In this document: positions 1-64,000 of the stretch, piece after piece
How positions within the stretch are numbered: position 1 is the stretch's first letter
How the letters are laid out: every line of letters begins with the position of its first letter
IMG/VR virus record: IMGVR_UViG_3300023440_000002
Location: 1 to 64,000 of that record
Reading direction: 5' to 3' (one strand)
Source of the DNA: a virus
Length of the DNA stretch: 64,000 nt
The notes under the pieces: model-generated
What the model was told of the DNA's origin: nothing
The model's input: only the letters and a program-made list of their open reading frames with translations
Databases searched by the model: none
Position numbers and translations under genes: made by a program

Positions 1-114
1 AAGTGGATGTATCCAGCTGTAGAAGCGCTTAATAGTATTCCAGAAGCGTTTAAGTATGCAACATCAGAGTGGGAAACTATAGTTAAATCTTTAGAAGAAG
101 AATATAGGGATTAA
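1..114 (+). CDS. 3' end of a truncated gene, probably neck/virion morphogenesis
   Basis: Open frame KWMYPAVE...EEYRD* ending 3 nt before the next ATG; function from context only. Confidence 0.5.
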   Translation, partial: KWMYPAVEALNSIPEAFKYATSEWETIVKSLEEEYRD

Positions 115-117
115 TCG

Positions 118-1131
118 ATGGGAATAGTAGCGACAGATATATTAATTAAGTCTATGTTAGAGGCGGCCATTGCCGATCTTAGATCTAATGAGTGGATACT
201 GGAAGATATTTTTTCTTCTCTAGCGGATGACCCAATATCCTCCCCTGAAAGCGGATGGAAAGAGGTTAGATCCGCTATAGATTGGTTTCAAAAAACAGAT
301 ATTCCTGTTCTTATGCAGCATCGGGTTGGCGATGCACCAAAAATACCCTGCATTTCTATAGCTTATCAGCCAAGTCGAGAGATGGAAGAAAGAGCTTCAT
401 TGGCTGATGATGGATTTGAGGAGGATTATTTACTCGATGGAAACTCAGGAACAGCCGCTGTCCAAAAAATCACCAACAATTTTACCCCAGATAAGTTCGA
501 CAGTTCGGACGGTTTGTTTATTTTACCTAAAGGGGTTGATACGAGTTCTATGGTTGTTGGTAATTTAATAGTAGCTAAGTCAGGTAAACATTATGATATT
601 ATCCAGATAGTCGGATCAGATCAGGTAAAACTAAAACCTGACATTAATGAAGATTTTACGGATTGTTATGTGGCACCGAAAAGTCGAATATGGAACGTAA
701 AAAGAGAGCAAACTTTTATTAGCGAGTCTTATCAGATTGGATGTCACACTCAAAACGACCCAGCAACCACATATTGGTTATGGCAAATAATCTTCTATTC
801 GTGTTTGAGATATAAAGAGGCTTTCCTGGAAGGTAGAGGTTTTGAATTATCTGGGTTGCAATCTTCCGCACTGGAAAGAAATCAAGAGTTTCAATCTGAG
901 AATGTATTTTCTAAATACGTAACAATTTCAGGTCAAACTTGCGGATCTTGGATAAAATACATAGCACCTAAACTGGAAGGTGTTAAGGTTTCCGTAGAGA
1001 TAGGCGACACTGACGGAGCTTTCGATACAACCATTTACGGAGAGGATGTTAAAAACTGCCCACCTACATGGTCTATGGTTGGCGACCTAGATGAAGATGA
1101 AGATCTAAGTGTTGATGAGGATGAATGTTAA
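118..1131 (+). CDS. putative neck/tail-completion protein
   Basis: 337-aa acidic ORF upstream of sheath and tube; positional inference. Confidence 0.5.
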   Translation: MGIVATDILIKSMLEAAIADLRSNEWILEDIFSSLADDPISSPESGWKEVRSAIDWFQKTDIPVLMQHRVGDAPKIPCISIAYQPSREMEERASLADDGFEEDYLLDGNSGTAAVQKITNNFTPDKFDSSDGLFILPKGVDTSSMVVGNLIVAKSGKHYDIIQIVGSDQVKLKPDINEDFTDCYVAPKSRIWNVKREQTFISESYQIGCHTQNDPATTYWLWQIIFYSCLRYKEAFLEGRGFELSGLQSSALERNQEFQSENVFSKYVTISGQTCGSWIKYIAPKLEGVKVSVEIGDTDGAFDTTIYGEDVKNCPPTWSMVGDLDEDEDLSVDEDEC

Positions 1132-1529
1132 TGAAAGTTTCTGTTATTGCAATCCATCACCCAGAATTTGATAATTTAATCCTTCACGGCAAAAGAAGAG
1201 ATAATAAAAAATGGACTATCCCTGGCGGAGGGGCGGACGGTGGAGAATCTGCGATTAAGTGCGCCAACAGGGAATTAATGGAAGAAACCGGACTTAAGAT
1301 ACCTAAATTGAAGTATTGGGGTAAAAAGATAATCAAAGGTAAGGATGAAGATATTGAAGTATCTTTATTTGTAGGGAAATGCCCAAAGAGTCTTAATCTT
1401 AAAATAGGTGAAGATCCGGACGAAGAGATGGTTCATTTTAAGTTTTTAGACCCTCTAGTTCATGGAAATTTACACGTACCGATGAATCGAAACATCTTAA
1501 AGGAATATTTGAGTGAAAAAGTTAAATAA
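1125..1529 (+). CDS. NUDIX hydrolase
   Basis: Nudix box GGADGGESAIKCANRELMEETGL; start may be 1131 (TAATG overlap). Confidence 0.9.
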   Translation: MLMKVSVIAIHHPEFDNLILHGKRRDNKKWTIPGGGADGGESAIKCANRELMEETGLKIPKLKYWGKKIIKGKDEDIEVSLFVGKCPKSLNLKIGEDPDEEMVHFKFLDPLVHGNLHVPMNRNILKEYLSEKVK

Positions 1530-4500
1530 ATCAAATAATTTCGAACCCCTACATCAAAAAATAAGAGGTATTGCGGACTCTTACGCTGAATCTAAAGGTT
1601 TAAAGCTAACCCACAAAGAGCCTATTATTCCTGTAGATAAAGGCCGTGGTAAAAAAATAGCCGACGCTTACGAGTCTATGAGTCACGAACCTAACAATCG
1701 CGACGTAAAAGAGTCGTACGACGCACTAAATAAAGAGACTGTAGATCAGTACAACCACATAAGAAACAGCGGGGTTGGTTTTTCTCCTATACCTGAAGGA
1801 AGCAGCAATCCATACTCTAATTCAAAAGACATGTTAAGTGATTTACATGAAAATAACCACTTATGGTATTATCCAACATCTTCTGGTTTTGGTAGTTCTG
1901 AGTCCGACAGTGACCACCCCTTACTTCAAAATGTAAAAACGGTTGATGGTGATATGAAAGCTAACGATGTTTTTAGGGCGGTTCATGATTTTTTCGGTCA
2001 CGGCAAAGAAGGTCACCATTTTGGACCTAGTGGGGAAGATGCGGCATGGAAAACACACACACAAATGTACTCACCTTTAGCGCAAAAAGCCTTGTCTTCA
2101 GAAACTAGAGGTCAGAACTCCTGGGTTAATTTTGGAGTGCACGGGGAAGAAAACAGATCTAACCCTAAAAATACAATATATGCAAAACAAAAGGCGGGTA
2201 TTATGCCGGAATGGACGAGAGATATAAGCAAAAAAGAAACCCTTAGGAAGTCATATCATCCGGCAGTTCACGGTGGGAGTCATTTTATATTCAGTACTGA
2301 AAACCCTAAAGTTAAGCCTAAGATCCAGATGACTCCAGAATCTGTAATATCTAAATTAAGAGCTAGTGGTGAAAAAGTAGAAGAAACTCATGGCAGGTAC
2401 GGTTCACCAGAAAAATCAATTATTGTTCATGATCCAAAAAATATAGATCAATTACACAACCTTGCGGCCAATCTAGGTCAAGAATCTGCGATAGTTTCTA
2501 ATGGTGGTGCCCATGAAATGCATTACTATGCAGGAATGCATGCCGGAAAAGTAAGACACGGACAAGGAACTCAAACTTTTGATCAAAAACCTGATGATTT
2601 ATATACGAAAGTTTCCCATCCCGACAACACCCACTCATACTTTCAACATAATTTTGACTGGGATGATAAAAATCTAAAATCAAAACTTGAAAAAAGTAAT
2701 ATATCTGAAGTGGTCGCGTCTGCTTTAGGTGATGTAAATAGAGAAAGGTCGAGCCTTAGAAAATACTACGGTTTGATGTATGGAGACAAAATAGAAAAAC
2801 ACCTAGAAATAAGAACAAAAGATAGAGTTTTTGTTTCTATGGATGGGGACAATATTGGAGCGTCAGTGGAAAGAGCTGCTATGGCTAACGACCTGCAAAC
2901 AATAATGCAGCAATCCAAGATTATCACTGAAGGCCAAAGGATGATACGGCAGTGGGCTAAAGCTCAAGATGCCGACATTTATATTGACGGCGGCGATGAC
3001 ATAGCTTTCACTTTACCTGCTGATGCCGTAGGTTCATTAAATGCTCTCCGTAAACTTTACGGCGAAAAAACTGGATATACCATCACTATTGGGGTCGGCG
3101 ACTCTATTTCGATGGCCGGACATGCTATGCTTTTCGGTAAACTTAGAGGTAAAAATCAAGTTAACCAGTGGAGCCCAGAAATAGACGAAGAATTAGAGAG
3201 GGTTAGTCGTACTTTATCACCTGAAGAAAAAATGCAAGATCATGGGTTGTTAGGTAAAATGGAAGACCTGGAAAAGGCTGTGGCTCCTCCGACCCGACCA
3301 GGTGAAATATCTCCTGATGGGCGGTATGTTAGTAAGCATCATAAAGGTGCTGGAGTTCAAGCTTGGCATTATAACCCTGAAATCTCGAATAGTTATGATA
3401 AGTTCATAGACGAGAATAAAGAGTCTTTTTTAGCTAAGCATCCGCCGGAACACCAAAAGATCGTAGGAGACCTTATAGATTCAGTGAGGGGCGACTTTAA
3501 TAGGCATTTTGTCATAGGGAAGGACCGAAGAGGGAGCACAGATAAGATCAGAGCTAGGCATATTAGAGGGTTAATGATGGGGAATGATAATTATTCATTA
3601 AACGTATCAAGCCCTACATCGTTAAATTTAACCGCCCACGTTCGTCATGGAAGTACACCTAAATCTTCAAGTTGGAATTTTTCTTCAAATAAAGCTCAAG
3701 TTCCTGGAGAAACTGCCGATAAAGGTGTTGTAACTTCTACTGGAGGCCATTATGTCAGCAAAAGTGATAAAGTTATTTCCGGTTCAATCAGCGGCAGGGG
3801 TAAATCCTTGGGATATGACCAGGGATCAATTTATGGAATATCTGAGCTGGTACGGTGTAGAAGATATTACGGAGTCTCAAGAGGAAGCTCAAGCCTTGCT
3901 AAATCATCACAAAATCTAAAATTAGAGCATTATAGTGTCCAACCGAATCTCGACAATATAGATCCTGACCATATGGGTGCGGGAGTTGGCTCTCGAGGCA
4001 GAGAATCTAAATACGGCACCCCAGAACCTAAATTCTCCTTCCATTACCGAGCAGGCACTACACCTGAAAATGTCGTAGTTTCCCAGTCAAAATCTAAATA
4101 TAATCTAGAGTTAGAGCCACATCATAGCATTTATGATATAGGTAAAGATCCTGATGGTATCTATAAAAAACTAAAAGAAGATTCGCAAGGCCGCCAGGTG
4201 AACCCTGGAATAGTTCGAATGGATGAATATCGCCAAGCTATTAAGGATGCTGGCCATTACGGTTTTTATAATTCCAACCATGACTCCCTATCTCACGCTG
4301 TAGCGTTATTCTATAAACACCCAGCAAAAGAAGATACTTCATTTCGCAAAGCCGAAGATCTATACGGCTTACGCAAAAACAGCGAAAGTGTCAAGAAACT
4401 CAAAGAGAAGTACCTTAAACCTGCGGGGTTGTCTTCCGAAGATAAAATCAAAAATATCAAACAATCCTACCTTGGGGTTCCAGAGACTACCAGGCAGAAT

Positions 4501-4899
4501 CACACTCGCCGTATATCTGAAATAAAACGCCAATTTAAAAATAGAAACGAAAACCCCCAAAATGACCCGCTAAAGGTTGGTGCAAAAATAGCAAGACAAA
4601 CAATGAAAAAAGCGAACCCAAAAACCTTAGATTATAGCGCCATAAATCAAATAAAACAAAAACCTTCAGCCCCTAAAACCTTAGACTACGGCAAGATGGC
4701 TCAAATAAAACAAAAACCTTCAGCCCCTAAAACCTTAGACTACGGTAACATGTCACAATCGATACCGACACCTAAAATAACCCCCCCGTCACCTAAAAGA
4801 CCTGAACTTACAACTCCGGTAAGTGATGAGCATAAACAAGCTAAGATGGCAAAATATCTTAGATCTAAACTAAAAAAACCTAATCTAAATTCAGACTAA
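1513..4899 (+). CDS. multidomain (polyvalent) protein, probably head-packaged: HDxxGH domain, SAM-lyase-like domain, mCpol-like domain, possible ART-like domain
   Basis: 1128 aa; LNKS/LRKS/LEKS/LEKA/LAKS/FRKA motifs between domains; motifs HDFFGH, GRYGSPEKS..GQES, MDGDNIG..GGDD. Confidence 0.65.
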   Translation: MKKLNKSNNFEPLHQKIRGIADSYAESKGLKLTHKEPIIPVDKGRGKKIADAYESMSHEPNNRDVKESYDALNKETVDQYNHIRNSGVGFSPIPEGSSNPYSNSKDMLSDLHENNHLWYYPTSSGFGSSESDSDHPLLQNVKTVDGDMKANDVFRAVHDFFGHGKEGHHFGPSGEDAAWKTHTQMYSPLAQKALSSETRGQNSWVNFGVHGEENRSNPKNTIYAKQKAGIMPEWTRDISKKETLRKSYHPAVHGGSHFIFSTENPKVKPKIQMTPESVISKLRASGEKVEETHGRYGSPEKSIIVHDPKNIDQLHNLAANLGQESAIVSNGGAHEMHYYAGMHAGKVRHGQGTQTFDQKPDDLYTKVSHPDNTHSYFQHNFDWDDKNLKSKLEKSNISEVVASALGDVNRERSSLRKYYGLMYGDKIEKHLEIRTKDRVFVSMDGDNIGASVERAAMANDLQTIMQQSKIITEGQRMIRQWAKAQDADIYIDGGDDIAFTLPADAVGSLNALRKLYGEKTGYTITIGVGDSISMAGHAMLFGKLRGKNQVNQWSPEIDEELERVSRTLSPEEKMQDHGLLGKMEDLEKAVAPPTRPGEISPDGRYVSKHHKGAGVQAWHYNPEISNSYDKFIDENKESFLAKHPPEHQKIVGDLIDSVRGDFNRHFVIGKDRRGSTDKIRARHIRGLMMGNDNYSLNVSSPTSLNLTAHVRHGSTPKSSSWNFSSNKAQVPGETADKGVVTSTGGHYVSKSDKVISGSISGRGKSLGYDQGSIYGISELVRCRRYYGVSRGSSSLAKSSQNLKLEHYSVQPNLDNIDPDHMGAGVGSRGRESKYGTPEPKFSFHYRAGTTPENVVVSQSKSKYNLELEPHHSIYDIGKDPDGIYKKLKEDSQGRQVNPGIVRMDEYRQAIKDAGHYGFYNSNHDSLSHAVALFYKHPAKEDTSFRKAEDLYGLRKNSESVKKLKEKYLKPAGLSSEDKIKNIKQSYLGVPETTRQNHTRRISEIKRQFKNRNENPQNDPLKVGAKIARQTMKKANPKTLDYSAINQIKQKPSAPKTLDYGKMAQIKQKPSAPKTLDYGNMSQSIPTPKITPPSPKRPELTTPVSDEHKQAKMAKYLRSKLKKPNLNSD
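4618..4745 (+). repeat. three-copy coding repeat (KQKPSA)PKTLDY
   Basis: aaaaccttaga(t/c)ta recurs three times, 57 bp apart. Confidence 0.85.
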
Positions 4900-4907
4900 A
4901 GTATTCC

Positions 4908-6002
4908 TTGGAGAGGAAAATGACAAAAATCAAAGATTTAATCAAAAACGAGTTGTGCGAAACTTTTAAACCTAGATTCCAAAGTCTTAATAAGGGGTTA
5001 GGGGTAGCACCGGCTGGTGGTGGAGATGGAATGGGGCCGCCTAAAGCAAAAATGCCTCCTATGATGCCAAAGCAAAAAAAACCAGCAAGTCAAACACCAC
5101 CTACCGCAGCACCGAAAGCTCCGAAGGCACCAACAGCTCCGAAAGCTCCTGGGGCTAGTATGCCAAAAGTAGCTGGAAAGCAAGTTGGGGGAGGGTTCAA
5201 TAAAGAAGAAAAAGGAACATCTCAAGCTAAATTCCACATACATCAAGATGGCCATAAAATAACTGACGAGTCGGAAACCTTAAGCGAAATACACAAAAAA
5301 CACGGTAAAGATATAGAATCTAAGGGTTTTGTTTTAGTTGAAGATAAAGTAAAGAAAAGTGAAATCATAAAATCTGAAGTTATGGGTGGATACCGGCCTG
5401 TATTTTTAGGTAACATTAAAGACTTAGCGAAAACCTCTCCACTTTTAGCTATAGCGTCCGTACCTTATGCATCATTAAGTAAGGCTGGCACCCAACATAT
5501 TATCGCGGGGGTTCACGTACCTAATGAGGTAGCACCTCCTCCAAAATCTAAGAAAGTTAAAGGAAATAAAGATCAAGGGTCAGGTGGGCAAATCACTCAC
5601 AAAGAAGAGATTCCTGCAAATAAGGTAATTAAGCCGGTTGATAGTTTAGAGAAAGACGTAGTTAGTATGACTACTGGTAAAAAGATCAATGCTACTAAAG
5701 AAAGAGTCGAAAACCAAGGAACTCCGGATATTGCAGCTGCTAGAAAAGAAAATATAAAAAGAATGAATAAACCTCCACTTCAAAACAAACAACCGGCTAA
5801 GAATAAAGACCAAGCTATAGCTGATGGTATGAGAGATCGCGAAGAAGAAAGGCGTGAGGGTGTCGCTATGGATGCGAAACATTCAAGTTCGGGCGTTTCT
5901 CATAAGACTTCTGAGAAGAATAAGGCCGACGAACGAAAAAGAAAAAATGCTGACATTATAAGGCGCATGAAGAGTGGCACTTTCAAAGGCCGCCGGTCGT
6001 AA
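4908..6002 (+). CDS. Lys/Pro-rich low-complexity protein, possible internal head protein
   Basis: 364 aa (ATG at 4920 also possible); LNKG, LAKT, LSKA, LEKD motifs; APKAP repeats. Confidence 0.5.
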   Translation: MERKMTKIKDLIKNELCETFKPRFQSLNKGLGVAPAGGGDGMGPPKAKMPPMMPKQKKPASQTPPTAAPKAPKAPTAPKAPGASMPKVAGKQVGGGFNKEEKGTSQAKFHIHQDGHKITDESETLSEIHKKHGKDIESKGFVLVEDKVKKSEIIKSEVMGGYRPVFLGNIKDLAKTSPLLAIASVPYASLSKAGTQHIIAGVHVPNEVAPPPKSKKVKGNKDQGSGGQITHKEEIPANKVIKPVDSLEKDVVSMTTGKKINATKERVENQGTPDIAAARKENIKRMNKPPLQNKQPAKNKDQAIADGMRDREEERREGVAMDAKHSSSGVSHKTSEKNKADERKRKNADIIRRMKSGTFKGRRS

Positions 6003-6012
6003 AACCTAATAT
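6002..6012 (+). promoter_or_regulatory. putative late-promoter motif AAACCTAATAT
   Basis: CCTAAT[AC]T-like copies also near 4876, 6332, 14684, 17218, 23416, 25036, 33551, 44364, 58684, each just upstream of a + strand gene. Confidence 0.6.
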
Positions 6013-6021
6013 ATTGTAAGG

Positions 6022-6339
6022 ATGGTTATGACTAAAAGTCGCAAAAAAAAGAAATCCGAAGATGTTAATAAAGGTGAGGTTACTGATATGGGTTTATCTA
6101 AAAAAGAAAGAGAAGGTCTGGAGATTGTTGGTGAATCCAAGAAAAAAACAGTCAACAAAAAACTTCCTTCTCGTGTTATGCCTCAATTAACATTTGATTC
6201 GTGGTGGATGCAAACCCAAAAAAGACACGGGTTTAAAAATGACATAAAAGAAGTTGTATTTAAGCATTTTAGAGCTAGAGGGTTTCTTGATAGTAAGAAG
6301 TTCGACGACGGCCTTAAAGATTTTGGTATCAAATCCTAA
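6022..6339 (+). CDS. hypothetical protein
   Basis: 105-aa ORF directly before the sheath gene. Confidence 0.7.
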   Translation: MVMTKSRKKKKSEDVNKGEVTDMGLSKKEREGLEIVGESKKKTVNKKLPSRVMPQLTFDSWWMQTQKRHGFKNDIKEVVFKHFRARGFLDSKKFDDGLKDFGIKS

Positions 6340-6365
6340 TATATTTAGGTAGGAGAATATAAACA

Positions 6366-9116
6366 ATGGCACAATCATACACAACAGACGACGGAATAAC
6401 CCTATACGAACCGGGAGCGGTAGTATCGCAAAAGGTAATCGCAGGGCAAGGCGGTATCGCTACCGCAGGTGTAGTTACTTTGATCGGAGAAGCTAACGAA
6501 GGACCTCATTGGTCTGAAGAGGCTGATCTAGACGATAACGTTTTCGGCCCAGATCAGATCGCTGAAGTAACAAGAAAATATGGTAGCGGGAGATTGGTTG
6601 ATGCCTTTAGAGCTGTTATTGCTGCGGCTAATGATCCAGCTATTGTTGGTGCCGTCTCTCTTATTAAGATTGTTAAAACTAACGACTCCGACGAAGCACA
6701 GGCTTTAGTTGAAAGTCAAGGGTTTGGAACTTACGCCACATTAACGGCTAGGCGAGCAGGATCTCCGGGTAATTTAATTAAACATAAGGTTGAAACATCT
6801 CAACCAGAAATAGCTCCTTCTACTGGTGTTATTGCATATACACCATCTAGCTCTTCTATTCCTTTTAAGATTAGAATGAACGGAAAAGACCAAAAAACAA
6901 TCACAGTCGTCGCTTTTACTGATGCGTCAGCTTTAGTTGCTTCAATTGAGGATATTGACAAAGGTATTTTAGCGAACGGAGGGGAAAGAGAAGACCCTCT
7001 AGCTACTCTTTCCGGCATATCTTTAACAGCCGCAGCGCCAGCAAGTGATGAACTAACTGTTACTTTAGCTACTGGTAGTATTTTCGCTCCAGTTCCTGAT
7101 GTTGGCGACACTGTAGTGATCCCTGATTCTGGACAATACGGGGCATCGGCCGCTTCTGCGATTGCGGGAACTGGTAGTGCTAACGTTGGTTCTTATATTG
7201 TTTCGTCTGTAGTGAATACGGCATCAAGTGCCACTTTATCACTAAAAGCTATTAATATTACCGGATCAGCTACTGTAGCTGCTTCAGGTGTTGTTTCAGC
7301 TGGAGAAGATGATATTGTTGTTTTCAAGCCAATAGAAATATCAAACAAAACAGGAGCCGATAGGAAAGTCGCTGACGGACTTACAGTTGACTGGGCTACA
7401 ACAACCAATGACGGAACTAATGCGGTACTAGAAATCACTTCAGGTGAAGATTGGGTTGCACAACCTCAAATAGGCGACACTCTTAAAGTAAGCACTACTT
7501 TTTCTGGATTAACTCCTGGCTTTTACTTTGTAGTGGCTTCAACATCAAAAACTGTATCGGTTGTTAGACTTTCGTCTGGAACCTCAGGATCTACAGCTAC
7601 AGAGACGTCGGTCGCTGCTGGTTTTGTAGTAGAAAAAGTTATTATTGATGGTTTCGGCAAATCGATGGAAATCGACGGAACGGTAAGTGAGATCTTTAAA
7701 ACGTCTGCGGGTGATGCCGTCACTTTTAGTGATTCTGTAATCTACTCTTCTGCCGAATATGAAACAACTACCACTATATCTAAAGGTAACACTGAAGACT
7801 CTTTCGATACTTCAGGGTCGATTGTTATTCATATAGGAACAACCAGAGCTTCAGCTAAGGTTGTTATTGACGACACTAAACTTTCATTCTGGGAAGGCGC
7901 TTCTGTTGCCTTTGAAGCTACTTTTGATCAGTTTAAGACAATGAAAGATCTATCTGACTTTATTAATTCTCAAACTGACTACTCTTCAAGTTTAGGTAGT
8001 GCTAGATTTTCATCTAAAAGTCCTACAGATTTAGACAGAGGTTCTTTTGATATTAGTTCTGTTGGTTGGAAAGTAGGAAGAATCAAAGCTGATGCTGTTG
8101 AGTGGGCTACAGAAGTTAGTCAATCTAGCTTAATTACGGTTCAACTTTCAGGTCAATCTGGATTACCAGAAGAAATCACACCAGAAAAATTCTTATCTGG
8201 CGGAAAAAGAAACGGAACAACCTCTTTGCAGGTAACTCAAGCATTTGATGTTATGGGCGCAGTAGAGACCAACTTTGTTAATACTCTTTTTTCTAAAGAT
8301 GCAAGTGATGATATTGTAGACGGTAAAACTGATTCTAGTTCGACCTACACAATCGACGCTATCAATGCACTAGAAAGAAATCACGTTCTAGCTATGAGTA
8401 AGCTTAAAGCTAAGAAAAACCGAATAGGTTTCGCTTCAAAGTCTGGCACTTTTACCGAACAAAAAGAAGCTGCCGGAGAAGTCGGTTCTTTCCGAATCGG
8501 ATTTGCTATTCAAGATTGTAAATTATCTAACTCTCAAGGTCAAATAGAAACGTACCAACCATGGATGAGCGGCGTTATCGCTTCCGGAATGCAAGCGGCG
8601 GCTGGATATAAAGGTATCGTTAAGAAGTTCGCTAACGTTAACGGTGTGGTTCATACTGACGGGTTTAACGCCAAGTCTAGTACTGACAGAGAGAGTGCAC
8701 TAAAGGCCGGTTTACTCATAATGGAACCGGTAAACACTGGAGGCTTTCGTTGGGTATCAGACCAAACAAGCTATGCGGTGGATAATAATTTTGTTTTCAA
8801 TAGCCTGCAAGCTGTTTATATTTCAGATTTGATGTCTCTAACTTTAATATCTTCCTTTGAAAGGGTTGTTGTAGGTAAGAGTGTTGCTGAAATATCGGCC
8901 GCAGCCGCATTAGGTTTCCTTGAGTCTGAGTTGTTTAACTTCAAAAGACTGAAATGGATAACAGCATCAGACGATGCCCCTAAAGGTTGGAAAAACGCCA
9001 GTATTAAAATACAAGGCGGAGTTATGAGAGTTTCTGTGGAAGTTAAGTTAGCTGGACTTATCTATTTCGTTCCAATCAATCTAGCTATCAGCGAAGTAAC
9101 TCAAGAAGCTGCTTAA
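6366..9116 (+). CDS. contractile tail sheath protein
   Basis: N-terminal YEPGAVV..LIGEANEGP and C-terminal sheath-like region ending VKLAGLIYFVPINL; AGGAG RBS; followed by tube-sized gene. Confidence 0.9.
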   Translation: MAQSYTTDDGITLYEPGAVVSQKVIAGQGGIATAGVVTLIGEANEGPHWSEEADLDDNVFGPDQIAEVTRKYGSGRLVDAFRAVIAAANDPAIVGAVSLIKIVKTNDSDEAQALVESQGFGTYATLTARRAGSPGNLIKHKVETSQPEIAPSTGVIAYTPSSSSIPFKIRMNGKDQKTITVVAFTDASALVASIEDIDKGILANGGEREDPLATLSGISLTAAAPASDELTVTLATGSIFAPVPDVGDTVVIPDSGQYGASAASAIAGTGSANVGSYIVSSVVNTASSATLSLKAINITGSATVAASGVVSAGEDDIVVFKPIEISNKTGADRKVADGLTVDWATTTNDGTNAVLEITSGEDWVAQPQIGDTLKVSTTFSGLTPGFYFVVASTSKTVSVVRLSSGTSGSTATETSVAAGFVVEKVIIDGFGKSMEIDGTVSEIFKTSAGDAVTFSDSVIYSSAEYETTTTISKGNTEDSFDTSGSIVIHIGTTRASAKVVIDDTKLSFWEGASVAFEATFDQFKTMKDLSDFINSQTDYSSSLGSARFSSKSPTDLDRGSFDISSVGWKVGRIKADAVEWATEVSQSSLITVQLSGQSGLPEEITPEKFLSGGKRNGTTSLQVTQAFDVMGAVETNFVNTLFSKDASDDIVDGKTDSSSTYTIDAINALERNHVLAMSKLKAKKNRIGFASKSGTFTEQKEAAGEVGSFRIGFAIQDCKLSNSQGQIETYQPWMSGVIASGMQAAAGYKGIVKKFANVNGVVHTDGFNAKSSTDRESALKAGLLIMEPVNTGGFRWVSDQTSYAVDNNFVFNSLQAVYISDLMSLTLISSFERVVVGKSVAEISAAAALGFLESELFNFKRLKWITASDDAPKGWKNASIKIQGGVMRVSVEVKLAGLIYFVPINLAISEVTQEAA

Positions 9117-9132
9117 ATAGGAAGACAAGTAA

Positions 9133-9606
9133 ATGGGAAAAGCAAAAATATTAACAGGTGCCAGAGCCAAAGTTTCAATTAACGGTAATACTGTAGGATT
9201 GTTTGCGAACTGCTCCTGGTCTATCAGACAAGATAAAGCTCCGGCGTACATTCTAGGCAGATATAATCCTGCCGAGATCACACCGACGTCTCAAGAGCCA
9301 GTCTCTTTAAGCTTAACCGGTTATCGAGTTGTTGATGCCGGACCTTACGCTGTAGCTAACGCTACATTACTAAGAGGGCTTCTCGAAGAGGAAGATTTTG
9401 ATGTAACTGTTTCTGACAGGCAAAGCGGTAAGATTATTTTCACTGCGGTTGGTTGTAGAGTTGGTGGTTGGTCATCGGGTGTCGCAGCTAGAGGTGTTAG
9501 TGATATTAGAATCGATATTACTGGTATTAGAGGTGAAGATGAGTACGGAATAGCGCAAGGCGGTGACGACGACATCGGCGGATCTAACTTGGACGACGGA
9601 TCATAA
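9133..9606 (+). CDS. tail tube protein
   Basis: 157 aa right after sheath; ILTGARAKV..ILGRYNPAEI pattern. Confidence 0.85.
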   Translation: MGKAKILTGARAKVSINGNTVGLFANCSWSIRQDKAPAYILGRYNPAEITPTSQEPVSLSLTGYRVVDAGPYAVANATLLRGLLEEEDFDVTVSDRQSGKIIFTAVGCRVGGWSSGVAARGVSDIRIDITGIRGEDEYGIAQGGDDDIGGSNLDDGS

Positions 9607-9627
9607 TTTTTTAAAAATTTTTAAATG

Positions 9628-9657
9628 AAAAAGAGGGCTTTTTAGCTCTCTTTTTTT
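9628..9657 (+). terminator. intrinsic terminator
   Basis: GAGGGCT-tttt-AGCTCTC stem followed by T7, after the tube gene. Confidence 0.75.
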
Positions 9658-9750
9658 GTCTTCCGTGCTATAATAGTTATAGGTGGAAGTTAATAATAAC
9701 CTTGAAGGTGTGCCTCACTTTCGTTTTTTTGTTTAATTTGGAGTTGTATT

Positions 9751-11685
9751 TTGTTGTTAAAAAAAGAAGAGCTTATGAAGGATTTTAAGGGTTGGAATTA
9801 TGATGGATGGTCAAACATGGCAAAGGTTGTCTATAAAAGGACATACGCAAGAAAAAAAGAAAAAGGTTCAGATATTTTAGAAGACTGGCCGGACACTTCT
9901 TATAGATCTATTATGGGATCTATCAAGCTGGTCGATAAGAAATTTATTAAGGATGATGAGCAAAAAAAATTATTTAAGTATTACATGGAAAGAAAAGCCA
10001 CCTCAGCCGGTAGGGGGTTGTGGATCGGAGGTACCGATTTTGTTGATAAGGTTGGAGGTGCCGCGTTAAATAATTGCTGGTTTTTAACGGCATCTAATTG
10101 GAATAATTATGTCATATCTCAAGATCTTCTTATGCTAGGAGGAGGTGTAGGTATGAGCGTAGAACATAGATTTGTGTCTAAGCTACCTCCCGTAATAGAC
10201 TCTGATATAGCAATTGAACATAAAGCTACAAATGACGCTGATTTTATTGTCCCTGATTCGAGGGAAGGGTGGTGCAAACTCACTTATAAGGTTTTAGAGT
10301 CTTTTTTCGAAACAGGGGAGAGTTTTACTTTTTCTACAGTGTGTTTGAGAGGTGCAGGGGAGGCAATCTCGGGCTTCGGAGGTACAGCTTCTGGTCCTTT
10401 GCCTTTGGTAAACTTCATAAAAGAATTAACATCTATTTTAACCTCAAGAAAAGGCAAGCATATACGACCTATTGACGCTGCCGATATTTTATGTTCAATT
10501 GCCAATATGGTTGTTGCAGGGAACGTTCGAAGGTCAGCTTTGATGATACTAGGAGACCCTTGGGATAAAGAGTTCCTTACGATTAAGCGTTGGGATATCG
10601 AAGGAAACAGAATACCTTCATATCGATACAGAGCTAATTTTAGCGTCATAGCTGACGACTACTCAGACCTTCACCCTTTGTTTTGGGATTCTTATAATGT
10701 AGGAGAACCTATAGGTATCTTTAACAGGAAAAATGCTCAAAAATATGGAAGGATGGGTGAAGAAAAGCCAGATAGTTGCATTGGTGTCAACCCTTGTGCA
10801 GAGGCTACATTGGAGGAGGGGGAACCTTGTAATCTTTATGAGATTTACCTATCTAGAGTTAAATCAGAACAAGAGTTGGTCGATATTTGTCGATTAGTCA
10901 CTAGAGCTGCAATAAGAACAACCTGCGCTTTTTATCACCATGAAGTAACTCAAAAAGTGATTTCTAAGAATAGGCGTATCGGGATAGGGCTTACAGGTAT
11001 CTTAAATGCCAAACTTTACACTAAAGCGTCATTAGATCTAGCGTACTCTACAGTAAAAAAAGAGGCAGAAATGTATTGCGCTGAGATGGGCATACCTAAT
11101 TGCGTCAGATTAACAGTAATAAAGCCGTCAGGAACTTTAGGTAAATTAGGTGATTGTTTGGAGGGTTGCCATCCCGCCTATAGTCGATACATGATCCAAA
11201 GGATAAGGTTTTCGTCTGATGATGGTTTACTACCCGAACTTAAAGCGGCGGGTCATTATATGGAAATGGAAAAAAACCAGGATGGATCACCTAAACCCGA
11301 ATCTACAGTGGTTGATTTTTATTTAGATAATGGCGAAAATACGCCATGTGCTGATACGGGCTTTAATACAACTAAACAGTTAGATACACTATTGGATCTT
11401 CAAAAGCACTGGGCTGACCAGGCCGTTTCGATAACTGTTTATTATGAAAAAGAAAAGTTAGATGTAATAAAAAAATGGATCAAAGATAACCTAAAAAATA
11501 TAAAATCTATATCGTTTTTGCTGCATCAAGGTCACGGTTTTATTCAAGCACCAAAAGAACCTATAACGAAAGAGAGGTATCAGGAGTTGACACAGCCGGT
11601 AAAGTCGATTAATGTAAGTAATGTAAAAGAGTCATCTGAGCTAGATTCTAGTGACTGTGAAGGCGGAGCTTGTCCTGTAAGGTAG
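9751..11685 (+). CDS. nrdJ: class II (adenosylcobalamin) ribonucleotide reductase
   Basis: NNCW, GGGVG, VVAGNVRRSA, NPCAE, IKPSGT and C-terminal CEGGACPVR; extended -10 TGcTATAAT near 9666; start may be ATG 9775. Confidence 0.93.
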   Translation: MLLKKEELMKDFKGWNYDGWSNMAKVVYKRTYARKKEKGSDILEDWPDTSYRSIMGSIKLVDKKFIKDDEQKKLFKYYMERKATSAGRGLWIGGTDFVDKVGGAALNNCWFLTASNWNNYVISQDLLMLGGGVGMSVEHRFVSKLPPVIDSDIAIEHKATNDADFIVPDSREGWCKLTYKVLESFFETGESFTFSTVCLRGAGEAISGFGGTASGPLPLVNFIKELTSILTSRKGKHIRPIDAADILCSIANMVVAGNVRRSALMILGDPWDKEFLTIKRWDIEGNRIPSYRYRANFSVIADDYSDLHPLFWDSYNVGEPIGIFNRKNAQKYGRMGEEKPDSCIGVNPCAEATLEEGEPCNLYEIYLSRVKSEQELVDICRLVTRAAIRTTCAFYHHEVTQKVISKNRRIGIGLTGILNAKLYTKASLDLAYSTVKKEAEMYCAEMGIPNCVRLTVIKPSGTLGKLGDCLEGCHPAYSRYMIQRIRFSSDDGLLPELKAAGHYMEMEKNQDGSPKPESTVVDFYLDNGENTPCADTGFNTTKQLDTLLDLQKHWADQAVSITVYYEKEKLDVIKKWIKDNLKNIKSISFLLHQGHGFIQAPKEPITKERYQELTQPVKSINVSNVKESSELDSSDCEGGACPVR

Positions 11686-11707
11686 TTTTTTATGATCCGT
11701 CTTCTGT

Positions 11708-12085
11708 TTAATTACCCCTGTGCTTGTATTTGTATTTTTTAATAAGAGTTCTCTTTTTCATCTCCCGTAACAGCTCAGGCCAGTTGCGGGAGTTTTCTTT
11801 TGTGGAGTACATTAAAGGTCTCATTATTGATGTTTTGTTTGCGTGTTTTAAGTTTAATGTGCAATGTCCTAGTTCATGATAGATAAGCTCTTTTTGGTGT
11901 CTGAGGGGTATCGAGGTGAAGTGATTGATATTGATAGTTATGTGGTTTGTGTTTAGATTACAGCTGGCGCTGCGGTTTTGGGTGGTTTTTTCTGTGGAAT
12001 ATGTGGTGTAAACCTTAACGTTAAAGTCTTTTTCGAACTGTAATGTAATGGCACTCGCAAGTGCCATTACAGCTAAGAATGTCAA
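11708..12085 (-). CDS. secreted zincin/matrixin-like metallopeptidase
   Basis: Signal-like N-terminus; HELGHCTLNLKH plus SIM Met-turn. Confidence 0.75.
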   Translation of the reverse strand: MTFLAVMALASAITLQFEKDFNVKVYTTYSTEKTTQNRSASCNLNTNHITININHFTSIPLRHQKELIYHELGHCTLNLKHANKTSIMRPLMYSTKENSRNWPELLREMKKRTLIKKYKYKHRGN

Positions 12086-12468
12086 AGGATTTCAGCCTCT
12101 AACGCCTTAATATAGAAGTTGATTTCGTCATCAAATGCGTAACCCAGAGGCATATTAACCCTCTTTTCTGCTATTTCTCTTTTTCCCTTGATAGCACTTT
12201 TAACTAAGAACGACTGGTCTTTTTTGATTTTCGTTTCTTTCATCCAATCTAATTTTTCATACATTTGACGGGTTGCTTCTACTCTAACATCTCTTATGTC
12301 TTGCAGATCCCCTTCAGGTATTTCGTGTTTTTTCACTTCCCCTCCACGGGTATTTCCACAGTTCAAACCTAATAGATAGAAATCAGATGACTTTTTTTCT
12401 CTAAACCATTTGATGCATTTTTTGTTTACCCAGACACCCCAAAAAACTTGCATATTACCACCCCTCAC
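12082..12468 (-). CDS. hypothetical protein
   Basis: 128-aa ORF overlapping its neighbours in a tight operon. Confidence 0.6.
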   Translation of the reverse strand: MRGGNMQVFWGVWVNKKCIKWFREKKSSDFYLLGLNCGNTRGGEVKKHEIPEGDLQDIRDVRVEATRQMYEKLDWMKETKIKKDQSFLVKSAIKGKREIAEKRVNMPLGYAFDDEINFYIKALEAEIL

Positions 12469-12910
12469 TTAGGTCGAGTTCTTCTTCGACAGGGTCTTCT
12501 TTAGGTTCATCTTCCTTCTCAATGACCTTATCGGAAGGTTCCTCGTAAATCTTTAGGTTTTTTAATACATTGCCGGATTTAAGGATCTCGCAAGACTGTA
12601 AGAAAGAAATAAAGACGACATTAATAAGGCCTGCATTGTCATCTTTTTGTTGTAGTTCTAATAGAGGATCATCATAAAAAGAGTGAAATATATCCCACAG
12701 TGTTATCATTTTACCGGAAGAGCAAACACCTCCACCTTTGCCTTTTGTGGTTTTAATGACCCCCCTGCTATTTAGCTTCCTAACCACCCTCTGAAGGCTG
12801 TGATCTTGTATTTCCAGCTTAATACACAACTCTCCTACCGTAGACGGTTTTTCGGTTAATAGGTTGACGAGATTGATAGCTGTGTCGATATCTTTATTGA
12901 ACTTAATCAT
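12455..12910 (-). CDS. Rrf2-family winged-helix regulator
   Basis: LQRVVRKLNSRGVIKTTKGKGGG..ITLWDIF. Confidence 0.8.
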   Translation of the reverse strand: MIKFNKDIDTAINLVNLLTEKPSTVGELCIKLEIQDHSLQRVVRKLNSRGVIKTTKGKGGGVCSSGKMITLWDIFHSFYDDPLLELQQKDDNAGLINVVFISFLQSCEILKSGNVLKNLKIYEEPSDKVIEKEDEPKEDPVEEELDLSEGW

Positions 12911-13821
12911 TGGTTATGGCCCTCTAAGGTGTGCTTGATTAGTGCTTTCGAGGCGACAGGCCATCGACTCTCGATCATTTTAAGTATAGGTTGAGCTATA
13001 AGTTGAACCTCTAATTGAGCATGCGAGTCAAGCCTCAACCCTAAAAAGTGAATCCAGTTTCTTAGGTTTCCCGTCATCCAGAATTCAGTCATAGCATTTT
13101 GCGGCAAAACACCTCTAGCTATCTCTCTTGCTTCGCCGCCATCTATCTTTTTGTTGTAAAGTTCCATAGCGGCACTGTGAAATACTTCAAGGTCTTTATT
13201 AGATCTCTCGATTTCGGATTCGCTCATATCTCCGTCAGAACACTGTTTGCTATTTTTGTGTTGCTTTCTGGCTTTCGGTAAGTAAAACTCAATATTTTCA
13301 GATGTATATCTTCGTGATATTTCATTGTAAGAGAAGGTCCTGTGTCGGTGTATTTGGCTTCTTATGTACATAGGACATTTGATTTTCACACTTAAAGAGC
13401 AGTGCTCGAAAGGGGTTAGGTGTTTATTTTTAGCTAGATAGTTGATCAACTTAATGTCCGAATCTTTCAGTGTTTCTATTGTTTTTCCGAAAGAAACTCT
13501 GGCCGCATTCACTACCGTTACGTCGCTGCCCATACTATCAATAAAAGTCGCCGTTATTTCAGTCATTTTTTTCCCAAATAAAATGTTGTATTTTTTACTT
13601 AACCTAGAACCTTCCATTTTTAATCTAACCCTCTCTACTATGTAGTCGGGCTCCGCATTGAACTCGTTGTTCCACGAACTGAGGGTGCCACTTGAATCAC
13701 CCCTGGTTTCACTTATGAATCCGTAATTTCTCAGTATTTGACTGAACCTTTGATTTGGCCGCTCCGCCACCAAAAAACCTAGCATTTTAACTAACTCATC
13801 ATTAGCTTCTTCTCTGTTCAT
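12907..13821 (-). CDS. thyX: flavin-dependent thymidylate synthase with N-terminal extension
   Basis: RHRTFSYNEISRRY motif, NAARVSF, HAQLEV; core probably starts at ATG 13566. Confidence 0.92.
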   Translation of the reverse strand: MNREEANDELVKMLGFLVAERPNQRFSQILRNYGFISETRGDSSGTLSSWNNEFNAEPDYIVERVRLKMEGSRLSKKYNILFGKKMTEITATFIDSMGSDVTVVNAARVSFGKTIETLKDSDIKLINYLAKNKHLTPFEHCSLSVKIKCPMYIRSQIHRHRTFSYNEISRRYTSENIEFYLPKARKQHKNSKQCSDGDMSESEIERSNKDLEVFHSAAMELYNKKIDGGEAREIARGVLPQNAMTEFWMTGNLRNWIHFLGLRLDSHAQLEVQLIAQPILKMIESRWPVASKALIKHTLEGHNQ

Positions 13822-14153
13822 GCTTCACCTTTTGGGTTACTTAACAGGTCTATTTCTTTGTTGTTCTTTTCTATCATTTTATTGAAATTCTCAACAAAAT
13901 CATTAAACACGACCTTAACAATAGAATTGATAGGCATATTATTTTCTTCTGAAGTTTGTTTGCAAAAATCAAACAGCTGCTCGGCAGCCATGTAAGAGAT
14001 GTCGTCCGAGTTAGAACTAACTGAGACGAAACATCTTTCTCTTTCTTTGTCTAATATTGCTAAGGCTATATGGTTGCCTTTTTCTTTACATAAAGCCACT
14101 AAAAGGCTGACTGCCTCTTTGAGTTGTGGCTGGTCGATCAGATCTTCTTTCAT
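13818..14153 (-). CDS. hypothetical protein
   Basis: 111-aa ORF with ATGA overlap to the next gene. Confidence 0.65.
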   Translation of the reverse strand: MKEDLIDQPQLKEAVSLLVALCKEKGNHIALAILDKERERCFVSVSSNSDDISYMAAEQLFDFCKQTSEENNMPINSIVKVVFNDFVENFNKMIEKNNKEIDLLSNPKGEA

Positions 14154-14163
14154 TTCAATGCCC

Positions 14164-14406
14164 TTATTTTAAAGAAAATAGTAAAATAACCCCTGGGACG
14201 GACAGCGCGGTTAAAATTAAAACTAAAAAAAGAATATTAAACGCTGTGTCGTCTTTGTTTTGTTTAATTATTTCATAGTCTTCTGGGTTGCGAATGGGAT
14301 CATAATCCCAACCCTGTAAATTATGTACCCCTAAAACATTCCCGCTCTTTTTAAGTCTAATAAAACCTCCATCTTCCAGGTGTTTCAGTAGTTCATGTGC
14401 TTTCAT
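14164..14406 (-). CDS. hypothetical membrane-anchored protein
   Basis: C-terminal hydrophobic helix. Confidence 0.6.
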   Translation of the reverse strand: MKAHELLKHLEDGGFIRLKKSGNVLGVHNLQGWDYDPIRNPEDYEIIKQNKDDTAFNILFLVLILTALSVPGVILLFSLK

Positions 14407-14623
14407 TTTTTAACCTTCTTTCTTCGTTCCTTTTCTCTTTTTCAAGCCACTCTAACCATAACACACCCTTAGTTAGTTCGTCTAGAGGGTATTTCTTTTT
14501 TTCTATTGTGGAAAGTGGCATCTTTTCCATTATTTCTATGTCTTTAATCATGCGTCCGTGTAGTGCTAGGAGTGTGTCGGCGTCAGGTGTGGATTGAGGT
14601 AACAGTTTCTTCTTCTTTCTCAT
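14393..14623 (-). CDS. hypothetical protein
   Basis: First ORF of the minus-strand block; AGGT RBS. Confidence 0.6.
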   Translation of the reverse strand: MRKKKKLLPQSTPDADTLLALHGRMIKDIEIMEKMPLSTIEKKKYPLDELTKGVLWLEWLEKEKRNEERRLKNEST

Positions 14624-14764
14624 AATCTACCTTTATTTTTAAGGTTAATCATACGACAGTGATGTTAACATAAATTGCTAATATAACCTAATCTTTTATT
14701 TGAAAAGCACGGGCTTTTTATGTCTCACGGGAGACAACTGTTTGTTATGACAGAGGAATAAATA

Positions 14765-15613
14765 ATGACTCAGTTTTTTAGTCCTACGTCCGGATTAACG
14801 GAACGTACGTGGCCGTCTGTAATATTGTCGCCTATTTCCGTAAATGGTCATGTTATTTCAGTAACTTCCACTGTCGGTCTTAAAGTTAAGATGACGGTAA
14901 CCCTATCCAAGCCCGGCTTAACCAAGCAACAATTTGAAATAAAAAGAGTATTCGACAGTAAAACCTTAATGGTTGGACCTATCGGTAAAAATATTAAAAA
15001 AGTCAGTGAAGCTGAAGCTTTTGATGGTGGTACGTTATACGCACAAGAGCAGTCTAGAAATAAGCTAGGCGACTCTCCAATACTAAGAGCGGTTTACGAA
15101 GAAGAACCTACCATAGCAATCAGAACCATAGATGTTGCACCTGACGGCTCCTTAATCGGCACCCCTGCCGCCGAAATATCCAAAATAGAACCAGACTCCC
15201 ATTTTACTTACGGAGTCGCTTACGAGCCAACCTCGGTAAGAGATTATATCCCCTCAAAAAAAGTATATCAGGGAAATCTAACTATGTCTATTTCGGGCTC
15301 TTCTATAACCCTAGACGCCCTGTCGGGTTGGATGGTCAATGGAGCTAAGTTTCTAGCTATGGACTCAACAGACACAAACAACATAACAATATTGGATGAG
15401 TTTGAAATAACTAGTGTTTCCGGCACAACATTAACAGTATCTCCCACTCCAGCGTCTAATTTTTCTGGAATAGGTAGAGTGGATGGATCACTAGGCGAAG
15501 CGGTTAAGGTAACTAACTTCAAATACGGATCTGCTTTCGAGATCATAAAGGTTTACATTGGATCGTCCACCGTTAACGCCGACGACATCATAAGGCACAT
15601 AAGAGAAACATGA
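14765..15613 (+). CDS. putative virion structural protein
   Basis: S/T/G-rich beta-type composition; upstream CCTAATCT motif and GAGG RBS. Confidence 0.55.
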   Translation: MTQFFSPTSGLTERTWPSVILSPISVNGHVISVTSTVGLKVKMTVTLSKPGLTKQQFEIKRVFDSKTLMVGPIGKNIKKVSEAEAFDGGTLYAQEQSRNKLGDSPILRAVYEEEPTIAIRTIDVAPDGSLIGTPAAEISKIEPDSHFTYGVAYEPTSVRDYIPSKKVYQGNLTMSISGSSITLDALSGWMVNGAKFLAMDSTDTNNITILDEFEITSVSGTTLTVSPTPASNFSGIGRVDGSLGEAVKVTNFKYGSAFEIIKVYIGSSTVNADDIIRHIRET

Positions 15614-16278
15614 ACTGGGCACTACTAATAAAAAAATTCATATCGTTTGGTGTTTTGTTTGGCGGCCCAGCTAAAAAACTTGCTGGTATTAACGATTTCG
15701 CCAACTTAATGGTAGGTGTCTTCACATTTAACCCGACAGGCAATATCGTAACTTTCCCCCAACCATTACCGGTTTGGGCTAAACCTGACAGGTACTTTCG
15801 AGTAACTGATGGAGGAGGAAGTAATAATACTGCATTATTTAAAATAAAAACGATAGACCCTTTAACTAATACGGTAGAGGTTTTCCAGCCAGTTGATTCA
15901 TTTTCTGGCCTGGCCACTCTTGATGGTAGAATATGGGCAATAATCGACAATTCAGCTATAGCGAAAGCCTCATCTACTGGCTCCACAATATTTAACGTAC
16001 ATAACCGAAATTCAACAGGTATTCCTGATGGTTCCGGCATAGCCTTAACTTACGCAGAGCATTACCATGATGAACCAGAAACAGAGCAAGATCAGGGTGA
16101 AATAATATCCCACCTTAGGAATGAGGCTGGGGGTTTAAGTATGGTTACAGATAGTTGCACTAACCAATTGGTGGATGTAGGGCCTTTGGTTGTAATTGAT
16201 AGTGAGGGGGTTGTTGTTAGGGCAAGAACAGATAATCCCGTAAATAGTTGTTATCCACCAGAAGGGAAGTGTTATTAA
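15610..16278 (+). CDS. putative virion structural protein
   Basis: Coupled to neighbours by ATGA and TAATG overlaps. Confidence 0.55.
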   Translation: MNWALLIKKFISFGVLFGGPAKKLAGINDFANLMVGVFTFNPTGNIVTFPQPLPVWAKPDRYFRVTDGGGSNNTALFKIKTIDPLTNTVEVFQPVDSFSGLATLDGRIWAIIDNSAIAKASSTGSTIFNVHNRNSTGIPDGSGIALTYAEHYHDEPETEQDQGEIISHLRNEAGGLSMVTDSCTNQLVDVGPLVVIDSEGVVVRARTDNPVNSCYPPEGKCY

Positions 16279-17225
16279 TGGGATTTCATCATAAAATGAG
16301 GGGTGGCGATTTGCACGCCCCATCTAACGAGCAAGTTCATAATAATTCAGCTACAGTGATAAATAAGATGCAAGTTGTGTCGCTGGATGGGATGGGATTA
16401 ACCAACCCCCAAGTTGTCTTAGCTGACCCTCTAGTTAGATCTAATTTCGGAGTGGCGTCAGAGCAGATAGTTGTTGGCAATTCCGGTACTGTCACTGTTG
16501 TTGGTTTTATGTTGGGTGTTGATACCTCAGCTTGGCCTGATGGAACTGTTCTTTATAGTACTAGTTCCGGTAACTTATCATCCACAGCTTTAGGGTCGCC
16601 GGTAGCTACCGTTATTAGGCAGGACGCTAATTGCGGAGTTTTGTATGTTATTGCCTTGGGAGACCTACTGCTAGACTTTGTTAACCCTTGGTTGTTAGAT
16701 GGAAACTCAGGAACAGACGAAGATATAAACCACATAGGTACCAATGATTACACCGGATTAACAACAAAAACTAACAACCTAAGAAGAGGTTTTGTTGATA
16801 AAGATGGCAGGTTCGCTTTTGGCGATTTAAAACCAGAAAAGTTTATTCACATAAAAGCCCACAGCGATAAACCTGGATCTGGAAATCAAATCGACACCTT
16901 TTCTGTTGATACCTCAGATGCTGCTTTTAATGCGGCATACTCTTTTGTTGTGCCAGATCAAGGGGTTATACAGATTAAGATTAAAGTAAACGCAAGGCAA
17001 GGCGTTACTGATCGAGCTGGGTTCGAAAGGACAGCTTTGTTTTTCAGAGAAGGCGGTACGGCGCAGCTCCAAGGCGGAGTGCAGTCGGATTTTACTTCCA
17101 GGTCAGACCTTCTTTTTGATGTGTCATTTAGTATTATTATGGATACTGTGGTGTTTCAAGTCAAGTCGAGGTCGGCAGATTTCACATCCTGGGTTGGCTC
17201 AGTAAACTTGGATGTTTTAACCTAA
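16278..17225 (+). CDS. fibre/decoration-like structural protein
   Basis: TAATG overlap sets the start; WLLDGNSGT and HIGTND fibre-type motifs; C-terminus resembles that of 17271..18593. Confidence 0.6.
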   Translation: MGFHHKMRGGDLHAPSNEQVHNNSATVINKMQVVSLDGMGLTNPQVVLADPLVRSNFGVASEQIVVGNSGTVTVVGFMLGVDTSAWPDGTVLYSTSSGNLSSTALGSPVATVIRQDANCGVLYVIALGDLLLDFVNPWLLDGNSGTDEDINHIGTNDYTGLTTKTNNLRRGFVDKDGRFAFGDLKPEKFIHIKAHSDKPGSGNQIDTFSVDTSDAAFNAAYSFVVPDQGVIQIKIKVNARQGVTDRAGFERTALFFREGGTAQLQGGVQSDFTSRSDLLFDVSFSIIMDTVVFQVKSRSADFTSWVGSVNLDVLT

Positions 17226-17270
17226 TAATAGATAGTGTATTATTTTTAAAAAAACGGAGAATATAGAAAA

Positions 17271-18593
17271 ATGGCAACAATAGAAAATCAAATCACGGTA
17301 GGTGGTAAATTAATATTAGAGGTCGATTCCGACCCGTCAGCGGCATCAGGAACTCCTGCGCCGGTAGGCTCCGAAGCGATGCTGGAAGGCGGAGGTCCAT
17401 TAGGTACCAACTGGATCAAAGTTGGACCTCTAGATACAGCCTGGGATAAGGTAGTAACAGTATCTGATAATACCATGGTAGATAGCGGCCTTTTCCGTAG
17501 AGTTGCCATGTATGACACTGACCCGAGCGGAACTCACCTAAATGACATCCTTATTCAAAACGGCTTCGATATTGATGTTATCATGGAAGCTCAACTAACC
17601 AGATCTGCGGCCATCACTTACAGTATTCCAAATCCGGGCGACGCTATCACTTCAGCCGACTTTGTGCTGACTGAAGGTATCCAAACAATTAATGGTGATA
17701 AAACATTCAACGAGAATGTTACGATTCAAGGCAACTTGGATGTCAACGGAACATTGACCAGTATTGATACTGTCAACACTACAATCAAAGATGCATTGAT
17801 CACACTAAACAAAGGTGGAGCAGTAGGTTCCGCTAGCAATTCCGGTGTTGAGTTTGAAGAAAACAGTATTATAACTGGATTTATCAAAACTAATGCAGCA
17901 AGAGATGGATTGCTAATTAAATCACCAGCAAGCACTGGAGTCTCGGAAGTTATTGGTACTTCGGCAGATCAGACGTACAACTTCCCGGACGAAGACGGTA
18001 GAATGGTGTTACAATCCTCTGTAGCTTCCGGAGTGGTAAGTCAGATTTCTTCATGGAAAACCGACGAAACGCTTCACAACGCAACAGGTGTTGGAGCAGA
18101 CTCTTTAACTTGGGATTCTTCAAATCAGCGCTTAGGTGTAGGAACTCCATCACCAACAGAAAAATTCCACGTAGCTGCCGGCAATGCTCTTTTTGGTGCC
18201 TCAGTTAAAATTAGACATCAAGATGTGTCCGACTTCAGACAAGAACAAGACGCAACAACAACTACAAACGGGACATATACGTCCGTTAAAACTATAGCTA
18301 TCCCTCTGGATACTGTAGTTATTGTTAAATCTTTTATTACTGGCAGAAAAACTGGCGGGACCGGGAACGGAACTGTAGGTGATGCTGCTGTATATGAAAG
18401 AACTGCGGCATTTAAGAATGTTGGTGGTACTGTCAGCCGTATCAGACAGCAAGCTGACTTTACAGCGGAGGATGTGAATTCTTGGTCATCAAGAATGGTC
18501 GTCTCTGGAGGTAACGCTTCAGTAGAAGTTAGAGGTTCATCTAACAATAATATGAGCTGGGAATCAACAACCGTATTTCAAATCTTAGACTAA
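17271..18593 (+). CDS. tail-fibre-like structural protein
   Basis: QTINGDKTF, GNLDVNGTLT..IKDALITLN and RLGVGTPSPTEKFHV fibre motifs. Confidence 0.7.
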   Translation: MATIENQITVGGKLILEVDSDPSAASGTPAPVGSEAMLEGGGPLGTNWIKVGPLDTAWDKVVTVSDNTMVDSGLFRRVAMYDTDPSGTHLNDILIQNGFDIDVIMEAQLTRSAAITYSIPNPGDAITSADFVLTEGIQTINGDKTFNENVTIQGNLDVNGTLTSIDTVNTTIKDALITLNKGGAVGSASNSGVEFEENSIITGFIKTNAARDGLLIKSPASTGVSEVIGTSADQTYNFPDEDGRMVLQSSVASGVVSQISSWKTDETLHNATGVGADSLTWDSSNQRLGVGTPSPTEKFHVAAGNALFGASVKIRHQDVSDFRQEQDATTTTNGTYTSVKTIAIPLDTVVIVKSFITGRKTGGTGNGTVGDAAVYERTAAFKNVGGTVSRIRQQADFTAEDVNSWSSRMVVSGGNASVEVRGSSNNNMSWESTTVFQILD

Positions 18594-18602
18594 GAGTAAC
18601 TT

Positions 18603-19208
18603 ATGGCACTGCTGGACGAAATAAGTTTAGGTAATATAGCAATCATGGAAGTCGATCAGCCACCTAATACAGGTGGCGGTATCGCCGCTCCAGAGGGTGC
18701 TGTAGCTATTGTTTCGTCGGTAGGTCAAGGAGCTTTTTGGCAAAAGATTGGGCCATTAGATACGGATTGGGTGGTGTTCTTATCAGGAACTGACCCTTCT
18801 AGCTTTAATGGTCGGATTATTAATGTCGGATTTTACAGTGACGATGATTCTTGGGCTAAATGGAGCACTAATCATAACAAAAAAACTGACGAATTACCTT
18901 ATAGAATCCCCTTCGGGTCTAAGCTGATAGGTTACAATTTATCTTTTAAGGGTAATAATGACTCTTTCTATTTAGAGTTCTATAAAAACGGAACACTAAC
19001 AGCAAATAGAGTTTTTCAGCAACAATATAGTAACATTAATCAAGCGGTTAATATCACTATGACACCTATAAGTTTCAGTGCTGGCGATGAATTAGCTCTT
19101 CGGTTTAAAAAAATAAGCGGCAGTGATGTAGATGATGCATATGTAGAGCTGTTTTTTGCTATAGTTGATGATACTGCAATTAATAATACCTGGAATTTAG
19201 GGGTGTAA
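18603..19208 (+). CDS. fibre-associated structural protein
   Basis: N-terminus similar to 17271 protein (EVD..P..G..AP.G..W.K.GPLDT.W). Confidence 0.6.
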   Translation: MALLDEISLGNIAIMEVDQPPNTGGGIAAPEGAVAIVSSVGQGAFWQKIGPLDTDWVVFLSGTDPSSFNGRIINVGFYSDDDSWAKWSTNHNKKTDELPYRIPFGSKLIGYNLSFKGNNDSFYLEFYKNGTLTANRVFQQQYSNINQAVNITMTPISFSAGDELALRFKKISGSDVDDAYVELFFAIVDDTAINNTWNLGV

Positions 19209-19210
19209 TT

Positions 19211-19870
19211 TTGTTTATTTGTGCTTATATGATTGGAGGTGTTGGGGTTAACTTACTAGAATCTTACGGAGTAAGAGACTTAAGTGGGAATCTGCCTTTT
19301 GTAGCTTCTGATGTGGTGCCCGCCAATTACACAGACATAACTTCCATCGACTCATGGGATAAGCACGGATTTCATACCGGAAAAGACTATAAATTCATCC
19401 GAAAAGAAATTGCTATTATTGCCGCAACTACAGGTTGGACAAACCTAACACTAGCCGAAAAAACAACCGTAGTTGACTGGTTCGCTATAGGTAAAACCGA
19501 AAGAGATGAAATCTACACTACAGCACAGCAAATAACACTAGCTGGCGACTTTCACAAACAATCCACACAATCAAGAAAATCTCGATCCGAAACTGTTATG
19601 CTTATTATTTATAATTATTTCGCATGGTCGGAAGTTGAATCTATAGTTAATGTTATCGAACTAGATAATCTATTAGATAAGTATGTTAATTACGGGGTCG
19701 AAGGGACAACTGAAGGTGATGGCGAAGGGTTGTTTGATTATTTCGAGGCAACTGCTGGTACCTCGTTTAGTTCTAGCGGATTAGCTGCTACTTCGTACGT
19801 ACCAGTCACTGGTACACTAGCTGAACTTATAACTACTGTTATGAGTATATTAAGGGGTGGTGAGTACTAA
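19211..19870 (+). CDS. hypothetical protein, likely structural
   Basis: 219 aa within the structural operon. Confidence 0.55.
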   Translation: MFICAYMIGGVGVNLLESYGVRDLSGNLPFVASDVVPANYTDITSIDSWDKHGFHTGKDYKFIRKEIAIIAATTGWTNLTLAEKTTVVDWFAIGKTERDEIYTTAQQITLAGDFHKQSTQSRKSRSETVMLIIYNYFAWSEVESIVNVIELDNLLDKYVNYGVEGTTEGDGEGLFDYFEATAGTSFSSSGLAATSYVPVTGTLAELITTVMSILRGGEY

Positions 19871-20316
19871 TGGAAGATGATCAATTCAAAGATCTAGTAA
19901 TAAGAAAGCTAGAAAAAATAGAAGAAAAGCAAGAAACTCGACATGATAAACTACACACTATGATCCACGACGTACGCGACGAGCAAATGAAAAACTCTAT
20001 GGTTTTATCTCAAATGAAGTTAGATATCCCGGAAATCAAAAAAGACCTTTTTGAGCATAAGGAAGGCGTTATTCAAAACCGAACTCGCATTAAAGAACTG
20101 GAAGAGGCAACTAGGGATCAAGAATCGGCAATTAATGAATCTGTTCAAATCTACAAAGACCAGGTTTCTCCGGTGATTAAGCACGTAGAAAACATGCAAG
20201 CTATGCCTGAAAAGATTCGAAGTTTTATAATCAAAACATCTAAGGTTATGGGCGCGATCGCTCTCATTTTGGCCTCAACTGGTTCGATTTTAGCTTACTT
20301 TATGAAATGGTTTTAA
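19870..20316 (+). CDS. coiled-coil protein with C-terminal TM helix (possible holin-like)
   Basis: Heptad-rich body and hydrophobic C-terminus; last gene of block. Confidence 0.5.
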   Translation: MEDDQFKDLVIRKLEKIEEKQETRHDKLHTMIHDVRDEQMKNSMVLSQMKLDIPEIKKDLFEHKEGVIQNRTRIKELEEATRDQESAINESVQIYKDQVSPVIKHVENMQAMPEKIRSFIIKTSKVMGAIALILASTGSILAYFMKWF

Positions 20317-21043
20317 ATAAAACCTCTACCTTGTTTGTTCCATCACCATTCTTAGTTATTTCAAATGCTTGAGGTTTATTGACTGGTTTGTAGTTCTGAT
20401 TCATAATCGAACTATTGAAGAATGTCGTTTGGCCTTTTATTACGTGTCCATTTTCTTCGTGGATATGTCCAAACATGTGAACTGCCGGCTTAACAATACC
20501 AACCCTTTCCATTAATTCAACACATCCCGTATATCTGTTAATTTTCCTAACGGTACCGCTATGTGTAAACTTCTCTTCAGGAACTGCATCGAGTATCCTG
20601 CGAGGAGGTCCGTGCGTGACGAGTATATCAAGCTTGTCAGGCATCTTAGACCATATTTCGGATGCTTCCTCACCTCTACGGTACATGAAGTGCCAGCGGC
20701 TGAATTTGGGCGTCATAGGTGACCCCCAAATAGTAAACCCGTCAATCTCAATACTTTCATTGAGAAGAAGGTGAACATTAGAGTTACAAGTCCGGCGGAA
20801 ATCTTCTACGTTTTCCTCATCAGTGAAAGTTTTGTCGTGGTTACCGACAGTAAAAACGACATGCTTAAATATTCCGCATTCAACTAGCTCATTACAGTGA
20901 CTGATAAAATCCATGGCTTGATTGTAAGTGCCAGCGGGCGACATATCACCTGAATGAAACATCACATCAAACCCTTGTTCGACTGTCGGATATTTTAAAT
21001 TATAATGACATCCGTGAGTGTCACTGTAATGAGCACATTTCAT
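20300..21043 (-). CDS. calcineurin-like metallophosphoesterase
   Basis: SDTH, GD, GNHD, THGPP, FGHIHE motifs. Confidence 0.92.
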   Translation of the reverse strand: MKCAHYSDTHGCHYNLKYPTVEQGFDVMFHSGDMSPAGTYNQAMDFISHCNELVECGIFKHVVFTVGNHDKTFTDEENVEDFRRTCNSNVHLLLNESIEIDGFTIWGSPMTPKFSRWHFMYRRGEEASEIWSKMPDKLDILVTHGPPRRILDAVPEEKFTHSGTVRKINRYTGCVELMERVGIVKPAVHMFGHIHEENGHVIKGQTTFFNSSIMNQNYKPVNKPQAFEITKNGDGTNKVEVLFKTIS

Positions 21044-21352
21044 TTACTTTTCATCTTTCTTTGGTGTGAAGAAAAAACTTGCAGGAGAGCAAACCATTTC
21101 TGTTCTTTTGTTTTCTGTGCAGTGAGCTTTGCCGCAAAAATCAGTTTCTTTTGTTGGCATTAACCCGAATGGGCCATTTTTTAATGTTATGATATTGCTT
21201 ACCTTTAATGAGCAATCAGACAGTTCAGGGTCAAGAAAAGTAAGTTTGTCTCCTATTTTTACATCCTGATATGACTGTGGTTCGATTTTTGTTGTCGCAC
21301 ATGAAGACATTACGAAGGCCAAGATTCCGGCTAAGATTAAAGTTGATTTCAT
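21044..21352 (-). CDS. putative lipoprotein
   Basis: Signal peptide ending in MSSC lipobox-like site. Confidence 0.65.
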   Translation of the reverse strand: MKSTLILAGILAFVMSSCATTKIEPQSYQDVKIGDKLTFLDPELSDCSLKVSNIITLKNGPFGLMPTKETDFCGKAHCTENKRTEMVCSPASFFFTPKKDEK

Positions 21353-21354
21353 AA

Positions 21355-21738
21355 TTAAAGATCCTTAATTTGAATATAGATTGACTCTCCACAGTCAGCA
21401 CAATACTTCCAGTGGGATTCTAGTTCATTTTTACAATTTTTACAATTTTTATCTTTATCGTCATGCCACTCGTCTTTATTGTGAGTGATGATCAAAAAAG
21501 ACGTTACAAGAACTGGAACTAAAACCAGCAGCTGCTTTACCAAAAAAATAGTTGAGTTGGTGCGATAAGCCTCAAAAGCCAGCAAGGAAAACCCGAACGA
21601 CATCAGTAAGTAGGAAACCAAAGATAGGTCTCGAACTTCCTTGTGTTTGTGTATTCGGTACACTTGAAGCCAATAACTTAATGGCAATAGAACTACCGCT
21701 ATCCATGGTATGAATTCCATATTAACCTCCGTGATCAC
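21355..21738 (-). CDS. PQ-loop/SemiSWEET-like 3-TM protein with C-terminal zinc ribbon
   Basis: WLQVYRIHKHKEVRDLS, three hydrophobic helices, CKNC..YCADCG; likely start at MEFIPW (21720). Confidence 0.7.
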   Translation of the reverse strand: MITEVNMEFIPWIAVVLLPLSYWLQVYRIHKHKEVRDLSLVSYLLMSFGFSLLAFEAYRTNSTIFLVKQLLVLVPVLVTSFLIITHNKDEWHDDKDKNCKNCKNELESHWKYCADCGESIYIQIKDL

Positions 21739-22228
21739 TATGACATCTCGTGTTGCTTGATGTCAAGTTAAAAGTACTAACATTACCAGAAAACAGTTCT
21801 TTTCGGTATTTTTCTTTGTCTCTTTTGTAATAGAGGGTGATCATTGATGGGTTCATTAAGCTAGATGGTATTTCACCTTGCTTTACTTCTACGTGATTCC
21901 TAAATAAAATGCAATGACCTAGTTCGTGTAACATCAACACTTCTTTACTGTCTTCAGTGGAATTAAACCAATATTCCTTATCTATAACAATAACAGGTCT
22001 TTTTTCGGCGGCATAAGTGCAGCGTCCCACCTCTGGCAACTCCAAAACTCCAAACTTAACTTCCAATGATGTTATTTTTTGCTTATTGCTTTCCGGCGAT
22101 ATTGCTTCGAATAGGTTGATGTACTTATAGAATTCGGAAGTTTCTAATTCTATACCTTTAGATCCTGTAGTACCTGACGGCTCTACACCGCAACTAATCA
22201 ATAGTAACAATAATAATGACTTAATCAT
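21722..22228 (-). CDS. lipoprotein zincin/matrixin-like metallopeptidase
   Basis: LLISC lipobox; HELGHCILFRNH; SLM Met-turn. Confidence 0.8.
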   Translation of the reverse strand: MIKSLLLLLLISCGVEPSGTTGSKGIELETSEFYKYINLFEAISPESNKQKITSLEVKFGVLELPEVGRCTYAAEKRPVIVIDKEYWFNSTEDSKEVLMLHELGHCILFRNHVEVKQGEIPSSLMNPSMITLYYKRDKEKYRKELFSGNVSTFNLTSSNTRCHSDHGG

Positions 22229-22467
22229 AGCCCTACAACCCTAGCTGAATTATGGTTAGATGTCATGTTTTGGAACTCTTTAATTTTACCTTTAATTGAT
22301 AAAATTAATCTCATTTGATCGTCGGTTAACGCCTTAACAGGTTTACCTCTTTGTGCTGCGTCGTCTGAACTCAAAATAACATTACCTGTTTGGATAAAAT
22401 TAACCCTCATTTGAAGAGCCACTATGATGCCGCCAATGTCTTCTTTGGTTAAGTTAATTTCTACCAC
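22225..22467 (-). CDS. hypothetical protein
   Basis: 80-aa ORF with GAGG RBS. Confidence 0.6.
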   Translation of the reverse strand: MVEINLTKEDIGGIIVALQMRVNFIQTGNVILSSDDAAQRGKPVKALTDDQMRLILSIKGKIKEFQNMTSNHNSARVVGL

Positions 22468-22641
22468 GTCACACCTCTTTGTTGTGATTAATCATAGATA
22501 TAGCTAATTGAGAGCAAGTCTCAACTCCGTAGAACTGAAATAAGTCTTGTATGAATCCAGGGTTGGTTTTATTTTCGTAAGTGATTACTTTCACCAGCGC
22601 GTCCGGGCATCCACCTGAAAGCTCAATCATCTTTTCTTCAG

Positions 22642-23346
22642 TCATTTCGATTTCTTTCTTTTTCTGTTAGGTGAACCTTTTGGTGTTTTGAAGCTGTAGC
22701 TGTCGAAACCTTTCTTGAATAACATATCTTCGTCTGAAATACCAACGATATCTATTTCGGTGTTACCTAGAACCCCAGACATATACATATAAACACCCTG
22801 AAATGCTGAATAGGTGTTTTTGATTTTTTGGAAACCGCACTGGTCGAGATTATCGTTAATATTTAGTGTTAGTTTATTGTGTTGTGCTTTTCTTATAGTA
22901 AAGATCGGAGTTTTATGTTTACGAAAAAGGCCATCCAGGTAGCTCAGATCCATACTAAAAAAAGAATTAATATATCTTCCAGTTGCGTTACGGCTATTTA
23001 TGCCCATCCATCTCCGTTTATTGGTTTTTGCGACCACTTTGCCTATTTTTTTTAGGTGGTCAATATACTCATCAGCTTTGTAGAAAAAATACTTACTAGT
23101 CTTATCTTTAAAGATAACCAGAGGGTATATTTTGCCGCAAAAACCAACCACCATAAACTCTATGGTGATATCGCCTTCAGCTTCCGAAACATCTACGTTG
23201 TTTTTTACGTGAGAGATCCCATAACTAACACTGTCATATTTAAGCTCGACTTCAGATTTCACCCTATGGTAGACGCAAGTTTTATCGACGCCGTAAGCTG
23301 CGCCGGAATCATAGTAATCTCTGAATTTACTGTCAATAAGCAACAT
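22642..23346 (-). CDS. hypothetical phage protein
   Basis: 234 aa; FRDYYD N-terminus and KGFDSYSFK C-terminus; GAGG RBS and upstream sigma-28 site. Confidence 0.75.
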   Translation of the reverse strand: MLLIDSKFRDYYDSGAAYGVDKTCVYHRVKSEVELKYDSVSYGISHVKNNVDVSEAEGDITIEFMVVGFCGKIYPLVIFKDKTSKYFFYKADEYIDHLKKIGKVVAKTNKRRWMGINSRNATGRYINSFFSMDLSYLDGLFRKHKTPIFTIRKAQHNKLTLNINDNLDQCGFQKIKNTYSAFQGVYMYMSGVLGNTEIDIVGISDEDMLFKKGFDSYSFKTPKGSPNRKRKKSK

Positions 23347-23373
23347 ATACCTCTTGCGTTAGTGTCATATAAC

Positions 23374-23400
23374 TTATCGGTTTTTTTTCACAAAACTTTA
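23374..23400 (-). promoter_or_regulatory. sigma-28 (FliA)-type promoter
   Basis: TAAAGTTT-N11-ACCGATAA on the minus strand. Confidence 0.8.
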
Positions 23401-23433
23401 GCTGTTTTTGTGAAAAAACCTAATATTCTTATT

Positions 23434-23760
23434 ATGGGTAAATTATGGGAAAAATGGTGTAAAGAGGGATTAAGATGGCCGTATCTTCACGATCCGGTTA
23501 GCAAGAAACCCTCAGTTACTTTACTGTTTCCGTACATTACGTTCGTTATTGCGGCTATATCTACGATATTATTGCATTTTTGGCCTTCCTTACTGTTAGC
23601 TACCGGAACTTCCATTATTTTCTGGGCAATGGCTACTGTATTTTACATGCTGCGAAAACTATCGAAAGCTAAGTTTAGTTTAGAGTCCAGGTCTTTCGAG
23701 TTAGACTCTGGTTCTTCGACCGAAGAACCAGAAATAAGCCCCGACGATCTTACTGGTTAA
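23434..23760 (+). CDS. two-TM membrane protein (possible holin)
   Basis: Start reassigned to MGKLWEK, just after an AAACCTAATAT motif; two hydrophobic helices. Confidence 0.6.
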   Translation: MGKLWEKWCKEGLRWPYLHDPVSKKPSVTLLFPYITFVIAAISTILLHFWPSLLLATGTSIIFWAMATVFYMLRKLSKAKFSLESRSFELDSGSSTEEPEISPDDLTG

Positions 23761-24157
23761 GATTTAAATCTAAAACTAAAACCCCACCCTCCACTTTCTT
23801 TACTGCCTTAATCATAGTCTTCTTATGAAAAGAAATATCAATGAATTCATCATCTCCTTCTATTATGATGGGCTTATCTGTAGGGTTGGTTAAAACTATC
23901 GTAATATAGTCCCCCGACCGATAAATCCCATTAATTAGCGCTCCCGCCATAGCGATTTTTTCGCTTAGTTCGCCCGTCAACCTGAGATCAAAAGTGAAAT
24001 TATCTAAAGGGTTAACCTTGAAATCAACAACAACATCAGTGGTTTCCCTTGGCGAAAGCGTCAATTCCTGATCTATCATTAAAGGAAGTGAGGTAAATGC
24101 CCCTTTTATTTGGTTATTCTCTTCAACTAAAATTAATTCTCTCATCGTTCTCTCCAA
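23750..24157 (-). CDS. degenerate dUTPase-fold protein
   Basis: LTLSPRETT..G.IN..YR..ITIVLTNPTDKPIIIEGDD follows the dUTPase layout but lacks the RSS, catalytic Asp and RGxxGFG motifs. Confidence 0.55.
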   Translation of the reverse strand: MERTMRELILVEENNQIKGAFTSLPLMIDQELTLSPRETTDVVVDFKVNPLDNFTFDLRLTGELSEKIAMAGALINGIYRSGDYITIVLTNPTDKPIIIEGDDEFIDISFHKKTMIKAVKKVEGGVLVLDLNLNQ

Positions 24158-24231
24158 AAAAATAATACAAGCAATTAACTATAATTATGCTATAATAAAA
24201 ATAGACAAAGATCAACCCTAAGGAGAAAAAA

Positions 24232-24624
24232 ATGCAAACAAGTAAAGTAATCAGCCTAAGCATCGTTGGTGATAAAACCGGAAGGGTTTATACCGGAGAG
24301 TTTACAGTTAAAACCGTACTATCCCAGAGGGATGAATTTAAGGCTGATTTGGTTCGCCGCCAAGTGTTAGGTCCAAGTCCTGATGGTACTCCTCCTGCCG
24401 CAAAACTGCAATGGGACGCTTACGTTATCGGCCAAGTTCAAGCCCGATCTCTCGAATCACCTCAGTTTTGGGAAGATTCTGATGGAGGGTTAGATATAGC
24501 TGATTCTAACGTAATAACAGAGGTTTATGACGCCATGCTTAAAGCCGAAGAAGAGCTGGTTAAGGAAATCAAAGAAGAAGCCGACAAGGCATACGAAAAA
24601 CTCAACAAGAAGAAAAAAGACTAA
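24232..24624 (+). CDS. tail assembly chaperone
   Basis: 130 aa, first of a small gene pair before the tape measure; AAGGAG RBS. Confidence 0.65.
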   Translation: MQTSKVISLSIVGDKTGRVYTGEFTVKTVLSQRDEFKADLVRRQVLGPSPDGTPPAAKLQWDAYVIGQVQARSLESPQFWEDSDGGLDIADSNVITEVYDAMLKAEEELVKEIKEEADKAYEKLNKKKKD

Positions 24625-25082
24625 TGGCTAATCTTGACATTATCCAGGTTCAAATTATAGCTATGAGTTCTGTGGAAAACCCGACATGGAAGTCGCAGTA
24701 CCGTAGTATTTGTCGCTGGTTCTCTAGAGAATTCTCTACCCCTATAGATGTCGTAGAGAATGATCTGGATGTCGTTTACGTCTTAACTCACTATTATGAA
24801 TCATCTTTTTCTCAACTAAAAGAAAGCGGATCTGAAGATTCCAACACCAAATACGAAGAAATTAAAGATGAGTTGTTGTTGAGTAGAATGCCGGAATCTG
24901 CCGTATTGGCGGCTGAGGCGGAAGATGACGACTGGGAAGCTGAAATGCAGGCTGAAATCGCCGAATCTCTAAGAAAACAAAAGGAAAAAGAAGAGGTTGA
25001 GAAGAAAGAGGTAGATACCGCAGAAGAGCTAAAAGACCCTAATCTTAACGATGAACTGGAGTTTACAGTGCAAGGTGAATAG
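24624..25082 (+). CDS. tail assembly chaperone, second part
   Basis: TAATG overlap in the -1 frame; acidic; precedes tape measure. Confidence 0.55.
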   Translation: MANLDIIQVQIIAMSSVENPTWKSQYRSICRWFSREFSTPIDVVENDLDVVYVLTHYYESSFSQLKESGSEDSNTKYEEIKDELLLSRMPESAVLAAEAEDDDWEAEMQAEIAESLRKQKEKEEVEKKEVDTAEELKDPNLNDELEFTVQGE

Positions 25083-25125
25083 TAAACCCAACCCTCCTTT
25101 GTAGCGCAAAAAAAACAGGTGAAAC

Positions 25126-27435
25126 ATGACATTAAAAATTAATTTCGAATCAGACATTAAAGGGTTTGAACGAGTCCAAAAAGCGCTAGAAGCCCAAGAA
25201 AAAGTATTAAATCAGAATGCCGACGCTGTAGACAGAATGGCCAAAGCCCAAGCGGGACTTTCAGGTCAAGCTATGGATGTTAAAGGGATGGAATCCCTTA
25301 AAGGTTCAGAAAAACAAATTAAAAACCTGGCTGAGGCGCTAGATCATTTATCCAGCAAGAGATCCGGAATAAAGGGTTTTATGGGTATGTTTTCCGAGTT
25401 TGGGTCGGAAATAAAGAAACTTAACGCTGATTCGTCAGTTAAAATATTCAAAACCATGAACACTCAAATCGACGCACTTAAAAATAACATGCGTGGAACA
25501 TCTTCTTTGATGAAAGATTTGAGGCAAGAAATTGACACGGCTAATGCTGAAGGTCGAGGAGTGGAAGCTTCTAAGAAAACAAAACAACTTGACGATTTAA
25601 GTGTTAAGCAGCAAACCGAAGGGGATATGCTACAAAAACTCCAGCAGTCTGCTTTATGGAGAAAGCCTTTCGCGGGCGGAGTGGGTCAGCCACCTGGCGG
25701 AAGCGGCGGAATGGAAGGGTTTCTCGGAGGAGGAACCTCAATGCAGCGACTAGCTACTATCGCAGGTACGATGGCTGTGGCCGCAAAAGCAATGCAAAAG
25801 ATATCTCAGTTTGCAGTCGCGGTTAATGAAAGTAAAGATAGAGGCGAAATAGCGACATTTAATCGGGAAGTAAGTATTGCATCAAACGCTACGCAAGGGA
25901 ATATAGGTAGAAAGTTCTTACTAGATAGAGGTTTAGGTAGAGAATCCGAACTTCTAAAAGAAGGTACTGGTTTTTGGGACAGTGCGGATATGGGCTTTAG
26001 ACAGCTATTTAATCCTTCAAAATCCGGCGAAGAAATATTAAATGAAAAGCTCAATGAAAAATCTAAACTGGACGCAAAGAAAATAAAAGGTCTTAATGAT
26101 GCGGCCACGTTCGAATTAGGGTTAGCTATGGACCCTACAGTAAATTCGGCGTCACTGCAATACGGGGACGATACCGTCAGGAAATTCCTCAAAAACATGG
26201 CAAAGAAAGGGATAACAGTAGAGGAATCAAAACAGTCACTAACTGACCTGTCCAACTTAGGTATTCTTGATCAGGTTGAAGGTGAAGCTTTATTGGCTAG
26301 AGATCCATCTGAACTTATGATGGATCGAAAAGGGGCTAGCGAGTTCCGAAGAAAGGTCGCTTTCGATATGAAATCAAAAGGGCTTACATCAAAAGAGGCT
26401 GTCGCTAGGTACGAAGAAGATCTAGGTAGATTTCGAAAAGGTATAGGCGGAGATGACGTTCCTGTAGGGGTCATGACAGAATTAACTAGTTTTGCACAAG
26501 GTATTCAGTCTGGTATTGTCGGCCGTGAATCCAACTTAGACAACCTGGCAGCTCCAGCTCAAATGGCACAGGCAGCTATAGCAGGGACTACCGACCTAAA
26601 CGCCCAAGAGCAGGCTACCGTCGCCACAACCACGCAGTCAAACCTGCAAAAATCTATCGGCAGTCCGATGAGCGCTATGGGTATGGCTTCTGATTTTGCC
26701 TTAATCCGACTGGGGGTTAGAAATAAAATGGATCGTGCTGCAATAGCTAATCTCCTAGAAAAAGGCGACAGCGAAACTGCGGCCAAGTTGGCGGCTAAGT
26801 TGTCCGGCAAGAGTGTGGAAGAGGTGAAGGCGGCTTTGAACTTAGCAGTTAAGACAACGAGAGATCTGCAAGATCGAGTTTCAGGTTCAACCCCAGAAAG
26901 TGCCGCTATATATAAAGAACTAGGTTTAGGTGGTCGTACGCAATTCATGCTAACTGGAGAAACCACTGGGGCTATGGCTACCGACGAGGCTGACAGTGCT
27001 AGGCGGGGAGCTAACTTATTTGGCGGCGAAACGGAAGGCGATTTCGGACCACAACAAAAAGAGAGACTTCCTAGAACTGTAAGAAGGGAAACTACAGGTC
27101 GAGAGATTAGAGGTTCCAGAGCTAGAGATCAAGAGTCGGTTTACTTAGAAGCTAATAAGCTGGTAGCTGATGCGCTAGGGGAGGATATAAAAAATGTCCT
27201 AACTTCCGTTATATCTGGCGGGTACCTAGAAATGGGGTTGAAACTAAAAGAATCTATTGGTAGCATTAACGATAGCAAGCCAACTCAATCAAGGAATCCT
27301 TCCCCTGGAAGACCTTCTCCTGTGATGGGTGGACAAAAAGAAAAAGAAGACACAGTAGAACTAAACAACTCTAATGATGACACACCCAGCTCGATAGATG
27401 ATTTTATGAGCCCTGACGTAGGTGGACGTCTATGA
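25126..27435 (+). CDS. tape measure protein
   Basis: 769 aa, helical A/G/K/M-rich, between chaperones and hub. Confidence 0.7.
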   Translation: MTLKINFESDIKGFERVQKALEAQEKVLNQNADAVDRMAKAQAGLSGQAMDVKGMESLKGSEKQIKNLAEALDHLSSKRSGIKGFMGMFSEFGSEIKKLNADSSVKIFKTMNTQIDALKNNMRGTSSLMKDLRQEIDTANAEGRGVEASKKTKQLDDLSVKQQTEGDMLQKLQQSALWRKPFAGGVGQPPGGSGGMEGFLGGGTSMQRLATIAGTMAVAAKAMQKISQFAVAVNESKDRGEIATFNREVSIASNATQGNIGRKFLLDRGLGRESELLKEGTGFWDSADMGFRQLFNPSKSGEEILNEKLNEKSKLDAKKIKGLNDAATFELGLAMDPTVNSASLQYGDDTVRKFLKNMAKKGITVEESKQSLTDLSNLGILDQVEGEALLARDPSELMMDRKGASEFRRKVAFDMKSKGLTSKEAVARYEEDLGRFRKGIGGDDVPVGVMTELTSFAQGIQSGIVGRESNLDNLAAPAQMAQAAIAGTTDLNAQEQATVATTTQSNLQKSIGSPMSAMGMASDFALIRLGVRNKMDRAAIANLLEKGDSETAAKLAAKLSGKSVEEVKAALNLAVKTTRDLQDRVSGSTPESAAIYKELGLGGRTQFMLTGETTGAMATDEADSARRGANLFGGETEGDFGPQQKERLPRTVRRETTGREIRGSRARDQESVYLEANKLVADALGEDIKNVLTSVISGGYLEMGLKLKESIGSINDSKPTQSRNPSPGRPSPVMGGQKEKEDTVELNNSNDDTPSSIDDFMSPDVGGRL

Positions 27436-29501
27436 GTCGCCCGTCGCCGACAAGAATAGTAACAGCTAATACGCCCGATAATATGGGAGGATCTAATCAA
27501 AGGTCCTCGGGATGGGTTGTGGCTATTGTGGCTTATAATAACCCAGCCAGCATGTCGGATGAAGGCAATCACGAAACCAATATGATTGTTATCCAGAATG
27601 ATGCGATCGGGGTAAACATAAACAACCCTAAAGGCTCTTTCGGAAAAATGTGTTCTTTATCTCTTAAATCGACGGATATCTGGTATCCTGGCCGGGTATC
27701 TCCCGGTGACTGGGTTGCGGTGTGGATGCATGACAATGAAGAAGATTTAGAAAGGGTAACTAAAAAAGTTGAGGCTTTACGTTTAGGTCAAAGTGTCGGC
27801 AATTCTTTATGTAACGACAGATCGGGCTTAAAGTTCGTCGGGCGGGTTACGGGGGTTACGCATAATGACACAGTGTCACCTGAGGGTCAAAGGGTTACTA
27901 ATCAAAGTATAAGTGCCCAGGCATTCATAGAGTTCGCCACCAGCGTTTATTATACGGCATCCATCAAACCTTTCGTAAGTGACGCACAAAACACCCCTGG
28001 GGCTAGTGGAGGCACATCTCAAAATGTAGGCGCAGTTATTGAAAATATTCAATTTGGCGGACTAGATGATGTACTTAAAAATATAGCAAATAAATACAAA
28101 GACATATATGCCAGAGGGGATTCAGAGTTTACCCCTGATATCATAATAACGCTGTTTTTTATTATCATTATGGGTATATCAAAAAACAAAACCAAAGAAA
28201 CTTTCGGAGTAGAAGGAACTTTCAATAACGGAATCCACATACCCTCAAGAATAGCTAGGCTTTTTAATAAGCCAAAAGCCACTAAAGTGTGGCAAATTAT
28301 GAACGTACTGATAGGTGTGCAGGATTTCATACAAAGGTCTGGTGCTTGGTATAAATCATTCGAACCTGTTATTGAAAAGAAGGAACTTGACGTGTTCCGT
28401 CGGTCGCCGGTTAGATGTAAAGGTTTTGTTCCCTTTCAGCCGGCACTGTGGGATAACGTGTCGATGTGGTCTATTCTAAGCAAATACCTTAATCCGGTCA
28501 GTAATGAAATGTACACAGCACTTAAGATTAACCGAGAAGGCCGAATTGTCCCTACATTAACTGTAAGAGAGAAGCCATTCAGTACCGGACTTTTCCATAA
28601 AATAAGCGATACTGGTGTTGGGAGTGGAGGTAAACTAGAAACAACCGTAGTTGACCCTGCACCTCCCGCTTTCGATTTCGAGTCGGCGACGTCCGATAAA
28701 AAGACAAGTAAAGCGTTAGATACCTATCAAAATAAAATTAAAGAGTTCAACAAGACGGTAAAGATCAATGACGTAATAAGGAATTCGCTTAAGTCAAGAA
28801 CTTTATTCGGAAAGCTTCCTAGATGGCTAATAAGCGAAAGTGTAGTTAGATCATTCAGTTATAGCTCCAATGAAGCAGCTAGGATTAATTTTGTTCAGGT
28901 TTGGGGTAGAGATTCTGGAGCTGTCTTTACTGGATCTCAGGTATCTCATCAGACTTTTACGCAGCAACAGTTCAATAACGGCAATTTCTATATCGACCAG
29001 CAAGACATATCTCGTAACGGACTAAGGGCTTATATTGTTACGTCGGAATACGACACCTATTTTAATTCCCAGACAGAAGGGTTTGCTAAGTTGTGGGCTA
29101 AGCTTAATGCGGACTGGTTATTTAACGGCCAACTTAAAGCTAGTGGTAGTATTAGGGTGGATGGGGTAGTTGACCCTATATGCGAGGGAGATAACTTAGA
29201 ATTTAGAGGTATCTTGTTTCACATCGACTCAGTTAATCACCAAGGCTCACTTTCACCTGAAGGTAGAAGGCAATGGATTACGACAGTAAATTTATCTAAT
29301 GGTATTATCGCAAGCAGCTTAAATGACCCAGAAAATGGAATTCCTAAATACCCAGCACACAGAAGATCGAACAGAGATGAGTTGGGGCAAAGTGTAATAC
29401 CTGGCTATACTGAAATACAAAGAAGAATAGGCGATAAAAGCAAAGGCCCTTTAGGTGACAGCCTTAAAGCTCCTGGTTCACCTAACTCGAAGGGCTTTTA
29501 A
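27432..29501 (+). CDS. baseplate hub protein
   Basis: 689 aa after tape measure; DISRNGLR..GSIRVDG..FHIDSVNH hub-type C-terminus. Confidence 0.7.
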   Translation: MSRPSPTRIVTANTPDNMGGSNQRSSGWVVAIVAYNNPASMSDEGNHETNMIVIQNDAIGVNINNPKGSFGKMCSLSLKSTDIWYPGRVSPGDWVAVWMHDNEEDLERVTKKVEALRLGQSVGNSLCNDRSGLKFVGRVTGVTHNDTVSPEGQRVTNQSISAQAFIEFATSVYYTASIKPFVSDAQNTPGASGGTSQNVGAVIENIQFGGLDDVLKNIANKYKDIYARGDSEFTPDIIITLFFIIIMGISKNKTKETFGVEGTFNNGIHIPSRIARLFNKPKATKVWQIMNVLIGVQDFIQRSGAWYKSFEPVIEKKELDVFRRSPVRCKGFVPFQPALWDNVSMWSILSKYLNPVSNEMYTALKINREGRIVPTLTVREKPFSTGLFHKISDTGVGSGGKLETTVVDPAPPAFDFESATSDKKTSKALDTYQNKIKEFNKTVKINDVIRNSLKSRTLFGKLPRWLISESVVRSFSYSSNEAARINFVQVWGRDSGAVFTGSQVSHQTFTQQQFNNGNFYIDQQDISRNGLRAYIVTSEYDTYFNSQTEGFAKLWAKLNADWLFNGQLKASGSIRVDGVVDPICEGDNLEFRGILFHIDSVNHQGSLSPEGRRQWITTVNLSNGIIASSLNDPENGIPKYPAHRRSNRDELGQSVIPGYTEIQRRIGDKSKGPLGDSLKAPGSPNSKGF

Positions 29502-30340
29502 TGATAACTAGCGGTATATATTTAGGCACAATAACAGAAGCTTATAATCCAGAACATGAATCAAATGAATCTGCTGGGTATCAGTATATTTACGAGGTCG
29601 TGGTCGCTACCGATAAGTTTTCTTATTTGCCAGTGCGTTGCGTTAAGATGGACGCAATGGCCGGCGGGGTATTTAATTACGAAGACATCATCTTAGGTGT
29701 AGGTCAGCAAGTATTTATAGCTTTCCCTTTTTCTGATACATCTAGGGGTGTTATATTAGGAGGAAGTCGCGAAGAGGCCGAATCTCAATTTATCGACGAA
29801 GGTTCCGGCATTCGGTGGAAGATGCGCTTTAATGAAATCGACCAAAGCATATCCTATAAAGGGGTGTGGACTTTAGGTCACGTATCGAAAAACAAAACGA
29901 AAGGTCCTTCTTATTATTTAGATGACAAGTCAATCCTAATAGATGACGGGGGTGTTTCTGGGGATGGAAGCGAATCTCAGTTCATTAAGCTTGACGCAGA
30001 AAACAACAAAATAGAAATAAGTTCAGGTGAGTGGACTGTTACTGTGGCGAAAGGCGCTACGCTTAATGTTGATGGCGATGTTAATCTCACTTGCGACAAT
30101 GCGGTGGTTGATGCGAAAAGCTCAGTTTCAGTTAAAACAAAAGCGGCTGACGTTTCAATCGAGTCGGGCGTTAACATAAATATAAAAGCAAAGGGTGTCG
30201 CCAACGTAGAGGCTACCCAAATAAGACACAACTCTAATGGCGTACCGCTAGACGGAGTATTAACAATGACAACACAACCTACGTGTTATGTCACGGGAAT
30301 CCCATTTAAGGGTTCCACCACAGTATTAGCAGGTAAATAA
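29501..30340 (+). CDS. baseplate central spike (gpV/gp5-like)
   Basis: OB-fold-like N-terminus (GQQVFIAF..GVILG), beta-helix repeats, CYVTGIP tip. Confidence 0.75.
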   Translation: MITSGIYLGTITEAYNPEHESNESAGYQYIYEVVVATDKFSYLPVRCVKMDAMAGGVFNYEDIILGVGQQVFIAFPFSDTSRGVILGGSREEAESQFIDEGSGIRWKMRFNEIDQSISYKGVWTLGHVSKNKTKGPSYYLDDKSILIDDGGVSGDGSESQFIKLDAENNKIEISSGEWTVTVAKGATLNVDGDVNLTCDNAVVDAKSSVSVKTKAADVSIESGVNINIKAKGVANVEATQIRHNSNGVPLDGVLTMTTQPTCYVTGIPFKGSTTVLAGK

Positions 30341-30341
30341 T

Positions 30342-32951
30342 ATGGGATTAGGTCCAAGCAGTAACCCACAAGACGTATTCGCGGCAGGCAACCCAGTAAC
30401 TCAAGGTGGAGGTCAAGTACAAGATCCTCGTCAGTTCTGGCAAGCAAAGAGCAGTCAAATGAACCTACTGAAAAAAGTAGGTGATGATTTTGTAATAGAC
30501 GGTCTGTTCTTTAATTGGATGAACCTGGAAGCTGGAGACGCTTGGCAGCAATTCCCTTACCAGTTCGAAATACACGACGGAAAGGAACCTCTCAAGACGC
30601 TAAGTATGCCGCTAGCACCTCAGTCTATATCGATTAGCGTACCTGCGGCTACGACCACTACGGTAACCATGAGAGGAATCACTGAAGAGCACAACGACGC
30701 ACCTCTTAGGCATATAACCATATCAGGAACTACCGGCATTATGCCTGGCGAAACTCAAACCCTGTCTAAAACTGGACCTAACAGTTTATTAGAGTATGCT
30801 TTCGCTAATACAATCCAAGCAGCTAATAGGGTTAAATCAACGGCAGAAAAATTCTCAAAAGTAGTTGACAATCTTGGTGTAGGAGGTCGATCTTTAAATA
30901 GTCCGCTAGCTAATCAAGAAAACATAACATCTAACAGTATAAGCAACGCATATAACGCTATTCATAATATGAGTCGTTTTTTTGATATGTATTTGGCAGC
31001 AAAAAAGAAAGGTATCAAACAACTCTTCCTTTCTTTTTACATGCACAAAGACCGAATGTATTATGATTGCACACTTAATAACTATTCGATCAGGAAAGTC
31101 GCCGGCTCAATGGAATACCAATACACGGTATCATTAACTGCCTGGCGACGTAGAGATCAGCCGGTCGGTAATAAACCCGCCGAACCTATCACTAGAAATT
31201 CTGCTTCGGCTGATGCCTTAAATAACGTATTCGCCGGTATTAATCAGGCATTATCTCTTGCTGTAAAAGCTATGAATGAGATAGCTGGAATACTGAAAGG
31301 TATTAGTAAGGATTTCGAAACAGTAGTTTTGGGTCCCATTAAGCGAGTAGCTTTACTTTTCAAATCAATTATAAATGTAGCTATGACCATAATGGACTTC
31401 CCTAATGCAATACAAAACCTGGCTAAAACTAGCATTAAATCTGCATTCAGAGGTATTGGAGAGAATAATTCAAAAACTTCTGAATTGGAAACCCTTAATC
31501 AGGAAATTAAAAATAAAAACCTTAATTCTACGGCTCCTGACGCTCAACCTGGAGCTTACTCTGAACTGGTTATTCCAAGTAGTATAGCTAGAGATGAAAG
31601 TGGGTCTACGGCAGACCTATCAGAAGATAAAAACAAAGAAATATCCGACCCTTTTGATGCAATGTTTAGGGACCCGCAAGAGTTCGCTAATGTGTTCGAT
31701 TTTTTCAAGCTAGATGAGTTGGAACTAGGAGAAGGCATACAGGCTTTAATCGACGACGAAATAGCCAAAGCCTTAGCTTTAACGTCTGATGATGTTAAGT
31801 TAATCAGAGAAGACTTCGAAAGTTTTATCTCTAACTATTCTGAAACCGTAGGCGGCGGCGATTCCACGTACAACCGAATAAACAACAAAGGTACAATCAA
31901 GACAGTAACGAAAAAACTAAGTGTAGAAGATATTCGGGTTTTAAGTATGTTTAATGATACACTTACGGCACTGGATTCGACAATTATCTTCTTACAAGAA
32001 CAGGAAGGCTCCACAGAGGATGACTACGCTAGCTATTTTGCAGATCAAGCTAGATCTTACGGTATTGATTTCGCCGAAAATACATCAAAATTCTACGTAC
32101 CTTTCGAGTTTGGGTCAACACTAGAAACAATGGCCTACAAATACTTGGGAGATGACAGTAGGTGGATAGAGATTGCGGCAATTAACGCCCTCAAGGCTCC
32201 TTATGTTGATGAGGAAGGGGATTACGTAGACTTCCTAGCTTCTGGCGCTGGAAACTCATTCTCGCTCAGCTCAATAACTAATTTATATATCGGCCAGGTG
32301 GTTGAGTTGTCATCCGACACTCAAAGACCTGAACCTAGAACTATAATAGCTATCGATCAGGTCAGCGCGGTAGAGTCTATAATCTCAATAAAAGGAGAAG
32401 GGGATCTAGCTAAATTCACTACGGCCGATAATGCAAAAATGAGATTTTTCTTACCTAACACAACAAACTCGAATCAATTAATAGCAATCCCATCAAAGGT
32501 TGCAGTTAATATCCCTGGTGTGGTAAGGTTAAATCCGGACAAGGAAGATTTAGATTTAATATCCTTAACCGCTAAAGCTGATTTTATGTTGAATTTCAAC
32601 AAACTTAATACTGCGGACATAGCTTTCACAGGGGCAGACGTTAAGGTTTCTAGGGGGATGACCAACCTAATTCAGGCCGCGAACGTAAAAATACTAACAC
32701 AGAGAGGGGATTTATTGTATGATCCAACATTCGGCAATCCGATAGAGGTCGGATCTAGTACGGCCAATATCGACATCACCGATACCATCAGGCAGCTATC
32801 TCAAATGTTCGAACAGGACCCTAGATTCCAAAGTGTGAAGGCGGGTAAGGTTGTCAAAAAAGGTAATGCTATTATCGTTGATTTGATTTTAGGTGTGCAA
32901 AACTCGCAAGCTTATTTGCCGTTTTCCGCCGCAATACCGGTTTCGGCCTAG
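30342..32951 (+). CDS. fused baseplate protein (tube-initiator-like, LysM-like and gp25-like parts)
   Basis: MPLAPQSISI..ITISGTTG; TLETMAYKYLGDDSRWIEIAAINAL; C-terminal RGDLLYDPTFG..DPRF. Confidence 0.7.
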   Translation: MGLGPSSNPQDVFAAGNPVTQGGGQVQDPRQFWQAKSSQMNLLKKVGDDFVIDGLFFNWMNLEAGDAWQQFPYQFEIHDGKEPLKTLSMPLAPQSISISVPAATTTTVTMRGITEEHNDAPLRHITISGTTGIMPGETQTLSKTGPNSLLEYAFANTIQAANRVKSTAEKFSKVVDNLGVGGRSLNSPLANQENITSNSISNAYNAIHNMSRFFDMYLAAKKKGIKQLFLSFYMHKDRMYYDCTLNNYSIRKVAGSMEYQYTVSLTAWRRRDQPVGNKPAEPITRNSASADALNNVFAGINQALSLAVKAMNEIAGILKGISKDFETVVLGPIKRVALLFKSIINVAMTIMDFPNAIQNLAKTSIKSAFRGIGENNSKTSELETLNQEIKNKNLNSTAPDAQPGAYSELVIPSSIARDESGSTADLSEDKNKEISDPFDAMFRDPQEFANVFDFFKLDELELGEGIQALIDDEIAKALALTSDDVKLIREDFESFISNYSETVGGGDSTYNRINNKGTIKTVTKKLSVEDIRVLSMFNDTLTALDSTIIFLQEQEGSTEDDYASYFADQARSYGIDFAENTSKFYVPFEFGSTLETMAYKYLGDDSRWIEIAAINALKAPYVDEEGDYVDFLASGAGNSFSLSSITNLYIGQVVELSSDTQRPEPRTIIAIDQVSAVESIISIKGEGDLAKFTTADNAKMRFFLPNTTNSNQLIAIPSKVAVNIPGVVRLNPDKEDLDLISLTAKADFMLNFNKLNTADIAFTGADVKVSRGMTNLIQAANVKILTQRGDLLYDPTFGNPIEVGSSTANIDITDTIRQLSQMFEQDPRFQSVKAGKVVKKGNAIIVDLILGVQNSQAYLPFSAAIPVSA

Positions 32952-32953
32952 TT

Positions 32954-33550
32954 ATGCCAATGGATGAAGGTCTTTTGACCAAAAACATATTAAATAACAT
33001 AAGGTTAAACATGAAAACCTTAGACCCTAGAGCTGAACCTCAAAAGTTCCAGGAAGAGCTAGCGGCGGCGGTAGCCAAAGGGTCAATTAACACCCTAAAA
33101 ACACTACAAACTATCGGTGTAGGGAACGTAGCTATTGGCATTAGCGGGGTTGGACTAATAACGGACGGAAACCTAATGGCAATGGTCGCCATTAATGCAA
33201 TGAAGGGATTCACTGGTGGTGGAGGGATAGCTTTGTCGAAAATAATGGAAGCTTTACTTTTACCGATTTCTTTGCATTTATCGGCAAACACAGAAGTGTT
33301 TAGCGTGTCCGGTTTTGGGGGGCAAGGTGCACCTCCTGTAGGTGGAGTACCTTTCGTATTTGAGTCGGCGATATTCTCGGAGCTGTCAATAGAAACTCAA
33401 ACAAACATGAACAAATCTGACCAAGGGAAGTTGTTTATCAAGGCGATATCATTAGGTTTAAGCGCTGGGATCAGTGCGGGCACTCCGGCTTTTATACCTA
33501 TGGGTTCAACCCCTCCACCGCCTGGTCCGCTTATTGGCAACTTCAGATAA
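32954..33550 (+). CDS. hypothetical structural protein
   Basis: 198 aa, Gly-rich, within the baseplate operon. Confidence 0.6.
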   Translation: MPMDEGLLTKNILNNIRLNMKTLDPRAEPQKFQEELAAAVAKGSINTLKTLQTIGVGNVAIGISGVGLITDGNLMAMVAINAMKGFTGGGGIALSKIMEALLLPISLHLSANTEVFSVSGFGGQGAPPVGGVPFVFESAIFSELSIETQTNMNKSDQGKLFIKAISLGLSAGISAGTPAFIPMGSTPPPPGPLIGNFR

Positions 33551-33595
33551 AAACCTAATATTAATAACACGAAAATAGCTAATTAAGGAAACATA

Positions 33596-36500
33596 ATGGC
33601 TAACCTACCAGAATTAAGATCCAGAGAAAAAATAATTGGCGACCTTATCGATGGCTTCCTAGCTAGAGTTAAGGACGTAAACGACTTAAATAGAGGGTCG
33701 GTCATTAGCCAGTTTTTTCATGCTATTGGTCAATCAAACTTTAAGGCGGCCGCTGATGTCATATCTATGATCGACGCTTTGTCGGTTGATAGGGCAGAAG
33801 GTGAAGCTCTACAAAGATTAGCGGCTGATGCCAACGTAACGATCAGCTCTGGTACTTTTTCAGCTGGACGGGTCAGTATTCAAGATATTAGTTTTGCTAA
33901 GGTTTCTACTAATGTGTTCGCCGGGCAACCCGCTCCAGTGGCAGGATCAACAAAAATGTTTGTTGTTGATGCGTCAAAGATGAACACTAGTGGCGGTAAG
34001 ATTTACATCGGAAGGGGTACCCCTAACGTAGAAGGTCCATTAACTTTCACTACCGTACAGGCAGAAGCGGGTGGCGCATACTGGTCTATCACCTTAGATG
34101 TCGCAAGCCCTACAACTAAATTCCATAATATCGGTGAAGAGATTGTGGTTTCTCAAGGCCAAAACCGCAAAATCAACTCAGGTACGGTAGTTAAAACTCC
34201 GTCAGGTTCAGGTGTAAGTTCTGTTAATTTCAAAACAGTTTCGCCGGCAACTATCGCCGACGGGGAAACAAAAGTAGACGATGTGCCTGTTGTGGCTGAA
34301 GTTTTAGGAACAAAAGGTAATGTTCCTAGGGGTGCTATCCGCGAAGCTATAGGTTTGTCATTTTCAGCTATCGTATTTAACGACAACGCATTCGTAACCG
34401 GAACACCTCCGGACGACGAAACGACTATCAGAGATAAAATAAAGAGCGCTGAGCAAGCTAAATCAAAAGGTACTGAGCAGGCCATCAAAGCTTCTGCTAT
34501 TGGTGTCTCATCAACTGACGACCTTAAAAAGGTTATATCTTCTAGTGTATTAAGAAAAGCTGACTCTTCGTCGGCTTTGATTTTCGATGACGGATCAGGG
34601 TACGAACCTATCTTTTCTGGGATAGGATTAGAACAGATTATAGATGACGCCTTAGGCGGTGAAAGAGAACTTCAATTAAGACAGAGACCTGTAGCTGAAG
34701 CTCGAGTTAAGTCAATAGAGCTTGCCCCATTTAGAATACCAGAAAACTATGCCCTTTCGGTTGACGTGCAAGGTGTAACAACTACGCACACTTTCGTAGC
34801 CGGAGATTTCAGAGTAAAAGAGTCGGCTACAGCATTCGAAACAATTGCATCCATCAATGGTAATCCGAACATTAACTTTAATGCCGCAACATCAGATAGC
34901 GCAAGTAAAATAGTACTTTACCCTAGAGATCCATCTAAAAACGATATAACAGTTAAAAGACTTTCATCTAATGACGCTAACGACTTCTTAGGCTTACAAA
35001 CAACCACCCAATACACCTTACTGCTTTACAAGAACGATAAGATATTATTCCAAGATGGGCTTCCGGCTAACGTAACAACTCGACTTAAATCGGCATGGTC
35101 TACGTCAATCACTGAAGGCGACACTCTTGTTTTTTCAGTAGATGGAACACCTCCTTTAGAAGTTGCATTCACAAAAGAGATATTTCAAGAATTCGACCTT
35201 TCAGCTACCGTAAATGCTTTTACTGATATTGAAATCTGGGTTAAGGTTTTTAATCGACTTATGTCTGGAGTGGTAACCACTTCAAGCGGCGAAGAAATTG
35301 TAATGACTTCAGCTAGAGGAAAGAATAACTCAGCTGCGGTGCAAATCATCGGAGGCACATTAAAAGACAAGATCTTCGAGACCGGTATTGCTATTGAAGC
35401 TTTCGGTAGAGAATCAGACTACACCCTCAACAGACAAACAGGACAAATAGGTCTATCAGTTGGATTAAGTTCGGGTGACAAAGTGACGGCCGGGTCTTCT
35501 TTCACTAGAGCTAATATTACAACCACTCAACTTCCGGACGGGACAAGTTCCGCAGGTAACATATGGATGGTCGTTGATGGTGGAGTAAAGTATATTCCAT
35601 CAGGGTTGGAAGGCAACACCCTAACAACATTCTCTAAATCTGGATCTAAAATAACAATTGAATCAACAAACCCCAACCTAGACCCTGTAGCTTATGATGG
35701 AGTTTCCGTAGGTGACTGGGTGGTTGTGTGGCCAGAACAAACAGACTTAGCAAACTTCCCTTCTTTGTTTTCGTTCCAAGGTTTTTGGAGAGTAGAAAGC
35801 GTAGAAAGAGGGAAAATCGTAGTAGATGACGGCAATACCGTACGTAGTGTGCCAGGAACAGAAACGATCCCGACCGACCGCATAACTATACTTCAATCTA
35901 AAGCTCCGGTCCAAAAACTGAGTTTCGGAGTTAATCCGCTATCTGGGTTCGTACAAGAAATCGAAGATAATATTGAAGGTGTCACAGCTGATGTTATTGG
36001 ATCTACAATCAGAATATCTACCATATCCGCTGGATCTAATGGGGAACTAACCATAGTTGCCGCAGACTCAGAAGGTAAAGCTATCGGCATCGCAGTAAAC
36101 GAAATAGAGTCAAATATTCCATCACAAAAAGGGTTTGTGGTAACAGAAGACTCAGAAGTCGGGATGCCAAGCTTTACTTATTCAGAATTAGGAAGCTACA
36201 TCTCTGACACTCAATTCTCCGAACCTAAGTATGATGAGATAGGTGGAACTACAGATGATTTCGTAGAGATCCTTAATAGATACGACATAACATCAAACCC
36301 AGAACAACTAAGGGAGTTGTTAGATCCTAACAAGTCACGTAGGATGTTTGTAAGAAAATATGATCCAACAACCGACATACTGGAAATGCAAACAAAAGAG
36401 TTCAGTAAGGATGACTCTTCAGTACTAAAAGAGCTGGACAGGTATTTCCTTAGAACTTCTTATCAGTTCGACTCTACAGATACGGCTACGGCTATCGTTG

Positions 36501-39500
36501 ATGGCGACGTAACAACAAAAATATTCGGATTACCTGTAGCAAGAAAAGTTACTGTTAATAATCACTCAAGCCCTTCACTTAACGACTTTAGCGCCGACGA
36601 TGGAGAAAGCTCGCTAGAACTAAAAGACACGTCGTCTTTTTCTGGGTTTAACTTTAATGACTGGAAAGCTTGGCGGCAATCATCTGCCCTGCTTACTGAT
36701 GGCAGCACTTACAGCGTAAGAATAAAATCAGCCGATTACGGCCCGGCCGGTGACACTATAAGATCTGGTTTTGTTTACCCTACAAGTCTAGATCAAGATT
36801 CGCTAGATTTAATCATTAATAACGCAGAGATGATTGATGTTGGTGTTGTTTTACCTGTAACAACGGCTAGGGTACCTAATTGGGACGGAACTAGCTCATT
36901 CACTACGGACGTAACTCCTCTATCTTTAAGTAGAGATAAGGTAACATATCAATGGAGAGTGGGCGTTGAACCTAATTTTTTATCAGGAGGTGGAGGTGCC
37001 TCTTTAGTTGTTGGTGATGTAGCTATAATAAGCAAATCTTCTGACTTCTTAAAAGAAAACAAAGAGATAGAGGCTAAAGTTACAGATATATCTACTAACT
37101 CTTTCTCTATAGAGATTCCTTCTGGTATTAGCATTTCAGATAACATCAGTATAGATCAATCACAAAACATCGGCGGACTATATTCTATTACGACATCCAC
37201 CCCCCACCTTGTAAATCAAGGTGACCGTGTAGGTGTGTGGGATACTCAATTAATTGATGGAGTTAACGCTCCCATAGATGGTTCGTATTTTGCTACTGTT
37301 GTAAGCCCAAACACGTTCACCGTCAATCTTCCACCTTCCGTCCCTGGCGGTGAAATATTATCAGCCATTCACTCTGCAAATATTGTTGTTTGTACTTCAA
37401 GCCTACCTCATGGGTTAAGCGAAGGGAACGTTATAATTGTCGGAGGTTTTAGCACAGGAAACTATAACGGACTATCAATTATTCAGAGTGTATTATCACC
37501 TACCCAATTTTCTTATGTTAGAGATGGATCATCATCTAGCGTGATAAATGGAAGATTTGATTATCAGTCTTACGGGTCTGGCGTTTCCATATCGGCATTA
37601 ACTTTAAATCTCGTATCTGGCGTGGTAACAGTGGTATCTTCCGCAACTCACGGATTAATACAAGGTGATATTGTCAGCATAGATAGCTCATCTGTAGTGG
37701 CTTATAATTCTAGCGTAACATATGCAGTTGGTGATGTTGTATCATTTTCAGGTAACAATTACGAATCATTAGTTTCCAGCAACACAGGTAATACACCAAA
37801 CATATCACCATCAGATTGGAGCGTATCATCTATAGATTTAAACGGTATATATATTGTTTCTGTTGTAGACTCTACAACTCAGTTTAAATACAGCCACTAC
37901 CATACAGTAGGATCAATATCGTCTACGGGAGGGTCAATATCCAACCAAGCACCAAAAGGTAGACTAGCTCGATCTGTAGGTGACTCGGCCGCAGCATTAG
38001 CTTTTGCAGAAGTTGGGACTACATCTCAGGAGGTGGTAGATTACATAACAGAAAATAAATCAGATTTACTACAAGCTTCTATTGAGTTGCCATACGACGG
38101 GACAGAAATTATAAACACATCAACCAAAGAAAAAAACCTAAGTCCGGGTTTTCATTTTGGTATAGCCGTATCACTAACAACCATTAAAGCTTCCAGGAAA
38201 ATAACACTAAATGTTAATTCCTTTGTAGAGAGTGGTTCAACAGTATCATTAAAATCAACAAATGCACCTCAATATGACGGAACTTATTCTGTTTTTTCAC
38301 AAAAACAAGATGGAGCTGAGTATAAATTAACACTACAGTCCAATATATTATCACCAATAACGTCTACAACTATTTTAGTGTCAGGCACATACCAAGGGGT
38401 AACTGATTATGTTGCTTTACGTGATGGGGAAAACTCTATAAACATTACGGATCTTGATTCATCGGCCACCTTCCCTCAGTTCCAGCTCAAAAAAGACTGG
38501 TCTTTGATACCTACAGTAGGAGAAGAAATAAGGCTAGTTGCGACAAACACAAAACAACTTAACGAATTCTGGAACCGACTAGTGGTTACCGGCATTAGCA
38601 ATGTAGCAGAGGTGGAAAACTCAGAGTACGGAAGGCAGCTTCAAATAACTACCAATCAGTTCGGGTCGGAAGGTTCAATTCAGTTCACTGGAGGTACAGC
38701 GAATAATTCGAGCGTTGCTATTGTGGGTTCAGGTTCGGAACTAGCAGGTAAAGTAGGGGTATTTAAAATACCTTACGAGCTAAGGCGAGGTTTAAGCAGG
38801 AAGTCTTGGGTCAAGATGGAACAAACTGTCAGACTTAACAAGATTCTCGGGTTTGAAGGAAGCACAACACTTAACGTCTATTCTACTGGATTAGAAATAA
38901 CTGGCGGAACAGATGGGTCATTTCAAACAAAAAGAGCCACAAGTCACGACGAAACATCTATCTTTAAAGTGGAAAAGCACGGTAAGTTCACAGCATTCAT
39001 CAACATAGGAGGTCAGAACATAGGTCTTGATGTTGGAGGTGTTAAGGAAGGTGATTGGGTTCGAACAACTAATACGTCAGCCTTAGCTTATGATGTGCTG
39101 CAAGATTATGCGGCAGGTGATAGAGTTCTGTTTGCAGGGCTAAACTGGACAGCTGTTAGAGTGAATGGGGTATCATCTACCACGGTAAACCCAATACCTA
39201 GCGATATTTGGGACATAGATACAGATTATGCACAAAATTCCACTGTTACGTACAAAGGAAAGGCTTACATTCAATCATCCGCAACAGTAACTGTCGGCCA
39301 ATACCCTGACAGTGCAGCTTCTAACTGGAACCTGATTTGGGAAGTGCGTGAGTGGCAGGGTGGTAACACTGGAATATATAAAGTGGTTCGTGTTTTCGGT
39401 TCTGATTCATTTTGGGTAGAGAATGATAATTCCATTGAAGGTATGATCACTTTAGGTGATATTAATAACTTAACGTTCTATAGTCACGACTCGGTAATGC

Positions 39501-40291
39501 CTAATGATGTTTTGGTTATATCTGGCAATAAGCTAGGAACAGCCAACGCAGGTCGTTATGTTGTTAGGGATGAAACGTTCGGGTCGGCTTATCTTTTTCC
39601 TACAAGTACGAGAATATTCACCGATCCTATCCCAGTAGCTACCGGATCTGTCGCTTTAGGTGATTCAGTTAATCAGGTGAACGTCGAAGAGCAAAACCCT
39701 GTCCGGATATGGAAGCGCATATTAGCTGTAGGTCCAGCTGAAACAGGTTTAGCTAACATAATAGTGGACTCTCCAAACCTACTTAATCGATTCTCCTCCT
39801 CAAATGCGGCATTCATTGAAGCTCAAGGTAAAATTGGATACGATACGGTACCGGCTTTCGGTATTGATGCCTATAAGAGTTTCGGTGGTCTGATTAAAGC
39901 CCTCAATCGGGTCATATATGGCGACCCTACGTCTCCCGCAGAGTTTCCTGGAACAAGAGCTGCCGGAACAGACATCGGCATCAGAGAGGCTATTATCAAG
40001 CGAATTAAGGTATCTCTAGGTGTTAGGGTTAGGACTGGCATTTCCTTCTCTGATATTCGAGAGTCTATCAAGGCGGCAGTTGCTGGGTATGTCAACAACC
40101 TAGGCGTAGGCGAACAAGTGGCTATGTCAAAAATATTAGAAGCAGCTTCGAAGGTTGGGGGTGTCGCTTCAGTGGTGATAACTTCGCCAGACTATAACGT
40201 CAGCGCTGATCAGATAGCGGTAGGAGCACAAGAAAGAGCCCAAATCATAGATCCATCATTCGATGTAACTATTTCTATACTTGGATCTTAA
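33596..40291 (+). CDS. giant baseplate wedge J-like protein
   Basis: J-like N-terminus (GEALQRLA, GTKGNVPRGAI, DDETTIR) and C-terminus (YVNNLGVGEQV..KVGGV); long beta-rich insert with CBM5/12-like motifs. Confidence 0.8.
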   Translation: MANLPELRSREKIIGDLIDGFLARVKDVNDLNRGSVISQFFHAIGQSNFKAAADVISMIDALSVDRAEGEALQRLAADANVTISSGTFSAGRVSIQDISFAKVSTNVFAGQPAPVAGSTKMFVVDASKMNTSGGKIYIGRGTPNVEGPLTFTTVQAEAGGAYWSITLDVASPTTKFHNIGEEIVVSQGQNRKINSGTVVKTPSGSGVSSVNFKTVSPATIADGETKVDDVPVVAEVLGTKGNVPRGAIREAIGLSFSAIVFNDNAFVTGTPPDDETTIRDKIKSAEQAKSKGTEQAIKASAIGVSSTDDLKKVISSSVLRKADSSSALIFDDGSGYEPIFSGIGLEQIIDDALGGERELQLRQRPVAEARVKSIELAPFRIPENYALSVDVQGVTTTHTFVAGDFRVKESATAFETIASINGNPNINFNAATSDSASKIVLYPRDPSKNDITVKRLSSNDANDFLGLQTTTQYTLLLYKNDKILFQDGLPANVTTRLKSAWSTSITEGDTLVFSVDGTPPLEVAFTKEIFQEFDLSATVNAFTDIEIWVKVFNRLMSGVVTTSSGEEIVMTSARGKNNSAAVQIIGGTLKDKIFETGIAIEAFGRESDYTLNRQTGQIGLSVGLSSGDKVTAGSSFTRANITTTQLPDGTSSAGNIWMVVDGGVKYIPSGLEGNTLTTFSKSGSKITIESTNPNLDPVAYDGVSVGDWVVVWPEQTDLANFPSLFSFQGFWRVESVERGKIVVDDGNTVRSVPGTETIPTDRITILQSKAPVQKLSFGVNPLSGFVQEIEDNIEGVTADVIGSTIRISTISAGSNGELTIVAADSEGKAIGIAVNEIESNIPSQKGFVVTEDSEVGMPSFTYSELGSYISDTQFSEPKYDEIGGTTDDFVEILNRYDITSNPEQLRELLDPNKSRRMFVRKYDPTTDILEMQTKEFSKDDSSVLKELDRYFLRTSYQFDSTDTATAIVDGDVTTKIFGLPVARKVTVNNHSSPSLNDFSADDGESSLELKDTSSFSGFNFNDWKAWRQSSALLTDGSTYSVRIKSADYGPAGDTIRSGFVYPTSLDQDSLDLIINNAEMIDVGVVLPVTTARVPNWDGTSSFTTDVTPLSLSRDKVTYQWRVGVEPNFLSGGGGASLVVGDVAIISKSSDFLKENKEIEAKVTDISTNSFSIEIPSGISISDNISIDQSQNIGGLYSITTSTPHLVNQGDRVGVWDTQLIDGVNAPIDGSYFATVVSPNTFTVNLPPSVPGGEILSAIHSANIVVCTSSLPHGLSEGNVIIVGGFSTGNYNGLSIIQSVLSPTQFSYVRDGSSSSVINGRFDYQSYGSGVSISALTLNLVSGVVTVVSSATHGLIQGDIVSIDSSSVVAYNSSVTYAVGDVVSFSGNNYESLVSSNTGNTPNISPSDWSVSSIDLNGIYIVSVVDSTTQFKYSHYHTVGSISSTGGSISNQAPKGRLARSVGDSAAALAFAEVGTTSQEVVDYITENKSDLLQASIELPYDGTEIINTSTKEKNLSPGFHFGIAVSLTTIKASRKITLNVNSFVESGSTVSLKSTNAPQYDGTYSVFSQKQDGAEYKLTLQSNILSPITSTTILVSGTYQGVTDYVALRDGENSINITDLDSSATFPQFQLKKDWSLIPTVGEEIRLVATNTKQLNEFWNRLVVTGISNVAEVENSEYGRQLQITTNQFGSEGSIQFTGGTANNSSVAIVGSGSELAGKVGVFKIPYELRRGLSRKSWVKMEQTVRLNKILGFEGSTTLNVYSTGLEITGGTDGSFQTKRATSHDETSIFKVEKHGKFTAFINIGGQNIGLDVGGVKEGDWVRTTNTSALAYDVLQDYAAGDRVLFAGLNWTAVRVNGVSSTTVNPIPSDIWDIDTDYAQNSTVTYKGKAYIQSSATVTVGQYPDSAASNWNLIWEVREWQGGNTGIYKVVRVFGSDSFWVENDNSIEGMITLGDINNLTFYSHDSVMPNDVLVISGNKLGTANAGRYVVRDETFGSAYLFPTSTRIFTDPIPVATGSVALGDSVNQVNVEEQNPVRIWKRILAVGPAETGLANIIVDSPNLLNRFSSSNAAFIEAQGKIGYDTVPAFGIDAYKSFGGLIKALNRVIYGDPTSPAEFPGTRAAGTDIGIREAIIKRIKVSLGVRVRTGISFSDIRESIKAAVAGYVNNLGVGEQVAMSKILEAASKVGGVASVVITSPDYNVSADQIAVGAQERAQIIDPSFDVTISILGS

Positions 40292-40345
40292 AGCATGGTA
40301 TGCTTTACAGGGATAAATAAACTTAACTAAAAGGATAAAGGGAAA

Positions 40346-40774
40346 ATGGCAAAATCTAAAGAAGAAAAGGAAGCTATCAAGGCGGCCAAGAAAGCAACAA
40401 AAGCAAAGAAAGAGCTTGAAATAGGGCACAGTGATGGAGCTAGTATTAAGAAGGAAACAGAAGAAGAAACCCCAGTGGTAGAAGAAGAAACCCCAGTGGT
40501 AGAAGAAGAAACCCCAGTGGTAGAAGAAGAAACCCCAGCTGAAAAAATAAGGTCGGGAATCAGAAAAAAAGAGACCCTTAAGATTGGAGATCACGTACTT
40601 ACTTCTGTAGAGGACGATAAGTGTCGGGGGGCGGTAGAGCTTTTTCTTCACACTAAAGGTAAGAAATTTAGAGGTCATACCTTAACTCAGGAAAAATTAG
40701 ACATTCTTATGAGTGATGGAGATTTCCTTAAGAAGCTCGGATACCTAAGACAGCACGTTAAGCCGAGAAAATAA
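40346..40774 (+). CDS. hypothetical protein with EEETPVV repeats
   Basis: 142-aa ORF with RBS. Confidence 0.7.
   Translation: MAKSKEEKEAIKAAKKATKAKKELEIGHSDGASIKKETEEETPVVEEETPVVEEETPVVEEETPAEKIRSGIRKKETLKIGDHVLTSVEDDKCRGAVELFLHTKGKKFRGHTLTQEKLDILMSDGDFLKKLGYLRQHVKPRK
40460..40538 (+). repeat. 21-bp tandem repeat, about 3.7 copies
   Basis: gaagaagaaaccccagtggta repeated. Confidence 0.95.
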
Positions 40775-40794
40775 AATCAACAATTAAGTCAGTA

Positions 40795-40833
40795 ATTACA
40801 ATGCCTAGGGGTTAAATTCCTAGGCATTGTAAT
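40795..40833. terminator. 15-bp-arm inverted repeat, probable terminator
   Basis: attacaatgcctagg-N9-cctaggcattgtaat between the structural block and a sigma-28 site. Confidence 0.65.
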
Positions 40834-40841
40834 ATTTAAGC

Positions 40842-40868
40842 TAAAGTTATCCGCTATTCAGCCGATAA
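40842..40868 (+). promoter_or_regulatory. sigma-28 (FliA)-type promoter
   Basis: TAAAGTTA-N11-GCCGATAA. Confidence 0.85.
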
Positions 40869-40911
40869 GTAATATGTAACAAGGAAACACTAACAACAAA
40901 AAGGGCGAAAT

Positions 40912-41076
40912 ATGACACACAAAATAGTAAAGCTAGAGTCTGTTTTTGTAAAGTTTCCTGATAGGTGCGCTAAAGCTTGGGCTAAAGGTCGAAGATTGAC
41001 AGCTAAAGACATCGAAGAGGAGTTACTTAAGATATCTGAAGAGATAGCTAGGACTGCAAAAAAATGCCGACGTTAA
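40912..41076 (+). CDS. small hypothetical protein
   Basis: 54 aa MTHKIVKLES..., first ORF after the promoter; below ORF-track cutoff. Confidence 0.5.
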   Translation: MTHKIVKLESVFVKFPDRCAKAWAKGRRLTAKDIEEELLKISEEIARTAKKCRR

Positions 41077-41193
41077 GCTTTTTTTTATGCCTATCTTGTG
41101 ATTATCGGTGGGTAAAAGATTGTGGGTATTCCGGGAAGTGTGATCTTTGCGGTAATTTGTACGTTAAATGGACAAACTATAAAGGTGGTATTT

Positions 41194-41880
41194 ATGACTG
41201 CAACAGAAAAGAAGTCAATAATCAAAAAAATACAGAAGCTTCTAAGTCTAGCAGGATCAGAAAACGAAAACGAAGCAGAGCTAGCCGCCGCCGCAGCAAG
41301 TAAAATGATAACCCAACATAACCTGTCAACTCAAGAAGTTGAAATGGATCAATCATACGAAAACGCCGAAGTGGTAGAAAAAAATAGATTATCCCAAGAA
41401 GATAAGTGGGTTTTGCCGATCATCAAAGCTTTTTTCTTTGTTAGTCCTATGATTTGCAGTAGGGTTGCAGGGTATAACAACAAAACTGGTAATGTTCGCA
41501 GGACTCATACTATTAAGTTTGTTGGTGAAGAGGTTAATGTTGCCGTAGCTAAAGAACTATATATCTTTTTGGTTCGAGAGTACAAGATTTTATTTACCAG
41601 TTATAGGATTAAAACTGGATGTAAACTAAGCAGTAGAGATTCCTATTATGACGGATTGACTTTCGGATTAACTAAAAAACTAAAAGAAGTAAGATCAGCA
41701 ACTGAAAGTGAAACAGGACTAGTTGTTTTGGAAGACCCTAAATTAAAAGACTTTGTTAAAGAACTTTACCCAACAGCAAAAAAAACAACCAGAAAAGCTA
41801 ACTTGAATGACCGTAAAGCCCAAAGTCAAGGGGTGACGGATGGAAAAACTATCAACTTAAATAAAAACATTAACAGTTGA
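41194..41880 (+). CDS. DUF2786-like protein
   Basis: IIKKIQKLLSLA..NENEAELAAAAASKMITQHNL; ATG 41194 with AAGGTGG RBS. Confidence 0.8.
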   Translation: MTATEKKSIIKKIQKLLSLAGSENENEAELAAAAASKMITQHNLSTQEVEMDQSYENAEVVEKNRLSQEDKWVLPIIKAFFFVSPMICSRVAGYNNKTGNVRRTHTIKFVGEEVNVAVAKELYIFLVREYKILFTSYRIKTGCKLSSRDSYYDGLTFGLTKKLKEVRSATESETGLVVLEDPKLKDFVKELYPTAKKTTRKANLNDRKAQSQGVTDGKTINLNKNINS

Positions 41881-42060
41881 CACCTAACTAAAAGAAAGGG
41901 TAGTGTTATGGGCGAGATAATTAAACTTTTTAAAGATAAAAAGATCTCACACACAAAAAACAGTGAATTTAAAGACAAGGTGGAGAAAATTAAAGCTTCA
42001 TTACAAAGAATTCAAAAATTAATGGAAGTTCTGCGGGAACACCAAAAAAAGGAAACCTAA

Positions 42061-42714
42061 ATGAAAAACACCAAAAAGAAGATTTTTTTCTATTCCGACC
42101 CTCATTATGGGCACGATAACGTAATCGGTTTCTGCAAAAACAGAAAATACAACACAATCGAAGAAATGAATGAGGATTACATTAAAAAATACAACCAAAT
42201 GGTACCTGAAGATGGGGTTGTGTTTTGGTTAGGCGATTGTTTTTTTAAGACAAGTAAGGACAACGCAAAAAACATAATGGATCAGCTTAACGGAACTAAG
42301 GTTTTGATTAGGGGGAATCACGATTGGGGTGTTAATGCTATGTATAAATTGGGTTTTTCTGCGGTGGTAGAATACGCTGAAATGTATATTTCTGGTTTGC
42401 CCGTAAAATTAAAGCATTTTCCTAGCAAGTATACTTCCAGCAAGATCAAAAACTGGCTTAAGTTTAATAAGTTGACTAGGTGGCTATCAAGGGTTTTGCC
42501 TGTCAAGCCTATCTATATTCCTAGGTATTTCAATAGGTTTCCAGAGCAGGACGGGAAATGGTTACTTCATGGTCACACCCACTCTACGGATAAGGTCGAT
42601 TACAAACACAAAATGATTCATGTGGGCGTCGATGCTTGGGGCGGACGTCCCGTACCTTTTAGTAGTATAGAGTCAATCATAAACAGAACAATAACACAAA
42701 AAAAGAAAGATTAA
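42061..42714 (+). CDS. calcineurin-like metallophosphoesterase
   Basis: SDPHYGH, LGD, GNHD, HGHTH, VGVD. Confidence 0.92.
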   Translation: MKNTKKKIFFYSDPHYGHDNVIGFCKNRKYNTIEEMNEDYIKKYNQMVPEDGVVFWLGDCFFKTSKDNAKNIMDQLNGTKVLIRGNHDWGVNAMYKLGFSAVVEYAEMYISGLPVKLKHFPSKYTSSKIKNWLKFNKLTRWLSRVLPVKPIYIPRYFNRFPEQDGKWLLHGHTHSTDKVDYKHKMIHVGVDAWGGRPVPFSSIESIINRTITQKKKD

Positions 42715-42840
42715 AGCACACTCAAGGTTTCAAAGGCTTAACGGTAGGTTTAACTACGACAGAAGCCCCTCTTCGAGTTGATGGGTGTATTATTTTCATA
42801 GTTGAGTCCTAAAAAAAAGTGGTTATTTATTATATTAGGC

Positions 42841-42867
42841 TAAAGTTTTTCATCAAACGACCGATAA
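42841..42867 (+). promoter_or_regulatory. sigma-28 (FliA)-type promoter
   Basis: TAAAGTTT-N11-ACCGATAA upstream of 42904. Confidence 0.85.
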
Positions 42868-42903
42868 GGTTAATAACAATAACGCTTCAAAGGAGATAGC
42901 GAG

Positions 42904-43797
42904 ATGGCAGAACTAAAAGAGAAGTTAACGGCATTAACAAAAGATCAAGAAGGGGCTATGGAGGGGTACAAAGACGAAGGTTGTCGTATCGGTCTTACTC
43001 TTGAAGATAACAAAACCGACCCAAAAAGAGTTCATGATATTATGAATCAGTTAAGGGTTTCTTGTGGTTTTGAAGAAGCCGAAGATTTTGTTTACCTTGA
43101 TAGCCCTAAGGCGGCTGTTTCAGGGTATGAAGAGTGTAATGTGCATAATTGTATGTACGGGTATCATGACATCAACTGGATTCAACACTACATGTTCTTT
43201 AAGAAAGAAACTGAGATTGAAGTTGACGATCGGATTGATCTTATGTTGGAGTTAGCGGAAACAGCTGGCTGGATGTGGATGACACCTAAACTGAATATTA
43301 TCACCAAAAGACCGGTTAAGTTAAACATGATCAAAAAAAGCAACAACATTAAGGTTATGCATAACTACAACGGAAAAGCTGTCGAGTTTGCTGACGGTTA
43401 CGGGGTTTATATGATTAATGGGGTTCAAATCCCAAAAGATCTAACTTACTTGGTCGATATGCCGGCCGAAGAGATAGACATCAAAACTGTCCTTGATATT
43501 AAAAACACCGAAATTAGAACAGAATTCCTAAAAAAGGTCGGTATCGAAAAGGCTTTTGATTCTCTATCTAAAACAAAACTAGACGAAAAGGAGATGGAAA
43601 TTGGTGGAACTTACGAGTTGTTTTCTGTTCAATTAGGTGAAGTTACTCGCATTTACCTAAGAGGTGAGTGCCCAAGCAATCAAGAACCTTTCTTTGAAGG
43701 TTGCCATCCGGACTGCAAAACAGTAGAGCAGGCTTTGAATTTCCGTAACGGGTTCAAACTTAACCTTAAGTTTAATGCACCACTAAACTTAACCTAA
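42904..43797 (+). CDS. DUF6745-like protein
   Basis: YGYHDINW, GWMW..ITKRP, HNYNGKAVEFADGYGVYMINGVQIP, NTEIR, CPS..C motifs. Confidence 0.75.
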   Translation: MAELKEKLTALTKDQEGAMEGYKDEGCRIGLTLEDNKTDPKRVHDIMNQLRVSCGFEEAEDFVYLDSPKAAVSGYEECNVHNCMYGYHDINWIQHYMFFKKETEIEVDDRIDLMLELAETAGWMWMTPKLNIITKRPVKLNMIKKSNNIKVMHNYNGKAVEFADGYGVYMINGVQIPKDLTYLVDMPAEEIDIKTVLDIKNTEIRTEFLKKVGIEKAFDSLSKTKLDEKEMEIGGTYELFSVQLGEVTRIYLRGECPSNQEPFFEGCHPDCKTVEQALNFRNGFKLNLKFNAPLNLT

Positions 43798-43807
43798 AAG
43801 CCTAATA

Positions 43808-43845
43808 AAAAAAAAGAGGATGCTGAGGCACACCCTCTTTTTTTT
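43808..43845 (+). terminator. intrinsic terminator
   Basis: A-run, GAGG..CCTC stem, T8. Confidence 0.6.
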
Positions 43846-43920
43846 AAAAAAACACTTGAAACTTAATATTAATTGTAGTAGACTAACCAACGAAAAGAGC
43901 AATTAAGCTCAAAAGGAGAA

Positions 43921-44307
43921 ATGTATATGCAGTACTACCAGCAAGGTGACGTTTTGCTAAAGAAGGTTTCAGTCCTTCCAAAGGAAGCAAAAAAGATTAA
44001 AGGGAAGGTTCTTCAAGAATCTGAGATTACAGGCCATCACCATCATTTTAAGGGTAACGCAGCGGTTGATCTATATCAAACCCTCGAAACTCCAACTAAT
44101 GATAAAACCATCACACCGAACTTTGGCAAATTCATCATTGTTAAAGAAATGTCAGATCTTTTCCACGGAAAAGGCTTTGACGCCACCCCTGCGGCACTAA
44201 ACCGAGGCGACCATGACGCAATCTCTATTCCACCTGGAATTTACGAGATCGATATCGTTAGAGAGTACGACTTTGACGCAAATGAGGTTTCTCGAGTGGT
44301 CGATTAA
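43921..44307 (+). CDS. QGDV-motif His-rich protein (usual neighbour of DUF6745 genes)
   Basis: YQQGDVLL..ESEITGHHH..H..DHDAISIPPGIYEI..VREYD..VVD; TTGAAA-N17-TAGACT at 43856-43884. Confidence 0.75.
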   Translation: MYMQYYQQGDVLLKKVSVLPKEAKKIKGKVLQESEITGHHHHFKGNAAVDLYQTLETPTNDKTITPNFGKFIIVKEMSDLFHGKGFDATPAALNRGDHDAISIPPGIYEIDIVREYDFDANEVSRVVD

Positions 44308-44317
44308 TCGACCACTT

Positions 44318-44354
44318 AAAGGGGTGTCATTTTTACATGACACCCCTTTTTTTT
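44318..44354 (+). terminator. intrinsic terminator
   Basis: AAAGGGGTGTCAT..ATGACACCCCTTT followed by T-run. Confidence 0.85.
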
Positions 44355-44748
44355 ATAGCAAAAAAACCTAATATTATAAGCAAAGAGAGGTAACTGATTG
44401 ATATGTTTGAACTGTAAATTAGGTTATATGACCAGGCATCATGAACAACCATTTGGTGTGAATGAGTGGGTTAAGTGTTCGTTATGTTCATACTGTTGCA
44501 AAGGAAGTACGGATGATAGTTGTTATAAAAAAAAGCACCTTAGCCGAAATGAAGAAAAGAATCCAGAGATTAGAAACCCTCCACTTGAAAGCAGTAGAAA
44601 GAGCTGAAAAAGCAATTAAAGACCTCGAAAAAGCAACTAAAAAAAAGAAACCTGAGTGCTCACACACTTTTAACCCAAAATGGGAATCACACATTGGACC
44701 AGCCCCTTGCTTGAAGTGCGGCCATGTAGTGTACCAAACGGACATCTA

Positions 44749-45171
44749 ATGACTTTACTAGTAGACCTACAAAACTTAACGATTGGCACACAGACGAAGC
44801 AGATCGACGCTAATGATTCATACATGGAACATGCCGGACCGGTAGACTTCCGTTCGTTCATGGAATCAAAAGCAAGAAAAGGCGAAACTTCCGCCATGTT
44901 CCACTTAGAAAAGGAAGGTAATGCCAGAATAAGAAAGGCAGGTTACCAGTCTCTCAGTGGTCAAATAGGCACCTTAAGACCAGAACCTGGTCGAGGACTG
45001 ATAAGTCGTAATGGGGTAGGGTGGCTTTATATGAACCTGTCCACTTTAAATGAAACACAATTCAAAGCAGAGGTGCAAGATTTTATAGATTATCTAGAAT
45101 CAGAGGGTATCGTAATAACATCAGAGATAGTAGGTACTTCCATGGCGGACATTGGGGTTTCTTGGGCTTAG
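44749..45171 (+). CDS. hypothetical protein
   Basis: ATG at a TAATG overlap with the preceding small ORF. Confidence 0.6.
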   Translation: MTLLVDLQNLTIGTQTKQIDANDSYMEHAGPVDFRSFMESKARKGETSAMFHLEKEGNARIRKAGYQSLSGQIGTLRPEPGRGLISRNGVGWLYMNLSTLNETQFKAEVQDFIDYLESEGIVITSEIVGTSMADIGVSWA

Positions 45172-45186
45172 CTCGCAAAACTTAAC

Positions 45187-45213
45187 TAAAGTTTTTCAGC
45201 AAAGATCCGATAG
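45187..45213 (+). promoter_or_regulatory. sigma-28-type promoter heading the + strand mini-gene array
   Basis: TAAAGTTT-N11-TCCGATAG. Confidence 0.7.
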
Positions 45214-45259
45214 GGTGTATGTAAATGGCAAGTAGCTAACCCAATAAGGGAAAACCTAG

Positions 45260-47494
45260 ATGGAAACTAAATCTATTGCAAGTAAGGTTCACAGGAAGGT
45301 TCACGAGCAGATTCGCTGGCAGGTTTTCGGGCAGATTAACTGGGAGATTAGCAACCAGGTTGCCGATCAAATAATCAATCCAATAATCAATCCAATAAGG
45401 GATGATCTAAATGGAAACTAAAGATATTACAAAAGATGTTCGCCAGCAGGTTTACGAGCAGGTTCGCCAGGAGGTTTACGAGCAGGTTAACCGGCAGGTT
45501 CGCTGGAAGGTTGACGAGCAGATTCACTGGCAAATTCGAGATCAGGTTTACCGGCAGGTTCGCTGGCAGATTAACTGGCAGATTAGCGATCAGGTTAACT
45601 GACAAATAACTGAACCAATAAAGGATAACCTAGATGAAAGCTAAAGATATCACAAAAGAGGTTTACCGGCAGGTTCGCTGGCCGATTCTCGAGCAGGTTG
45701 CCGATCAAATAATCAATCCAATAATCAATCCAATAAGGGAAAACCTAAATGGAAGCTAAAGTTATTACAAATATAACCGATAAGATTTACAGTCAGGTTC
45801 TCAACCAGGTTAGCGACCGGATTCACGAGCAGCTTTACTGGGAGATTTACGGGCAGGTCCACGACCAGGTTCTCGGGCAAATATCTGACCCAATAGAGGA
45901 AAACCTAGATGGAAGCTAAAGTTATTACTAATAATATTTACGACCAGGTTCGCCAGAAGATTAAACAGCAGATTTTCGAGCAAGTTTATTGGCAAGTTAG
46001 CTTGCAGGTTCGCTGGTATATTAGCGATCAGATTAACCAGCAGGTTCGCGAGCAAATAGCCACCCCAATAAGGGAAAATCTAAGTGGAAACTGAAGATAT
46101 TACAAAAGAGGTTCGCCGGCATATTGTCAAGCAGATTAACTTGCAGGTTCGCGATCAAGTAACTAATCCAATATGGACTGATCTAAATGGAAACTAAAGA
46201 CGTTACAAATACAGCCGATCAGTCCCGCCGGCAGGTTCGCTGGAAGGTTGCCGATCAGGTTTTCGACCAGGTTAATGATCAGGTTAATGATCAGGTTTAC
46301 TGGCAGATTAACTGGGAGATTAGCAACCAGGTTGCCGATCAAATAATCAATCCAATAATCAATCCAATAAGGGATGATCTAAATGGAAACTAAAGATATT
46401 ACTAATGAGGTTCGCCAGCAGGTTTACTGGGAGATTCACAGTCAGGTTAACTGGCATGTTCGCAACCAGGTTCGCAACCAGGTTCGCCGGAAGGTTTTCT
46501 CGCAGATTTACGAGCAGGTTTTCGGGCAAATAACTAACCCAATAAAGGAAGATCTAGATGGAAACTGAAGATGTTACAGATAAGATTTACTATCGAATTA
46601 CCGGACAGGTCCGCAATCAGGTTGAGTGGCAGGTTCGCAGGCAGGTTCGTGACCAGATTATTGACCAGATTTACGACCAGATTGACGAACAAATAGTTAT
46701 CCCAATAAAGGAAAATCTAAATGACTGAAGCTAAAGTTATTAAAAATAAGATTTACCGGCAGATTCGCGGCCAGATTTGCCGGCAGATTAACCGGCAGAT
46801 TCGCTGGCAGACTCGCAGTCAGATTTGCCGGCAGATTAACTGGGATATTCGCGATCAGGTTCGCATTCAGATTTACGATCAGGCTAATGATCAAATATTT
46901 AATCCAATAAGGGATGATCTAAATGGAAACTAAAGATATTACAAATACAGCCGATCAGTCCCGCCGGCAGGTTCGCTGGAAGGTTGCCGATCAGATTTTC
47001 GACCAGGTTAATGATCAGGTTTACTGGCAGGTTTTCGGGCAGATTAACTGGGAGATTAGCAACCAGGTTGCCGATCAAATAATCAATCCAATAATCAATC
47101 CAATAAGGGATGACCTAAATGGAAACTAAAGATATTGCAAAAGAGATTCACGAGCAGGTTTACGAGCAGGTTTGCGACCAGGTTAGCGAGCAGGTTCGCC
47201 GGCAGGTTCGCCGGCAGGTTTACTGTCAGATTGGCGACCAGACTTACTGGCAAGTAACTAACCCAATAAGGGATGACCTAAATGGAAACTGAAGATATTG
47301 CAAAAGAGATTCACGAGCAGGTTGGCGAGCAGATTCGCCGGCAACTTTACGAGCAGGTTAACCGGCAGGTTCGCTGGAAGGTTGACGAGCAGATTTACTG
47401 GAAGGTTCGCTGGCAGATTCTCAACCAGGTTTCCGAGCAAATTACCAATCAGATTATCTGACAGATTCAAAACCCAATAAGGGATAACCCCTAA
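45260..47494 (+). repeat. array A: 13 overlapping paralogous mini-genes (METKDI..(Q[VI]xx)n..NPI[KR]xDLNGN)
   Basis: Units at 45260-45421, 45411-45602, 45634-45759, 45749-45919, 45909-46094, 46084-46197, 46187-46393, 46383-46568, 46558-46728, 46721-46933, 46923-47129, 47119-47292, 47282-47461; conserved junction CCAATAAGGGAnnAnCTArATGGAAACTAAAG. Confidence 0.9.
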
Positions 47495-47516
47495 ATAAAC
47501 TAAGAAAGGAACTATT

Positions 47517-47738
47517 ATGGCAAAGCAAGAATCAACACCGTGGGATGACCTAGAAGGAAGATTGGTCAACTACAAAAAACTACACCAGAAGAAAGCCACC
47601 GGACCACTCAAGGAAGAACTGGCTAAGGCAAAAACCCTAACTCAAGCTAGAAAGGTACTCTTCGGAGAAAAGAAGAAAAGAATCAATTGCTCTAATTGCT
47701 CACACAAAGTTTGTGTTTGCGGGAAAACTTCCCGTTGA
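47517..47738 (+). CDS. small hypothetical protein with Cys cluster
   Basis: AAGGA RBS; CSNCSHKVCVCG. Confidence 0.6.
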   Translation: MAKQESTPWDDLEGRLVNYKKLHQKKATGPLKEELAKAKTLTQARKVLFGEKKKRINCSNCSHKVCVCGKTSR

Positions 47739-47906
47739 TTTTCGCAGTGAAGGTCAAAATAGAATCATTTGACTCGAGGTTTACTGAAATAACCCAAGAC
47801 CTTTATTTCAGTAAACCTCCTAGTGAACAAGAAATAACCAAAGAGGCTTCTATTGACCCGCAAGTAAAGTGGTCATACATCGTAAAAAGAGTAATCATAA
47901 TCAACA

Positions 47907-48161
47907 ATGAAGGTATTTAACTTAATATTATGGCTTAAGGGATTGTTCTCTAAAAAGGGTATATCACACACTATTATGAAACCCCAAGGATTTAACGCCC
48001 TTAAGCCTAGCACCCCATCTAATTGCATTTATTGCGAAAACCAATGGGAAGAATTCGACCAGCATTCTTATGAAAGATGCAGTAAATGCTTCGATCTAAC
48101 CAACCTCCACCCAAGCAAAGTAACTTTAAAGAACAATAAAATCACCATTAACTTCGAGTAA
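47907..48161 (+). CDS. small hypothetical protein with two CxxC
   Basis: CIYC..CSKC. Confidence 0.5.
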   Translation: MKVFNLILWLKGLFSKKGISHTIMKPQGFNALKPSTPSNCIYCENQWEEFDQHSYERCSKCFDLTNLHPSKVTLKNNKITINFE

Positions 48162-48165
48162 ACCC

Positions 48166-50391
48166 ATGACTAAATACGAACAATTCAGACAATACATCGC
48201 CCAATTCCTCCAAGGCCCTAACGTAGAAGCGATACTTAATAGTTTAGCAGACGATTCAACTAAACTAGAAAACCTATCGAGATCCGTAACAGACCAGCTA
48301 ACCATATCGACAGCCTCAAGTGTTTACTTAGATAAAAGACTAGCTGACAAAGGAATAACTCGCCCACCAGAACTAGGCATGTCTGACATATCATTCCGTA
48401 AGATGGGAATACAAATAACTGCGGCTAAGCAACTAACTGGATTAATCCATACGATACTGGGCACTTTCTATGGTGAAGAAGCAGTAAGGGCTAACCTGAA
48501 GAATACTAAGACAGGACCTTACAACCTAGAAGAAGGAATGGAACTAGAGTTCGAACTAGAGGATGGTATTACTAGGGTGGTATCATTCAAAAACACAGAC
48601 TTCATAAACATCAACCAAGCTACGGCATCAGAGGTAGCATCAGTAATAACACGATTCATAAGAACACAGAACTTAGGAGCTTTTGCTAGTACAGTAAAGG
48701 ACTTAAACACAGGCTTAGAGTTCATAAAGTTGTTCGGTGGAGCTGCGGGGCCATACTCAACAGTGACAGTCACAGGAGGCGAAGCTAATACAATCCTGCA
48801 ATTTCCTAATATTAGAGGAACCGAGCTGTTAGTTAATGATACAGCATGGGAGATTACCCGTACCGTAGGCAGCACATTACGGTTCAGATGGGCAGGCAAT
48901 TCCAAACCGGCATTAGACTTGATATTTCCAACCGACCGCGTAATGATTTACGGGCAAAGTTTTGAGTCTATTGGACTGGCCGGAACTTTTATTGTCTCAA
49001 ACGTACGACCTCCACTGATCGGCCCAGACCTAGACGCAGGGTGGTTCGAGATAGAAGTCCCTGCTTTCAGTGGCTTACGTTCTACTCAGCCTGGCACAAC
49101 ACCCCCAACTAACGTACCACCCGACACTATCTATTCTTATACCATAGTTCAAGCCAACTGGGAAGAGCTAATGTTCATGAAGCCAGTCAAAGCTTTACCT
49201 AACCGCCAGGTGCGTTACGCCTTAGGTTGGGAGCCTAGAGGTGATTTGCTGCGAATTTATATGCCGGCAACAACTGGTATTGTCTCTAGGGGGATTGAAG
49301 GTGCAGCACACTTACATTCGCTTTACGAGGACGGTAATCTGGATGGGGCTTTCGGCTCTGTTACGGATCTTGACTCCGCAGTGGAAGTTATCTCAGATCG
49401 CATTATACGATACCGCCAACTAGGTTACGATAATCACGCTACGGGAGGAGTATTGTCTTGGGGTGGTAATGACTACGAAATCGATTATGTCCGGCGTGAG
49501 CAATTCACCTCTACCGTATTTTTGAATGAGCCCCACGGATTGCCGGTAGTGCAAGATTCTTTCGGGCGCGACGTTTCTTTGGAAGTGGTATCTGTTGTGG
49601 TGGATATTATGCAGACAGACGATTTAGAATTCAAATCCCCCTATATGGTTGACCTAGGTAAGAACTACACCGTCAGGTCTGAGTTTGTTACTTCTCGCGC
49701 TAAGGTGTTTGCGGGTTCCACCCTGTCCACTTTGGATGTGGATGGTATTTTACCTAATGAGCCAGGGGTATTATTGTTCGACTTAAACACCGACAAAGAA
49801 GAAGGCCCTATTCGTTATGTTGGGGTTCAGGCTCAAAACGCCCCTAACGTGGTGAATATAGTGACTATTTCCCAAAACGGGCTGAATGTTACCATTACCA
49901 CAGATGCTCCTCACGGCGCTACTAGTGGCAGCAACATAGTAATATCAGGTACAACTTTCTTTGATGGGGTGTATCCCGTAGTGGGCGTACCTAACCCGAC
50001 TACCATCCAAGCGATTTCCACTGTCGTCCAGGTGGAGAATGAGGTTGGGGTAGGTAGCTTGTCTGTTGTGGTGGATAATGTTCGGTCTACGTTGCTGCTC
50101 GACCCTAGCAATGAATTCAAGTTTGATCATGAAATAGGAGCTGACTTAACTTTGATGTCTTCTAGGAATGCCTACCAGCCTGCCTTAGATGGCTCAGATT
50201 ACCCGTTCTACGTTACTGGGGTAGCTGAGGGTAGAGTTTTCGCTGCGGACGTCATAGAGGCTATTACGGCGTTAGGGATTAATATCGAAATATTGATCGT
50301 CTACCCAAGCGATAAAGGCCTAGGCAACGAAGGAGGTTCAGATGGTAATGAAACCCCTGTGTCAGATAAAGTTACGGTTTGGGGTGTTTAA
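48166..50391 (+). CDS. baseplate wedge protein (I/gp7-like partner of J)
   Basis: TASSVYLDKRLADKGITRP..MSDISFRK N-terminus; shares F..ATA.E and TTDAPHG repeat motifs with the J-like protein. Confidence 0.7.
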   Translation: MTKYEQFRQYIAQFLQGPNVEAILNSLADDSTKLENLSRSVTDQLTISTASSVYLDKRLADKGITRPPELGMSDISFRKMGIQITAAKQLTGLIHTILGTFYGEEAVRANLKNTKTGPYNLEEGMELEFELEDGITRVVSFKNTDFININQATASEVASVITRFIRTQNLGAFASTVKDLNTGLEFIKLFGGAAGPYSTVTVTGGEANTILQFPNIRGTELLVNDTAWEITRTVGSTLRFRWAGNSKPALDLIFPTDRVMIYGQSFESIGLAGTFIVSNVRPPLIGPDLDAGWFEIEVPAFSGLRSTQPGTTPPTNVPPDTIYSYTIVQANWEELMFMKPVKALPNRQVRYALGWEPRGDLLRIYMPATTGIVSRGIEGAAHLHSLYEDGNLDGAFGSVTDLDSAVEVISDRIIRYRQLGYDNHATGGVLSWGGNDYEIDYVRREQFTSTVFLNEPHGLPVVQDSFGRDVSLEVVSVVVDIMQTDDLEFKSPYMVDLGKNYTVRSEFVTSRAKVFAGSTLSTLDVDGILPNEPGVLLFDLNTDKEEGPIRYVGVQAQNAPNVVNIVTISQNGLNVTITTDAPHGATSGSNIVISGTTFFDGVYPVVGVPNPTTIQAISTVVQVENEVGVGSLSVVVDNVRSTLLLDPSNEFKFDHEIGADLTLMSSRNAYQPALDGSDYPFYVTGVAEGRVFAADVIEAITALGINIEILIVYPSDKGLGNEGGSDGNETPVSDKVTVWGV

Positions 50392-52671
50392 GATCTCCCC
50401 TTATCAGGTTAGCTACTTGCCAGCTAACCTGCCAGTGAACCCGGTTGCTAGTCTGACGTTGAATATGCCAGTAAACCTGTCCGCTAACCTGCTCGTAAAC
50501 CTGCCGGTAAATCTGCTCGCGAATCTTATTAGCAATATCATTAGTTTTCATCGATATCATCCTTTATTTGGTTAGCTACTTGCCAGCTAATCTGCTCGAG
50601 AATCGGCCAGCGAACCTGCCTTCTAATCTTATTGCTAACCTGCCAGCGGACCTGCCAGTGAACCTGCCAGATAACCTGCCAGTAAATCTGCTCGCGAACC
50701 TGCTGGCGAATCTCTTTTGCAATATCATTAGTTTCCACTTAGGTCGCTCCATATTGGATCAGTTATTTGCAGGCGAACCTGCTCGCAAGCCTGCCGGTGA
50801 ACCTGCCATCCAACCTGCCAGCTAACCTGCTCGATAACCTGCTCGAGAATCTGCTCGTAAATCTGCTCGCGAATCTTACTTGTAATATCATTAGTTTCCA
50901 TTCAGATTATCCCTTATTGGGTTGGCTATTTGCTGGCCAACTTGGTCGATAATCCGGTCGCTAACCTGCCGGTAAACCTGCTCGATAACCTTCCAGTAAA
51001 CCTGGTCGTCAATCTGCTCGAGAATATGCCAGCAAACCTGATCGTAAACCTCCTGGCGAATCTCTTTTGCAATATCATTAGTTTCCACTTAGGTCGCTCC
51101 ATATTGGGTTGGCTATTTGCTCTTGAACCTGCCAGTAAACCTGGTCGTTAACCTTCCAGTAAACCTGTCCGCTAACCTGCTCGTAAACCTGTCGGTAAAT
51201 CTGCTCGCGAACCTGATCGATAACCTGCCCTCGAACCTGCTGGCGAATCTCTTTTGCAATATCTTCAGTCATATAGATCATCCTTGATTGGATTAGCTAC
51301 TTGCAGGCGAACCTGCTCGTAAACCCGCCAGTTAATCTGGTCGTCAATATGGCCGTAAATCTTCCAGCGAATTTCTTTTGTAATACCTTTAGCTTTCATT
51401 AAGGTTATCCTTTATTGGGTTAGCTATTTGATCGAAAACCTGGTCGATAACCTGCCCGCTAACCTGGTCGTCAATCTGCTCGAGAATATGCCAATAAGCC
51501 TGGTCGTTAACCTGCCCCAGAACCTGCTGGCGAACCTGCCAACGAACCTCATTAGTAATAACTTTAGCTTTCATCTAGGTCGCTCCATATTGGATCAGTT
51601 ATTTGCAGGCGAACCTGGTCTCGAATCTCCCAGTGAACCTGCTCGATAACCTGCAAGTTAATTTGCTTGACAATATGCAGGTAAGCCTTCCAGCTAATCT
51701 CTTTTGCAATATCTTCAGTCATTTAGGTTTTCCTTTATTGGGTTAGTTATTTGCCAGCTAACCTGCTCGAGAATCTGCCAATTAACCTGCTCGATAACCT
51801 GCCAGTAAACCTGTTCGATAACCTGCCGGCGGATCTGGTTGCGAACCTGCCCGCTAACCTGGTCGTCAATCTGACAGTAAACTTGCCAGCTAATATCTTC
51901 AGTCATTTAGGTTATCCTTTATTGGGTCAGATATTTGATCATGAACCTGCCATCCAATCTGCCATCCAATCTGCCGGAAAACCTGCCAGTAAACCTGTCG
52001 GCGAACCTTCCAGAGAGCTTGGTCGTTAACCTGATCATTAACCTGCCGGTGAACATCTTTTGCAATATCTTCAGTTTCCATTTAGGTTATCCTTTATTGG
52101 GTCAGATATTTGATCATGAACCTGCCATCCAATCTGCCATCCAATCTGCCGGAGAGCCTGGTCGTTAATCTGCCAGTAAATCTGTTGGTGAATCTGCTGG
52201 TGAATCTCATTAGTAATATCTTTAGCTTTCATCTAGGTCTTCCCATATTGGATTAGCTATTTGCTCGAAAACCTGCTCGTAAACCTGCCGGCGAACCTGG
52301 TCGTAAACCTGCCCGCGAATCTGCCAGTAAATCTCCCAGTAAACCTGCCAGTTAACCTCTTTTGTGATATCTTCAGATTCCATTTAGATCTACCTTTATT
52401 GGGGTGGCTATTTGATTGCGAACCTGCTCGTAAACCTGCCGGCGAACCTGGTCGCAAACCTGCCCGCGAATCTGCCAGTAAATCTCCCAGTAAACCTGAT
52501 CATTAATCTGCCAGTGAAGCTTCCAGTGAACCTGGCCGTTAATCTGCTCTCGAACCTGCTGGCGAATCTCATTAGTAATATCTTCAGCTTTCATCTAGGT
52601 CATCCATTATTGGGGTGGCTATTTGATTGCGAACCTGGTCGCTAACCTGCCGACCTTACTTTACATAAACC

Positions 52672-52698
52672 TTATCGGTTATGTCTGTAATAACTTTA
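52672..52698 (-). promoter_or_regulatory. sigma-28-type promoter inside an array stub unit
   Basis: TAAAGTTA-N11-ACCGATAA. Confidence 0.7.
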
Positions 52699-52958
52699 GC
52701 TTTCACTTAGGTCTCCACCTATTAGGTTACGAACCTGCCGGCGAACCTGCCAGTGAACCGGCAGGTTAATTTGCTCGACAATATGCAAGTAAGTCTTCCA
52801 GCTAGTCTGCTGGTTAACCTGCTGATGGATCTTCCAGTGAATCTGCCGGCGAATCTCTTTTGTAGTATCTTTAGTTTCCATTGAGATTTTCCTTTATTGG
52901 GTCAGTTATTTGATTGCGAGCTTGATCGTCAATTTGCCGACCTTACTTTACATAAACC

Positions 52959-52985
52959 TTATCGGCTATATCTGTAATAACTTTA
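52959..52985 (-). promoter_or_regulatory. sigma-28-type promoter inside an array stub unit
   Basis: TAAAGTTA-N11-GCCGATAA. Confidence 0.75.
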
Positions 52986-55525
52986 GTTTCCATGCAGATC
53001 TTCCCTTATTGGTTCAGTTATTTGCCCATGAACCTGGTCGTGAACTTGCCAGTTAATTTGATCGAGAATCTGGCCGTGAACCTGGTCGCCAATCTGCTGA
53101 TAAACACCCCGGCTAATCTGATCATTAATCTGCTGGTGAATCTTACCTATAATATCTTCAGTTTTCATTAAGATCTTCCCATATTGGGTCAGTTATTTGC
53201 AGGCGAACCTCCCAGTAAGTCTGGTCGCCAATCTGCCAGTAAACCTGCCGGCGAACCTGCTCGAGAACATGGCCGCGAATCTGATGGTAAATCTCCCAAT
53301 CAACCTGCCAGTGAATCTTACTTGTAATATCTTTAGTTTTCATTTAGGTCTACCTTTATTGGAGAGGTTGTTTGCCAGCGAACCTGCATATCAACCTGAT
53401 CTAGAATCTGCCGCTGAATCTGCCAGCGAACCTGATAGTGAACCTGATCTCGAATTTGCCAGTAAATCTGCCAGTTAACCTCTTTTGTAATATCTTTAGT
53501 TTTCATCGAGGTCATCCTTTATTGGGTCGGATATTTGATTGTAAACCTGATTGTGAACCTGATCTAGAATCTGCCAGTAAGCCTGCCAGTAAGTCTGCCC
53601 GCTAGCCTGGCCTTTAATACGCTCGAGAATCTGGCCGTGAACCTCCCAGTGAACCTGATCGTAAATATGCCCGCTAGCCTGCTGGCCAACCTGATTGGTA
53701 ATTTGATCGTCAACCTGCTCGTCAACCTGCCAGTAAATCTGTTGACTAATCTGATTATGTACCTTGTCGGCTATATCTTTAGTTTTCATTTAGGTCATCC
53801 TTTATTGGGTTAGCTACTTGCTGGTGAACCTGCTCGTGAACCCGCCAGTAAACCTCCTCGTAAGTCTCCTCGTAAACCTCCCAATAAACACAATCGTAAA
53901 GATGCTTGCTAACCTTATCGAGAATCTGATTGCGAACCTGCCAGTGAATCTCATCGTGAATCTTACCTGTAATACCATCAGCTTCCATCTAAGTCTTCCT
54001 TTATTGGGATGGTTATTTGCCAGCGAATCTGATCGCGAACATGCCAGTTAACCTTCCAGCGAACCTGCTCGAGAATCTCCCAGTCAACCTGCTCGCTAAC
54101 CTTCCAGCGAATCTGACTGTAAATCTTACTTGCTATATCTTCAATTTTCATTTAGGTCATCCTTTATTGGGTCGGATATTTGATTGTAAGCCTGCTCGTG
54201 AACATGCTGGCGAACCTGCCGGTTAACCTGCTCGTAAACCTCCCAGCTAACCTGGTCGCAAATCTGCTCGAAAACCTGGTCGCGAATCTCCCAGTGAATA
54301 CCCCAATGAACCTGGTCGTAAACCTGCGAGCGAACATCTTTTGTAATATCTTTAGTTTTCATCGAGGTCATCCTTTATTGGAGAGGTTGTTTGCCGGCGA
54401 ACCTTACCGTGAATCAGCCAATTAACCTGTTCGCGAATCTGACTGTAAACCTGCCAGTGAACCTGCTCGTAAATCTGCCAGTGAGCGTGACTGACAATTC
54501 GATTGTGAATTTTGTCGGCTATATCTTTAGTTTTCATCGAGGTCATCCTTTATTGGGTTAGCTACTTGCTCGTGAACCTGATTGTGAACCTGATCTAGAA
54601 TCTGCTCGCTAATCTGCTTGCGAACCTCCCAGTAAGCCTCCCAGCGAATACCCCAATGAACCTGGTCGTAAACCTGCTTATAAACCTTATTTGCGGCAAT
54701 TTTAGCTTCCATTTAGTTCATCCCTTATTGGGTTGGCTATTTGATTTCGAATTTGCCTATGAATCTGCTTGCGAACCTCCCAGTAAACCTCCCAGCGAAC
54801 CTGCAAGTTAATCTGCTTGACAATATGCAGGTAAACCTCCCAGCTAATCTCTTTTGTAATATCATTAGTTTCCATCTAGATCTTCCTTTATTGGGTTAAG
54901 TATTTGATCACGAATCTGCCAGTTAACCCTCGAGTAAGCCCTCCAATAAACCAAATAATCAACCTGCTCGCGAACTTGCCAGTAAATCTTCCGGTAAACC
55001 TGCTGGCGAATCTCATTAGTAATATCTTCAATTTCCATTTAGGTCTTCCCATATTGGATCAACTCCTTGCTCACGAACTTGAGCGTAAATCTGCCAGTAA
55101 ATCTGCCAGCGAACCTTCCGGTTAACTTTCTCGTGAATATGATTGATAGTCTGCCGGCGAATCTGCTGGCGAACCTGGTCGTGAATCTCTTTTGTAATAT
55201 CTTCAGTTTCCATTTAGGTCATTCCTTATTGGGTCGATTATCTGTACGTGAACCTGCCAGCGAACATGCAAGCGAACATGCTCGAGAATCTTCCAGTAGG
55301 GGTTCCGGCCAACCTGATCAACGACCTGCTCTCGAACCTGGTCGTAAACCTGCTTATAAACCTTATTTGCGGCAACTTTAGCTTTCATTTAGATCTTCCT
55401 TTATTGGGATAACTATTTGCCCGCGAATTTGATCGTTAATCTGCTCGTTAATCTGTTCGCGAACCTGCCCTCGAACCTGCCAATAAGTCTGCCAGTCAAC
55501 CTTCCAACTAATCTCGCTACACACC

Positions 55526-55552
55526 TTATCGGTTATACCTGTAATAACTTTA
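55526..55552 (-). promoter_or_regulatory. sigma-28-type promoter inside the first unit after the ClpP-like gene
   Basis: TAAAGTTA-N11-ACCGATAA. Confidence 0.7.
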
Positions 55553-55572
55553 GCTTTCATTTAGATCTTCCT

Positions 55573-56115
55573 TTATTCGCTCAAATACACAGCACCATCA
55601 ACAAAACCCGGAGCTATCTTGTCCAGGTACTCTCTATTCATATAGGTTTGGTTCTTGATTAGTTCTTTATAATTCGGAGGGTTAAATATCTTATTGATCT
55701 CTTTATGAATAAAAACATTATCTTTAATTGTCTTTTTAGAATCTTCCATTGTTACAATACATCGAGACGGACAATAATAATACAAGTTATGCATCATCAT
55801 TGTTGCTTTTGGCGTTAAGTGCCTGGTATCACACAAGGTTGAAATATAAAAGGCCATACTTAGGGCTTTCTTAATCAGGCAATGAACTTTAAACCCTCTC
55901 TTTTTAATGTCCTGAATTGAAGCCCCTAGCTGAAAAAAAGGCGTAACCGGCCCTCCAGGACTGTCAATTGTTAAATAAACATCCCGATGGGTCAACCTAA
56001 TATAAACTGCCAACGCAGATGCCGACATAGAATCGGTAAGCTTTAGTTTAGATACTTCACTAGCTGAAACCTGACTAGGCAACAGGATCATTAAAATTAA
56101 AAGTAAGTATTTCAT
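55573..56115 (-). CDS. ClpP-like serine peptidase with signal peptide
   Basis: VYLTIDSPGG, ALSMAF (Ser), MMMH (His); N-terminal MKYLLLILMILLPSQVSA. Confidence 0.8.
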   Translation of the reverse strand: MKYLLLILMILLPSQVSASEVSKLKLTDSMSASALAVYIRLTHRDVYLTIDSPGGPVTPFFQLGASIQDIKKRGFKVHCLIKKALSMAFYISTLCDTRHLTPKATMMMHNLYYYCPSRCIVTMEDSKKTIKDNVFIHKEINKIFNPPNYKELIKNQTYMNREYLDKIAPGFVDGAVYLSE

Positions 56116-56129
56116 ATTGTTCCTTTCTG

Positions 56130-58120
56130 TTAGGGTTTAATCTCTATTCCATTAACCTTATCGGCTATATCTGCAATATCTTTAGTTTCCATTTAGATCT
56201 ACCTTTATTGGTTCAGTTATTTGCTGGTCAACCTGGTCGCAAACCTGCCAGTGAATATGCCAGTCAACCTGCCAGCGAATCTCCCAGTGAGCCTGGTCAT
56301 TAATCTGACGGTCAACCTCCTGACGAATCTTTTTTGTAATATCTTTAGTTTCCATTTAGGTCTTCCTTTATTGGGAGGGTTATTCGGTCGTCAATCTTTA
56401 AGTGGATCTCCCAGAGAACCTCCCGGCGAATCTTCCGACTAATCTGCTCATCAACCTGCTCATCAACCTGCTTATAAGTTTGGTTGTCAATCTGCAAGCG
56501 AACCTGCTCGATAACCTCATTAGTGATATCTTTAGTTTTCATCTAGGTTTTCCTTTATTGGGTTAGCTACTTGCTCGTGAACCTGCTCGTCAACATTCCA
56601 GTAAATCTCCCGGCTCACCCCCCTGTCAACCTGCCGGTTAATCTGCCAATAAACCTGATCGCTAATCTCCCGACGAATTTTATTACCAGTATCTTCAGCT
56701 TTCATCTAGATCATCCTTTATTGGGTTAGCTACTTGCTCGTGAACCCGCCAGTAAACCTGCCTGTGAACCTTCCAGCGAACCTGCCCTCTAGCCTGCCAA
56801 TTAATCTGTTTGTGAACCTTCCAGCGAACCTGCTCGTCAAACTCTTTTGTAATATCTTTAGCTTCCATCTAGGTCTTCCTTTATTGGGAGGGTTATTTGC
56901 TCGTCAATCTTTAAGTGGATCTCCCAGAGAACCTCCCGGCGAATCTTCCGACTAACCTGCCAACAAACCTGCTCATCAACCTGCTTATAAGTTTGGTTGT
57001 CAATCTGCAAGCGAACTTTATTACCAATATCTTTAGCTTCCATCTAGGTCTTCCTTTATTGGGTCGAATACTTGATTGTAAACCTGGTCGTGAACCTGTC
57101 GGCGAACCTGTCGGTGAACCTGCCATCCAACCTGCCGGAGAACCTGACAGTTAGCCTGCCAGCTAACCTGCCAGCTAACCTGCCAGCTAACCTTTTTTAT
57201 AATACCTTTAGTTTCCATCTAGGTCTTCCTTTATTGGATTAGTTATTTGCTCGAAAACCTGGTCGCAAACCTGCCCGCGAATCTGCCAGTAAATCTCCCA
57301 GTAAAACTGATCATCAATCTGCCAGTGAACCTGGCCGCGAATCTGCCAGTAAACCTGGTCGTCAACCTCCCGACGAATCTTTTTTATAATACCTTTAGTT
57401 TCCATCTAGGTCTTCCCTTATTGGATTGGTTATTTGACCGAAAACCTGCAAGAGAGCATGCAAGCGAACATGCAAGCGAACCTTCCAATAAATCTGCCAG
57501 TCATCCTGCCAGTTAACCTGCTCGAGAATCTGGTCGCGAATCTCTTTTATAGTATCACTAGCTTCCATCTAGGTTTTCCTTTATTGGGTCGGTTATTTGC
57601 TCGAAAACCTGGTCGTAAACCTGTCGGCGAATATGCCGGCGAACCTGCCATTCAATCTGCCCTCGAACCTGCCATCCAACCTGCCGGAGAACCTGACAGT
57701 TAGCCTGCCAGCTAACCTGCCCGCGAACCTGTTCGATAACCTCTTTTGCAATATCTTTAGCTTCCATTTAGGTCTACCATTATTGGGTTAGTTATTTGTG
57801 TGCGGATTTTACTGTAAGTACTCCAGCTGACCTGCATGTTAACTTCTTTTCGAGCGTTCCAATCAAAAACACTGCAAGCGGGTAGATTAGACAGATTAGC
57901 AATCTCATCAGTAATACCCAACCGTAAATCAATTATGTCTGTCATCGAGATCTCCCTTTATTGAAGCCATCACCTGCAAGCGGACCTCCAAGTGAATTGC
58001 AAAAGTGGTTTGTTGGTAAATGTAACTCCGAACATTAAACCTAAAGAGATCTGGGGAGTTACGTGTGCATTGACTTAGAAGGTCGATGGCTATCTTATGT
58101 TGAATATCAAGGACTTTCAT
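56130..58120 (-). repeat. array B proximal part: 12 mini-gene units
   Basis: Starts at 58120 and 57945 (divergent), 57767, 57568, 57405, 57218, 57043, 56868, 56705, 56542, 56355, 56192 (stub). Confidence 0.88.
56158..56184 (-). promoter_or_regulatory. sigma-28-type promoter in the stub unit upstream of the ClpP-like gene
   Basis: TAAAGATA-N11-GCCGATAA. Confidence 0.7.
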
Positions 58121-58329
58121 TTCATACCCTCTAGAAACTCAACTATATCTTCAATATCCAAGTATGAGTTGTAATGGTTAAGCACTTCCACGTCATTATG
58201 GTCCTTATCTATCAACATAAATTTCGTTGATAGGCCGTGAGTGTCGCCTTCCAAATTAACCCCTAAGTACATGTCATATTTAGCATATAATGCCCTTAGT
58301 TCTTCGCAAAACCCTTTAACCTTATTCAC
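58117..58329 (-). CDS. hypothetical protein
   Basis: 70 aa; AAGGAG RBS; ATGA overlap into the array. Confidence 0.65.
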   Translation of the reverse strand: MNKVKGFCEELRALYAKYDMYLGVNLEGDTHGLSTKFMLIDKDHNDVEVLNHYNSYLDIEDIVEFLEGMK

Positions 58330-58606
58330 TACTAGCTCCTTTAACCATCTCTATGATTAAATCATATATTCCTTTACTTTTAAAGTATTTAATTTCGAAA
58401 GACATTAACCCGCCAATAGACCGTATTTGATGCACAGCTTCCGACACCTCACAGCAATCCTCATAAAGGGTTGATTCATCTTCTTCGTACATCTGCCTCT
58501 GCAAGAATTCTTTCGTTATGCAGCTGCTGGTGGACATATCAACGTCCATATGGGCGTAAGACTGGATAATGATATCCTTTATTAGTTCGTTTCGTTTTGC
58601 TGTCAA
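58322..58606 (-). CDS. hypothetical protein
   Basis: TTG start with AAGGAG RBS, after a sigma-28 site. Confidence 0.65.
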   Translation of the reverse strand: MTAKRNELIKDIIIQSYAHMDVDMSTSSCITKEFLQRQMYEEDESTLYEDCCEVSEAVHQIRSIGGLMSFEIKYFKSKGIYDLIIEMVKGASSE

Positions 58607-58657
58607 AACTGTGCTCCTTCATTGCGGGTGATTACGCGGGTTCGCCGCCTAAAGGGT

Positions 58658-58684
58658 TTATCGGTTGACTTGCGAAAAACTTTA
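58658..58684 (-). promoter_or_regulatory. sigma-28-type promoter heading the operon containing array B
   Basis: TAAAGTTT-N11-ACCGATAA. Confidence 0.85.
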
Positions 58685-58885
58685 GCCTAATATTAACATA
58701 GAAGAAAGTGAGTTGTTTTGCTAATTTAAAGGCCATATATATGTGTAAAGACGAAGAGTTAGAAGAACTCAAAAAAGATATAGCTGAAAACAGCCGCCAG
58801 TTAGACTCTGATGTCGAAAGAGTTATCTACGAAAACCTGTCAGAGGTTTTCGCCTAATCGATTCCCGCCGTAAGAGAGGTTAAAG

Positions 58886-60346
58886 TTGAAGAAAATACTA
58901 TCAAAATTGCAAATAAAACAAAAGCTTACCTCTTTAGCTGGCAAAGCCAAAGAAAAGATAGATCGCACCTCCCTCGGCAACCCTAGTGATAACTTATACA
59001 GTGAAATCAAGAGCTTACGTAATATGCAAAGAAAAGGTGCCCGTATGGGTAAGTCGGAAGCCGCTAAGCTACTTAAAGGTTCTTTGCAGCGACGTAACCC
59101 TTTCAATCCCGAAAACGTAGACCCGGACGAAAGGTACGACGTTAAAAGTTGGACTGACAGTTACGGCGACAGAGCTGACATTCCTCAAATGCAACCGGAA
59201 GCGAAACAGCGCGGCATGCATAAACTACACGGACTCACCCAGTCAAGGCAAAACGAATCAGGTGAAATGGAGTTCTTACTCCACAGGGGTATGAACCATG
59301 ATGAGCACGAAGCTATACAAACTTACGGCACCGGGGATAGTACCAGCTCTTGGACTCCTCATGTCGGAATAGCCCAAGACTTCGCCTCGCATTATCAAGA
59401 TCAATTCGACCCCCCATCTAAGGTTGTATCGGCCTGGATACCTGAATCTCAAATCCATCATATCCCAAACACCATCGGAGGAAAGAGGTACCCTGAAGGT
59501 AATATTTCTAACTCTAACCATAGCCACGAACAAGAAGTTATAGTTAAACCTCACAGATTCAATACGGTAGATTACCAGCAACCCGACAGCGACGACACGA
59601 TAAACTCAAGAATAAGTGCGAGAGGTAAAAATCTCACGAACTTTAGGTCTTACGCTAAACGCCGACTGGGAAAGAAGGAGGAACTAGAAAAGGGATCTTT
59701 GCAGCGCCGCAACCCTTTCAACCCAATAAAAGATGTTTCACCTAAAGACCGGCGAGACGTAGAAAAATGGCATAGAGGTGTAGGGGAGAGGTCGGACAGG
59801 GATTCTGCTCCAAGTAAAATTCCGGAAAACGCCACAAAGCGCGGCATGCATAAACTACATGGACTTACCCAGTCAAGGCAAAACGAATCGGGCGAACGAG
59901 AGTTCCTGCTCCATAGAGGTGCTGGCGCTCAAGAATCCGGATGGCTAAACAGCTCTAAGGTTCTTAGCGGACATTCGAGCTGGACTCCTAAGTATAAAGT
60001 GGCAGAACGATTTGCTAGTATGAACCCCCACGCAAAGGGCAATGTTTTTAGTGCGTGGATTCCTGAATCTCAAATAGCTGGAACACCTAATGCGATTGGG
60101 GAAGCTGGGTATTCTATAAAGCAAGATCACCACCTCCCCAAAGAAACCCCAGCCAAAATGATGAGGCCTGCATATTTTAGCAGCGAACAAGAAGTCATAG
60201 TTAAACCCCACAAGTTCAATATAGTAGACCATCAACACCCCGACGACCAAGAAACCTCCCTTAACTCCAGAGTAAACCTAAGAGGGTCAGGTTCGGACAG
60301 CTTCAAGGATTATGCCGAAAGGATCATCAGGAGGAGACAAAAATGA
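58886..60346 (+). CDS. protein with two tandem ADP-ribosyltransferase-like (R-S-E) domains
   Basis: Twice: L[LE]KGSLQRRNPFNP..FLLHRG..SSWTP..SAWIPES..EQEVIVKPH. Confidence 0.7.
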   Translation: MKKILSKLQIKQKLTSLAGKAKEKIDRTSLGNPSDNLYSEIKSLRNMQRKGARMGKSEAAKLLKGSLQRRNPFNPENVDPDERYDVKSWTDSYGDRADIPQMQPEAKQRGMHKLHGLTQSRQNESGEMEFLLHRGMNHDEHEAIQTYGTGDSTSSWTPHVGIAQDFASHYQDQFDPPSKVVSAWIPESQIHHIPNTIGGKRYPEGNISNSNHSHEQEVIVKPHRFNTVDYQQPDSDDTINSRISARGKNLTNFRSYAKRRLGKKEELEKGSLQRRNPFNPIKDVSPKDRRDVEKWHRGVGERSDRDSAPSKIPENATKRGMHKLHGLTQSRQNESGEREFLLHRGAGAQESGWLNSSKVLSGHSSWTPKYKVAERFASMNPHAKGNVFSAWIPESQIAGTPNAIGEAGYSIKQDHHLPKETPAKMMRPAYFSSEQEVIVKPHKFNIVDHQHPDDQETSLNSRVNLRGSGSDSFKDYAERIIRRRQK

Positions 60347-60609
60347 CAAACAAAGATTACTCCCTTTATGGGTTGCTAGATAAGTACTATGAAGCTAAGC
60401 GCACTTATTACCGTACCGGCAAATGCAGCATAACCGACCAGGAATACGACGCGCTAGAGGCATCTATCAAAACAATCCACGGCGAAAACACAACTATAGA
60501 GTTCGGCACCGTCGGTTATGACTCAGAAAAACACGACAAGATAAAACAGCTATTCAAACAACAAAAAGAACTATTCCGTTCTACATTTAATGGTAACAAT
60601 AATGATTAA
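60343..60609 (+). CDS. stand-alone protein resembling the N-terminal (Ia) domain of NAD-dependent DNA ligase
   Basis: YYRTGKCSITDQEYDALE..VG matches YY..G...I[ST]D.EYD.L. Confidence 0.65.
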   Translation: MTNKDYSLYGLLDKYYEAKRTYYRTGKCSITDQEYDALEASIKTIHGENTTIEFGTVGYDSEKHDKIKQLFKQQKELFRSTFNGNNND

Positions 60610-61039
60610 GCAACCCTTAATGGTCCCTACAGGGGAAAGCGAATATACCTTAGTTGAAGACTATAGTTACACCTGGGTTGCCATGGGTAACGACGGGAAA
60701 ATTAAAGAGCAGGTGATGGTAGTGCCAAAATACCACAAATCTGACGGTGCTAGTGTTCCTCGGTTTTTATGGTCTATTACTGGGATTCGACCTGATGGGC
60801 TAAACAGAGCTGCGGCGTTAATTCATGATTTCATTTATGAAAATAAAGGGGTTATGCCAAAACAATCCCATTTTGTGATAAAAAAAGATCGATGGGTTGA
60901 AGCTGACCACAAATGGACAAGAAAGGAAGCCGACAGGATCTTCTGTCGGCTCTTAAGGCAGGCCGGTGTCGGCAAGGTGAAAAGGCGCATGGCCTTTATA
61001 GCAGTGAGGGTTGGGGGGTATTTTTCATGGAAGGAATAA
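60602..61039 (+). CDS. DUF1353-like protein
   Basis: SDGASVPRFLW..AALIHDFIY..RKEADRIF..AVRVGG. Confidence 0.85.
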   Translation: MIKQPLMVPTGESEYTLVEDYSYTWVAMGNDGKIKEQVMVVPKYHKSDGASVPRFLWSITGIRPDGLNRAAALIHDFIYENKGVMPKQSHFVIKKDRWVEADHKWTRKEADRIFCRLLRQAGVGKVKRRMAFIAVRVGGYFSWKE

Positions 61040-61041
61040 CT

Positions 61042-61254
61042 TTATTTTGTCCAATTTTCATAGTGTCTTGTTGGGTTGTGGGGGATATCAGTTCTTCTGA
61101 TTGAATCCATAGCGCGAACGATTTTGTTTGCCGGTTGAACACTGCGAATTACTCCCTCATATCTAACTGTGACTTCAGAGCCACCTTTAATGTCTTTTAT
61201 TTTAATTATGTAGTTAATATTAATCCACACCCCTACTTTTATCTCTAGCATCAT
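61042..61254 (-). CDS. hypothetical protein
   Basis: 70 aa; AGGAGG RBS. Confidence 0.6.
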   Translation of the reverse strand: MMLEIKVGVWININYIIKIKDIKGGSEVTVRYEGVIRSVQPANKIVRAMDSIRRTDIPHNPTRHYENWTK

Positions 61255-61514
61255 AACTCTACCTCCTTAAACCCATTAAAGTTTTCGGCGTATTCATCTA
61301 AAGCTAGCTCAGCTTTGAGTTTGTCTTGCTTACTTAAACCTTCCGGAAGTCCAACTTCCAAAAAACTAAAACCCGACATAGGAAACCCTCTATTGCCGTC
61401 TGCGTCAGCCCCATAGTTTGGGTCACTCCAGTATTCAATTATAGCAGACAGCTCGTGCTCTTCGCCTTTCTCGTCTGCCCAGTCAACATAAATAACTACC
61501 GTTTCGTTTTTCAT
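61251..61514 (-). CDS. hypothetical protein
   Basis: 87 aa acidic; YGADADGNRG motif; GGAG RBS. Confidence 0.7.
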   Translation of the reverse strand: MKNETVVIYVDWADEKGEEHELSAIIEYWSDPNYGADADGNRGFPMSGFSFLEVGLPEGLSKQDKLKAELALDEYAENFNGFKEVEL

Positions 61515-61523
61515 TTCTCCACC

Positions 61524-62225
61524 TTAATGTAAAGTTTCTTTGTTTACCTTGAAGTTGACACTAATTGCCTTAGATCCCTCATCAATCAGCCTCATCAGAG
61601 ATTCAGGTGATGTTGAAATATTAATTACATTGGAATAAGCAGTAGTGTTCTTGTTCGCTAAACAAAGGTCGCAAAAATCCGTAAGTTTCGAGGTTTGGCT
61701 TTTGTTGAGTGCCCTTATTTTGTTTTGACCTATAATTGCGACATCTACGGTTGTCGCTTTTACGAAATTGTCGATATTTATAGGTTCGTTAGATTCTAGT
61801 TTTGCTCGCTCTACGTCAGCCATCATAACGCAAGCCCCTTTTGGGTGAATAAGCCACTGAACTCTACCTTCAGTTTTTAGGGCTACCTCATCACTTAATT
61901 TCATTTCTTCTAGCATTAGGTTGGCTGCCAAATCTTCTGATGTAGCAGACTTATTAATCAAACTAGACCATAAACCCTTCTTTCCATACCTTTCGAAAAA
62001 ATCAACCTGAAGGTTGGCTCTTTGTTTTTGTTCTAGGGTTAACCCCTTAATGATTTTGGTAGCTCTTTTCAGCACATCGTTTTTTTTGATCTCTTTAGAT
62101 GCATTAAGGATATTTCTTTTTTGCTCTTCTGTGCATCCTTCAAGCACCTTATCTAATTCGTCTTTATTTAAAACTATCGTCTCATCTTTCATGGTAAACC
62201 CTTCCCGGATTATGATTTGCTGCAA
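61524..62225 (-). CDS. hypothetical protein
   Basis: 233 aa; likely start at ATG 62192. Confidence 0.7.
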   Translation of the reverse strand: MQQIIIREGFTMKDETIVLNKDELDKVLEGCTEEQKRNILNASKEIKKNDVLKRATKIIKGLTLEQKQRANLQVDFFERYGKKGLWSSLINKSATSEDLAANLMLEEMKLSDEVALKTEGRVQWLIHPKGACVMMADVERAKLESNEPINIDNFVKATTVDVAIIGQNKIRALNKSQTSKLTDFCDLCLANKNTTAYSNVINISTSPESLMRLIDEGSKAISVNFKVNKETLH

Positions 62226-62422
62226 CAGTCGCCTGCTTGCTGGTATGTGTAGTATTTAAGTTCGCACTCTTTGCATTGATGGTTTTTTGGTTGAGCTTTT
62301 CCGTCCGAGATAGTGTATTTGTATGGCACATTGCTCATTTTAAGCATCTGCACCAGATCTTCTGCGTGCTCTCTTTCGTCGAATTGCTCGGTTCGACCTT
62401 GAAATATAACTAAATGAGGCAT
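62210..62422 (-). CDS. hypothetical protein with Cys motifs
   Basis: 70 aa; AAGGA RBS. Confidence 0.6.
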   Translation of the reverse strand: MPHLVIFQGRTEQFDEREHAEDLVQMLKMSNVPYKYTISDGKAQPKNHQCKECELKYYTYQQAGDCCSKS

Positions 62423-62444
62423 CTTAATTCCTTCTTCAATTACC

Positions 62445-62921
62445 TTATCGGTTGTTTTTGGCTAAATCTTTAGCTTTAGTTGCGCTTTTCCAAAAAATTA
62501 TAATAGCTTCTTTGTCTGCCAGTAAAAAAGAGGTGTAATGACTCCTATAAACCGACTCTAGATTCAACAGGGCTTTATCTGTTATGTTGACGTACTCCTC
62601 TTCTGGAATCGTATCAAGCATATAAGCCAACATACTTCCGGCTTTATATGTATCTATCGTCGCCCCGCTAGACCATTTGCCGGTTAAGGTAGCTCTTGAG
62701 TATAAAGCTATAAGCCGGCTAAATCTAGCCCCTTCGGTTTTTGCTTTTCTGGTTTTGTTTGTTTTAGTTTTAAGCTTATCGACTAGTTCGTCGTAAGTGA
62801 AATTAAAGAAAATGTCCGTTACTTCACCTAATTCGGTGACCACTGGAGAATCCACAGGCGCTTCCAAGCTAAGAATATCCCCTTTTCTTAGTGTTACTTT
62901 TCTTCCTTCTGTTGCTTTCAT
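62445..62921 (-). CDS. hypothetical protein
   Basis: 158 aa; GGAG RBS; 3' end overlaps TAAAGATT-N12-ACCGATAA (62445-62472). Confidence 0.7.
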   Translation of the reverse strand: MKATEGRKVTLRKGDILSLEAPVDSPVVTELGEVTDIFFNFTYDELVDKLKTKTNKTRKAKTEGARFSRLIALYSRATLTGKWSSGATIDTYKAGSMLAYMLDTIPEEEYVNITDKALLNLESVYRSHYTSFLLADKEAIIIFWKSATKAKDLAKNNR

Positions 62922-62984
62922 GGCTAATCTCCGTAAACTGACGAACTACTGAAGAAAAAATCCCGCATCTTTTCTTTTTCGGTT
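62919..62984. repeat. 66-bp direct repeat, copy 1 (copy 2 at 63766-63831)
   Basis: 65 of 66 bases identical by eye. Confidence 0.9.
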
Positions 62985-63286
62985 GGTTCGTTTTCTGACT
63001 CTGTGAAGCCCTCTACGGCTTGGAACTGACTGGAATCAGCTCTTCTTATTAAGTCCATAAAGGTCGAATAAGTTACTTCTGGTTTGGGGCATGTCGAAAA
63101 ATAATCATCGATGTTTCGACTTATTATGTCGAAACCTTCATCGGCCGCATTGACTTCTAGCCAAGCCCCCAAAGAAGGAGCTATCACTCTAACGTGATCT
63201 AAATCTTTCGTTAGTTCTTTAATTTGACCTATTCTTTCTGGCGCTGACAAAACAGACAGCCAAACCTTGCATTCTTTCATTTTCAT
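62924..63286 (-). CDS. hypothetical protein
   Basis: 120 aa in a tight operon. Confidence 0.7.
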   Translation of the reverse strand: MKMKECKVWLSVLSAPERIGQIKELTKDLDHVRVIAPSLGAWLEVNAADEGFDIISRNIDDYFSTCPKPEVTYSTFMDLIRRADSSQFQAVEGFTESENEPTEKEKMRDFFFSSSSVYGD

Positions 63287-63480
63287 TGTCCGTTTACCAT
63301 CCCAATCACAATCATAGCTAAAAGGTTCATCTCAATCAAAACAAAAACAATAATCAGAGTAGCTCCGATATCTTCCAGTAGCTTTACCATTTTAGGGTTA
63401 TCTTCCTTTCGAGCTTTAACCCAAAGACGAGATAACATATAGAGACATATTACGATGATAATAAAAACTATAAACATCAC
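63283..63480 (-). CDS. small two-TM membrane protein
   Basis: AAGGAG RBS; two hydrophobic helices. Confidence 0.65.
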   Translation of the reverse strand: MMFIVFIIIVICLYMLSRLWVKARKEDNPKMVKLLEDIGATLIIVFVLIEMNLLAMIVIGMVNGQ

Positions 63481-63496
63481 TAACTCCTTATTGTTC

Positions 63497-63524
63497 TTAT
63501 CGGGTGTTCGGTGAGAAAACTTTA
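63497..63524 (-). promoter_or_regulatory. sigma-28-type promoter (12-nt spacer)
   Basis: TAAAGTTT-N12-CCCGATAA in an intergenic gap. Confidence 0.65.
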
Positions 63525-63534
63525 GCTAAAAACT

Positions 63535-63768
63535 TCAAGATTGTTCTTTTATCCATTTAGCTAGGTTTTCATAGGCGAACTGTAACGCTTTTTTGTGTGA
63601 TCTTGCCACGCCTTCAATATGATGAACCCTACCGAAAGGGGTTTCTACGCATGCTGTTACGTATCCTTTTTCTGGTACATCTTGAATAAACCAGGTGACG
63701 GTATCAAATGCGTCACCGTCTCGATCTTTAATTGATTCTAAATCTTCTGATAGTGTTGTTGTTCTCAT
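63535..63768 (-). CDS. hypothetical protein
   Basis: 77 aa; GGAG RBS. Confidence 0.65.
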   Translation of the reverse strand: MRTTTLSEDLESIKDRDGDAFDTVTWFIQDVPEKGYVTACVETPFGRVHHIEGVARSHKKALQFAYENLAKWIKEQS

Positions 63769-63770
63769 GG

Positions 63771-64000
63771 TTAATCTCCGTAAACTGACGAACTACTGAA
63801 GAAAAAATCCCGCATCTTTTCTTTTTCGGTTCGCTCTTCTTTTTTTGGCATTCTAGGCGTAATAGGCGTGGTGGGTTCATATGTGACAGTTCTGGCTTCG
63901 GCAATCTCCTTCGTTAGCCCTCCCTTATCTACCACCATATAACCTGAAATGTCAATATTTGACGAATTAATAAACTCGGCAACAATATGACCATTATCAG
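63771..64000 (-). CDS. 3' part of a truncated hypothetical gene
   Basis: Ends in EKEKMRDFFFSSSSVYGD*, the same tail as 62924..63286. Confidence 0.55.
   Translation of the reverse strand, partial: DNGHIVAEFINSSNIDISGYMVVDKGGLTKEIAEARTVTYEPTTPITPRMPKKEERTEKEKMRDFFFSSSSVYGD

Follow-up and report, generated by a model that had tools for sequence, protein, structure and literature searches.

A complete mCpol palm domain within a late-operon polyvalent protein of an uncultured relative of Myxococcus phage Mx1

The window analysed here comprises the first 64,000 nucleotides of IMG/VR virus record IMGVR_UViG_3300023440_000002, a linear, 108,381-bp virus contig that CheckV rates as 68% complete. Its tail sheath shares 38% identity with the sheath of Myxococcus phage Mx1 (OR576727.2), and the contig is that of an uncultured phage related to Mx1, in keeping with an earlier sequence-only reading that had called the locus phage-encoded. 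The late operon, which lies on one strand throughout, runs in the order of a 337-aa neck protein, a NUDIX hydrolase, a 1128-aa open reading frame (ORF) of polyvalent type, a 364-aa ORF, a 105-aa ORF, tail sheath and tail tube. Its features are the following:

118–9606, + strand: late operon, genes with overlapping or tightly spaced ends
1125–1529, + strand: NUDIX hydrolase gene, 134 aa
1513–4899, + strand: polyvalent-type ORF, 1128 aa, GTG start, holding the mCpol domain
1513–2241, + strand: module A, residues 1–243 of the polyvalent ORF, a conserved domain with an HDFFGHGKEG motif
2254–2667, + strand: module B, residues ~248–385, with what looks like a T3 SAM-lyase-like fold
2686–2697, + strand: LEKS site, residues 392–395, upstream of the mCpol cassette
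2791–2802, + strand: IEKH, residues 427–430, a degenerate junction directly before the mCpol cassette
2803–3279, + strand: whole mCpol cassette, residues 431–589, made up of the domain and a conserved C-terminal tail (TPEEK...HGLL) and delimited by homology breakpoints; LEKA (residues 586–589) closes it
2821–3177, + strand: mCpol palm domain, residues 437–555, from Pfam, NCBIfam and AlphaFold2
2842–2844, 2848–2850 and 2989–3000, + strand: catalytic codons of D444, D446 and GGDD
3280–4341, + strand: modules D (residues 590–794) and E (799–943), with LAKS (795–798) between them
4342–4896, + strand: FRKA junction (residues 944–947) and module F, a basic, low-complexity C-terminal module
6366–9116, + strand: tail sheath gene
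9133–9606, + strand: tail tube gene
9703–9723: terminator-like hairpin 3' of the tube gene

The 337-aa neck-region protein is a homologue of the product of Mx1 gene 36563–37561, and the whole neck–sheath–tube region is syntenic with Mx1. The ORF that holds mCpol has the neck protein, the NUDIX gene, a Pro/Lys-rich ORF and the tail sheath gene as its neighbours. Capsid, portal and head-protease genes were not recognisable in the 68%-complete contig, nor was a homologue of the Mx1 capsid protein or of its 'prohead protease' found there. Among the ORF families of the 108-kb fragment, no Panoptes-type effector, CARF domain, sponge, cyclic-nucleotide esterase or sensor was recognised, and therefore nothing in it indicates a specific target for a nucleotide signal.

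The sequence-only reading had drawn attention to a 115-aa segment at 2821–3171, which is indeed stop-free in frame 1 and gives the peptide quoted there, but which has no free-standing product: it is one cassette of a polyvalent protein, 1128 aa long, whose gene belongs to the late operon for neck and tail, and its likely mode of action is therefore that of virion cargo or of a late enzyme. Within the ORF, DGDNIG occupies residues 444–449, GGDD 493–496, TIGVG 525–529 and GKLRGKNQ 542–549. The proposal that this segment is mCpol and not GGDEF has been borne out by comparison with the mCpol, Cas10 and GGDEF profiles. Pfam PF18182 (mCpol) matches at 51.6 bits against a cut-off of 26.4 (E 1.4e-13, profile positions 1–112 of 114), and a six-frame search of the genome with the mCpol profile returns a match at 2830–3165 with 56.5 bits, while the NCBIfam mCpol model NF033576 scores 38.4 bits, slightly under its cut-off of 40. 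The Cas10 palm2 profile (PF22335) matches below threshold only, and neither the protein nor the genome matches GGDEF (PF00990) at E ≤ 1; no second mCpol and no GGDEF were found in the genome.

Structure prediction leads to the same assignment. The AlphaFold2 model of the domain has a pLDDT of 95.8, and its best Foldseek matches are the Panoptes OptS/mCpol structures 9pd0, 9mnr and 9nwn (E ~1e-8, TM 0.79–0.87), to which VIA aligns 118–119 of ~120 residues with Z 17.1–17.8 and an rmsd of 1.8–2.1; GGDEF, Cas10 and Y-family polymerases reach Z values of at most 13.9, and no unrelated fold matched better than OptS. The segment is thus a complete mCpol palm domain, with an identity to OptS of only 19–20%. 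Cas10 of type III CRISPR systems and the GGDEF cyclases have the palm fold and the chemistry of the GGD[D/E] hairpin in common with it. Unlike Cas10, however, the phage domain comes without HD, zinc-finger and second palm domains, the palm2 match being sub-threshold, and unlike GGDEF it draws no PF00990 match and lies about 4 Z units closer to OptS than to GGDEF in structural comparison.

The active site has been retained. D444 and D495 align with Asp6 and Asp57, the catalytic residues of KpOptS (PMC12657218), and S468 aligns with S30, which tunes product choice in the c-di-AMP-making KpOptS (PMC12657218) and is matched by Ser in 86% of phage domains. Across 159 phage-type domains, drawn from 156 representatives clustered at ≤50% identity, the metal-binding and hairpin positions D444 (91%), D446 (100%), D495 (98%) and D/E496 (95%) are conserved, as are the lysines K543 (100%) and K547 (98%), and three representatives carry mCpol domains in tandem. 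The DGD and GGDD signature by which the domain had been recognised is intact in this copy, and the catalytic residues of DGD and GGD[D/E] are, like the lysines, 91–100% conserved among its relatives. With its active-site residues kept, the copy is apparently working and catalytically competent, and because it is intact, the phage may itself make an immune-type nucleotide. It is very improbable that the palm domain is instead a non-catalytic remnant serving only as a structural or assembly module. Mx1 does retain a homologue without the catalytic motifs at the head of a neck-module protein, from which it follows that a non-catalytic role of the fold exists in this phage group; against this reading, the present copy and 90–100% of the 159 domains retain the metal-binding aspartates, the GGD[D/E] hairpin and the two lysines.

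The mCpol cassette is also predicted to form a symmetric dimer. A complex prediction with two copies of residues 425–590 and ATP scored 0.77, compared with 0.03 for the best of three controls. Among proteins of solved structure, 20 of 30 one-chain pairs attain this score, as does 1 of 23 single chains; the counts serve only as a rough calibration for the mCpol pair, which was run with its own alignment and with ligand. At least 48% of the contacts recur between prediction runs, the partner pLDDT is at least 82, and the predicted interface contains the GGDD hairpin (residues 490–495) of both copies. Because OptS oligomers are among the solved structures, the pass may reflect likeness to them.

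The protein around the cassette combines disparate domains, a late structural context and module shuffling, and it is a phage polyvalent protein. In 75 metagenomic relatives its modules occur in shuffled order, and GNAT, NUDIX, DUF5661, SAM-lyase-like, L5 gp82, PcfJ and Zeta-toxin modules are swapped in, again in varied order. Module A matches phrog_3170 (E 1e-19) and, by tblastn, cyanophage proteins at 34–43% identity, one of them annotated as a 'large polyvalent protein' (2772 aa, Pag-Yong1), together with about 200 mycobacteriophage matches; it has no Pfam or PDB sequence match, and in the protein atlas it falls only into unnamed viral clusters. Module B looks like a T3-SAM-lyase-like fold, judging from an AlphaFold2 model of residues 236–430 (pLDDT 84.4) that VIA aligns with 7ock_K (Z 10.5) and 8bb1_E (Z 10.3) over 120–121 residues at an rmsd of 3.6, the next unrelated row having a Z of 6.2. 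Foldseek matches it to SAM lyase at E 4e-3; the SAM lyase profile PF23780 has no match in the present protein and sub-threshold matches in relatives (19–24 bits versus 28). Several relatives terminate directly after the GLL tail of the mCpol cassette. Module E is common to about 19 relatives. An atlas lead to ART-PolyVal for this module (score 0.92; family in 12–24% of cluster members) was not confirmed: hhalign found no significant similarity to the ART region of Mx1 (probability 0.25%, E 0.24), and the lead was for that reason rejected as evidence. Module F, always C-terminal in relatives, contains a 54-bp tandem repeat of 2.5 copies (4617–4751).

The NUDIX gene directly upstream has an intact NUDIX box at residue 35 and matches Pfam PF00293 (E 9.7e-13); its NCBIfam matches are all generic and below threshold, with RNA pyrophosphohydrolases closest. 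The gene runs 17 nt into the polyvalent ORF, whose GTG start is preceded by AGGA 8 nt upstream. A frameshift fusion of the two genes was considered and rejected, as it would require a +1 shift, and the GTG has its own AGGA and directly follows an in-frame TGA. The sequence-only reading had suggested that the adjacent NUDIX gene may be linked with mCpol, and comparative evidence upholds this. In 13 representative proteins, among them 10 of the 32 closest relatives, a NUDIX module of the same type is fused to mCpol, compared with its presence in 1 of 63 related polyvalent proteins that are without mCpol. Because of the fusions among the close relatives, we consider the link real.

Large late-operon proteins that combine unrelated enzyme modules and shuffle them have been described as polyvalent proteins (Iyer, Burroughs, Anand, de Souza, Aravind 2017, PMC5512222), and the present protein resembles them in all of these respects. 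The modules of that account include nucleotide-signal generators of the GGDEF and RelA/SpoT types, for which interference with host nucleotide signalling was predicted, whereas mCpol, the SAM-lyase-like module and the present NUDIX type are not named there ('mCpol' does not occur and 'Nudix' occurs once). Mx1 offers a further parallel: an mCpol-derived domain stands at the head of one of its proteins, a SAM-lyase-like module lies just upstream of its sheath gene, and a NUDIX domain is found inside a polyvalent protein. Its modules are arranged differently from those in the window, however, and its mCpol-like domain is degenerate (DGD, GGDD and the lysines are lost), unlike the intact mCpol described here. 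Mx1 also carries a separate GGDEF 'nucleotide cyclase' in its head module, so cyclases of more than one family are in use in this phage group.

These precedents bear on the possibility that the enzyme serves host physiology or superinfection control, in which case a second messenger of housekeeping type, or a molecule that mimics such a messenger, would alter the envelope, motility, osmotic or receptor state of the host, or would trigger host effectors against rival phages. A role of this kind has been proposed for the GGDEF and RelA/SpoT modules of polyvalent proteins (PMC5512222), and the GGDEF cyclase in the Mx1 head module is in line with it. However, mCpol is so far known from immune contexts only, and the co-travelling SAM-lyase-like, NUDIX and GNAT modules look more like counter-defence, and we regard this explanation as unlikely.

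A recurring sequence motif, [L/I/F]-x-K-[S/A], marks the junctions between modules. It occurs seven times in the polyvalent protein (at residues 4, 244, 392, 586, 795, 944 and 1031) versus 2.75 expected (P 0.03), and five of the seven (244, 392, 586, 795 and 944) coincide with breakpoints set independently by homology; IEKH, directly before the mCpol cassette, departs from the x-K-S/A form. Of 31 relatives, 26 have the motif 10–24 residues ahead of DGD (9% expected), and 14 of 26 have it 128–150 residues beyond DGD (14% expected), although these motif statistics come from related sequences, so that there are fewer independent events than the P values suggest. Mx1 has the motif at residue 12 of its major capsid protein, five times in the adjoining scaffold-like protein, and between the domains of a 1479-aa ART/NUDIX polyvalent protein. 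The motif thus looks like a candidate cut site of a head protease. Processing of polyvalent proteins has been attributed mainly to internal zincin-like peptidase domains (PMC5512222), whereas the present protein has no peptidase module and carries x-K-S/A at its junctions. Two ORFs were considered as the head protease, a ClpP-like one (55573–56115) outside any head module and a stand-alone trypsin-like peptidase far from the structural genes (92197–92943 of the genome); because neither lies in a head module, no head protease was assigned.

Taken with the motif, the location of the gene allows two modes of action to be weighed. The polyvalent protein could be a late cytoplasmic enzyme that acts uncut in the infected cell, for instance against late-firing abortive systems, the junction motif then being a linker feature instead of a cut site. 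This alternative benefits from the fact that packaging and cleavage are wholly inferential, that no protease is assignable in the fragment and that the trypsin-like peptidase is remote from the structural genes. It nevertheless seems rather unlikely, given that the capsid protein of Mx1 carries the motif N-terminally and its scaffold-like protein has it too, that module boundaries and swaps coincide with it, and that the gene sits within a neck/tail operon.

The explanation we favour, with moderate confidence, is that the protein is late-made and probably packaged counter-defence cargo with an active mCpol nucleotide synthase; the activity of the enzyme, its dimerisation, product and target, and the cleavage, packaging and injection of the protein are inferred. 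According to this model, the polyvalent protein would be expressed late together with the neck and tail genes and taken up into the particle, where a head-maturation protease would cut it at the [L/I/F]-x-K-[S/A] motifs. The ~160-residue mCpol cassette would work as a head-to-head dimer and would either be delivered with the DNA or act in the infected cell. There it would use NTPs to make a cyclic di- or oligonucleotide, which may interfere with nucleotide-based immunity or signalling of the host. The co-travelling NUDIX hydrolase would work alongside the cassette. The sequence-only reading had suggested that such a nucleotide might keep a sponge-sensing effector repressed, jam CBASS or type III sensors, or alter cyclic-dinucleotide control in the host; these purposes are conjectural, and the present results favour none of them over the others.

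Experimentally, mCpol is known only as the synthase of bacterial Panoptes anti-phage guard systems (PMC12657218). The phage domain belongs to the same family (PF18182) as the type I enzymes KpOptS and VnOptS and the cA3-making type II mCpol, with a palm of ~115 residues, an aligned catalytic Asp pair and a predicted dimer that joins both hairpins. Its setting is different. Panoptes mCpol is a free 120-aa protein encoded in a bacterial defence island, whereas the present one lies inside a 1128-aa protein, as one of its cassettes, and is encoded on a phage contig. Panoptes is a bacterial chromosomal locus, often beside CBASS, to which the phage locus does not conform, and its two-gene operons pair the synthase with a 2TM-beta (OptE) or CARF-TM effector; none was recognised beside the phage mCpol, whose partner is a NUDIX hydrolase. 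Moreover, the phage clade keeps the canonical GGDD/GGDE that KpOptS and VnOptS have nearly lost (PMC12657218), and for this reason the identity of the phage product cannot be assumed from theirs.

A phage counter-measure was expected by the authors of the Panoptes work (PMC12657218), and one sub-case of the favoured explanation is an anti-Panoptes 'decoy refill', in which the phage mCpol would make the nucleotide of the host Panoptes system (2',3'-c-di-AMP, 3',2'-cGAMP or cA3), with the result that the membrane effector stays repressed while phage sponges or esterases strip the host signals. The enzyme family and fold, which are those of OptS, and the match of S468 to the product-tuning S30 speak for it, and the literature searched describes neither an anti-Panoptes phage counter-measure nor a phage cyclase of this kind. 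It is nonetheless unlikely: no Panoptes locus can be tied to the host of this phage, the 108-kb fragment yielded no recognisable sponge or Acb1-like esterase, the identity to OptS is low, and the retained GGDD/GGDE argues against assuming the same product. Similarly improbable, in our judgement, is the wider proposition that an Mx1-like phage clade has a virion-delivered, protease-released mCpol 'writer' with a NUDIX hydrolase, which would refill or counterfeit the decoys of guards such as Panoptes.

The recurrence of mCpol with a conserved active site as a cassette in late-operon cargo proteins of an uncultured phage group is of interest for the arms race over nucleotide signalling. If the enzyme is active and delivered, such phages would write immune nucleotides besides erasing them with sponges and esterases, which would add a further layer to that arms race. 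If the refilling of decoys were also true, it would represent a predicted 'anti-anti-anti-defence' and the first virus turning the host's own immune-signal synthase family against the host. The conserved NUDIX partnership and the motif-punctuated architecture also supply a rule of general use for finding packaged effector cassettes among these phages.

A tblastn search of 50,697 phage records with the mCpol segment gave no match at E ≤ 0.01, which indicates that isolated phages are without close copies, and two signature peptide patterns of the clade were absent from one genome each of 185,579 bacterial and archaeal species. In the literature searched for mCpol together with phage or polyvalent proteins, no published description of a phage-borne mCpol was found. 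A single-sequence scan of IMG/VR with the mCpol segment returned no match, whereas a scan with the clade alignment recovered six viral loci. Among representatives clustered at 50% identity, the mCpol search yielded 757 matches at E ≤ 1e-3; the best 150 of these either combine several modules or carry mCpol at their N-terminal head, and in those of the 150 that were scanned no CARF or membrane effector was found.

The stop-free frame 1 translation of window 2821-3171 is the peptide that the sequence-only reading had ascribed to an mCpol domain (minimal CRISPR polymerase, Cas10-palm-like) rather than to GGDEF, and it is not a separate gene but residues 437-553 of a 1128-aa ORF (1513-4899, + strand; residues are numbered along this ORF). 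DGDNIG occupies residues 444-449, GGDD 493-496, TIGVG 525-529 and GKLRGKNQ 542-549. The Pfam mCpol profile PF18182 matches over positions 1-112 of 114 (E 1.4e-13, 51.6 bits, where the cut-off is 26.4), a six-frame genome search with the mCpol profile returned the same place (2830-3165, 56.5 bits), and the NCBIfam mCpol model scored 38.4 bits, slightly below its cut-off of 40. The Cas10 palm2 profile gave a sub-threshold match only and GGDEF none at E<=1, protein and genome both searched; the profile comparison thus bears out the choice of mCpol.

The predicted structure of residues 430-560, folded with a 26-sequence alignment, has a pLDDT of 95.8. Foldseek matched it to 9mnr, 9pd0 and 9nwn, entries of OptS/mCpol, the synthase of the bacterial anti-phage system Panoptes (E ~1e-8, TM 0.79-0.87, rmsd ~1.8 Å), and to GTP cyclohydrolase III, GGDEF and Cas10 at E ~1e-5. 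VIA-align returned Z 17.1-17.8 for the three mCpol entries, with 118-119 of ~120 residues aligned, and Z <=13.9 for every GGDEF, Cas10, class III cyclase and Y-family polymerase. By phmmer alignment, D444 and D495 correspond to OptS Asp6 and Asp57, which have been shown to be catalytic, and S468 to S30, a position that shifts product choice (PMC12657218). Across 159 domains from 156 representatives (clustered at 50% identity), conservation is 91% at D444, 100% at D446, 92-97% at G493 and G494, 98% at D495, 95% at D/E496, 100% at K543 and 98% at K547. A tandem pair of mCpol domains, recalling the paired palms of Cas10, is present in three representatives (P0094, P0101, P0121). Complex prediction with two copies of residues 425-590 plus ATP scored 0.77, against 0.03 for the best of three controls; among solved proteins, 20 of 30 one-chain pairs and one of 23 single chains score this high, an approximate yardstick since a custom alignment and a ligand entered the prediction. 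At least 48% of contacts are shared between runs, with a partner pLDDT of at least 82, and the predicted interface includes the GGDD hairpin of both copies, although the pass may reflect likeness to the solved OptS oligomers.

The locus differs from Panoptes in that no effector gene is seen beside mCpol and in that it lies in a virus, not in a bacterium, and a Panoptes defence system was therefore rejected. An exhaustive representative search recovered 757 cluster representatives at E<=1e-3, and 26 of these pass E<=1e-30. In the closest, mCpol lies inside proteins whose lengths span 160-2933 aa. Of the 89 scanned next, most are 400-600-aa proteins with mCpol at the head; besides mCpol this set shows no Pfam family other than DUF5661, NUDIX, DUF3293, Ddi2 HDD and a PI3K-like kinase, and no CARF or membrane effector. 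Clade signature peptides were not found in one genome per species from 185,579 species, and no description of a phage-encoded mCpol was found in the searchable literature. Myxococcus phage Mx1 (OR576727.2) has a 468-aa neck-module protein (21964-23370) with an mCpol-derived domain at its head that, unlike the present copy, no longer has DGD, GGDD or any of the conserved lysines. That homologue speaks for a purely structural role, which we regard as very improbable for the copy studied here. Mx1 also encodes a GGDEF 'nucleotide cyclase' (5174-5905) in its head module, directly after the prohead-protease gene.

BLAST against relatives placed homology breakpoints in the large ORF at residues ~243, 385-428, 580-588, ~795-802 and 944-956, and its modules are as follows.

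Residues 1-243 (window 1513-2241, + strand): module A, phrog_3170
Residues ~248-385: module B, T3 SAM-lyase-like fold
Residues 431-589: module C, mCpol with a conserved C-terminal tail
Residues 590-1128: modules D, E and F

Module A, a well-conserved domain with the motif HDFFGHGKEG..FGPxGE, is 34-43% identical to parts of cyanophage proteins, including one of 2772 aa annotated 'large polyvalent protein', and has ~200 mycobacteriophage hits; since Pfam, PDB and the named atlas entries yielded nothing for it, the domain may represent an enzyme not yet characterised. The fold of module B (pLDDT 84.4) gave Z 10.5 and 10.3 to T3 SAM lyase, with the next unrelated rows at ~6, and PF23780 gives sub-threshold hits in relatives and in the Mx1 protein just upstream of the sheath. 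For module E, an atlas lead to ART-PolyVal was unconfirmed by hhalign and was dropped. The C-terminal module may serve in packaging or anchoring, since it is always C-terminal in relatives P0004-P0006. Repeated KPSAPKTLDY units in this basic module come from a 54-bp tandem repeat (window 4617-4751; 2.5 copies, 85% matches). Relatives rearrange these modules and combine them with others (GNAT, NUDIX, DUF5661, L5 gp82, PcfJ, Zeta toxin, poly(A)-polymerase-type nucleotidyltransferase). The ORF fits the polyvalent-protein definition of Iyer et al. 2017 (PMC5512222), who had noted that such proteins can carry GGDEF and RelA/SpoT modules and suggested that they interfere with nucleotide signalling of the host; mCpol is not mentioned there. 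In L005, an IMG/VR viral contig, the same modules are split over three consecutive genes (4705-11413), which shows that cassettes shift between fused and separate states.

L005, first gene: NUDIX-headed 940-aa protein with a ParB-C-like part
L005, second gene: 310-aa SAM-lyase-like + mCpol protein
L005, third gene: 963-aa protein with DUF6321

The genome is a linear IMG/VR virus record of 108,381 bp (CheckV completeness 68%), and the phage origin first proposed for the domain is upheld by that record and by the sheath among these features.

118-1131, + strand: neck-region ORF, 337 aa, matching the second gene upstream of the sheath in Mx1
1125-1529, + strand: NUDIX ORF, 134 aa, intact NUDIX box, overlapping the GTG start of the polyvalent ORF by 17 nt
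6366-9116, + strand: tail sheath, 916 aa, 38% identical over its full length to the Mx1 tail sheath
9703-9723: terminator-like hairpin after the tube gene

The ORF directly 3' of the sheath has its match in the gene at the tube position of Mx1. Every ORF between 118 and 9606 is on the + strand, and their ends overlap or nearly touch; with the neck, sheath and tube homologues and the terminal hairpin, this arrangement identifies the mCpol ORF as a late-operon gene of the neck/tail module. Between it and the sheath lies a 364-aa Pro/Ala/Lys-rich ORF (4908-6002) without family match, with 9/18-bp repeats (5108-5149) and several x-K-S/A motifs. Neither the capsid protein nor the 'prohead protease' of Mx1 has a recognisable homologue in the contig, which at 68% completeness points to a head module located outside the recovered part.

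The motif [LIFM]-x-K-[SA] occurs seven times in the polyvalent ORF (residues 4, 244, 392, 586, 795, 944 and 1031) against 2.75 expected from shuffles (P 0.03), and five sites (244, 392, 586, 795, 944) coincide with the independently defined breakpoints. In the close clade a wider motif, with V also allowed first and G last, precedes DGD by 10-24 residues in 26 of 31 proteins (9% expected) and follows it by 128-150 residues in 14 of 26 (14% expected); relatedness among the sequences means that the P values for this motif overstate independence. Several relatives terminate directly after the conserved 'GLL' tail. Directly before mCpol, this copy has a degenerate site (IEKH) and, 35 residues further upstream, LEKS. 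In Mx1 the major capsid protein has the motif at residue 12 (…LRKA↓MEAGN, the arrow marking the candidate cut), and the 'prohead protease' protein has it in a nearly identical context (…FAKA↓MEAGN); it occurs five times in the 290-aa scaffold-position protein and also separates the GNAT, ART and NUDIX domains of a 1479-aa polyvalent protein. It thus resembles a head-maturation protease site, as judged from sequence.

We lean, with somewhat better than even confidence, towards a late-made mCpol cassette that is probably packaged and released by protease. The polyvalent protein would be made late and probably packaged, and the freed cassette would dimerise and make a cyclic di- or oligonucleotide that tampers with host nucleotide signalling, with the NUDIX and SAM-lyase-like modules as co-cargo. 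Late action in the cytoplasm without packaging is unlikely, if worth weighing. Refilling of a decoy against Panoptes, for which the authors of PMC12657218 explicitly expect a phage counter-measure, is rather doubtful, and control of host physiology or superinfection is no better placed. A summary listing of Pfam families for the remaining ORFs of this incomplete genome shows neither sponges nor esterases of the 2H or Acb1-like kind, nor any CARF or SAVED protein.

The suspicion that the adjacent NUDIX gene is linked to mCpol proved well founded. NUDIX homologues (31-45% identical, one weaker at 29%) share one polypeptide with mCpol in 13 representatives, on either side of it and directly beside it in at least four (P0084, P0105, P0096, P0098). 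In the close clade NUDIX is fused in 10 of 32 mCpol proteins versus one of 63 in related polyvalent proteins that lack mCpol (Fisher 5e-5, a value that overstates independence among related sequences). The NUDIX-headed L005 gene lies directly 5' of the mCpol gene, and P0012 is an exact NUDIX + module A fusion whose junction SLSKS corresponds to KLNKS at the start of the polyvalent ORF; together these observations indicate that the linkage is real. For the NUDIX ORF, NCBIfam offered nothing beyond generic hits far below threshold, with RNA 5'-pyrophosphohydrolases coming nearest.

Elsewhere in the genome, ribonucleotide reductase (9751-11685; phrog_367, E 2.5e-131) and ThyX (12907-13821, minus strand) lie within 9751-14153, with the tail tube gene on one side and more structural genes on the other. 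There are three calcineurin-like phosphoesterase (Metallophos) genes, including window 20300-21043 (minus strand); one is probably part of an SbcCD-like pair, and nucleotides are among the conceivable substrates of the others. A ClpP-like ORF (55573-56115, minus strand; PF00574, 25.2 bits) lies among small early-type genes. Outside the window, a stand-alone trypsin-like peptidase (92197-92943 of the whole record, G000:C1, minus strand; PF13365, 61.7 bits) adjoins a dNMP kinase and is not within a head module; a Lys-cutting protease would suit x-K↓S/A.

Follow-up and report, generated by a model that had tools for sequence, protein, structure and literature searches.

In the genome of an uncultured tailed phage, ~54 tiny genes coupled in translation encode free-standing, fast-changing Q[VI]xx repeats. 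These genes lie in a 64,000-nucleotide stretch of IMG/VR record IMGVR_UViG_3300023440_000002 (hereafter the window), and the locus that we observed there, a DUF6745-QGDV core pair together with arrays of mini-genes, is confirmed far beyond chance. Sequence comparisons indicate that related phages build the same Gln-Val/Ile-x-x tetrad repeat into a single DUF6745 protein, whereas the DUF6745 protein of the window phage is without it. The locus is a phage accessory module in which a conserved two-gene core is accompanied by a hypervariable tetrapeptide-repeat element: in many relatives this element is an internal DUF6745 tract, and in the window, as in five or more further lineages, it is a separately translated mini-protein array. 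A first-pass annotation of the window had proposed that the variable tract was moved out of DUF6745 into dozens of genes for interchangeable specificity subunits or decoys; as a whole, that interpretation is partly supported.

The first core gene (42904–43797, plus strand) encodes a 297-residue protein that had been annotated as DUF6745-like and is a true member of the family: firstly, it scores 44.4 bits against the PF20530 profile (E 1.5e-11; Pfam gathering cut-off 27); secondly, PF20530 is precomputed on 12 of 12 close homologues; thirdly, alignments place all of the DUF6745 motifs in it (DSP, YGxHDxxW, GWxW, LHNxxGxAxxYxDG..Y.LNG, NxExR, PS and LT). The family is large and mostly phage-borne, with 8896 relatives retrieved by profile search at E ≤ 0.001, and no paper in the literature mentions DUF6745 or PF20530 by name. 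An AF2 model of the product (pLDDT 95, pTM 0.82) matched no solved fold and no enzyme fold. Exactly 16 residues, none of them part of a tetrad, separate YLDSP (residues 64–68) from YGYHDINW (residues 85–92), in agreement with the repeat-less segment of about 16 residues noted at first pass. The insertion loop comprises residues 75–85, and aligning the protein with DUF6745 members, a check that had been suggested, placed the cis tracts of homologues between N79 and V80.

The second core gene (43921–44307, plus strand) encodes an all-beta protein of 128 residues whose sequence starts ..YYQQGDV, carries a GHHHH cluster and matches phrog_27831 (E 4e-10), as expected of the His-rich QGDV gene described at first pass. 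Alignment of 13 DUF6745-neighbour proteins revealed conserved residues at E35, H41, H98, E115, D117 and D128; a fold search with the AF2 model (pLDDT 74) gave no match, to an enzyme or otherwise. Across loci, adjacency of the two genes is near-obligate: where the flanking sequence is long enough to hold the gene, a QGDV homologue almost always adjoins DUF6745. Some DUF6745 homologues bear an insert at the C-terminus (..W[YF]QQGDV..P.G..) with similarity to the N-terminus of the QGDV partner, a hint of contact within the core. The pair forms its own promoter-to-terminator unit here: a sigma-28-like motif (TAAAGTTT..N..ACCGATAA; 42841–42867, plus strand) precedes the DUF6745 start codon by 37 nt, and a strong intrinsic-terminator-like hairpin with a 13-bp stem and T run (44318–44359, plus strand) closes the unit. 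The motif, TAAAGTT-N-CCGATAA, is real and enriched, with 10 sites in the window versus 0.41 expected.

The mini-genes, put at about 55 in the first-pass annotation, number 52 intact ORFs with products of 37–97 residues, 13 on the plus strand (45260–47461) and 39 on the minus strand (50372–58120), plus two interrupted units that bring the minus-strand count to 41. Array A (45260–47461, plus strand) begins 1–1.5 kb downstream of the core pair and holds 13 Q[VI]xx mini-genes of 37–70 residues, two of them without a C-cap (45411–45602 and 47282–47461), as well as a sigma-28-like motif (45757–45783). Array B1 (50372–55560, minus strand) has 28 intact mini-genes, sigma-28-like motifs at 52672–52698, 52959–52985 and 55526–55552, and both interrupted units: one (52871–52993, minus strand) combines an N-cap bearing a promoter motif, an in-frame TAA after ..VYVK and a normal tail, and the other (52584–52706, minus strand) is of like build, with a GTG start, a promoter motif and an in-frame TAA after ..VYVK. 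Array B2 (56182–58120, minus strand) adds 11 mini-genes and a motif at 56158–56184; its most upstream units (57757–57945 and 57929–58120) keep the C-cap with few or no tetrads. A further sigma-28-like motif (58658–58684, minus strand) heads the minus-strand unit, upstream of two small genes (58322–58606 and 58117–58329) and the array. Most neighbouring units overlap by 11 nt (..CTAAATGGAAACTAA..) and have an AAGGA-type Shine-Dalgarno sequence ~9 nt before the ATG, and the ATG or GTG start, Shine-Dalgarno sequence, frame and stop are intact in 52 of 54. Two other genes are interspersed: a 741-residue ORF between the convergent arrays (48166–50391, plus strand), which has only a weak phrog_15814 match, no Pfam match and no homologue in other array loci and does not belong to the conserved module, and, embedded in the minus-strand array, a ClpP/S49-like serine protease of 180 residues with a signal-peptide-like N-terminus (55573–56115, minus strand; Pfam CLP_protease, E 1.1e-5; phrog_1827). 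Rfam models run against 42000–59000 gave no match to known RNA families or CRISPR-like arrays at gathering thresholds.

All Q[VI] pairs within every unit share one register modulo 4. Across 540 tetrads, position 1 is Q in 69% (otherwise E, K or H), position 2 is V or I in 92%, and the hypervariable residues are those at positions 3 and 4. The underlying 12-bp consensus is CAG RTT NNC NRG; nucleotides 7, 8 and 10, at which all four bases vary, hold 0.08–0.24 bits of information versus 1.0–1.7 at nucleotides 2, 3, 5, 6 and 9, so that, contrary to the phage's own codon use, these variable positions are near random while nucleotides 3, 6 and 9 are fixed. It is at the first two positions of the two variable codons that the units diversify, synonymous sites remaining uniform. 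In the QVxx frame the hypervariable codons contain no stops versus ~54 expected, and the same holds for the L015 and L017 arrays (0 versus 8 and 0 versus 10). The fixed codons differ between lineages (CAG GTT, TCT GTT, TCT GTA and CAG GTC), so that only the [Q/S]Vxx frame is conserved. These patterns indicate that the QVxx frame is the translated one. Identical stretches of at least 24 nt are common to 27 unit pairs versus 2.75 in controls, and five of the 27 pairs span both arrays, showing that units exchange segments.

The first-pass annotation had stated that many DUF6745 proteins carry a repeat tract at exactly the loop that is empty here, and this holds: at least 18 of 158 top-ranking homologues have [Q/S/N][V/I]xx tracts there, and a looser rule gives 27 of 171 rows. 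Most of the 158 have none; the tract is frequent in the family without defining it. Cis tracts run from 4 to ~85 tetrads in one surface loop between the DSP and YGxHD motifs, for example in P0054 (34 QVxx tetrads), P0081 (31 SVxx), L107, L028 and gp38 of the Mycobacterium prophage prophiGD102-1, and take the forms [D/A]AT[x] and DA[R/L]x in the high-GC proteins L008 and L026. Proteins with such tracts resemble the window in core family, QGDV neighbour and a period-4 grammar of two fixed and two hypervariable positions, and differ in that their repeat is internal, whereas the window pairs a tract-less core with ~54 separate repeat genes. None of the 53 rows in the window's own DUF6745 clade carries a cis tract, so that for this lineage a move of the tract out of DUF6745 is only a possible direction; another member of the clade, L002, has one QVxx mini-ORF upstream of its DUF6745 gene.

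We defined an array as at least five tandem ORFs of <130 residues with in-phase [Q/S][V/I]xx and diverse x3x4 residues, with a tract-less pair on the contig; the window has 52 intact units and such a pair. Tract-less DUF6745-QGDV pairs also adjoin free-standing tetrad arrays in at least five other lineages (L015/L016/L022; L017/L018/L027; G002; G003/L252; L201), the cores being 24–28% identical, and this is the co-occurrence in other phages that the first-pass annotation had suggested looking for. It had also named two sequence observations that would speak against it, DUF6745 homologues lacking Q[VI]xx tracts at the loop and arrays occurring independently of DUF6745 and QGDV genes, and neither is what we found. 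The G002, G003/L252 and L201 arrays were located by a DNA pattern blind to DUF6745, and the pair is on the same contig for four of the five arrays found in this way; the remaining one is a fragment, 23% complete, on which no core was seen. Only DUF6745 and QGDV are common to the window and the other array neighbourhoods. The other arrays, all from uncultured phages, share with the window the three-part module, translational coupling, a conserved cap at every junction and hypervariable x3 and x4; they differ in having S-V rather than Q-[V/I] tetrads and caps such as ..DWVKERNKEV, ..KEYDFNK, ..DYF.. and ..KSYDT, and the window differs from them in its two convergent arrays and in its promoter motifs inside units. 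The window library is the largest among the arrays examined, the others having ~7–24 units. In a small sample, each of the six array-linked cores is tract-less, and arrays are absent from all of the ~8 loci with cis tracts. The repeat is not needed for the basic role of the core, since there are many DUF6745-QGDV pairs with neither a tract nor a visible array (for example L009, with 7–10 kb flanks).

The nearest studied analogue is mycobacteriophage Tweety gp54, which is not a homologue. Within its 12-bp repeat, bases 1–6 and every third codon position are invariant while positions 7, 8, 10 and 11 vary, a pattern that its authors read as selection for variation (PMC2884959), and repeat copy number alters the phage-host conflict phenotype, tuning counter-defence against Phrann gp29/gp30 (PMC9262239). 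The window repeat has the same signature of invariant bases 1–6 and third positions; the gp54 group (Tweety gp54, Che8 gp57 and PMC gp51) comprises tetrapeptide-repeat proteins, and the tracts of L008 and L026 look much like the gp54 AAxx repeat. By contrast, the gp54 repeat is a covalent spacer between two domains with a fixed Ala-Ala, and the window units are free-standing ORFs. The domains flanking the gp54 repeat have no Pfam family and compare with DUF6745 at an hhalign probability of 0.4%, and inspection of the gp55 translation by eye revealed no QGDV-like neighbour. Since gp54 is not homologous outside the repeat, a counter-defence role for the window units would be by analogy only.

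On balance we lean towards a reading in which the mini-proteins work with the DUF6745-QGDV core, probably docking at the tract site, and engage fast-changing host targets. Each mini-protein would be a single long helix showing a stripe of variable W, R, Y, H, D, E and N side chains, and the model of one unit in the ESM Atlas is similar both to long single helices and to the tract portion of a DUF6745 cluster. Together they would form a standing repertoire of ~54 alternative binding surfaces, docking non-covalently on the core where relatives carry the tract; by analogy with Tweety gp54, their targets would most plausibly be defence proteins. The most striking feature of DUF6745, its hypervariable tetrapeptide tract, can exist as a separate library of more than 50 genes, which has stayed next to the core even between deeply diverged lineages. 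Tweety gp54 is the only studied protein with this repeat signature and tunes escape from bacterial defence; if the analogy holds, the arrays would give phages a novel means of keeping numerous specificities for counter-defence or host binding at the same time. The helical scaffold is simple, with two variable residues in each turn-and-a-bit, and might also be used as a platform for binder engineering. A stronger version, which we regard as rather unlikely, makes the tetrad helix a programmable recognition element: with two hypervariable side chains per 6-Å helical step and a grammar common to cis tracts and mini-genes, ~54 'paratope helices' would plug singly into, or sit beside, a DUF6745-QGDV chassis, and the library would bind and neutralise many host defence or receptor molecules. 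The virus would thereby encode a repertoire resembling that of antibodies, which slippage, gene conversion and diversifying selection would maintain.

The arrays lie outside the transcription unit of the core, beyond the terminator at 44318, and have their own promoters, which counts against a core-plus-arrays explanation and would suit small effectors that act autonomously, inhibiting, decoying or soaking up factors of the host or of rival phages, derived from the DUF6745 tract and making no contact with DUF6745 or QGDV, their synteny reflecting common origin and co-regulation in an accessory region. The caps, too, are unlike between lineages, the fragmentary array shows no core, and cap-bearing units without tetrads occur at 57757 and 57929 and in L017. 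Caps that are lineage-specific and partly reflect overlapping start and stop codons and the Shine-Dalgarno sequence need not be docking motifs. However, adjacency of array and core persists at 24–28% core identity in at least five lineages with varied gene orders, which common origin alone explains poorly, and the complementary distribution of tracts and arrays, in its small sample, fits complementation. We therefore give autonomous effectors about one chance in five, in second place to mini-proteins that work with the core.

Concerted evolution is evident from the uniformity of synonymous positions and from codons specific to each lineage, the units are mosaic, promoter motifs sit within N-caps and the same in-frame TAA breaks two units, all of which could be expected if the arrays acted mainly at the DNA level, with a 12-bp repeat prone to slippage, together with its junction, undergoing runaway expansion and gene conversion and being tolerated or used as promoter or recombination cassettes, with peptides of little function. 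This we consider improbable, given that translation signals are kept in 52 of 54 units, that the hypervariable codons are fully purged of stops, and that other lineages write the same protein grammar with different codons, and genuine DUF6745 proteins contain it too.

About as improbable, and if anything slightly more so, is that the tetrad tract is a substrate modified or processed by DUF6745 and/or the His-cluster QGDV protein, the arrays being a precursor library on the pattern of prochlorosin precursors or of borosins in their split and fused forms, with the ClpP-like protease as processing enzyme. The hypervariable core flanked by conserved N- and C-caps, the occurrence of both cis (fused) and trans (split) forms, the conserved QGDV His/Glu/Asp residues suggestive of a metal site and the protease gene inside the array would fit; prochlorosin-type libraries and the variable proteins of diversity-generating retroelements likewise comprise many small paralogues with conserved ends and a hypervariable core, varying at first and second codon positions as in the window. 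Yet Pfam and PHROG searches found no known RiPP enzyme family among the locus proteins, the protease has no homologue at other array loci, the DUF6745 and QGDV folds match no enzyme, and cores of 20–80 residues of helical repeat are unlike typical RiPP cores; moreover, the window differs from those systems in having no lanthipeptide synthetase, reverse transcriptase or template repeat, and its repeat also occurs in cis.

Least credible, and already disfavoured, is that translation uses another frame (N-L-[P/L]-x in antisense, or R-F-[T/A]-[G/S] in sense -1) or that a diversity-generating retroelement produces the variation: the most variable nucleotides (1, 4, 7 and 10) are wobble positions of both frames, junction polymorphisms are synonymous in the antisense one, and NNC/NRG codons with a fixed third base recall retroelement targets. 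But these frames are stop-free by construction, so that their openness carries no information; they have no ATG or Shine-Dalgarno sequence, end irregularly and change from lineage to lineage, L015 having N-R in antisense and L-F-G-I in sense. The variation is not adenine-specific and has no template repeat, and RVT_1 has no match on the 108-kb contig, although the record is 68% complete and a reverse transcriptase may lie elsewhere in the genome. Lastly, genes of this kind may often be missed in annotation, as a profile search of a 5.8-billion-protein collection retrieved just two of the contig's 52 units.

The window spans positions 1-64,000 of an IMG/VR virus record that is 108 kb long and, by CheckV, 68% complete; the source virus, a tailed phage, carries ribonucleotide reductase and baseplate genes immediately upstream of the locus. 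A gene at 42904-43797(+) matches Pfam DUF6745 above threshold and is followed at 43921-44307(+) by the QGDV gene, whose product starts ..YYQQGDV, carries a GHHHH cluster and matches phrog_27831. A sigma-28-like motif 37 nt 5' of the first gene and a terminator with a 13-bp stem directly 3' of the second indicate that this core pair is its own transcription unit. Three small genes (44398-45171, +), two of them with CxxC...CxxC zinc-ribbon-like motifs, separate the pair from an array of 13 mini-genes downstream (45260-47461, +). This array and a second of 39 mini-genes (58120-50372, -) converge on a 741-aa gene lying between them; the second array is broken by two TAA-bearing units and an embedded gene (55573-56115, -) for a ClpP/S49-like serine protease whose N-terminus resembles a signal peptide. 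Nearby, at 58886-60346(+), a 486-aa protein consists of two similar halves, each with ..KGSLQRRNPFNP.., ..RGMHKLHGLTQSRQNESGE.. and ..EQEVIVKPH.FN.., and has no matches in Pfam, PHROG or PADLOC. Against GenBank phages the locus gave no blastn match and a single distant tblastn match (MW202476); searching viral contigs with a single protein or an alignment (A1) returned no related loci, and neither Rfam nor PADLOC yielded anything relevant.

The mini-genes, the largest such library among the arrays examined, encode 37-97 amino acids (median 61): an N-cap (M-[E/K]-[T/A]-[K/E]-D-I-T), 5-20 tetrads, and a C-cap (..N-P-I-[K/R/W]-[E/D]-D-L-[N/D]-G-[N/S]). The stop of most units overlaps the following start by 11 nt, placing successive units in different frames, and an AAGGA-type Shine-Dalgarno sits within the C-cap codons. 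In every unit, all Q[V/I] pairs keep one register modulo 4. Across 540 tetrads, Q occupies position 1 in 69% (E, K or H in the rest) and V or I occupies position 2 in 92%; the commonest residues are R, Y, H, N, S and D at position 3, and W, D, E, R, N and G at position 4. Within the DNA consensus CAG RTT NNC NRG, bases 7, 8 and 10 are near-random and the synonymous bases 3, 6 and 9 near-fixed; the fixed bases give CAG and GTT, codons not favoured in the phage's other genes. The units at 57757-58120(-) keep the C-cap (..DL[ND]G[NS]) around a non-repeat body, as do some members of a metagenome array (L017:10681-13951) with the C-cap ..KEYDFNK, so the duplicating element may be the cap or junction and not the tetrads.

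The repeat holds three frames open: QVxx, an antisense frame (N-L-P/L-x) and a -1 frame (R-F-T/A-G/S). As the latter two have the variable bases at their wobble positions, we tested the frame explicitly. The antisense and -1 frames are stop-free whatever the variable bases; the QVxx frame can hold stops, and it has none as compared to ~54 expected from base frequencies, with 0 versus 8 and 0 versus 10 expected in the QVxx-type frame of two other lineages. Fixed residues elsewhere are encoded by TCT GTT, TCT GTA or CAG GTC, so that the alternative frames read quite differently between lineages while [Q/S]-V-x-x is kept. Moreover, the same tetrads lie in frame within long DUF6745 proteins, and ATG/GTG starts, Shine-Dalgarno sequences and regular stops occur only in the QVxx ORFs. 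Together, these data establish that the mini-genes are translated in the QVxx frame, as the first-pass annotation had read them; we rejected antisense or -1 coding on the stop test, the cross-lineage codons and the pattern of base variation. A profile search of a 5.8-billion-protein collection recovered two of the window's 52 units, which suggests that such mini-genes are often overlooked or put in the wrong frame by gene callers or clustering.

Using a profile built from 12 homologues, we found 8896 DUF6745 relatives at E <= 0.001. At least 18 of the best 158 homologues carry a run of up to 34 [Q/S/N][V/I]xx tetrads immediately before the YGxHD motif (27 of 171 rows under looser criteria), bearing out the statement in the first-pass annotation that many family members have a QVxxQVxx tract at the site where the window's protein has none. 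In the alignment proposed at that stage, these cis tracts are inserted between residues N79 and V80 of the window's protein, in a loop between helices 68-74 and 86-102 of a confident AF2 model (pLDDT 95). Other lineages fix other residues (xSAV, [D/A]AT[x], DA[R/L]x); two high-GC DUF6745 genes encode ~85 [D/A]-A-T-x tetrads (L008:2600-4747, +) and a very long D-A-[R/L]-x tract (L026:9020-10462, +). The viral share of DUF6745 clusters is 69-91%, and a form fused to an LRR occurs in cyanobacteria. The fold gave no Foldseek match at E <= 0.001 (best VIA Z 5.3, covering 72 residues in a small sheet), PDB sequence profiles returned nothing for the core proteins, neither of which resembles any solved fold or, outside its own DUF/PHROG, any named family, and our literature search found DUF6745 (PF20530) mentioned in no paper.

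Free-standing arrays beside repeat-less cores recur in other phages. Two groups of metagenome loci (L015/L016/L022 and L017/L018/L027) each combine a repeat-less DUF6745 gene, a QGDV partner and an adjacent coupled S-V-x-x array with its own caps. We also tested co-occurrence by scanning IMG/VR with 12-bp-periodic DNA patterns that were blind to DUF6745. Most of the 236 matches were unrelated perfect simple repeats (QVQV, EVKP, SVPG, EVTE) and were set aside on inspection, leaving five contigs with true variable-tetrad arrays; in four (G002, G003, L201, L252), DUF6745 and QGDV lie directly beside the array, and in the fifth (G001, a fragment 23% complete) the array begins at the contig end. 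Since the G002 and G003 cores are 94% identical and L252, with the layout of G003 and identical BLAST statistics, is probably a near-copy of it, the four contigs represent fewer than four independent lineages, best counted as L015, L017, G002/G003/L252 and L201, plus the window. The window shares only DUF6745 and QGDV with the other array neighbourhoods, at 24-28% identity; the ClpP-like protease has no counterpart in the array loci compared, and we rejected it and the 741-aa gene as conserved module parts.

In a quick tree, the window's core groups with tract-less proteins in a clade that is well supported, and the other five array-linked cores fall in a separate clade; the window adds a second core clade, one with Q-[V/I] tetrads. 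One member of the window's own clade (L002) has a single QVxx mini-ORF upstream of DUF6745. Cis tracts are scattered on this tree, with 24 changes across 27 rows. Within this small sample, each of the six array-linked cores lacks a tract, and no array accompanies any of ~8 cis-tract loci; many DUF6745-QGDV pairs have neither. In the S-V-x-x clade, the mini-protein C-cap ..[K/R]DYF.. resembles both the post-tract junction ..VKDFIWPY.. of a cis-tract protein (L028) and the remnant ..VEEYF.. at the same site in tract-less cores, a likeness that fits descent of these mini-genes from a tract.

The QGDV partner, likewise named in the first-pass annotation as a neighbour of DUF6745, is adjacent in every locus with space for it among 28 metagenome loci retrieved with the DUF6745 profile, and it often overlaps the DUF6745 gene by a few bases. 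Its alignment conserves E35, H41, H98, E115, D117 and D128, residues that would suit a metal site; a fold search reached a best Z of 3.6, and Pfam gave nothing consistent for 13 homologues. Six DUF6745 homologues (P0104, P0121, P0137, P0138, P0127, P0012) carry a ~20-residue C-terminal insert, ..[DE]W[YF]QQGDV..P.G.., resembling the N-terminus of the separate partner. This insert may be a partial fusion, a hint, though not proof, that the two proteins are in contact.

Exact matches of >=24 nt between unit bodies, many of them at differing offsets, link 27 unit pairs, as compared to 2.75 in tetrad-shuffled controls, and five of these pairs span both arrays. A diversity-generating retroelement was rejected, as no reverse transcriptase was detected on the 108-kb contig, itself 68% complete. 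Shared segments and uniform synonymous sites point to concerted evolution through slippage and gene conversion, with diversity kept only at the two variable residues. The motif TAAAGTT-N(11-13)-(G/A)CCGATAA, sigma-28/FliA-like, occurs at 10 sites in the window (23374, 33278, 40842, 42841, 45757, 52672, 52959, 55526, 56158 and 58658) versus 0.41 expected, and probably marks the phage's promoter class for one gene set. Five motifs are encoded within mini-gene N-caps (..KVITxITDK..). Two of these units (52871-52993 and 52584-52706, -) carry an identical in-frame TAA behind ..VYVK, immediately 3' of the motif; with tail and coupling to the following unit intact, they may have been converted to pure promoter cassettes.

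The model of one unit in the ESM Atlas is similar to long single helices and to the tract portion of a DUF6745 cluster; the clusters nearest to it are small viral proteins with 50-137 members. Tweety gp54, a mycobacteriophage protein with the same pattern of repeat variation (PMC2884959), is the only protein of this build to have been studied; mutants in which it has gained or lost tetrads escape the Phrann gp29/gp30 defence (PMC9262239). Its Ala-Ala-x-x repeat looks close to the L008 and L026 tracts. The protein is not a DUF6745 member. We lean modestly towards reading the units as variable helices that are translated and form a diversifying repertoire, acting together with the DUF6745-QGDV core in conflict with the host; taken by itself, the evolutionary and genomic connection is highly probable. 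The observational and genomic part of the first-pass annotation (tract site, QGDV neighbour, array co-occurrence) stands, and its functional proposal remains conjectural: the mini-proteins might act as interchangeable specificity subunits or as decoys.

In other phages, MORN-like repeat proteins (..HREDGPA.EW.DG.K.WYLNGK..) cluster near DUF6745 (L015:4200-5692, L017:7481-7804, L017:8969-9244). The DUF6745 profile weakly picks up such proteins, and the central hairpin of DUF6745 (LHN..G.A..Y.DG..Y.LNG) is itself MORN-like.

Follow-up and report, generated by a model that had tools for sequence, protein, structure and literature searches.

What do the dozens of short overlapping genes in this phage encode, and why are they kept in so many different copies? 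The window analysed here is a stretch of 64,000 nt taken from the 108-kb record of an uncultured phage, which is estimated by CheckV to be 68% complete. The part of it that carries the repeated genes is laid out as follows.

45260..47461, + strand: array A, 13 overlapping mini-genes of 37-70 aa (ORF listing, parsing)
48166..50391, + strand: 741-aa ORF, the point of convergence of both arrays (ORF listing)
50372..55560, - strand: distal block of array B, 28 intact and 2 broken mini-genes (ORF listing, parsing)
55573..56115, - strand: ClpP-like 180-aa ORF with a signal-peptide-like N-end, inside array B (Pfam CLP_protease)
56182..58120, - strand: proximal block of array B, 11 mini-genes (ORF listing, parsing)

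By ORF listing and parsing we found about 54 mini-genes (units), 13 on the + strand and 39 intact plus 2 broken on the - strand, which occupy about 9.5 kb in all, i.e. about 9% of the record. An earlier note on this DNA had counted 13 + 42 units; the 13 on the + strand were recovered, but the minus strand gives 41 and hence a total of 54 as against 55. The per-unit statistics given below cover 52 units and the tetrad statistics cover 394 core tetrads. The shortest unit has 37 aa and the longest 97, the median being 61; 20 of the 52 units are 57 or 61 aa long. Stops inside the units are rare, as had been stated: there is a premature TGA in one array A unit (45411-45602), and the two broken units of array B (about 52594-52706 and about 52871-52993) are sister copies that have one in-frame TAA in common. 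Also, the last unit of array A (47282-47461) is without the C cap, and the first two units in the proximal block of array B (57757-57945 and 57929-58120) have divergent N halves. The 741-aa ORF had no match in Pfam and no relatives in the viral contigs searched, and it matches phrog_15814 weakly. The ClpP-like ORF matches Pfam CLP_protease at 1.1e-5 (25.8 bits against a cut-off of 20.2) and PHROG families of ATP-dependent or head-maturation proteases at 4e-5 and weaker.

All this repetition follows a simple code. The constant ends described earlier hold, namely M[EK][TA][KE]DI.. at the start and ..[NDT]PI[KRW][ED][DN]L[ND][GE][NS] at the end, where we have added T at the first C-cap position. 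The N cap has 8 residues, the C cap has 10, and the core between them has 5-21 tetrads. The 12-bp tetrad code (fixed Q, then V/I, then two variable residues) is upheld across the 394 core tetrads, with codon 1 being CAG in 270 of them, codon 2 GTT or ATT in 346, nt 9 C in 325, nt 11 A or G in 371 and nt 12 G in 257. At the protein level, position 1 is Q, sometimes E, K or H, and position 2 is V or I; the reported residue preferences were also found, in the order R, Y, H, N, S, L, D for position 3 and W, D, E, R, G, N for position 4. Codon-position variability across units, which the earlier note had proposed as a check, places the variation at tetrad nt 7, 8, 10 and 11 (entropy of 1.9, 1.5, 1.8 and 1.3 bits, respectively), while nt 2, 5 and 6 have 0.3-0.4 bits. 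It may be noted that the four-residue register takes in the caps too, which had escaped notice before; the whole unit can be written in four-codon register as METK DITK EVxx (Q-V/I-x-x)n QIxN PIKE DLDG N.

The AlphaFold2 models are of monomers only (a unit and the neighbouring protein P0001), and the unit model is a single helix over residues 2-59 with a pLDDT of 93. Of the single amphipathic helix suggested earlier, the single helix is therefore predicted but amphipathicity fails for a canonical helix, as the hydrophobic moment of the entire protein comes to 0.125 at 100 degrees (0.37 at 90 and 0.43 at 180 degrees). The low moment at 100 degrees implies that either the V/I stripe winds about the helix axis or the chain is something other than a plain alpha-helix; a regular amphipathic alpha-helix would not show a strict period of 4.0. 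The idea of a variable di-residue surface fares better, in that neighbouring tetrads are uncorrelated, the two positions of each tetrad vary independently of the neighbours and 95 distinct di-residues occur at positions 3 + 4, but the likeness to TALE repeats that went with it is formal only.

Where does such a repeat come from? A kinship of the units to the tract inside DUF6745 proteins had been missed by the earlier note. Searching with the unit profile, we obtained 924 representative proteins at E <= 1e-3, a number to be read with the caveat that profile matches to a low-complexity repeat overstate homology. Among the 150 matches listed, most are of 300-600 aa and are built of an N domain, a tract and a YGQHDAGWLSFYDFF-type C domain, and the 7 tract-bearing proteins that were checked against Pfam are all DUF6745. 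The units have the tract pattern typical of this family, i.e. a fixed polar residue, V/I/L, variable positions 3 + 4 and 12-nt uniformity, and the per-nucleotide entropy pattern is alike in six DUF6745 family tracts. Judged by sequence, the units appear to be the free-standing form of the internal hypervariable tetrapeptide tract of phage DUF6745 proteins. Three units scanned against the Pfam DUF6745 model at E <= 1 gave no match, so they are not family members and would be at most a detached part of one. The unit C cap resembles the post-tract sequence ENF[LT]WPYL[DS]G[NQ] in one DUF6745 subfamily only, the WPYLDG subfamily with a C-cap-like junction (L018, P0006, P0145, P0039 and P0034). A family-wide PSSM position test of the C cap at the tract/C-domain junction gave 8 sites against 8.8 expected, and the nearest tract-bearing relative of P0001 has a different junction; descent by fission of a tract-bearing gene is therefore only conceivable. 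In a literature search we found no published function of DUF6745 and no papers on such mini-gene arrays.

A member of the family is itself present 1.5 kb upstream of the arrays together with a conserved partner, both of which had been overlooked.

42904..43797, + strand: DUF6745 protein without a tetrapeptide tract (P0001, 297 aa; Pfam PF20530)
43921..44307, + strand: small His-motif partner protein (QQGDV...EITGHHHH, 128 aa; phrog_27831)
44318..44349, + strand: strong terminator-like hairpin ending the DUF6745-partner pair (consensus match only)

P0001 matches PF20530 at 1.5e-11 (44.4 bits against a cut-off of 27) and is the sole DUF6745 in the 108-kb record. Its relatives are tract-less too, with 291-328 aa and 36-52% identity, and certain H, D, N, E, R, K and S residues never vary in this subfamily. 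The AF2 model of P0001 (pLDDT 86) gave no match to a known fold, and for P0001 and its partner no enzyme fold or motif was recognisable by Pfam and structure comparison. The partner, which matches phrog_27831 at 4e-10, is homologous to an 80-aa gene after the tract-bearing DUF6745 of L018 (BLASTP 2e-6); its gene is conserved beside DUF6745, and the QQGDV segment is fused to the DUF6745 C-end in P0006 and P0163. The hairpin has a 13-bp stem, 6 of whose pairs are GC, and a T run after it. Mini-gene arrays are also found beside tract-less DUF6745 genes in three further metagenome lineages (L026; L039/L040/L046; L041/L042/L051), and six tract-bearing DUF6745 loci have no mini-gene array; the link between arrays and tract-less DUF6745, seen in four lineages, is not significant on its own.

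Are the units genes at all? The start codon is ATG in 49 of the 52 units and GTG in 3, and a Shine-Dalgarno (SD)-like 4-mer lies upstream in 44. At 37 of 50 unit junctions the stop and start overlap by 11 nt, whereby the C-cap codons double as the SD sequence and start codon of the next gene. Arginine in the cap is AGG in 12 of 12 cases, forming the SD, and within the tetrads it is CGN in 115 of 122 cases. Length changes in frame had been taken as a sign of selection, an argument we drop because any 12-nt repeat makes them automatic. What counts as evidence of selection on the protein is the deficit of stops at tetrad codon 4, with 0 observed against 42.7 +/- 4.6 expected (5000 shuffles, minimum 26); the +2 frame has 195 stops across full tetrad strings. 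The starts, SD, stop/start coupling and stop avoidance all fit genes, in line with the translated units of the earlier note, and we consider the units to be very probably real translated genes of the DUF6745 tract type.

The synonymous sites of the tetrads behave differently from those of the genome. They are nearly frozen, and opposed to the phage's own codon usage (GTT 97% in the tract against 38% in the genome, CAG 93% against 30% and CGC 86% against 7%); in close unit pairs of equal length, the four-fold site nt 6 differs 3 times and nt 7 135 times. Such freezing at the DNA level is what a non-coding or selfish tandem DNA, for example a binding-site array or a satellite, would explain. In a variant of this explanation the true frame is the antisense x-x-N-L, which has only 5 stops and takes the most variable nt 1, 4, 7 and 10 as its third codon positions. 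However, the antisense frame (Cnn Gnn AAY CTG) cannot hold stops by construction and has no ATG and no SD, whereas the sense frame avoids 43 expected stops, begins with ATG in all but three units, switches arginine codons exactly where an SD is needed and is the Q-V frame read in homologous tracts of real two-domain proteins. Both versions are thus very improbable. For annotation it should be borne in mind that the construction of the repeat leaves the antisense frame open, and that the word-based search returned none of the units in the window, although P0017 and P0067 are among the representative proteins.

The frozen-site pattern is repeated in six other DUF6745 tracts, two other arrays and Tweety gp54 (recomputed; PMC2884959). 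Four nucleotides per tetrad may be under diversifying selection (or targeted change) with the other eight held uniform at the DNA level, and the library would change by 12-nt slippage together with duplication/recombination of multi-tetrad blocks. If instead a diversity-generating retroelement (DGR) or other dedicated mutator wrote the variation, its restriction to the first two positions of the codon would follow, and the nnC codon would resemble the AAC codons of DGR targets, which are unable to become stops. But a reverse transcriptase (PF00078) is absent from the 108-kb record (68% complete), and no template copy was seen. Any of the four bases may stand at the variable sites, where a signature specific to adenine is lacking, and unrelated phages have tracts with this pattern in which the fixed codons are different ones; to a mutator of this kind we give the slightest chance. 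Mosaic blocks are common to different units, and the 8 uniform nt of every 12 along with the common caps offer ample homology for gene conversion, as would suit silent donor cassettes that are copied by recombination into an expressed tract-bearing gene, like pilS or vls. Yet each unit keeps its own start codon, SD and stop, none of which silent cassettes need, and the same record holds no tract-bearing acceptor, its sole DUF6745 having neither tract nor cap-like homology arms, so donor cassettes are quite improbable.

We therefore return to the units as translated genes. The two arrays would be convergent operons of about 54 translationally coupled micro-genes, each for one short protein, typically of 57-61 aa, and the tract that the DUF6745 gene lacks here would be kept beside it as a multigene library. 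The phage would thereby make a standing repertoire of variable helices that may bind partners which change in the course of the conflict between phage and host, host defence proteins being the most likely ones, and may cooperate with, or substitute for, the single tunable tract found in other DUF6745 proteins. This role is put forward by analogy and tentatively, at somewhat less than an even chance; the explanation as a whole, i.e. translated genes of the DUF6745 tract type having this role, we hold to be fairly probable, as a compromise between its parts. It is also conceivable that the units are a RiPP-like (prochlorosin-like) substrate or precursor library, modified or processed by the DUF6745 core, the His-motif partner or the ClpP-like protease, with tract-bearing DUF6745 proteins as the fused enzyme-substrate form; borosin systems likewise exist fused and split. 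This would give a meaning to the conserved caps round the variable core of each unit, to the one conserved two-gene core that arrays adjoin in four lineages, to the ClpP-like ORF with its signal-peptide-like N-end inside the array and to the invariant residues of the tract-less subfamily, which could form an active site. But DUF6745 and its partner show no recognisable enzyme fold or motif, the weak ClpP-like match is the only enzyme family recognisable nearby and its gene is absent from the other arrays examined, and the unit cores contain little of the residues that are usually modified (Cys, Ser and Thr); we regard a precursor library as unlikely. There is a modest chance, on the side of the binding helices, of a split combinatorial recognition in which a constant DUF6745 core and the His-motif partner accept any of about 54 exchangeable variable helices. 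If this is true, the phage would not mutate one tract but turn dozens of specificities on host defence or surface factors simultaneously, and this would be a germline-encoded repertoire of a kind not known to have been described in viruses.

With 924 cluster representatives by the unit profile, hypervariable tetrapeptide tracts belong to the most frequent of the rapidly evolving features in phage accessory proteins, and functional data come from one analogue only, Tweety gp54, with none for DUF6745. The free-standing units suggest that the tract functions as an independent module, more than the adjustable spacer proposed for gp54, and the arrays provide dozens of natural, short, synthesisable variants for finding its binding partner. 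If the helices are counter-defence binders, they would represent a new viral way of storing diversity, as a standing library versus mutation on demand.

On comparing the units with known systems, the likeness to TALE proteins lies in a scaffold that is constant except for two hypervariable residues in each repeat. TALE repeats are helical hairpins of 33-35 residues that read DNA bases, whereas the phage repeat has 4 residues on one continuous predicted helix. Net charge is mostly zero or negative (negative in 33 of the 52 units, positive in 12), which argues against the units reading nucleic acid in a TALE-like code; together with the 4-residue repeat and a Pfam scan that gave no TALE match, this led us to reject a TALE-like repeat protein. 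The nearest studied analogue, not homologue, is mycobacteriophage Tweety gp54 (with Che8 gp57 and PMC gp51), a non-essential accessory gene in which 12-bp in-frame repeats encode the tetrapeptide A-A-x-x, third codon positions are invariant and variation falls, as in the units, at repeat positions 7, 8, 10 and 11 (PMC2884959; recomputed here). Changes in its repeat number tune escape from the Phrann gp29/gp30 defence (PMC9262239). Checked against Pfam, gp54 has no DUF6745 domain, so a counter-defence role for the units would be borrowed from an analogue. Also, gp54 is one protein with unique N and C domains and an Ala-rich tract with G/S/W/Y, likely unstructured according to its authors, whereas the arrays consist of mini-genes with only 8-10-residue caps whose Q-V/I-based products are predicted to be helical. 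A spacer role, where the repeat sets the spacing of N and C domains as for gp54, cannot apply to a free helix with caps only.

The DUF6745 tracts of phages and prophages (such as L018:6627-8114, P0003, P0006, P0145 and MW202476 gene UOF77368.1) are made of four-residue units of the same type, in which a fixed polar residue is combined with V/I/L and either one or two of the positions are hypervariable. Their DNA likewise varies at nt 7, 8, 10 and 11 and has frozen synonymous sites, and they share with the arrays a DUF6745 core and small His-motif partner as neighbours. These tracts, however, are of 15-75 tetrads inserted between two domains of one protein, whereas the units of 5-21 tetrads stand alone, each with its own start, SD and stop, in about 54 different copies. 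The arrays of the three further lineages are likewise tandem overlapping genes of 50-110 aa in which constant caps enclose a hypervariable tetrapeptide core, and a tract-less DUF6745 lies no more than about 1.5 kb away. The L026 array has the same Q-V-x-x and 11-nt overlap, while the other two (L039/L040/L046 and L041/L042/L051) have S-V-x-x and other caps, and all three are far smaller, the contigs showing between 2 and about 12 units. The arrays of this phage are the most extreme form that we have met, the tract being detached from its protein and present as about 54 separate genes.

The source record of 108,381 bp, of which the window forms the first 64 kb, is classed as linear and estimated to be ~68% complete. 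The virus is a tailed phage, with Baseplate_J, ribonucleotide reductase and an mCpol domain found in the window by Pfam; one of its baseplate proteins has 26% identity (E = 4e-52) to the baseplate protein of Myxococcus phage Mx1, and there are no tRNA genes in the 64-kb window. The mini-genes (units), which encode short proteins of Q-V/I-x-x tetrapeptide repeats, are arranged as follows:

45260-47461, + strand: array A, 13 units (ORF listing and parsing)
48166-50391, + strand: ORF of 741 aa at the point of convergence of both arrays (ORF listing)
50372-55560 and 56182-58120, - strand: array B, 41 units in all in two blocks (ORF listing and parsing)
55573-56115, - strand: ClpP-like ORF of 180 aa between the two blocks of array B (Pfam CLP_protease, 1.1e-5)

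The earlier note had counted 13 + 42 units; the 13 on the forward strand are borne out, while the reverse strand holds 41 instead of 42. Its length range of 37-97 aa was recovered on parsing, with a median of 61; the length is 57 or 61 aa in 20 of 52 units and 4n+1 in 33 of 52. In the first two genes of array B (57757-58120, -) the N halves are divergent and lack the repeat (e.g. MKVLDIQHKIAIDLLSQCTRNSPDLF..), and only a small number of tetrads plus the C cap are retained; these two could represent leader genes or remnants of an earlier form. The ClpP-like ORF (55573-56115) has a signal-peptide-like N-end (MKYLLLILMILLPSQVSA) and is probably co-transcribed with the mini-genes of the - strand array. 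For the 741-aa ORF (48166-50391), no relatives were found among viral contigs. Sigma-70 promoters and terminators are not enriched over shuffles in the region. A 486-aa ORF (58886-60346, +) without a Pfam or PHROGs match consists of two similar halves, each with, by eye, ..LLHRG.., ..SSWTP.. and ..EQEVIVKPH.., motifs that recall the R-S-ExE motif of ADP-ribosyltransferases.

The units are real, selected and coupled micro-genes. The four-residue register spans the entire unit with its caps (METK DITK EVxx (Q-V/I-x-x)n QIxN PIKE DLDG N), 49 units start with ATG and 3 with GTG, and an SD-like 4-mer is present 4-20 nt 5' of the unit in 44 of 52. In 37 of 50 neighbouring pairs the overlap is exactly 11 nt (A-ATG-GAA-ACT-AA), which means that each unit is 3n+1 long and that one unit's stop falls within the start of the following unit. 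The SD of the following unit is contained in the C-cap codons CCA ATA AAG/AGG GA; the arginine codon is AGG in 12 of 12 cap cases and CGC, CGG, CGA or CGT in 115 of 122 tetrad cases. When nt 10, 11 and 12 were shuffled among tetrads (5000 shuffles), 42.7 +/- 4.6 codon-4 stops were expected (minimum 26) as against 0 observed; the +2 frame over the full tetrad strings has 195 stops and hence no sign of stop avoidance. The claimed scarcity of stops is also reflected in the presence of only three broken units, one with a premature TGA (45411-45602) and two sister copies with a common TAA. These sister copies (52594-52706 and 52871-52993, -) carry the identical in-frame TAA (..KVYVK*GRQ..) followed by different downstream sequence, from which it follows that a broken unit was duplicated and retained; each would yield a 16-aa peptide only. 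In-frame length change, which had been put forward as a sign of selection, is no proof of it, since repeats of 12 nt keep the frame whatever their number.

If the arrays were non-coding or antisense DNA, one could point to the antisense frame x-x-N-L (45236-58000), with (P/L)(A/V)NL repeats, which has only 5 stops and has the most variable nucleotides at its third codon positions, a pattern that at first sight resembles ordinary purifying selection on that strand. This frame was rejected as coding because Cnn Gnn AAY CTG cannot give a stop and neither ATG nor SD is found there. Further, the frame read in the homologous tracts of two-domain proteins is Q-V. On these grounds the sense frame is taken as coding, and the non-coding or antisense alternative is very improbable. 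Antisense false ORFs, e.g. 47258-47569 or 55067-55381, are easily annotated by gene callers.

Rapid change in the units is targeted to amino-acid-changing sites. The DNA consensus over 394 core tetrads is CAG RTT nnC nrG, the same 12-bp code as proposed earlier, with an entropy of 1.9, 1.5, 1.8 and 1.3 bits at nt 7, 8, 10 and 11 and of 0.3-0.4 bits at nt 2, 5 and 6. Synonymous sites are almost frozen, at odds with codon usage in the phage itself: of 220 valine codons in tetrads, 214 are GTT (38% in the large ORFs of the window), and CAG for glutamine and CGC for position-3 arginine reach 93% and 86% in tetrads as against 30% and 7% in the same ORFs. Across 21 close unit pairs of equal length, nt 7 differs 135 times and the four-fold site nt 6 only 3 times. 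The 394 tetrads contain 95 distinct di-residues and 254 distinct 12-mers, with no correlation of the variable residues between adjacent tetrads (W, acidic, basic and aromatic all within +/- 0.09). The longest exact core word common to most unit pairs is <= 11 nt; blocks of 24-70 nt are common to 27 of 1326 pairs, mostly pairs whose members lie in the same array, and units 46187 and 46923 are near-identical, differing by whole tetrads. Taken together, the frozen synonymous sites, the nt 7 excess, the uncorrelated tetrads and the mosaic blocks suggest that repeats turn over fast through slippage, duplication of blocks and recombination, which would keep the DNA uniform, and that diversifying selection of considerable strength, or a targeted change of some kind, acts in addition at four nucleotides per tetrad. 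Silent recombination cassettes would share such blocks too; weighed against the start codon, SD and stop that the units each retain, this reading is quite unlikely. That a dedicated mutator writes the variation is extremely improbable. A diversity-generating retroelement is also unlikely, as no reverse transcriptase was found in the ~68% complete record. When recomputed for gene 54 of phage Tweety, for six tracts of DUF6745 proteins and for two further mini-gene arrays, the nucleotide pattern recurred in all of them, the fixed codons differing from system to system.

A word-based protein search with one unit as query, at near and longer lengths, gave no match, as did blastn of array A against known phages, and a DNA pattern scan of viral contigs returned mostly unrelated simple repeats, with L018, a locus with a tract-bearing DUF6745 gene, alone being informative. 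A HMMER search of 1.84 billion representatives with a profile of eleven 61-aa units matched 924 proteins at E <= 1e-3, where the E-values come from the low-complexity repeat and overstate homology; the period, the fixed positions and the variable positions do agree. Among the 150 matches listed, most are of 300-600 aa with an N domain ending ..DSP[LM].., a tract of 15-75 tetrads and a C domain beginning YGQHDAGWLSFYDFF or similar, and all 7 of the 7 tract-bearing proteins scanned against Pfam were DUF6745 (PF20530). A few free-standing short matches from elsewhere (P0059, P0064, P0085, P0117, P0126) were among the matches listed. Judged by repeat pattern, the units are shown to be of the tract type of DUF6745. 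As might be expected if the units had descended by fission of a tract-bearing gene, the unit C cap [ND]PI[WK]EDL[DN]G[NS] resembles the post-tract junction NF[LT]WPYL[DS]G[NQ] of one DUF6745 subfamily (L018, P0006, P0145, P0039, P0034); a PSSM position test of C-cap homology over 122 tract-bearing proteins was null family-wide, and the junction differs in P0063, the nearest tract-bearing relative of the window's own DUF6745 protein. The protein atlas also lists viral clusters of 52-66-aa look-alikes.

This DUF6745 protein, P0001 (42904-43797, +), is the sole one of the 108,381-bp record and falls within a tract-less subfamily whose members have 291-328 aa; its ..DSPKAAVSGY runs directly into ..MYGYHDINWIQHYMFF, without a tract. 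It is followed by a partner gene (43921-44307, +) for a small His-motif protein of 128 aa, homologous to the gene after the tract-bearing DUF6745 of L018. The partner N-end reads ..YYQQGDVLL, and P0006 and P0163 have a QQGDV segment joined to DUF6745 near its C-end, a gene fusion which hints that core and partner may work together. A terminator-like hairpin with a 13-bp stem (44318-44349, +) lies directly 3' of the partner gene and stands between this pair and three small ORFs plus array A.

An alignment of tract-less DUF6745 proteins found no relatives in viral contigs or GTDB genome contigs, and 28 loci in a metagenome scan. Tandem mini-genes beside a DUF6745 gene were found in three further lineages, namely L026, which of the relatives that the scan recovered together with flanking DNA is the closest (Q-V-x-x units with the 11-nt overlap, immediately 5' of the DUF6745 gene), L039/L040/L046 (S-V-x-x units, MKTETV...DWVRERNKEV) and L041/L042/L051 (S-V-x-x units, MTSTNNSV...KQKLKEYDFNK). 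In every array lineage where the DUF6745 gene is complete it is tract-less, and no mini-genes are present at six clearly tract-bearing loci; arrays and internal tracts are complementary in this pattern, the four lineages being too few for significance. The protein atlas has 62 cyanobacterial proteins of ~432 aa with DUF6745 and leucine-rich repeats (LRR_4, LRR_8) in one cluster. Repeat modules of more than one kind seem to occur with the DUF6745 core, and these fusions, as a lead, fit the idea of the variable module as a binding module.

AlphaFold2, supplied with eleven paralogues, modelled a unit as one helix (residues 2-59, pLDDT 93), in line with the single helix expected by the earlier note. 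Its amphipathic character is not upheld, as the period is strictly 4.0 and the whole-protein hydrophobic moment only 0.125 at 100 degrees (0.37 at 90, 0.43 at 180). In the model the V/I stripe would circle the helix once per nine tetrads, pointing to assembly as a supercoil or to a wrapped partner; alternatively, the free peptide may not be a plain helix. Many short proteins with variable residues between constant caps could also form a RiPP-like precursor library; this has a rather low probability. A TALE-like reading as a nucleic-acid code is opposed by net charge, as 40 of the 52 units are neutral or negative overall. The model of the DUF6745 core (pLDDT 86) matched no solved structure convincingly, with a best E-value of 0.2 with Foldseek and a best Z of 4.9, in the last beta-sheet only, with VIA-align; PDB sequence searches with the unit profile, core profile and partner gave nothing usable.

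By analogy, we infer that the phage would express dozens of different variable helices simultaneously, and that these helices, by themselves or seated on the DUF6745 core, may bind partners that change in the course of phage-host conflict. Functional precedent is limited to Tweety gp54, which is without a DUF6745 domain. Exactly the same nucleotide pattern was described for Tweety gene 54 by Pham et al. (PMC2884959), and the number of repeats in gp54 tunes how the Phrann gp29/gp30 defence is escaped (PMC9262239); the spacer role proposed for gp54 cannot apply to a free helix such as the units. In the literature searched, we found no paper naming DUF6745 or describing such mini-gene arrays. Tweety and Pfam already provide examples of hypervariable tetrapeptide tracts in accessory proteins of phages; the detached, multiplied and separately translated form of such a tract is a new variant, and the arrays of the window are the largest example among those met.
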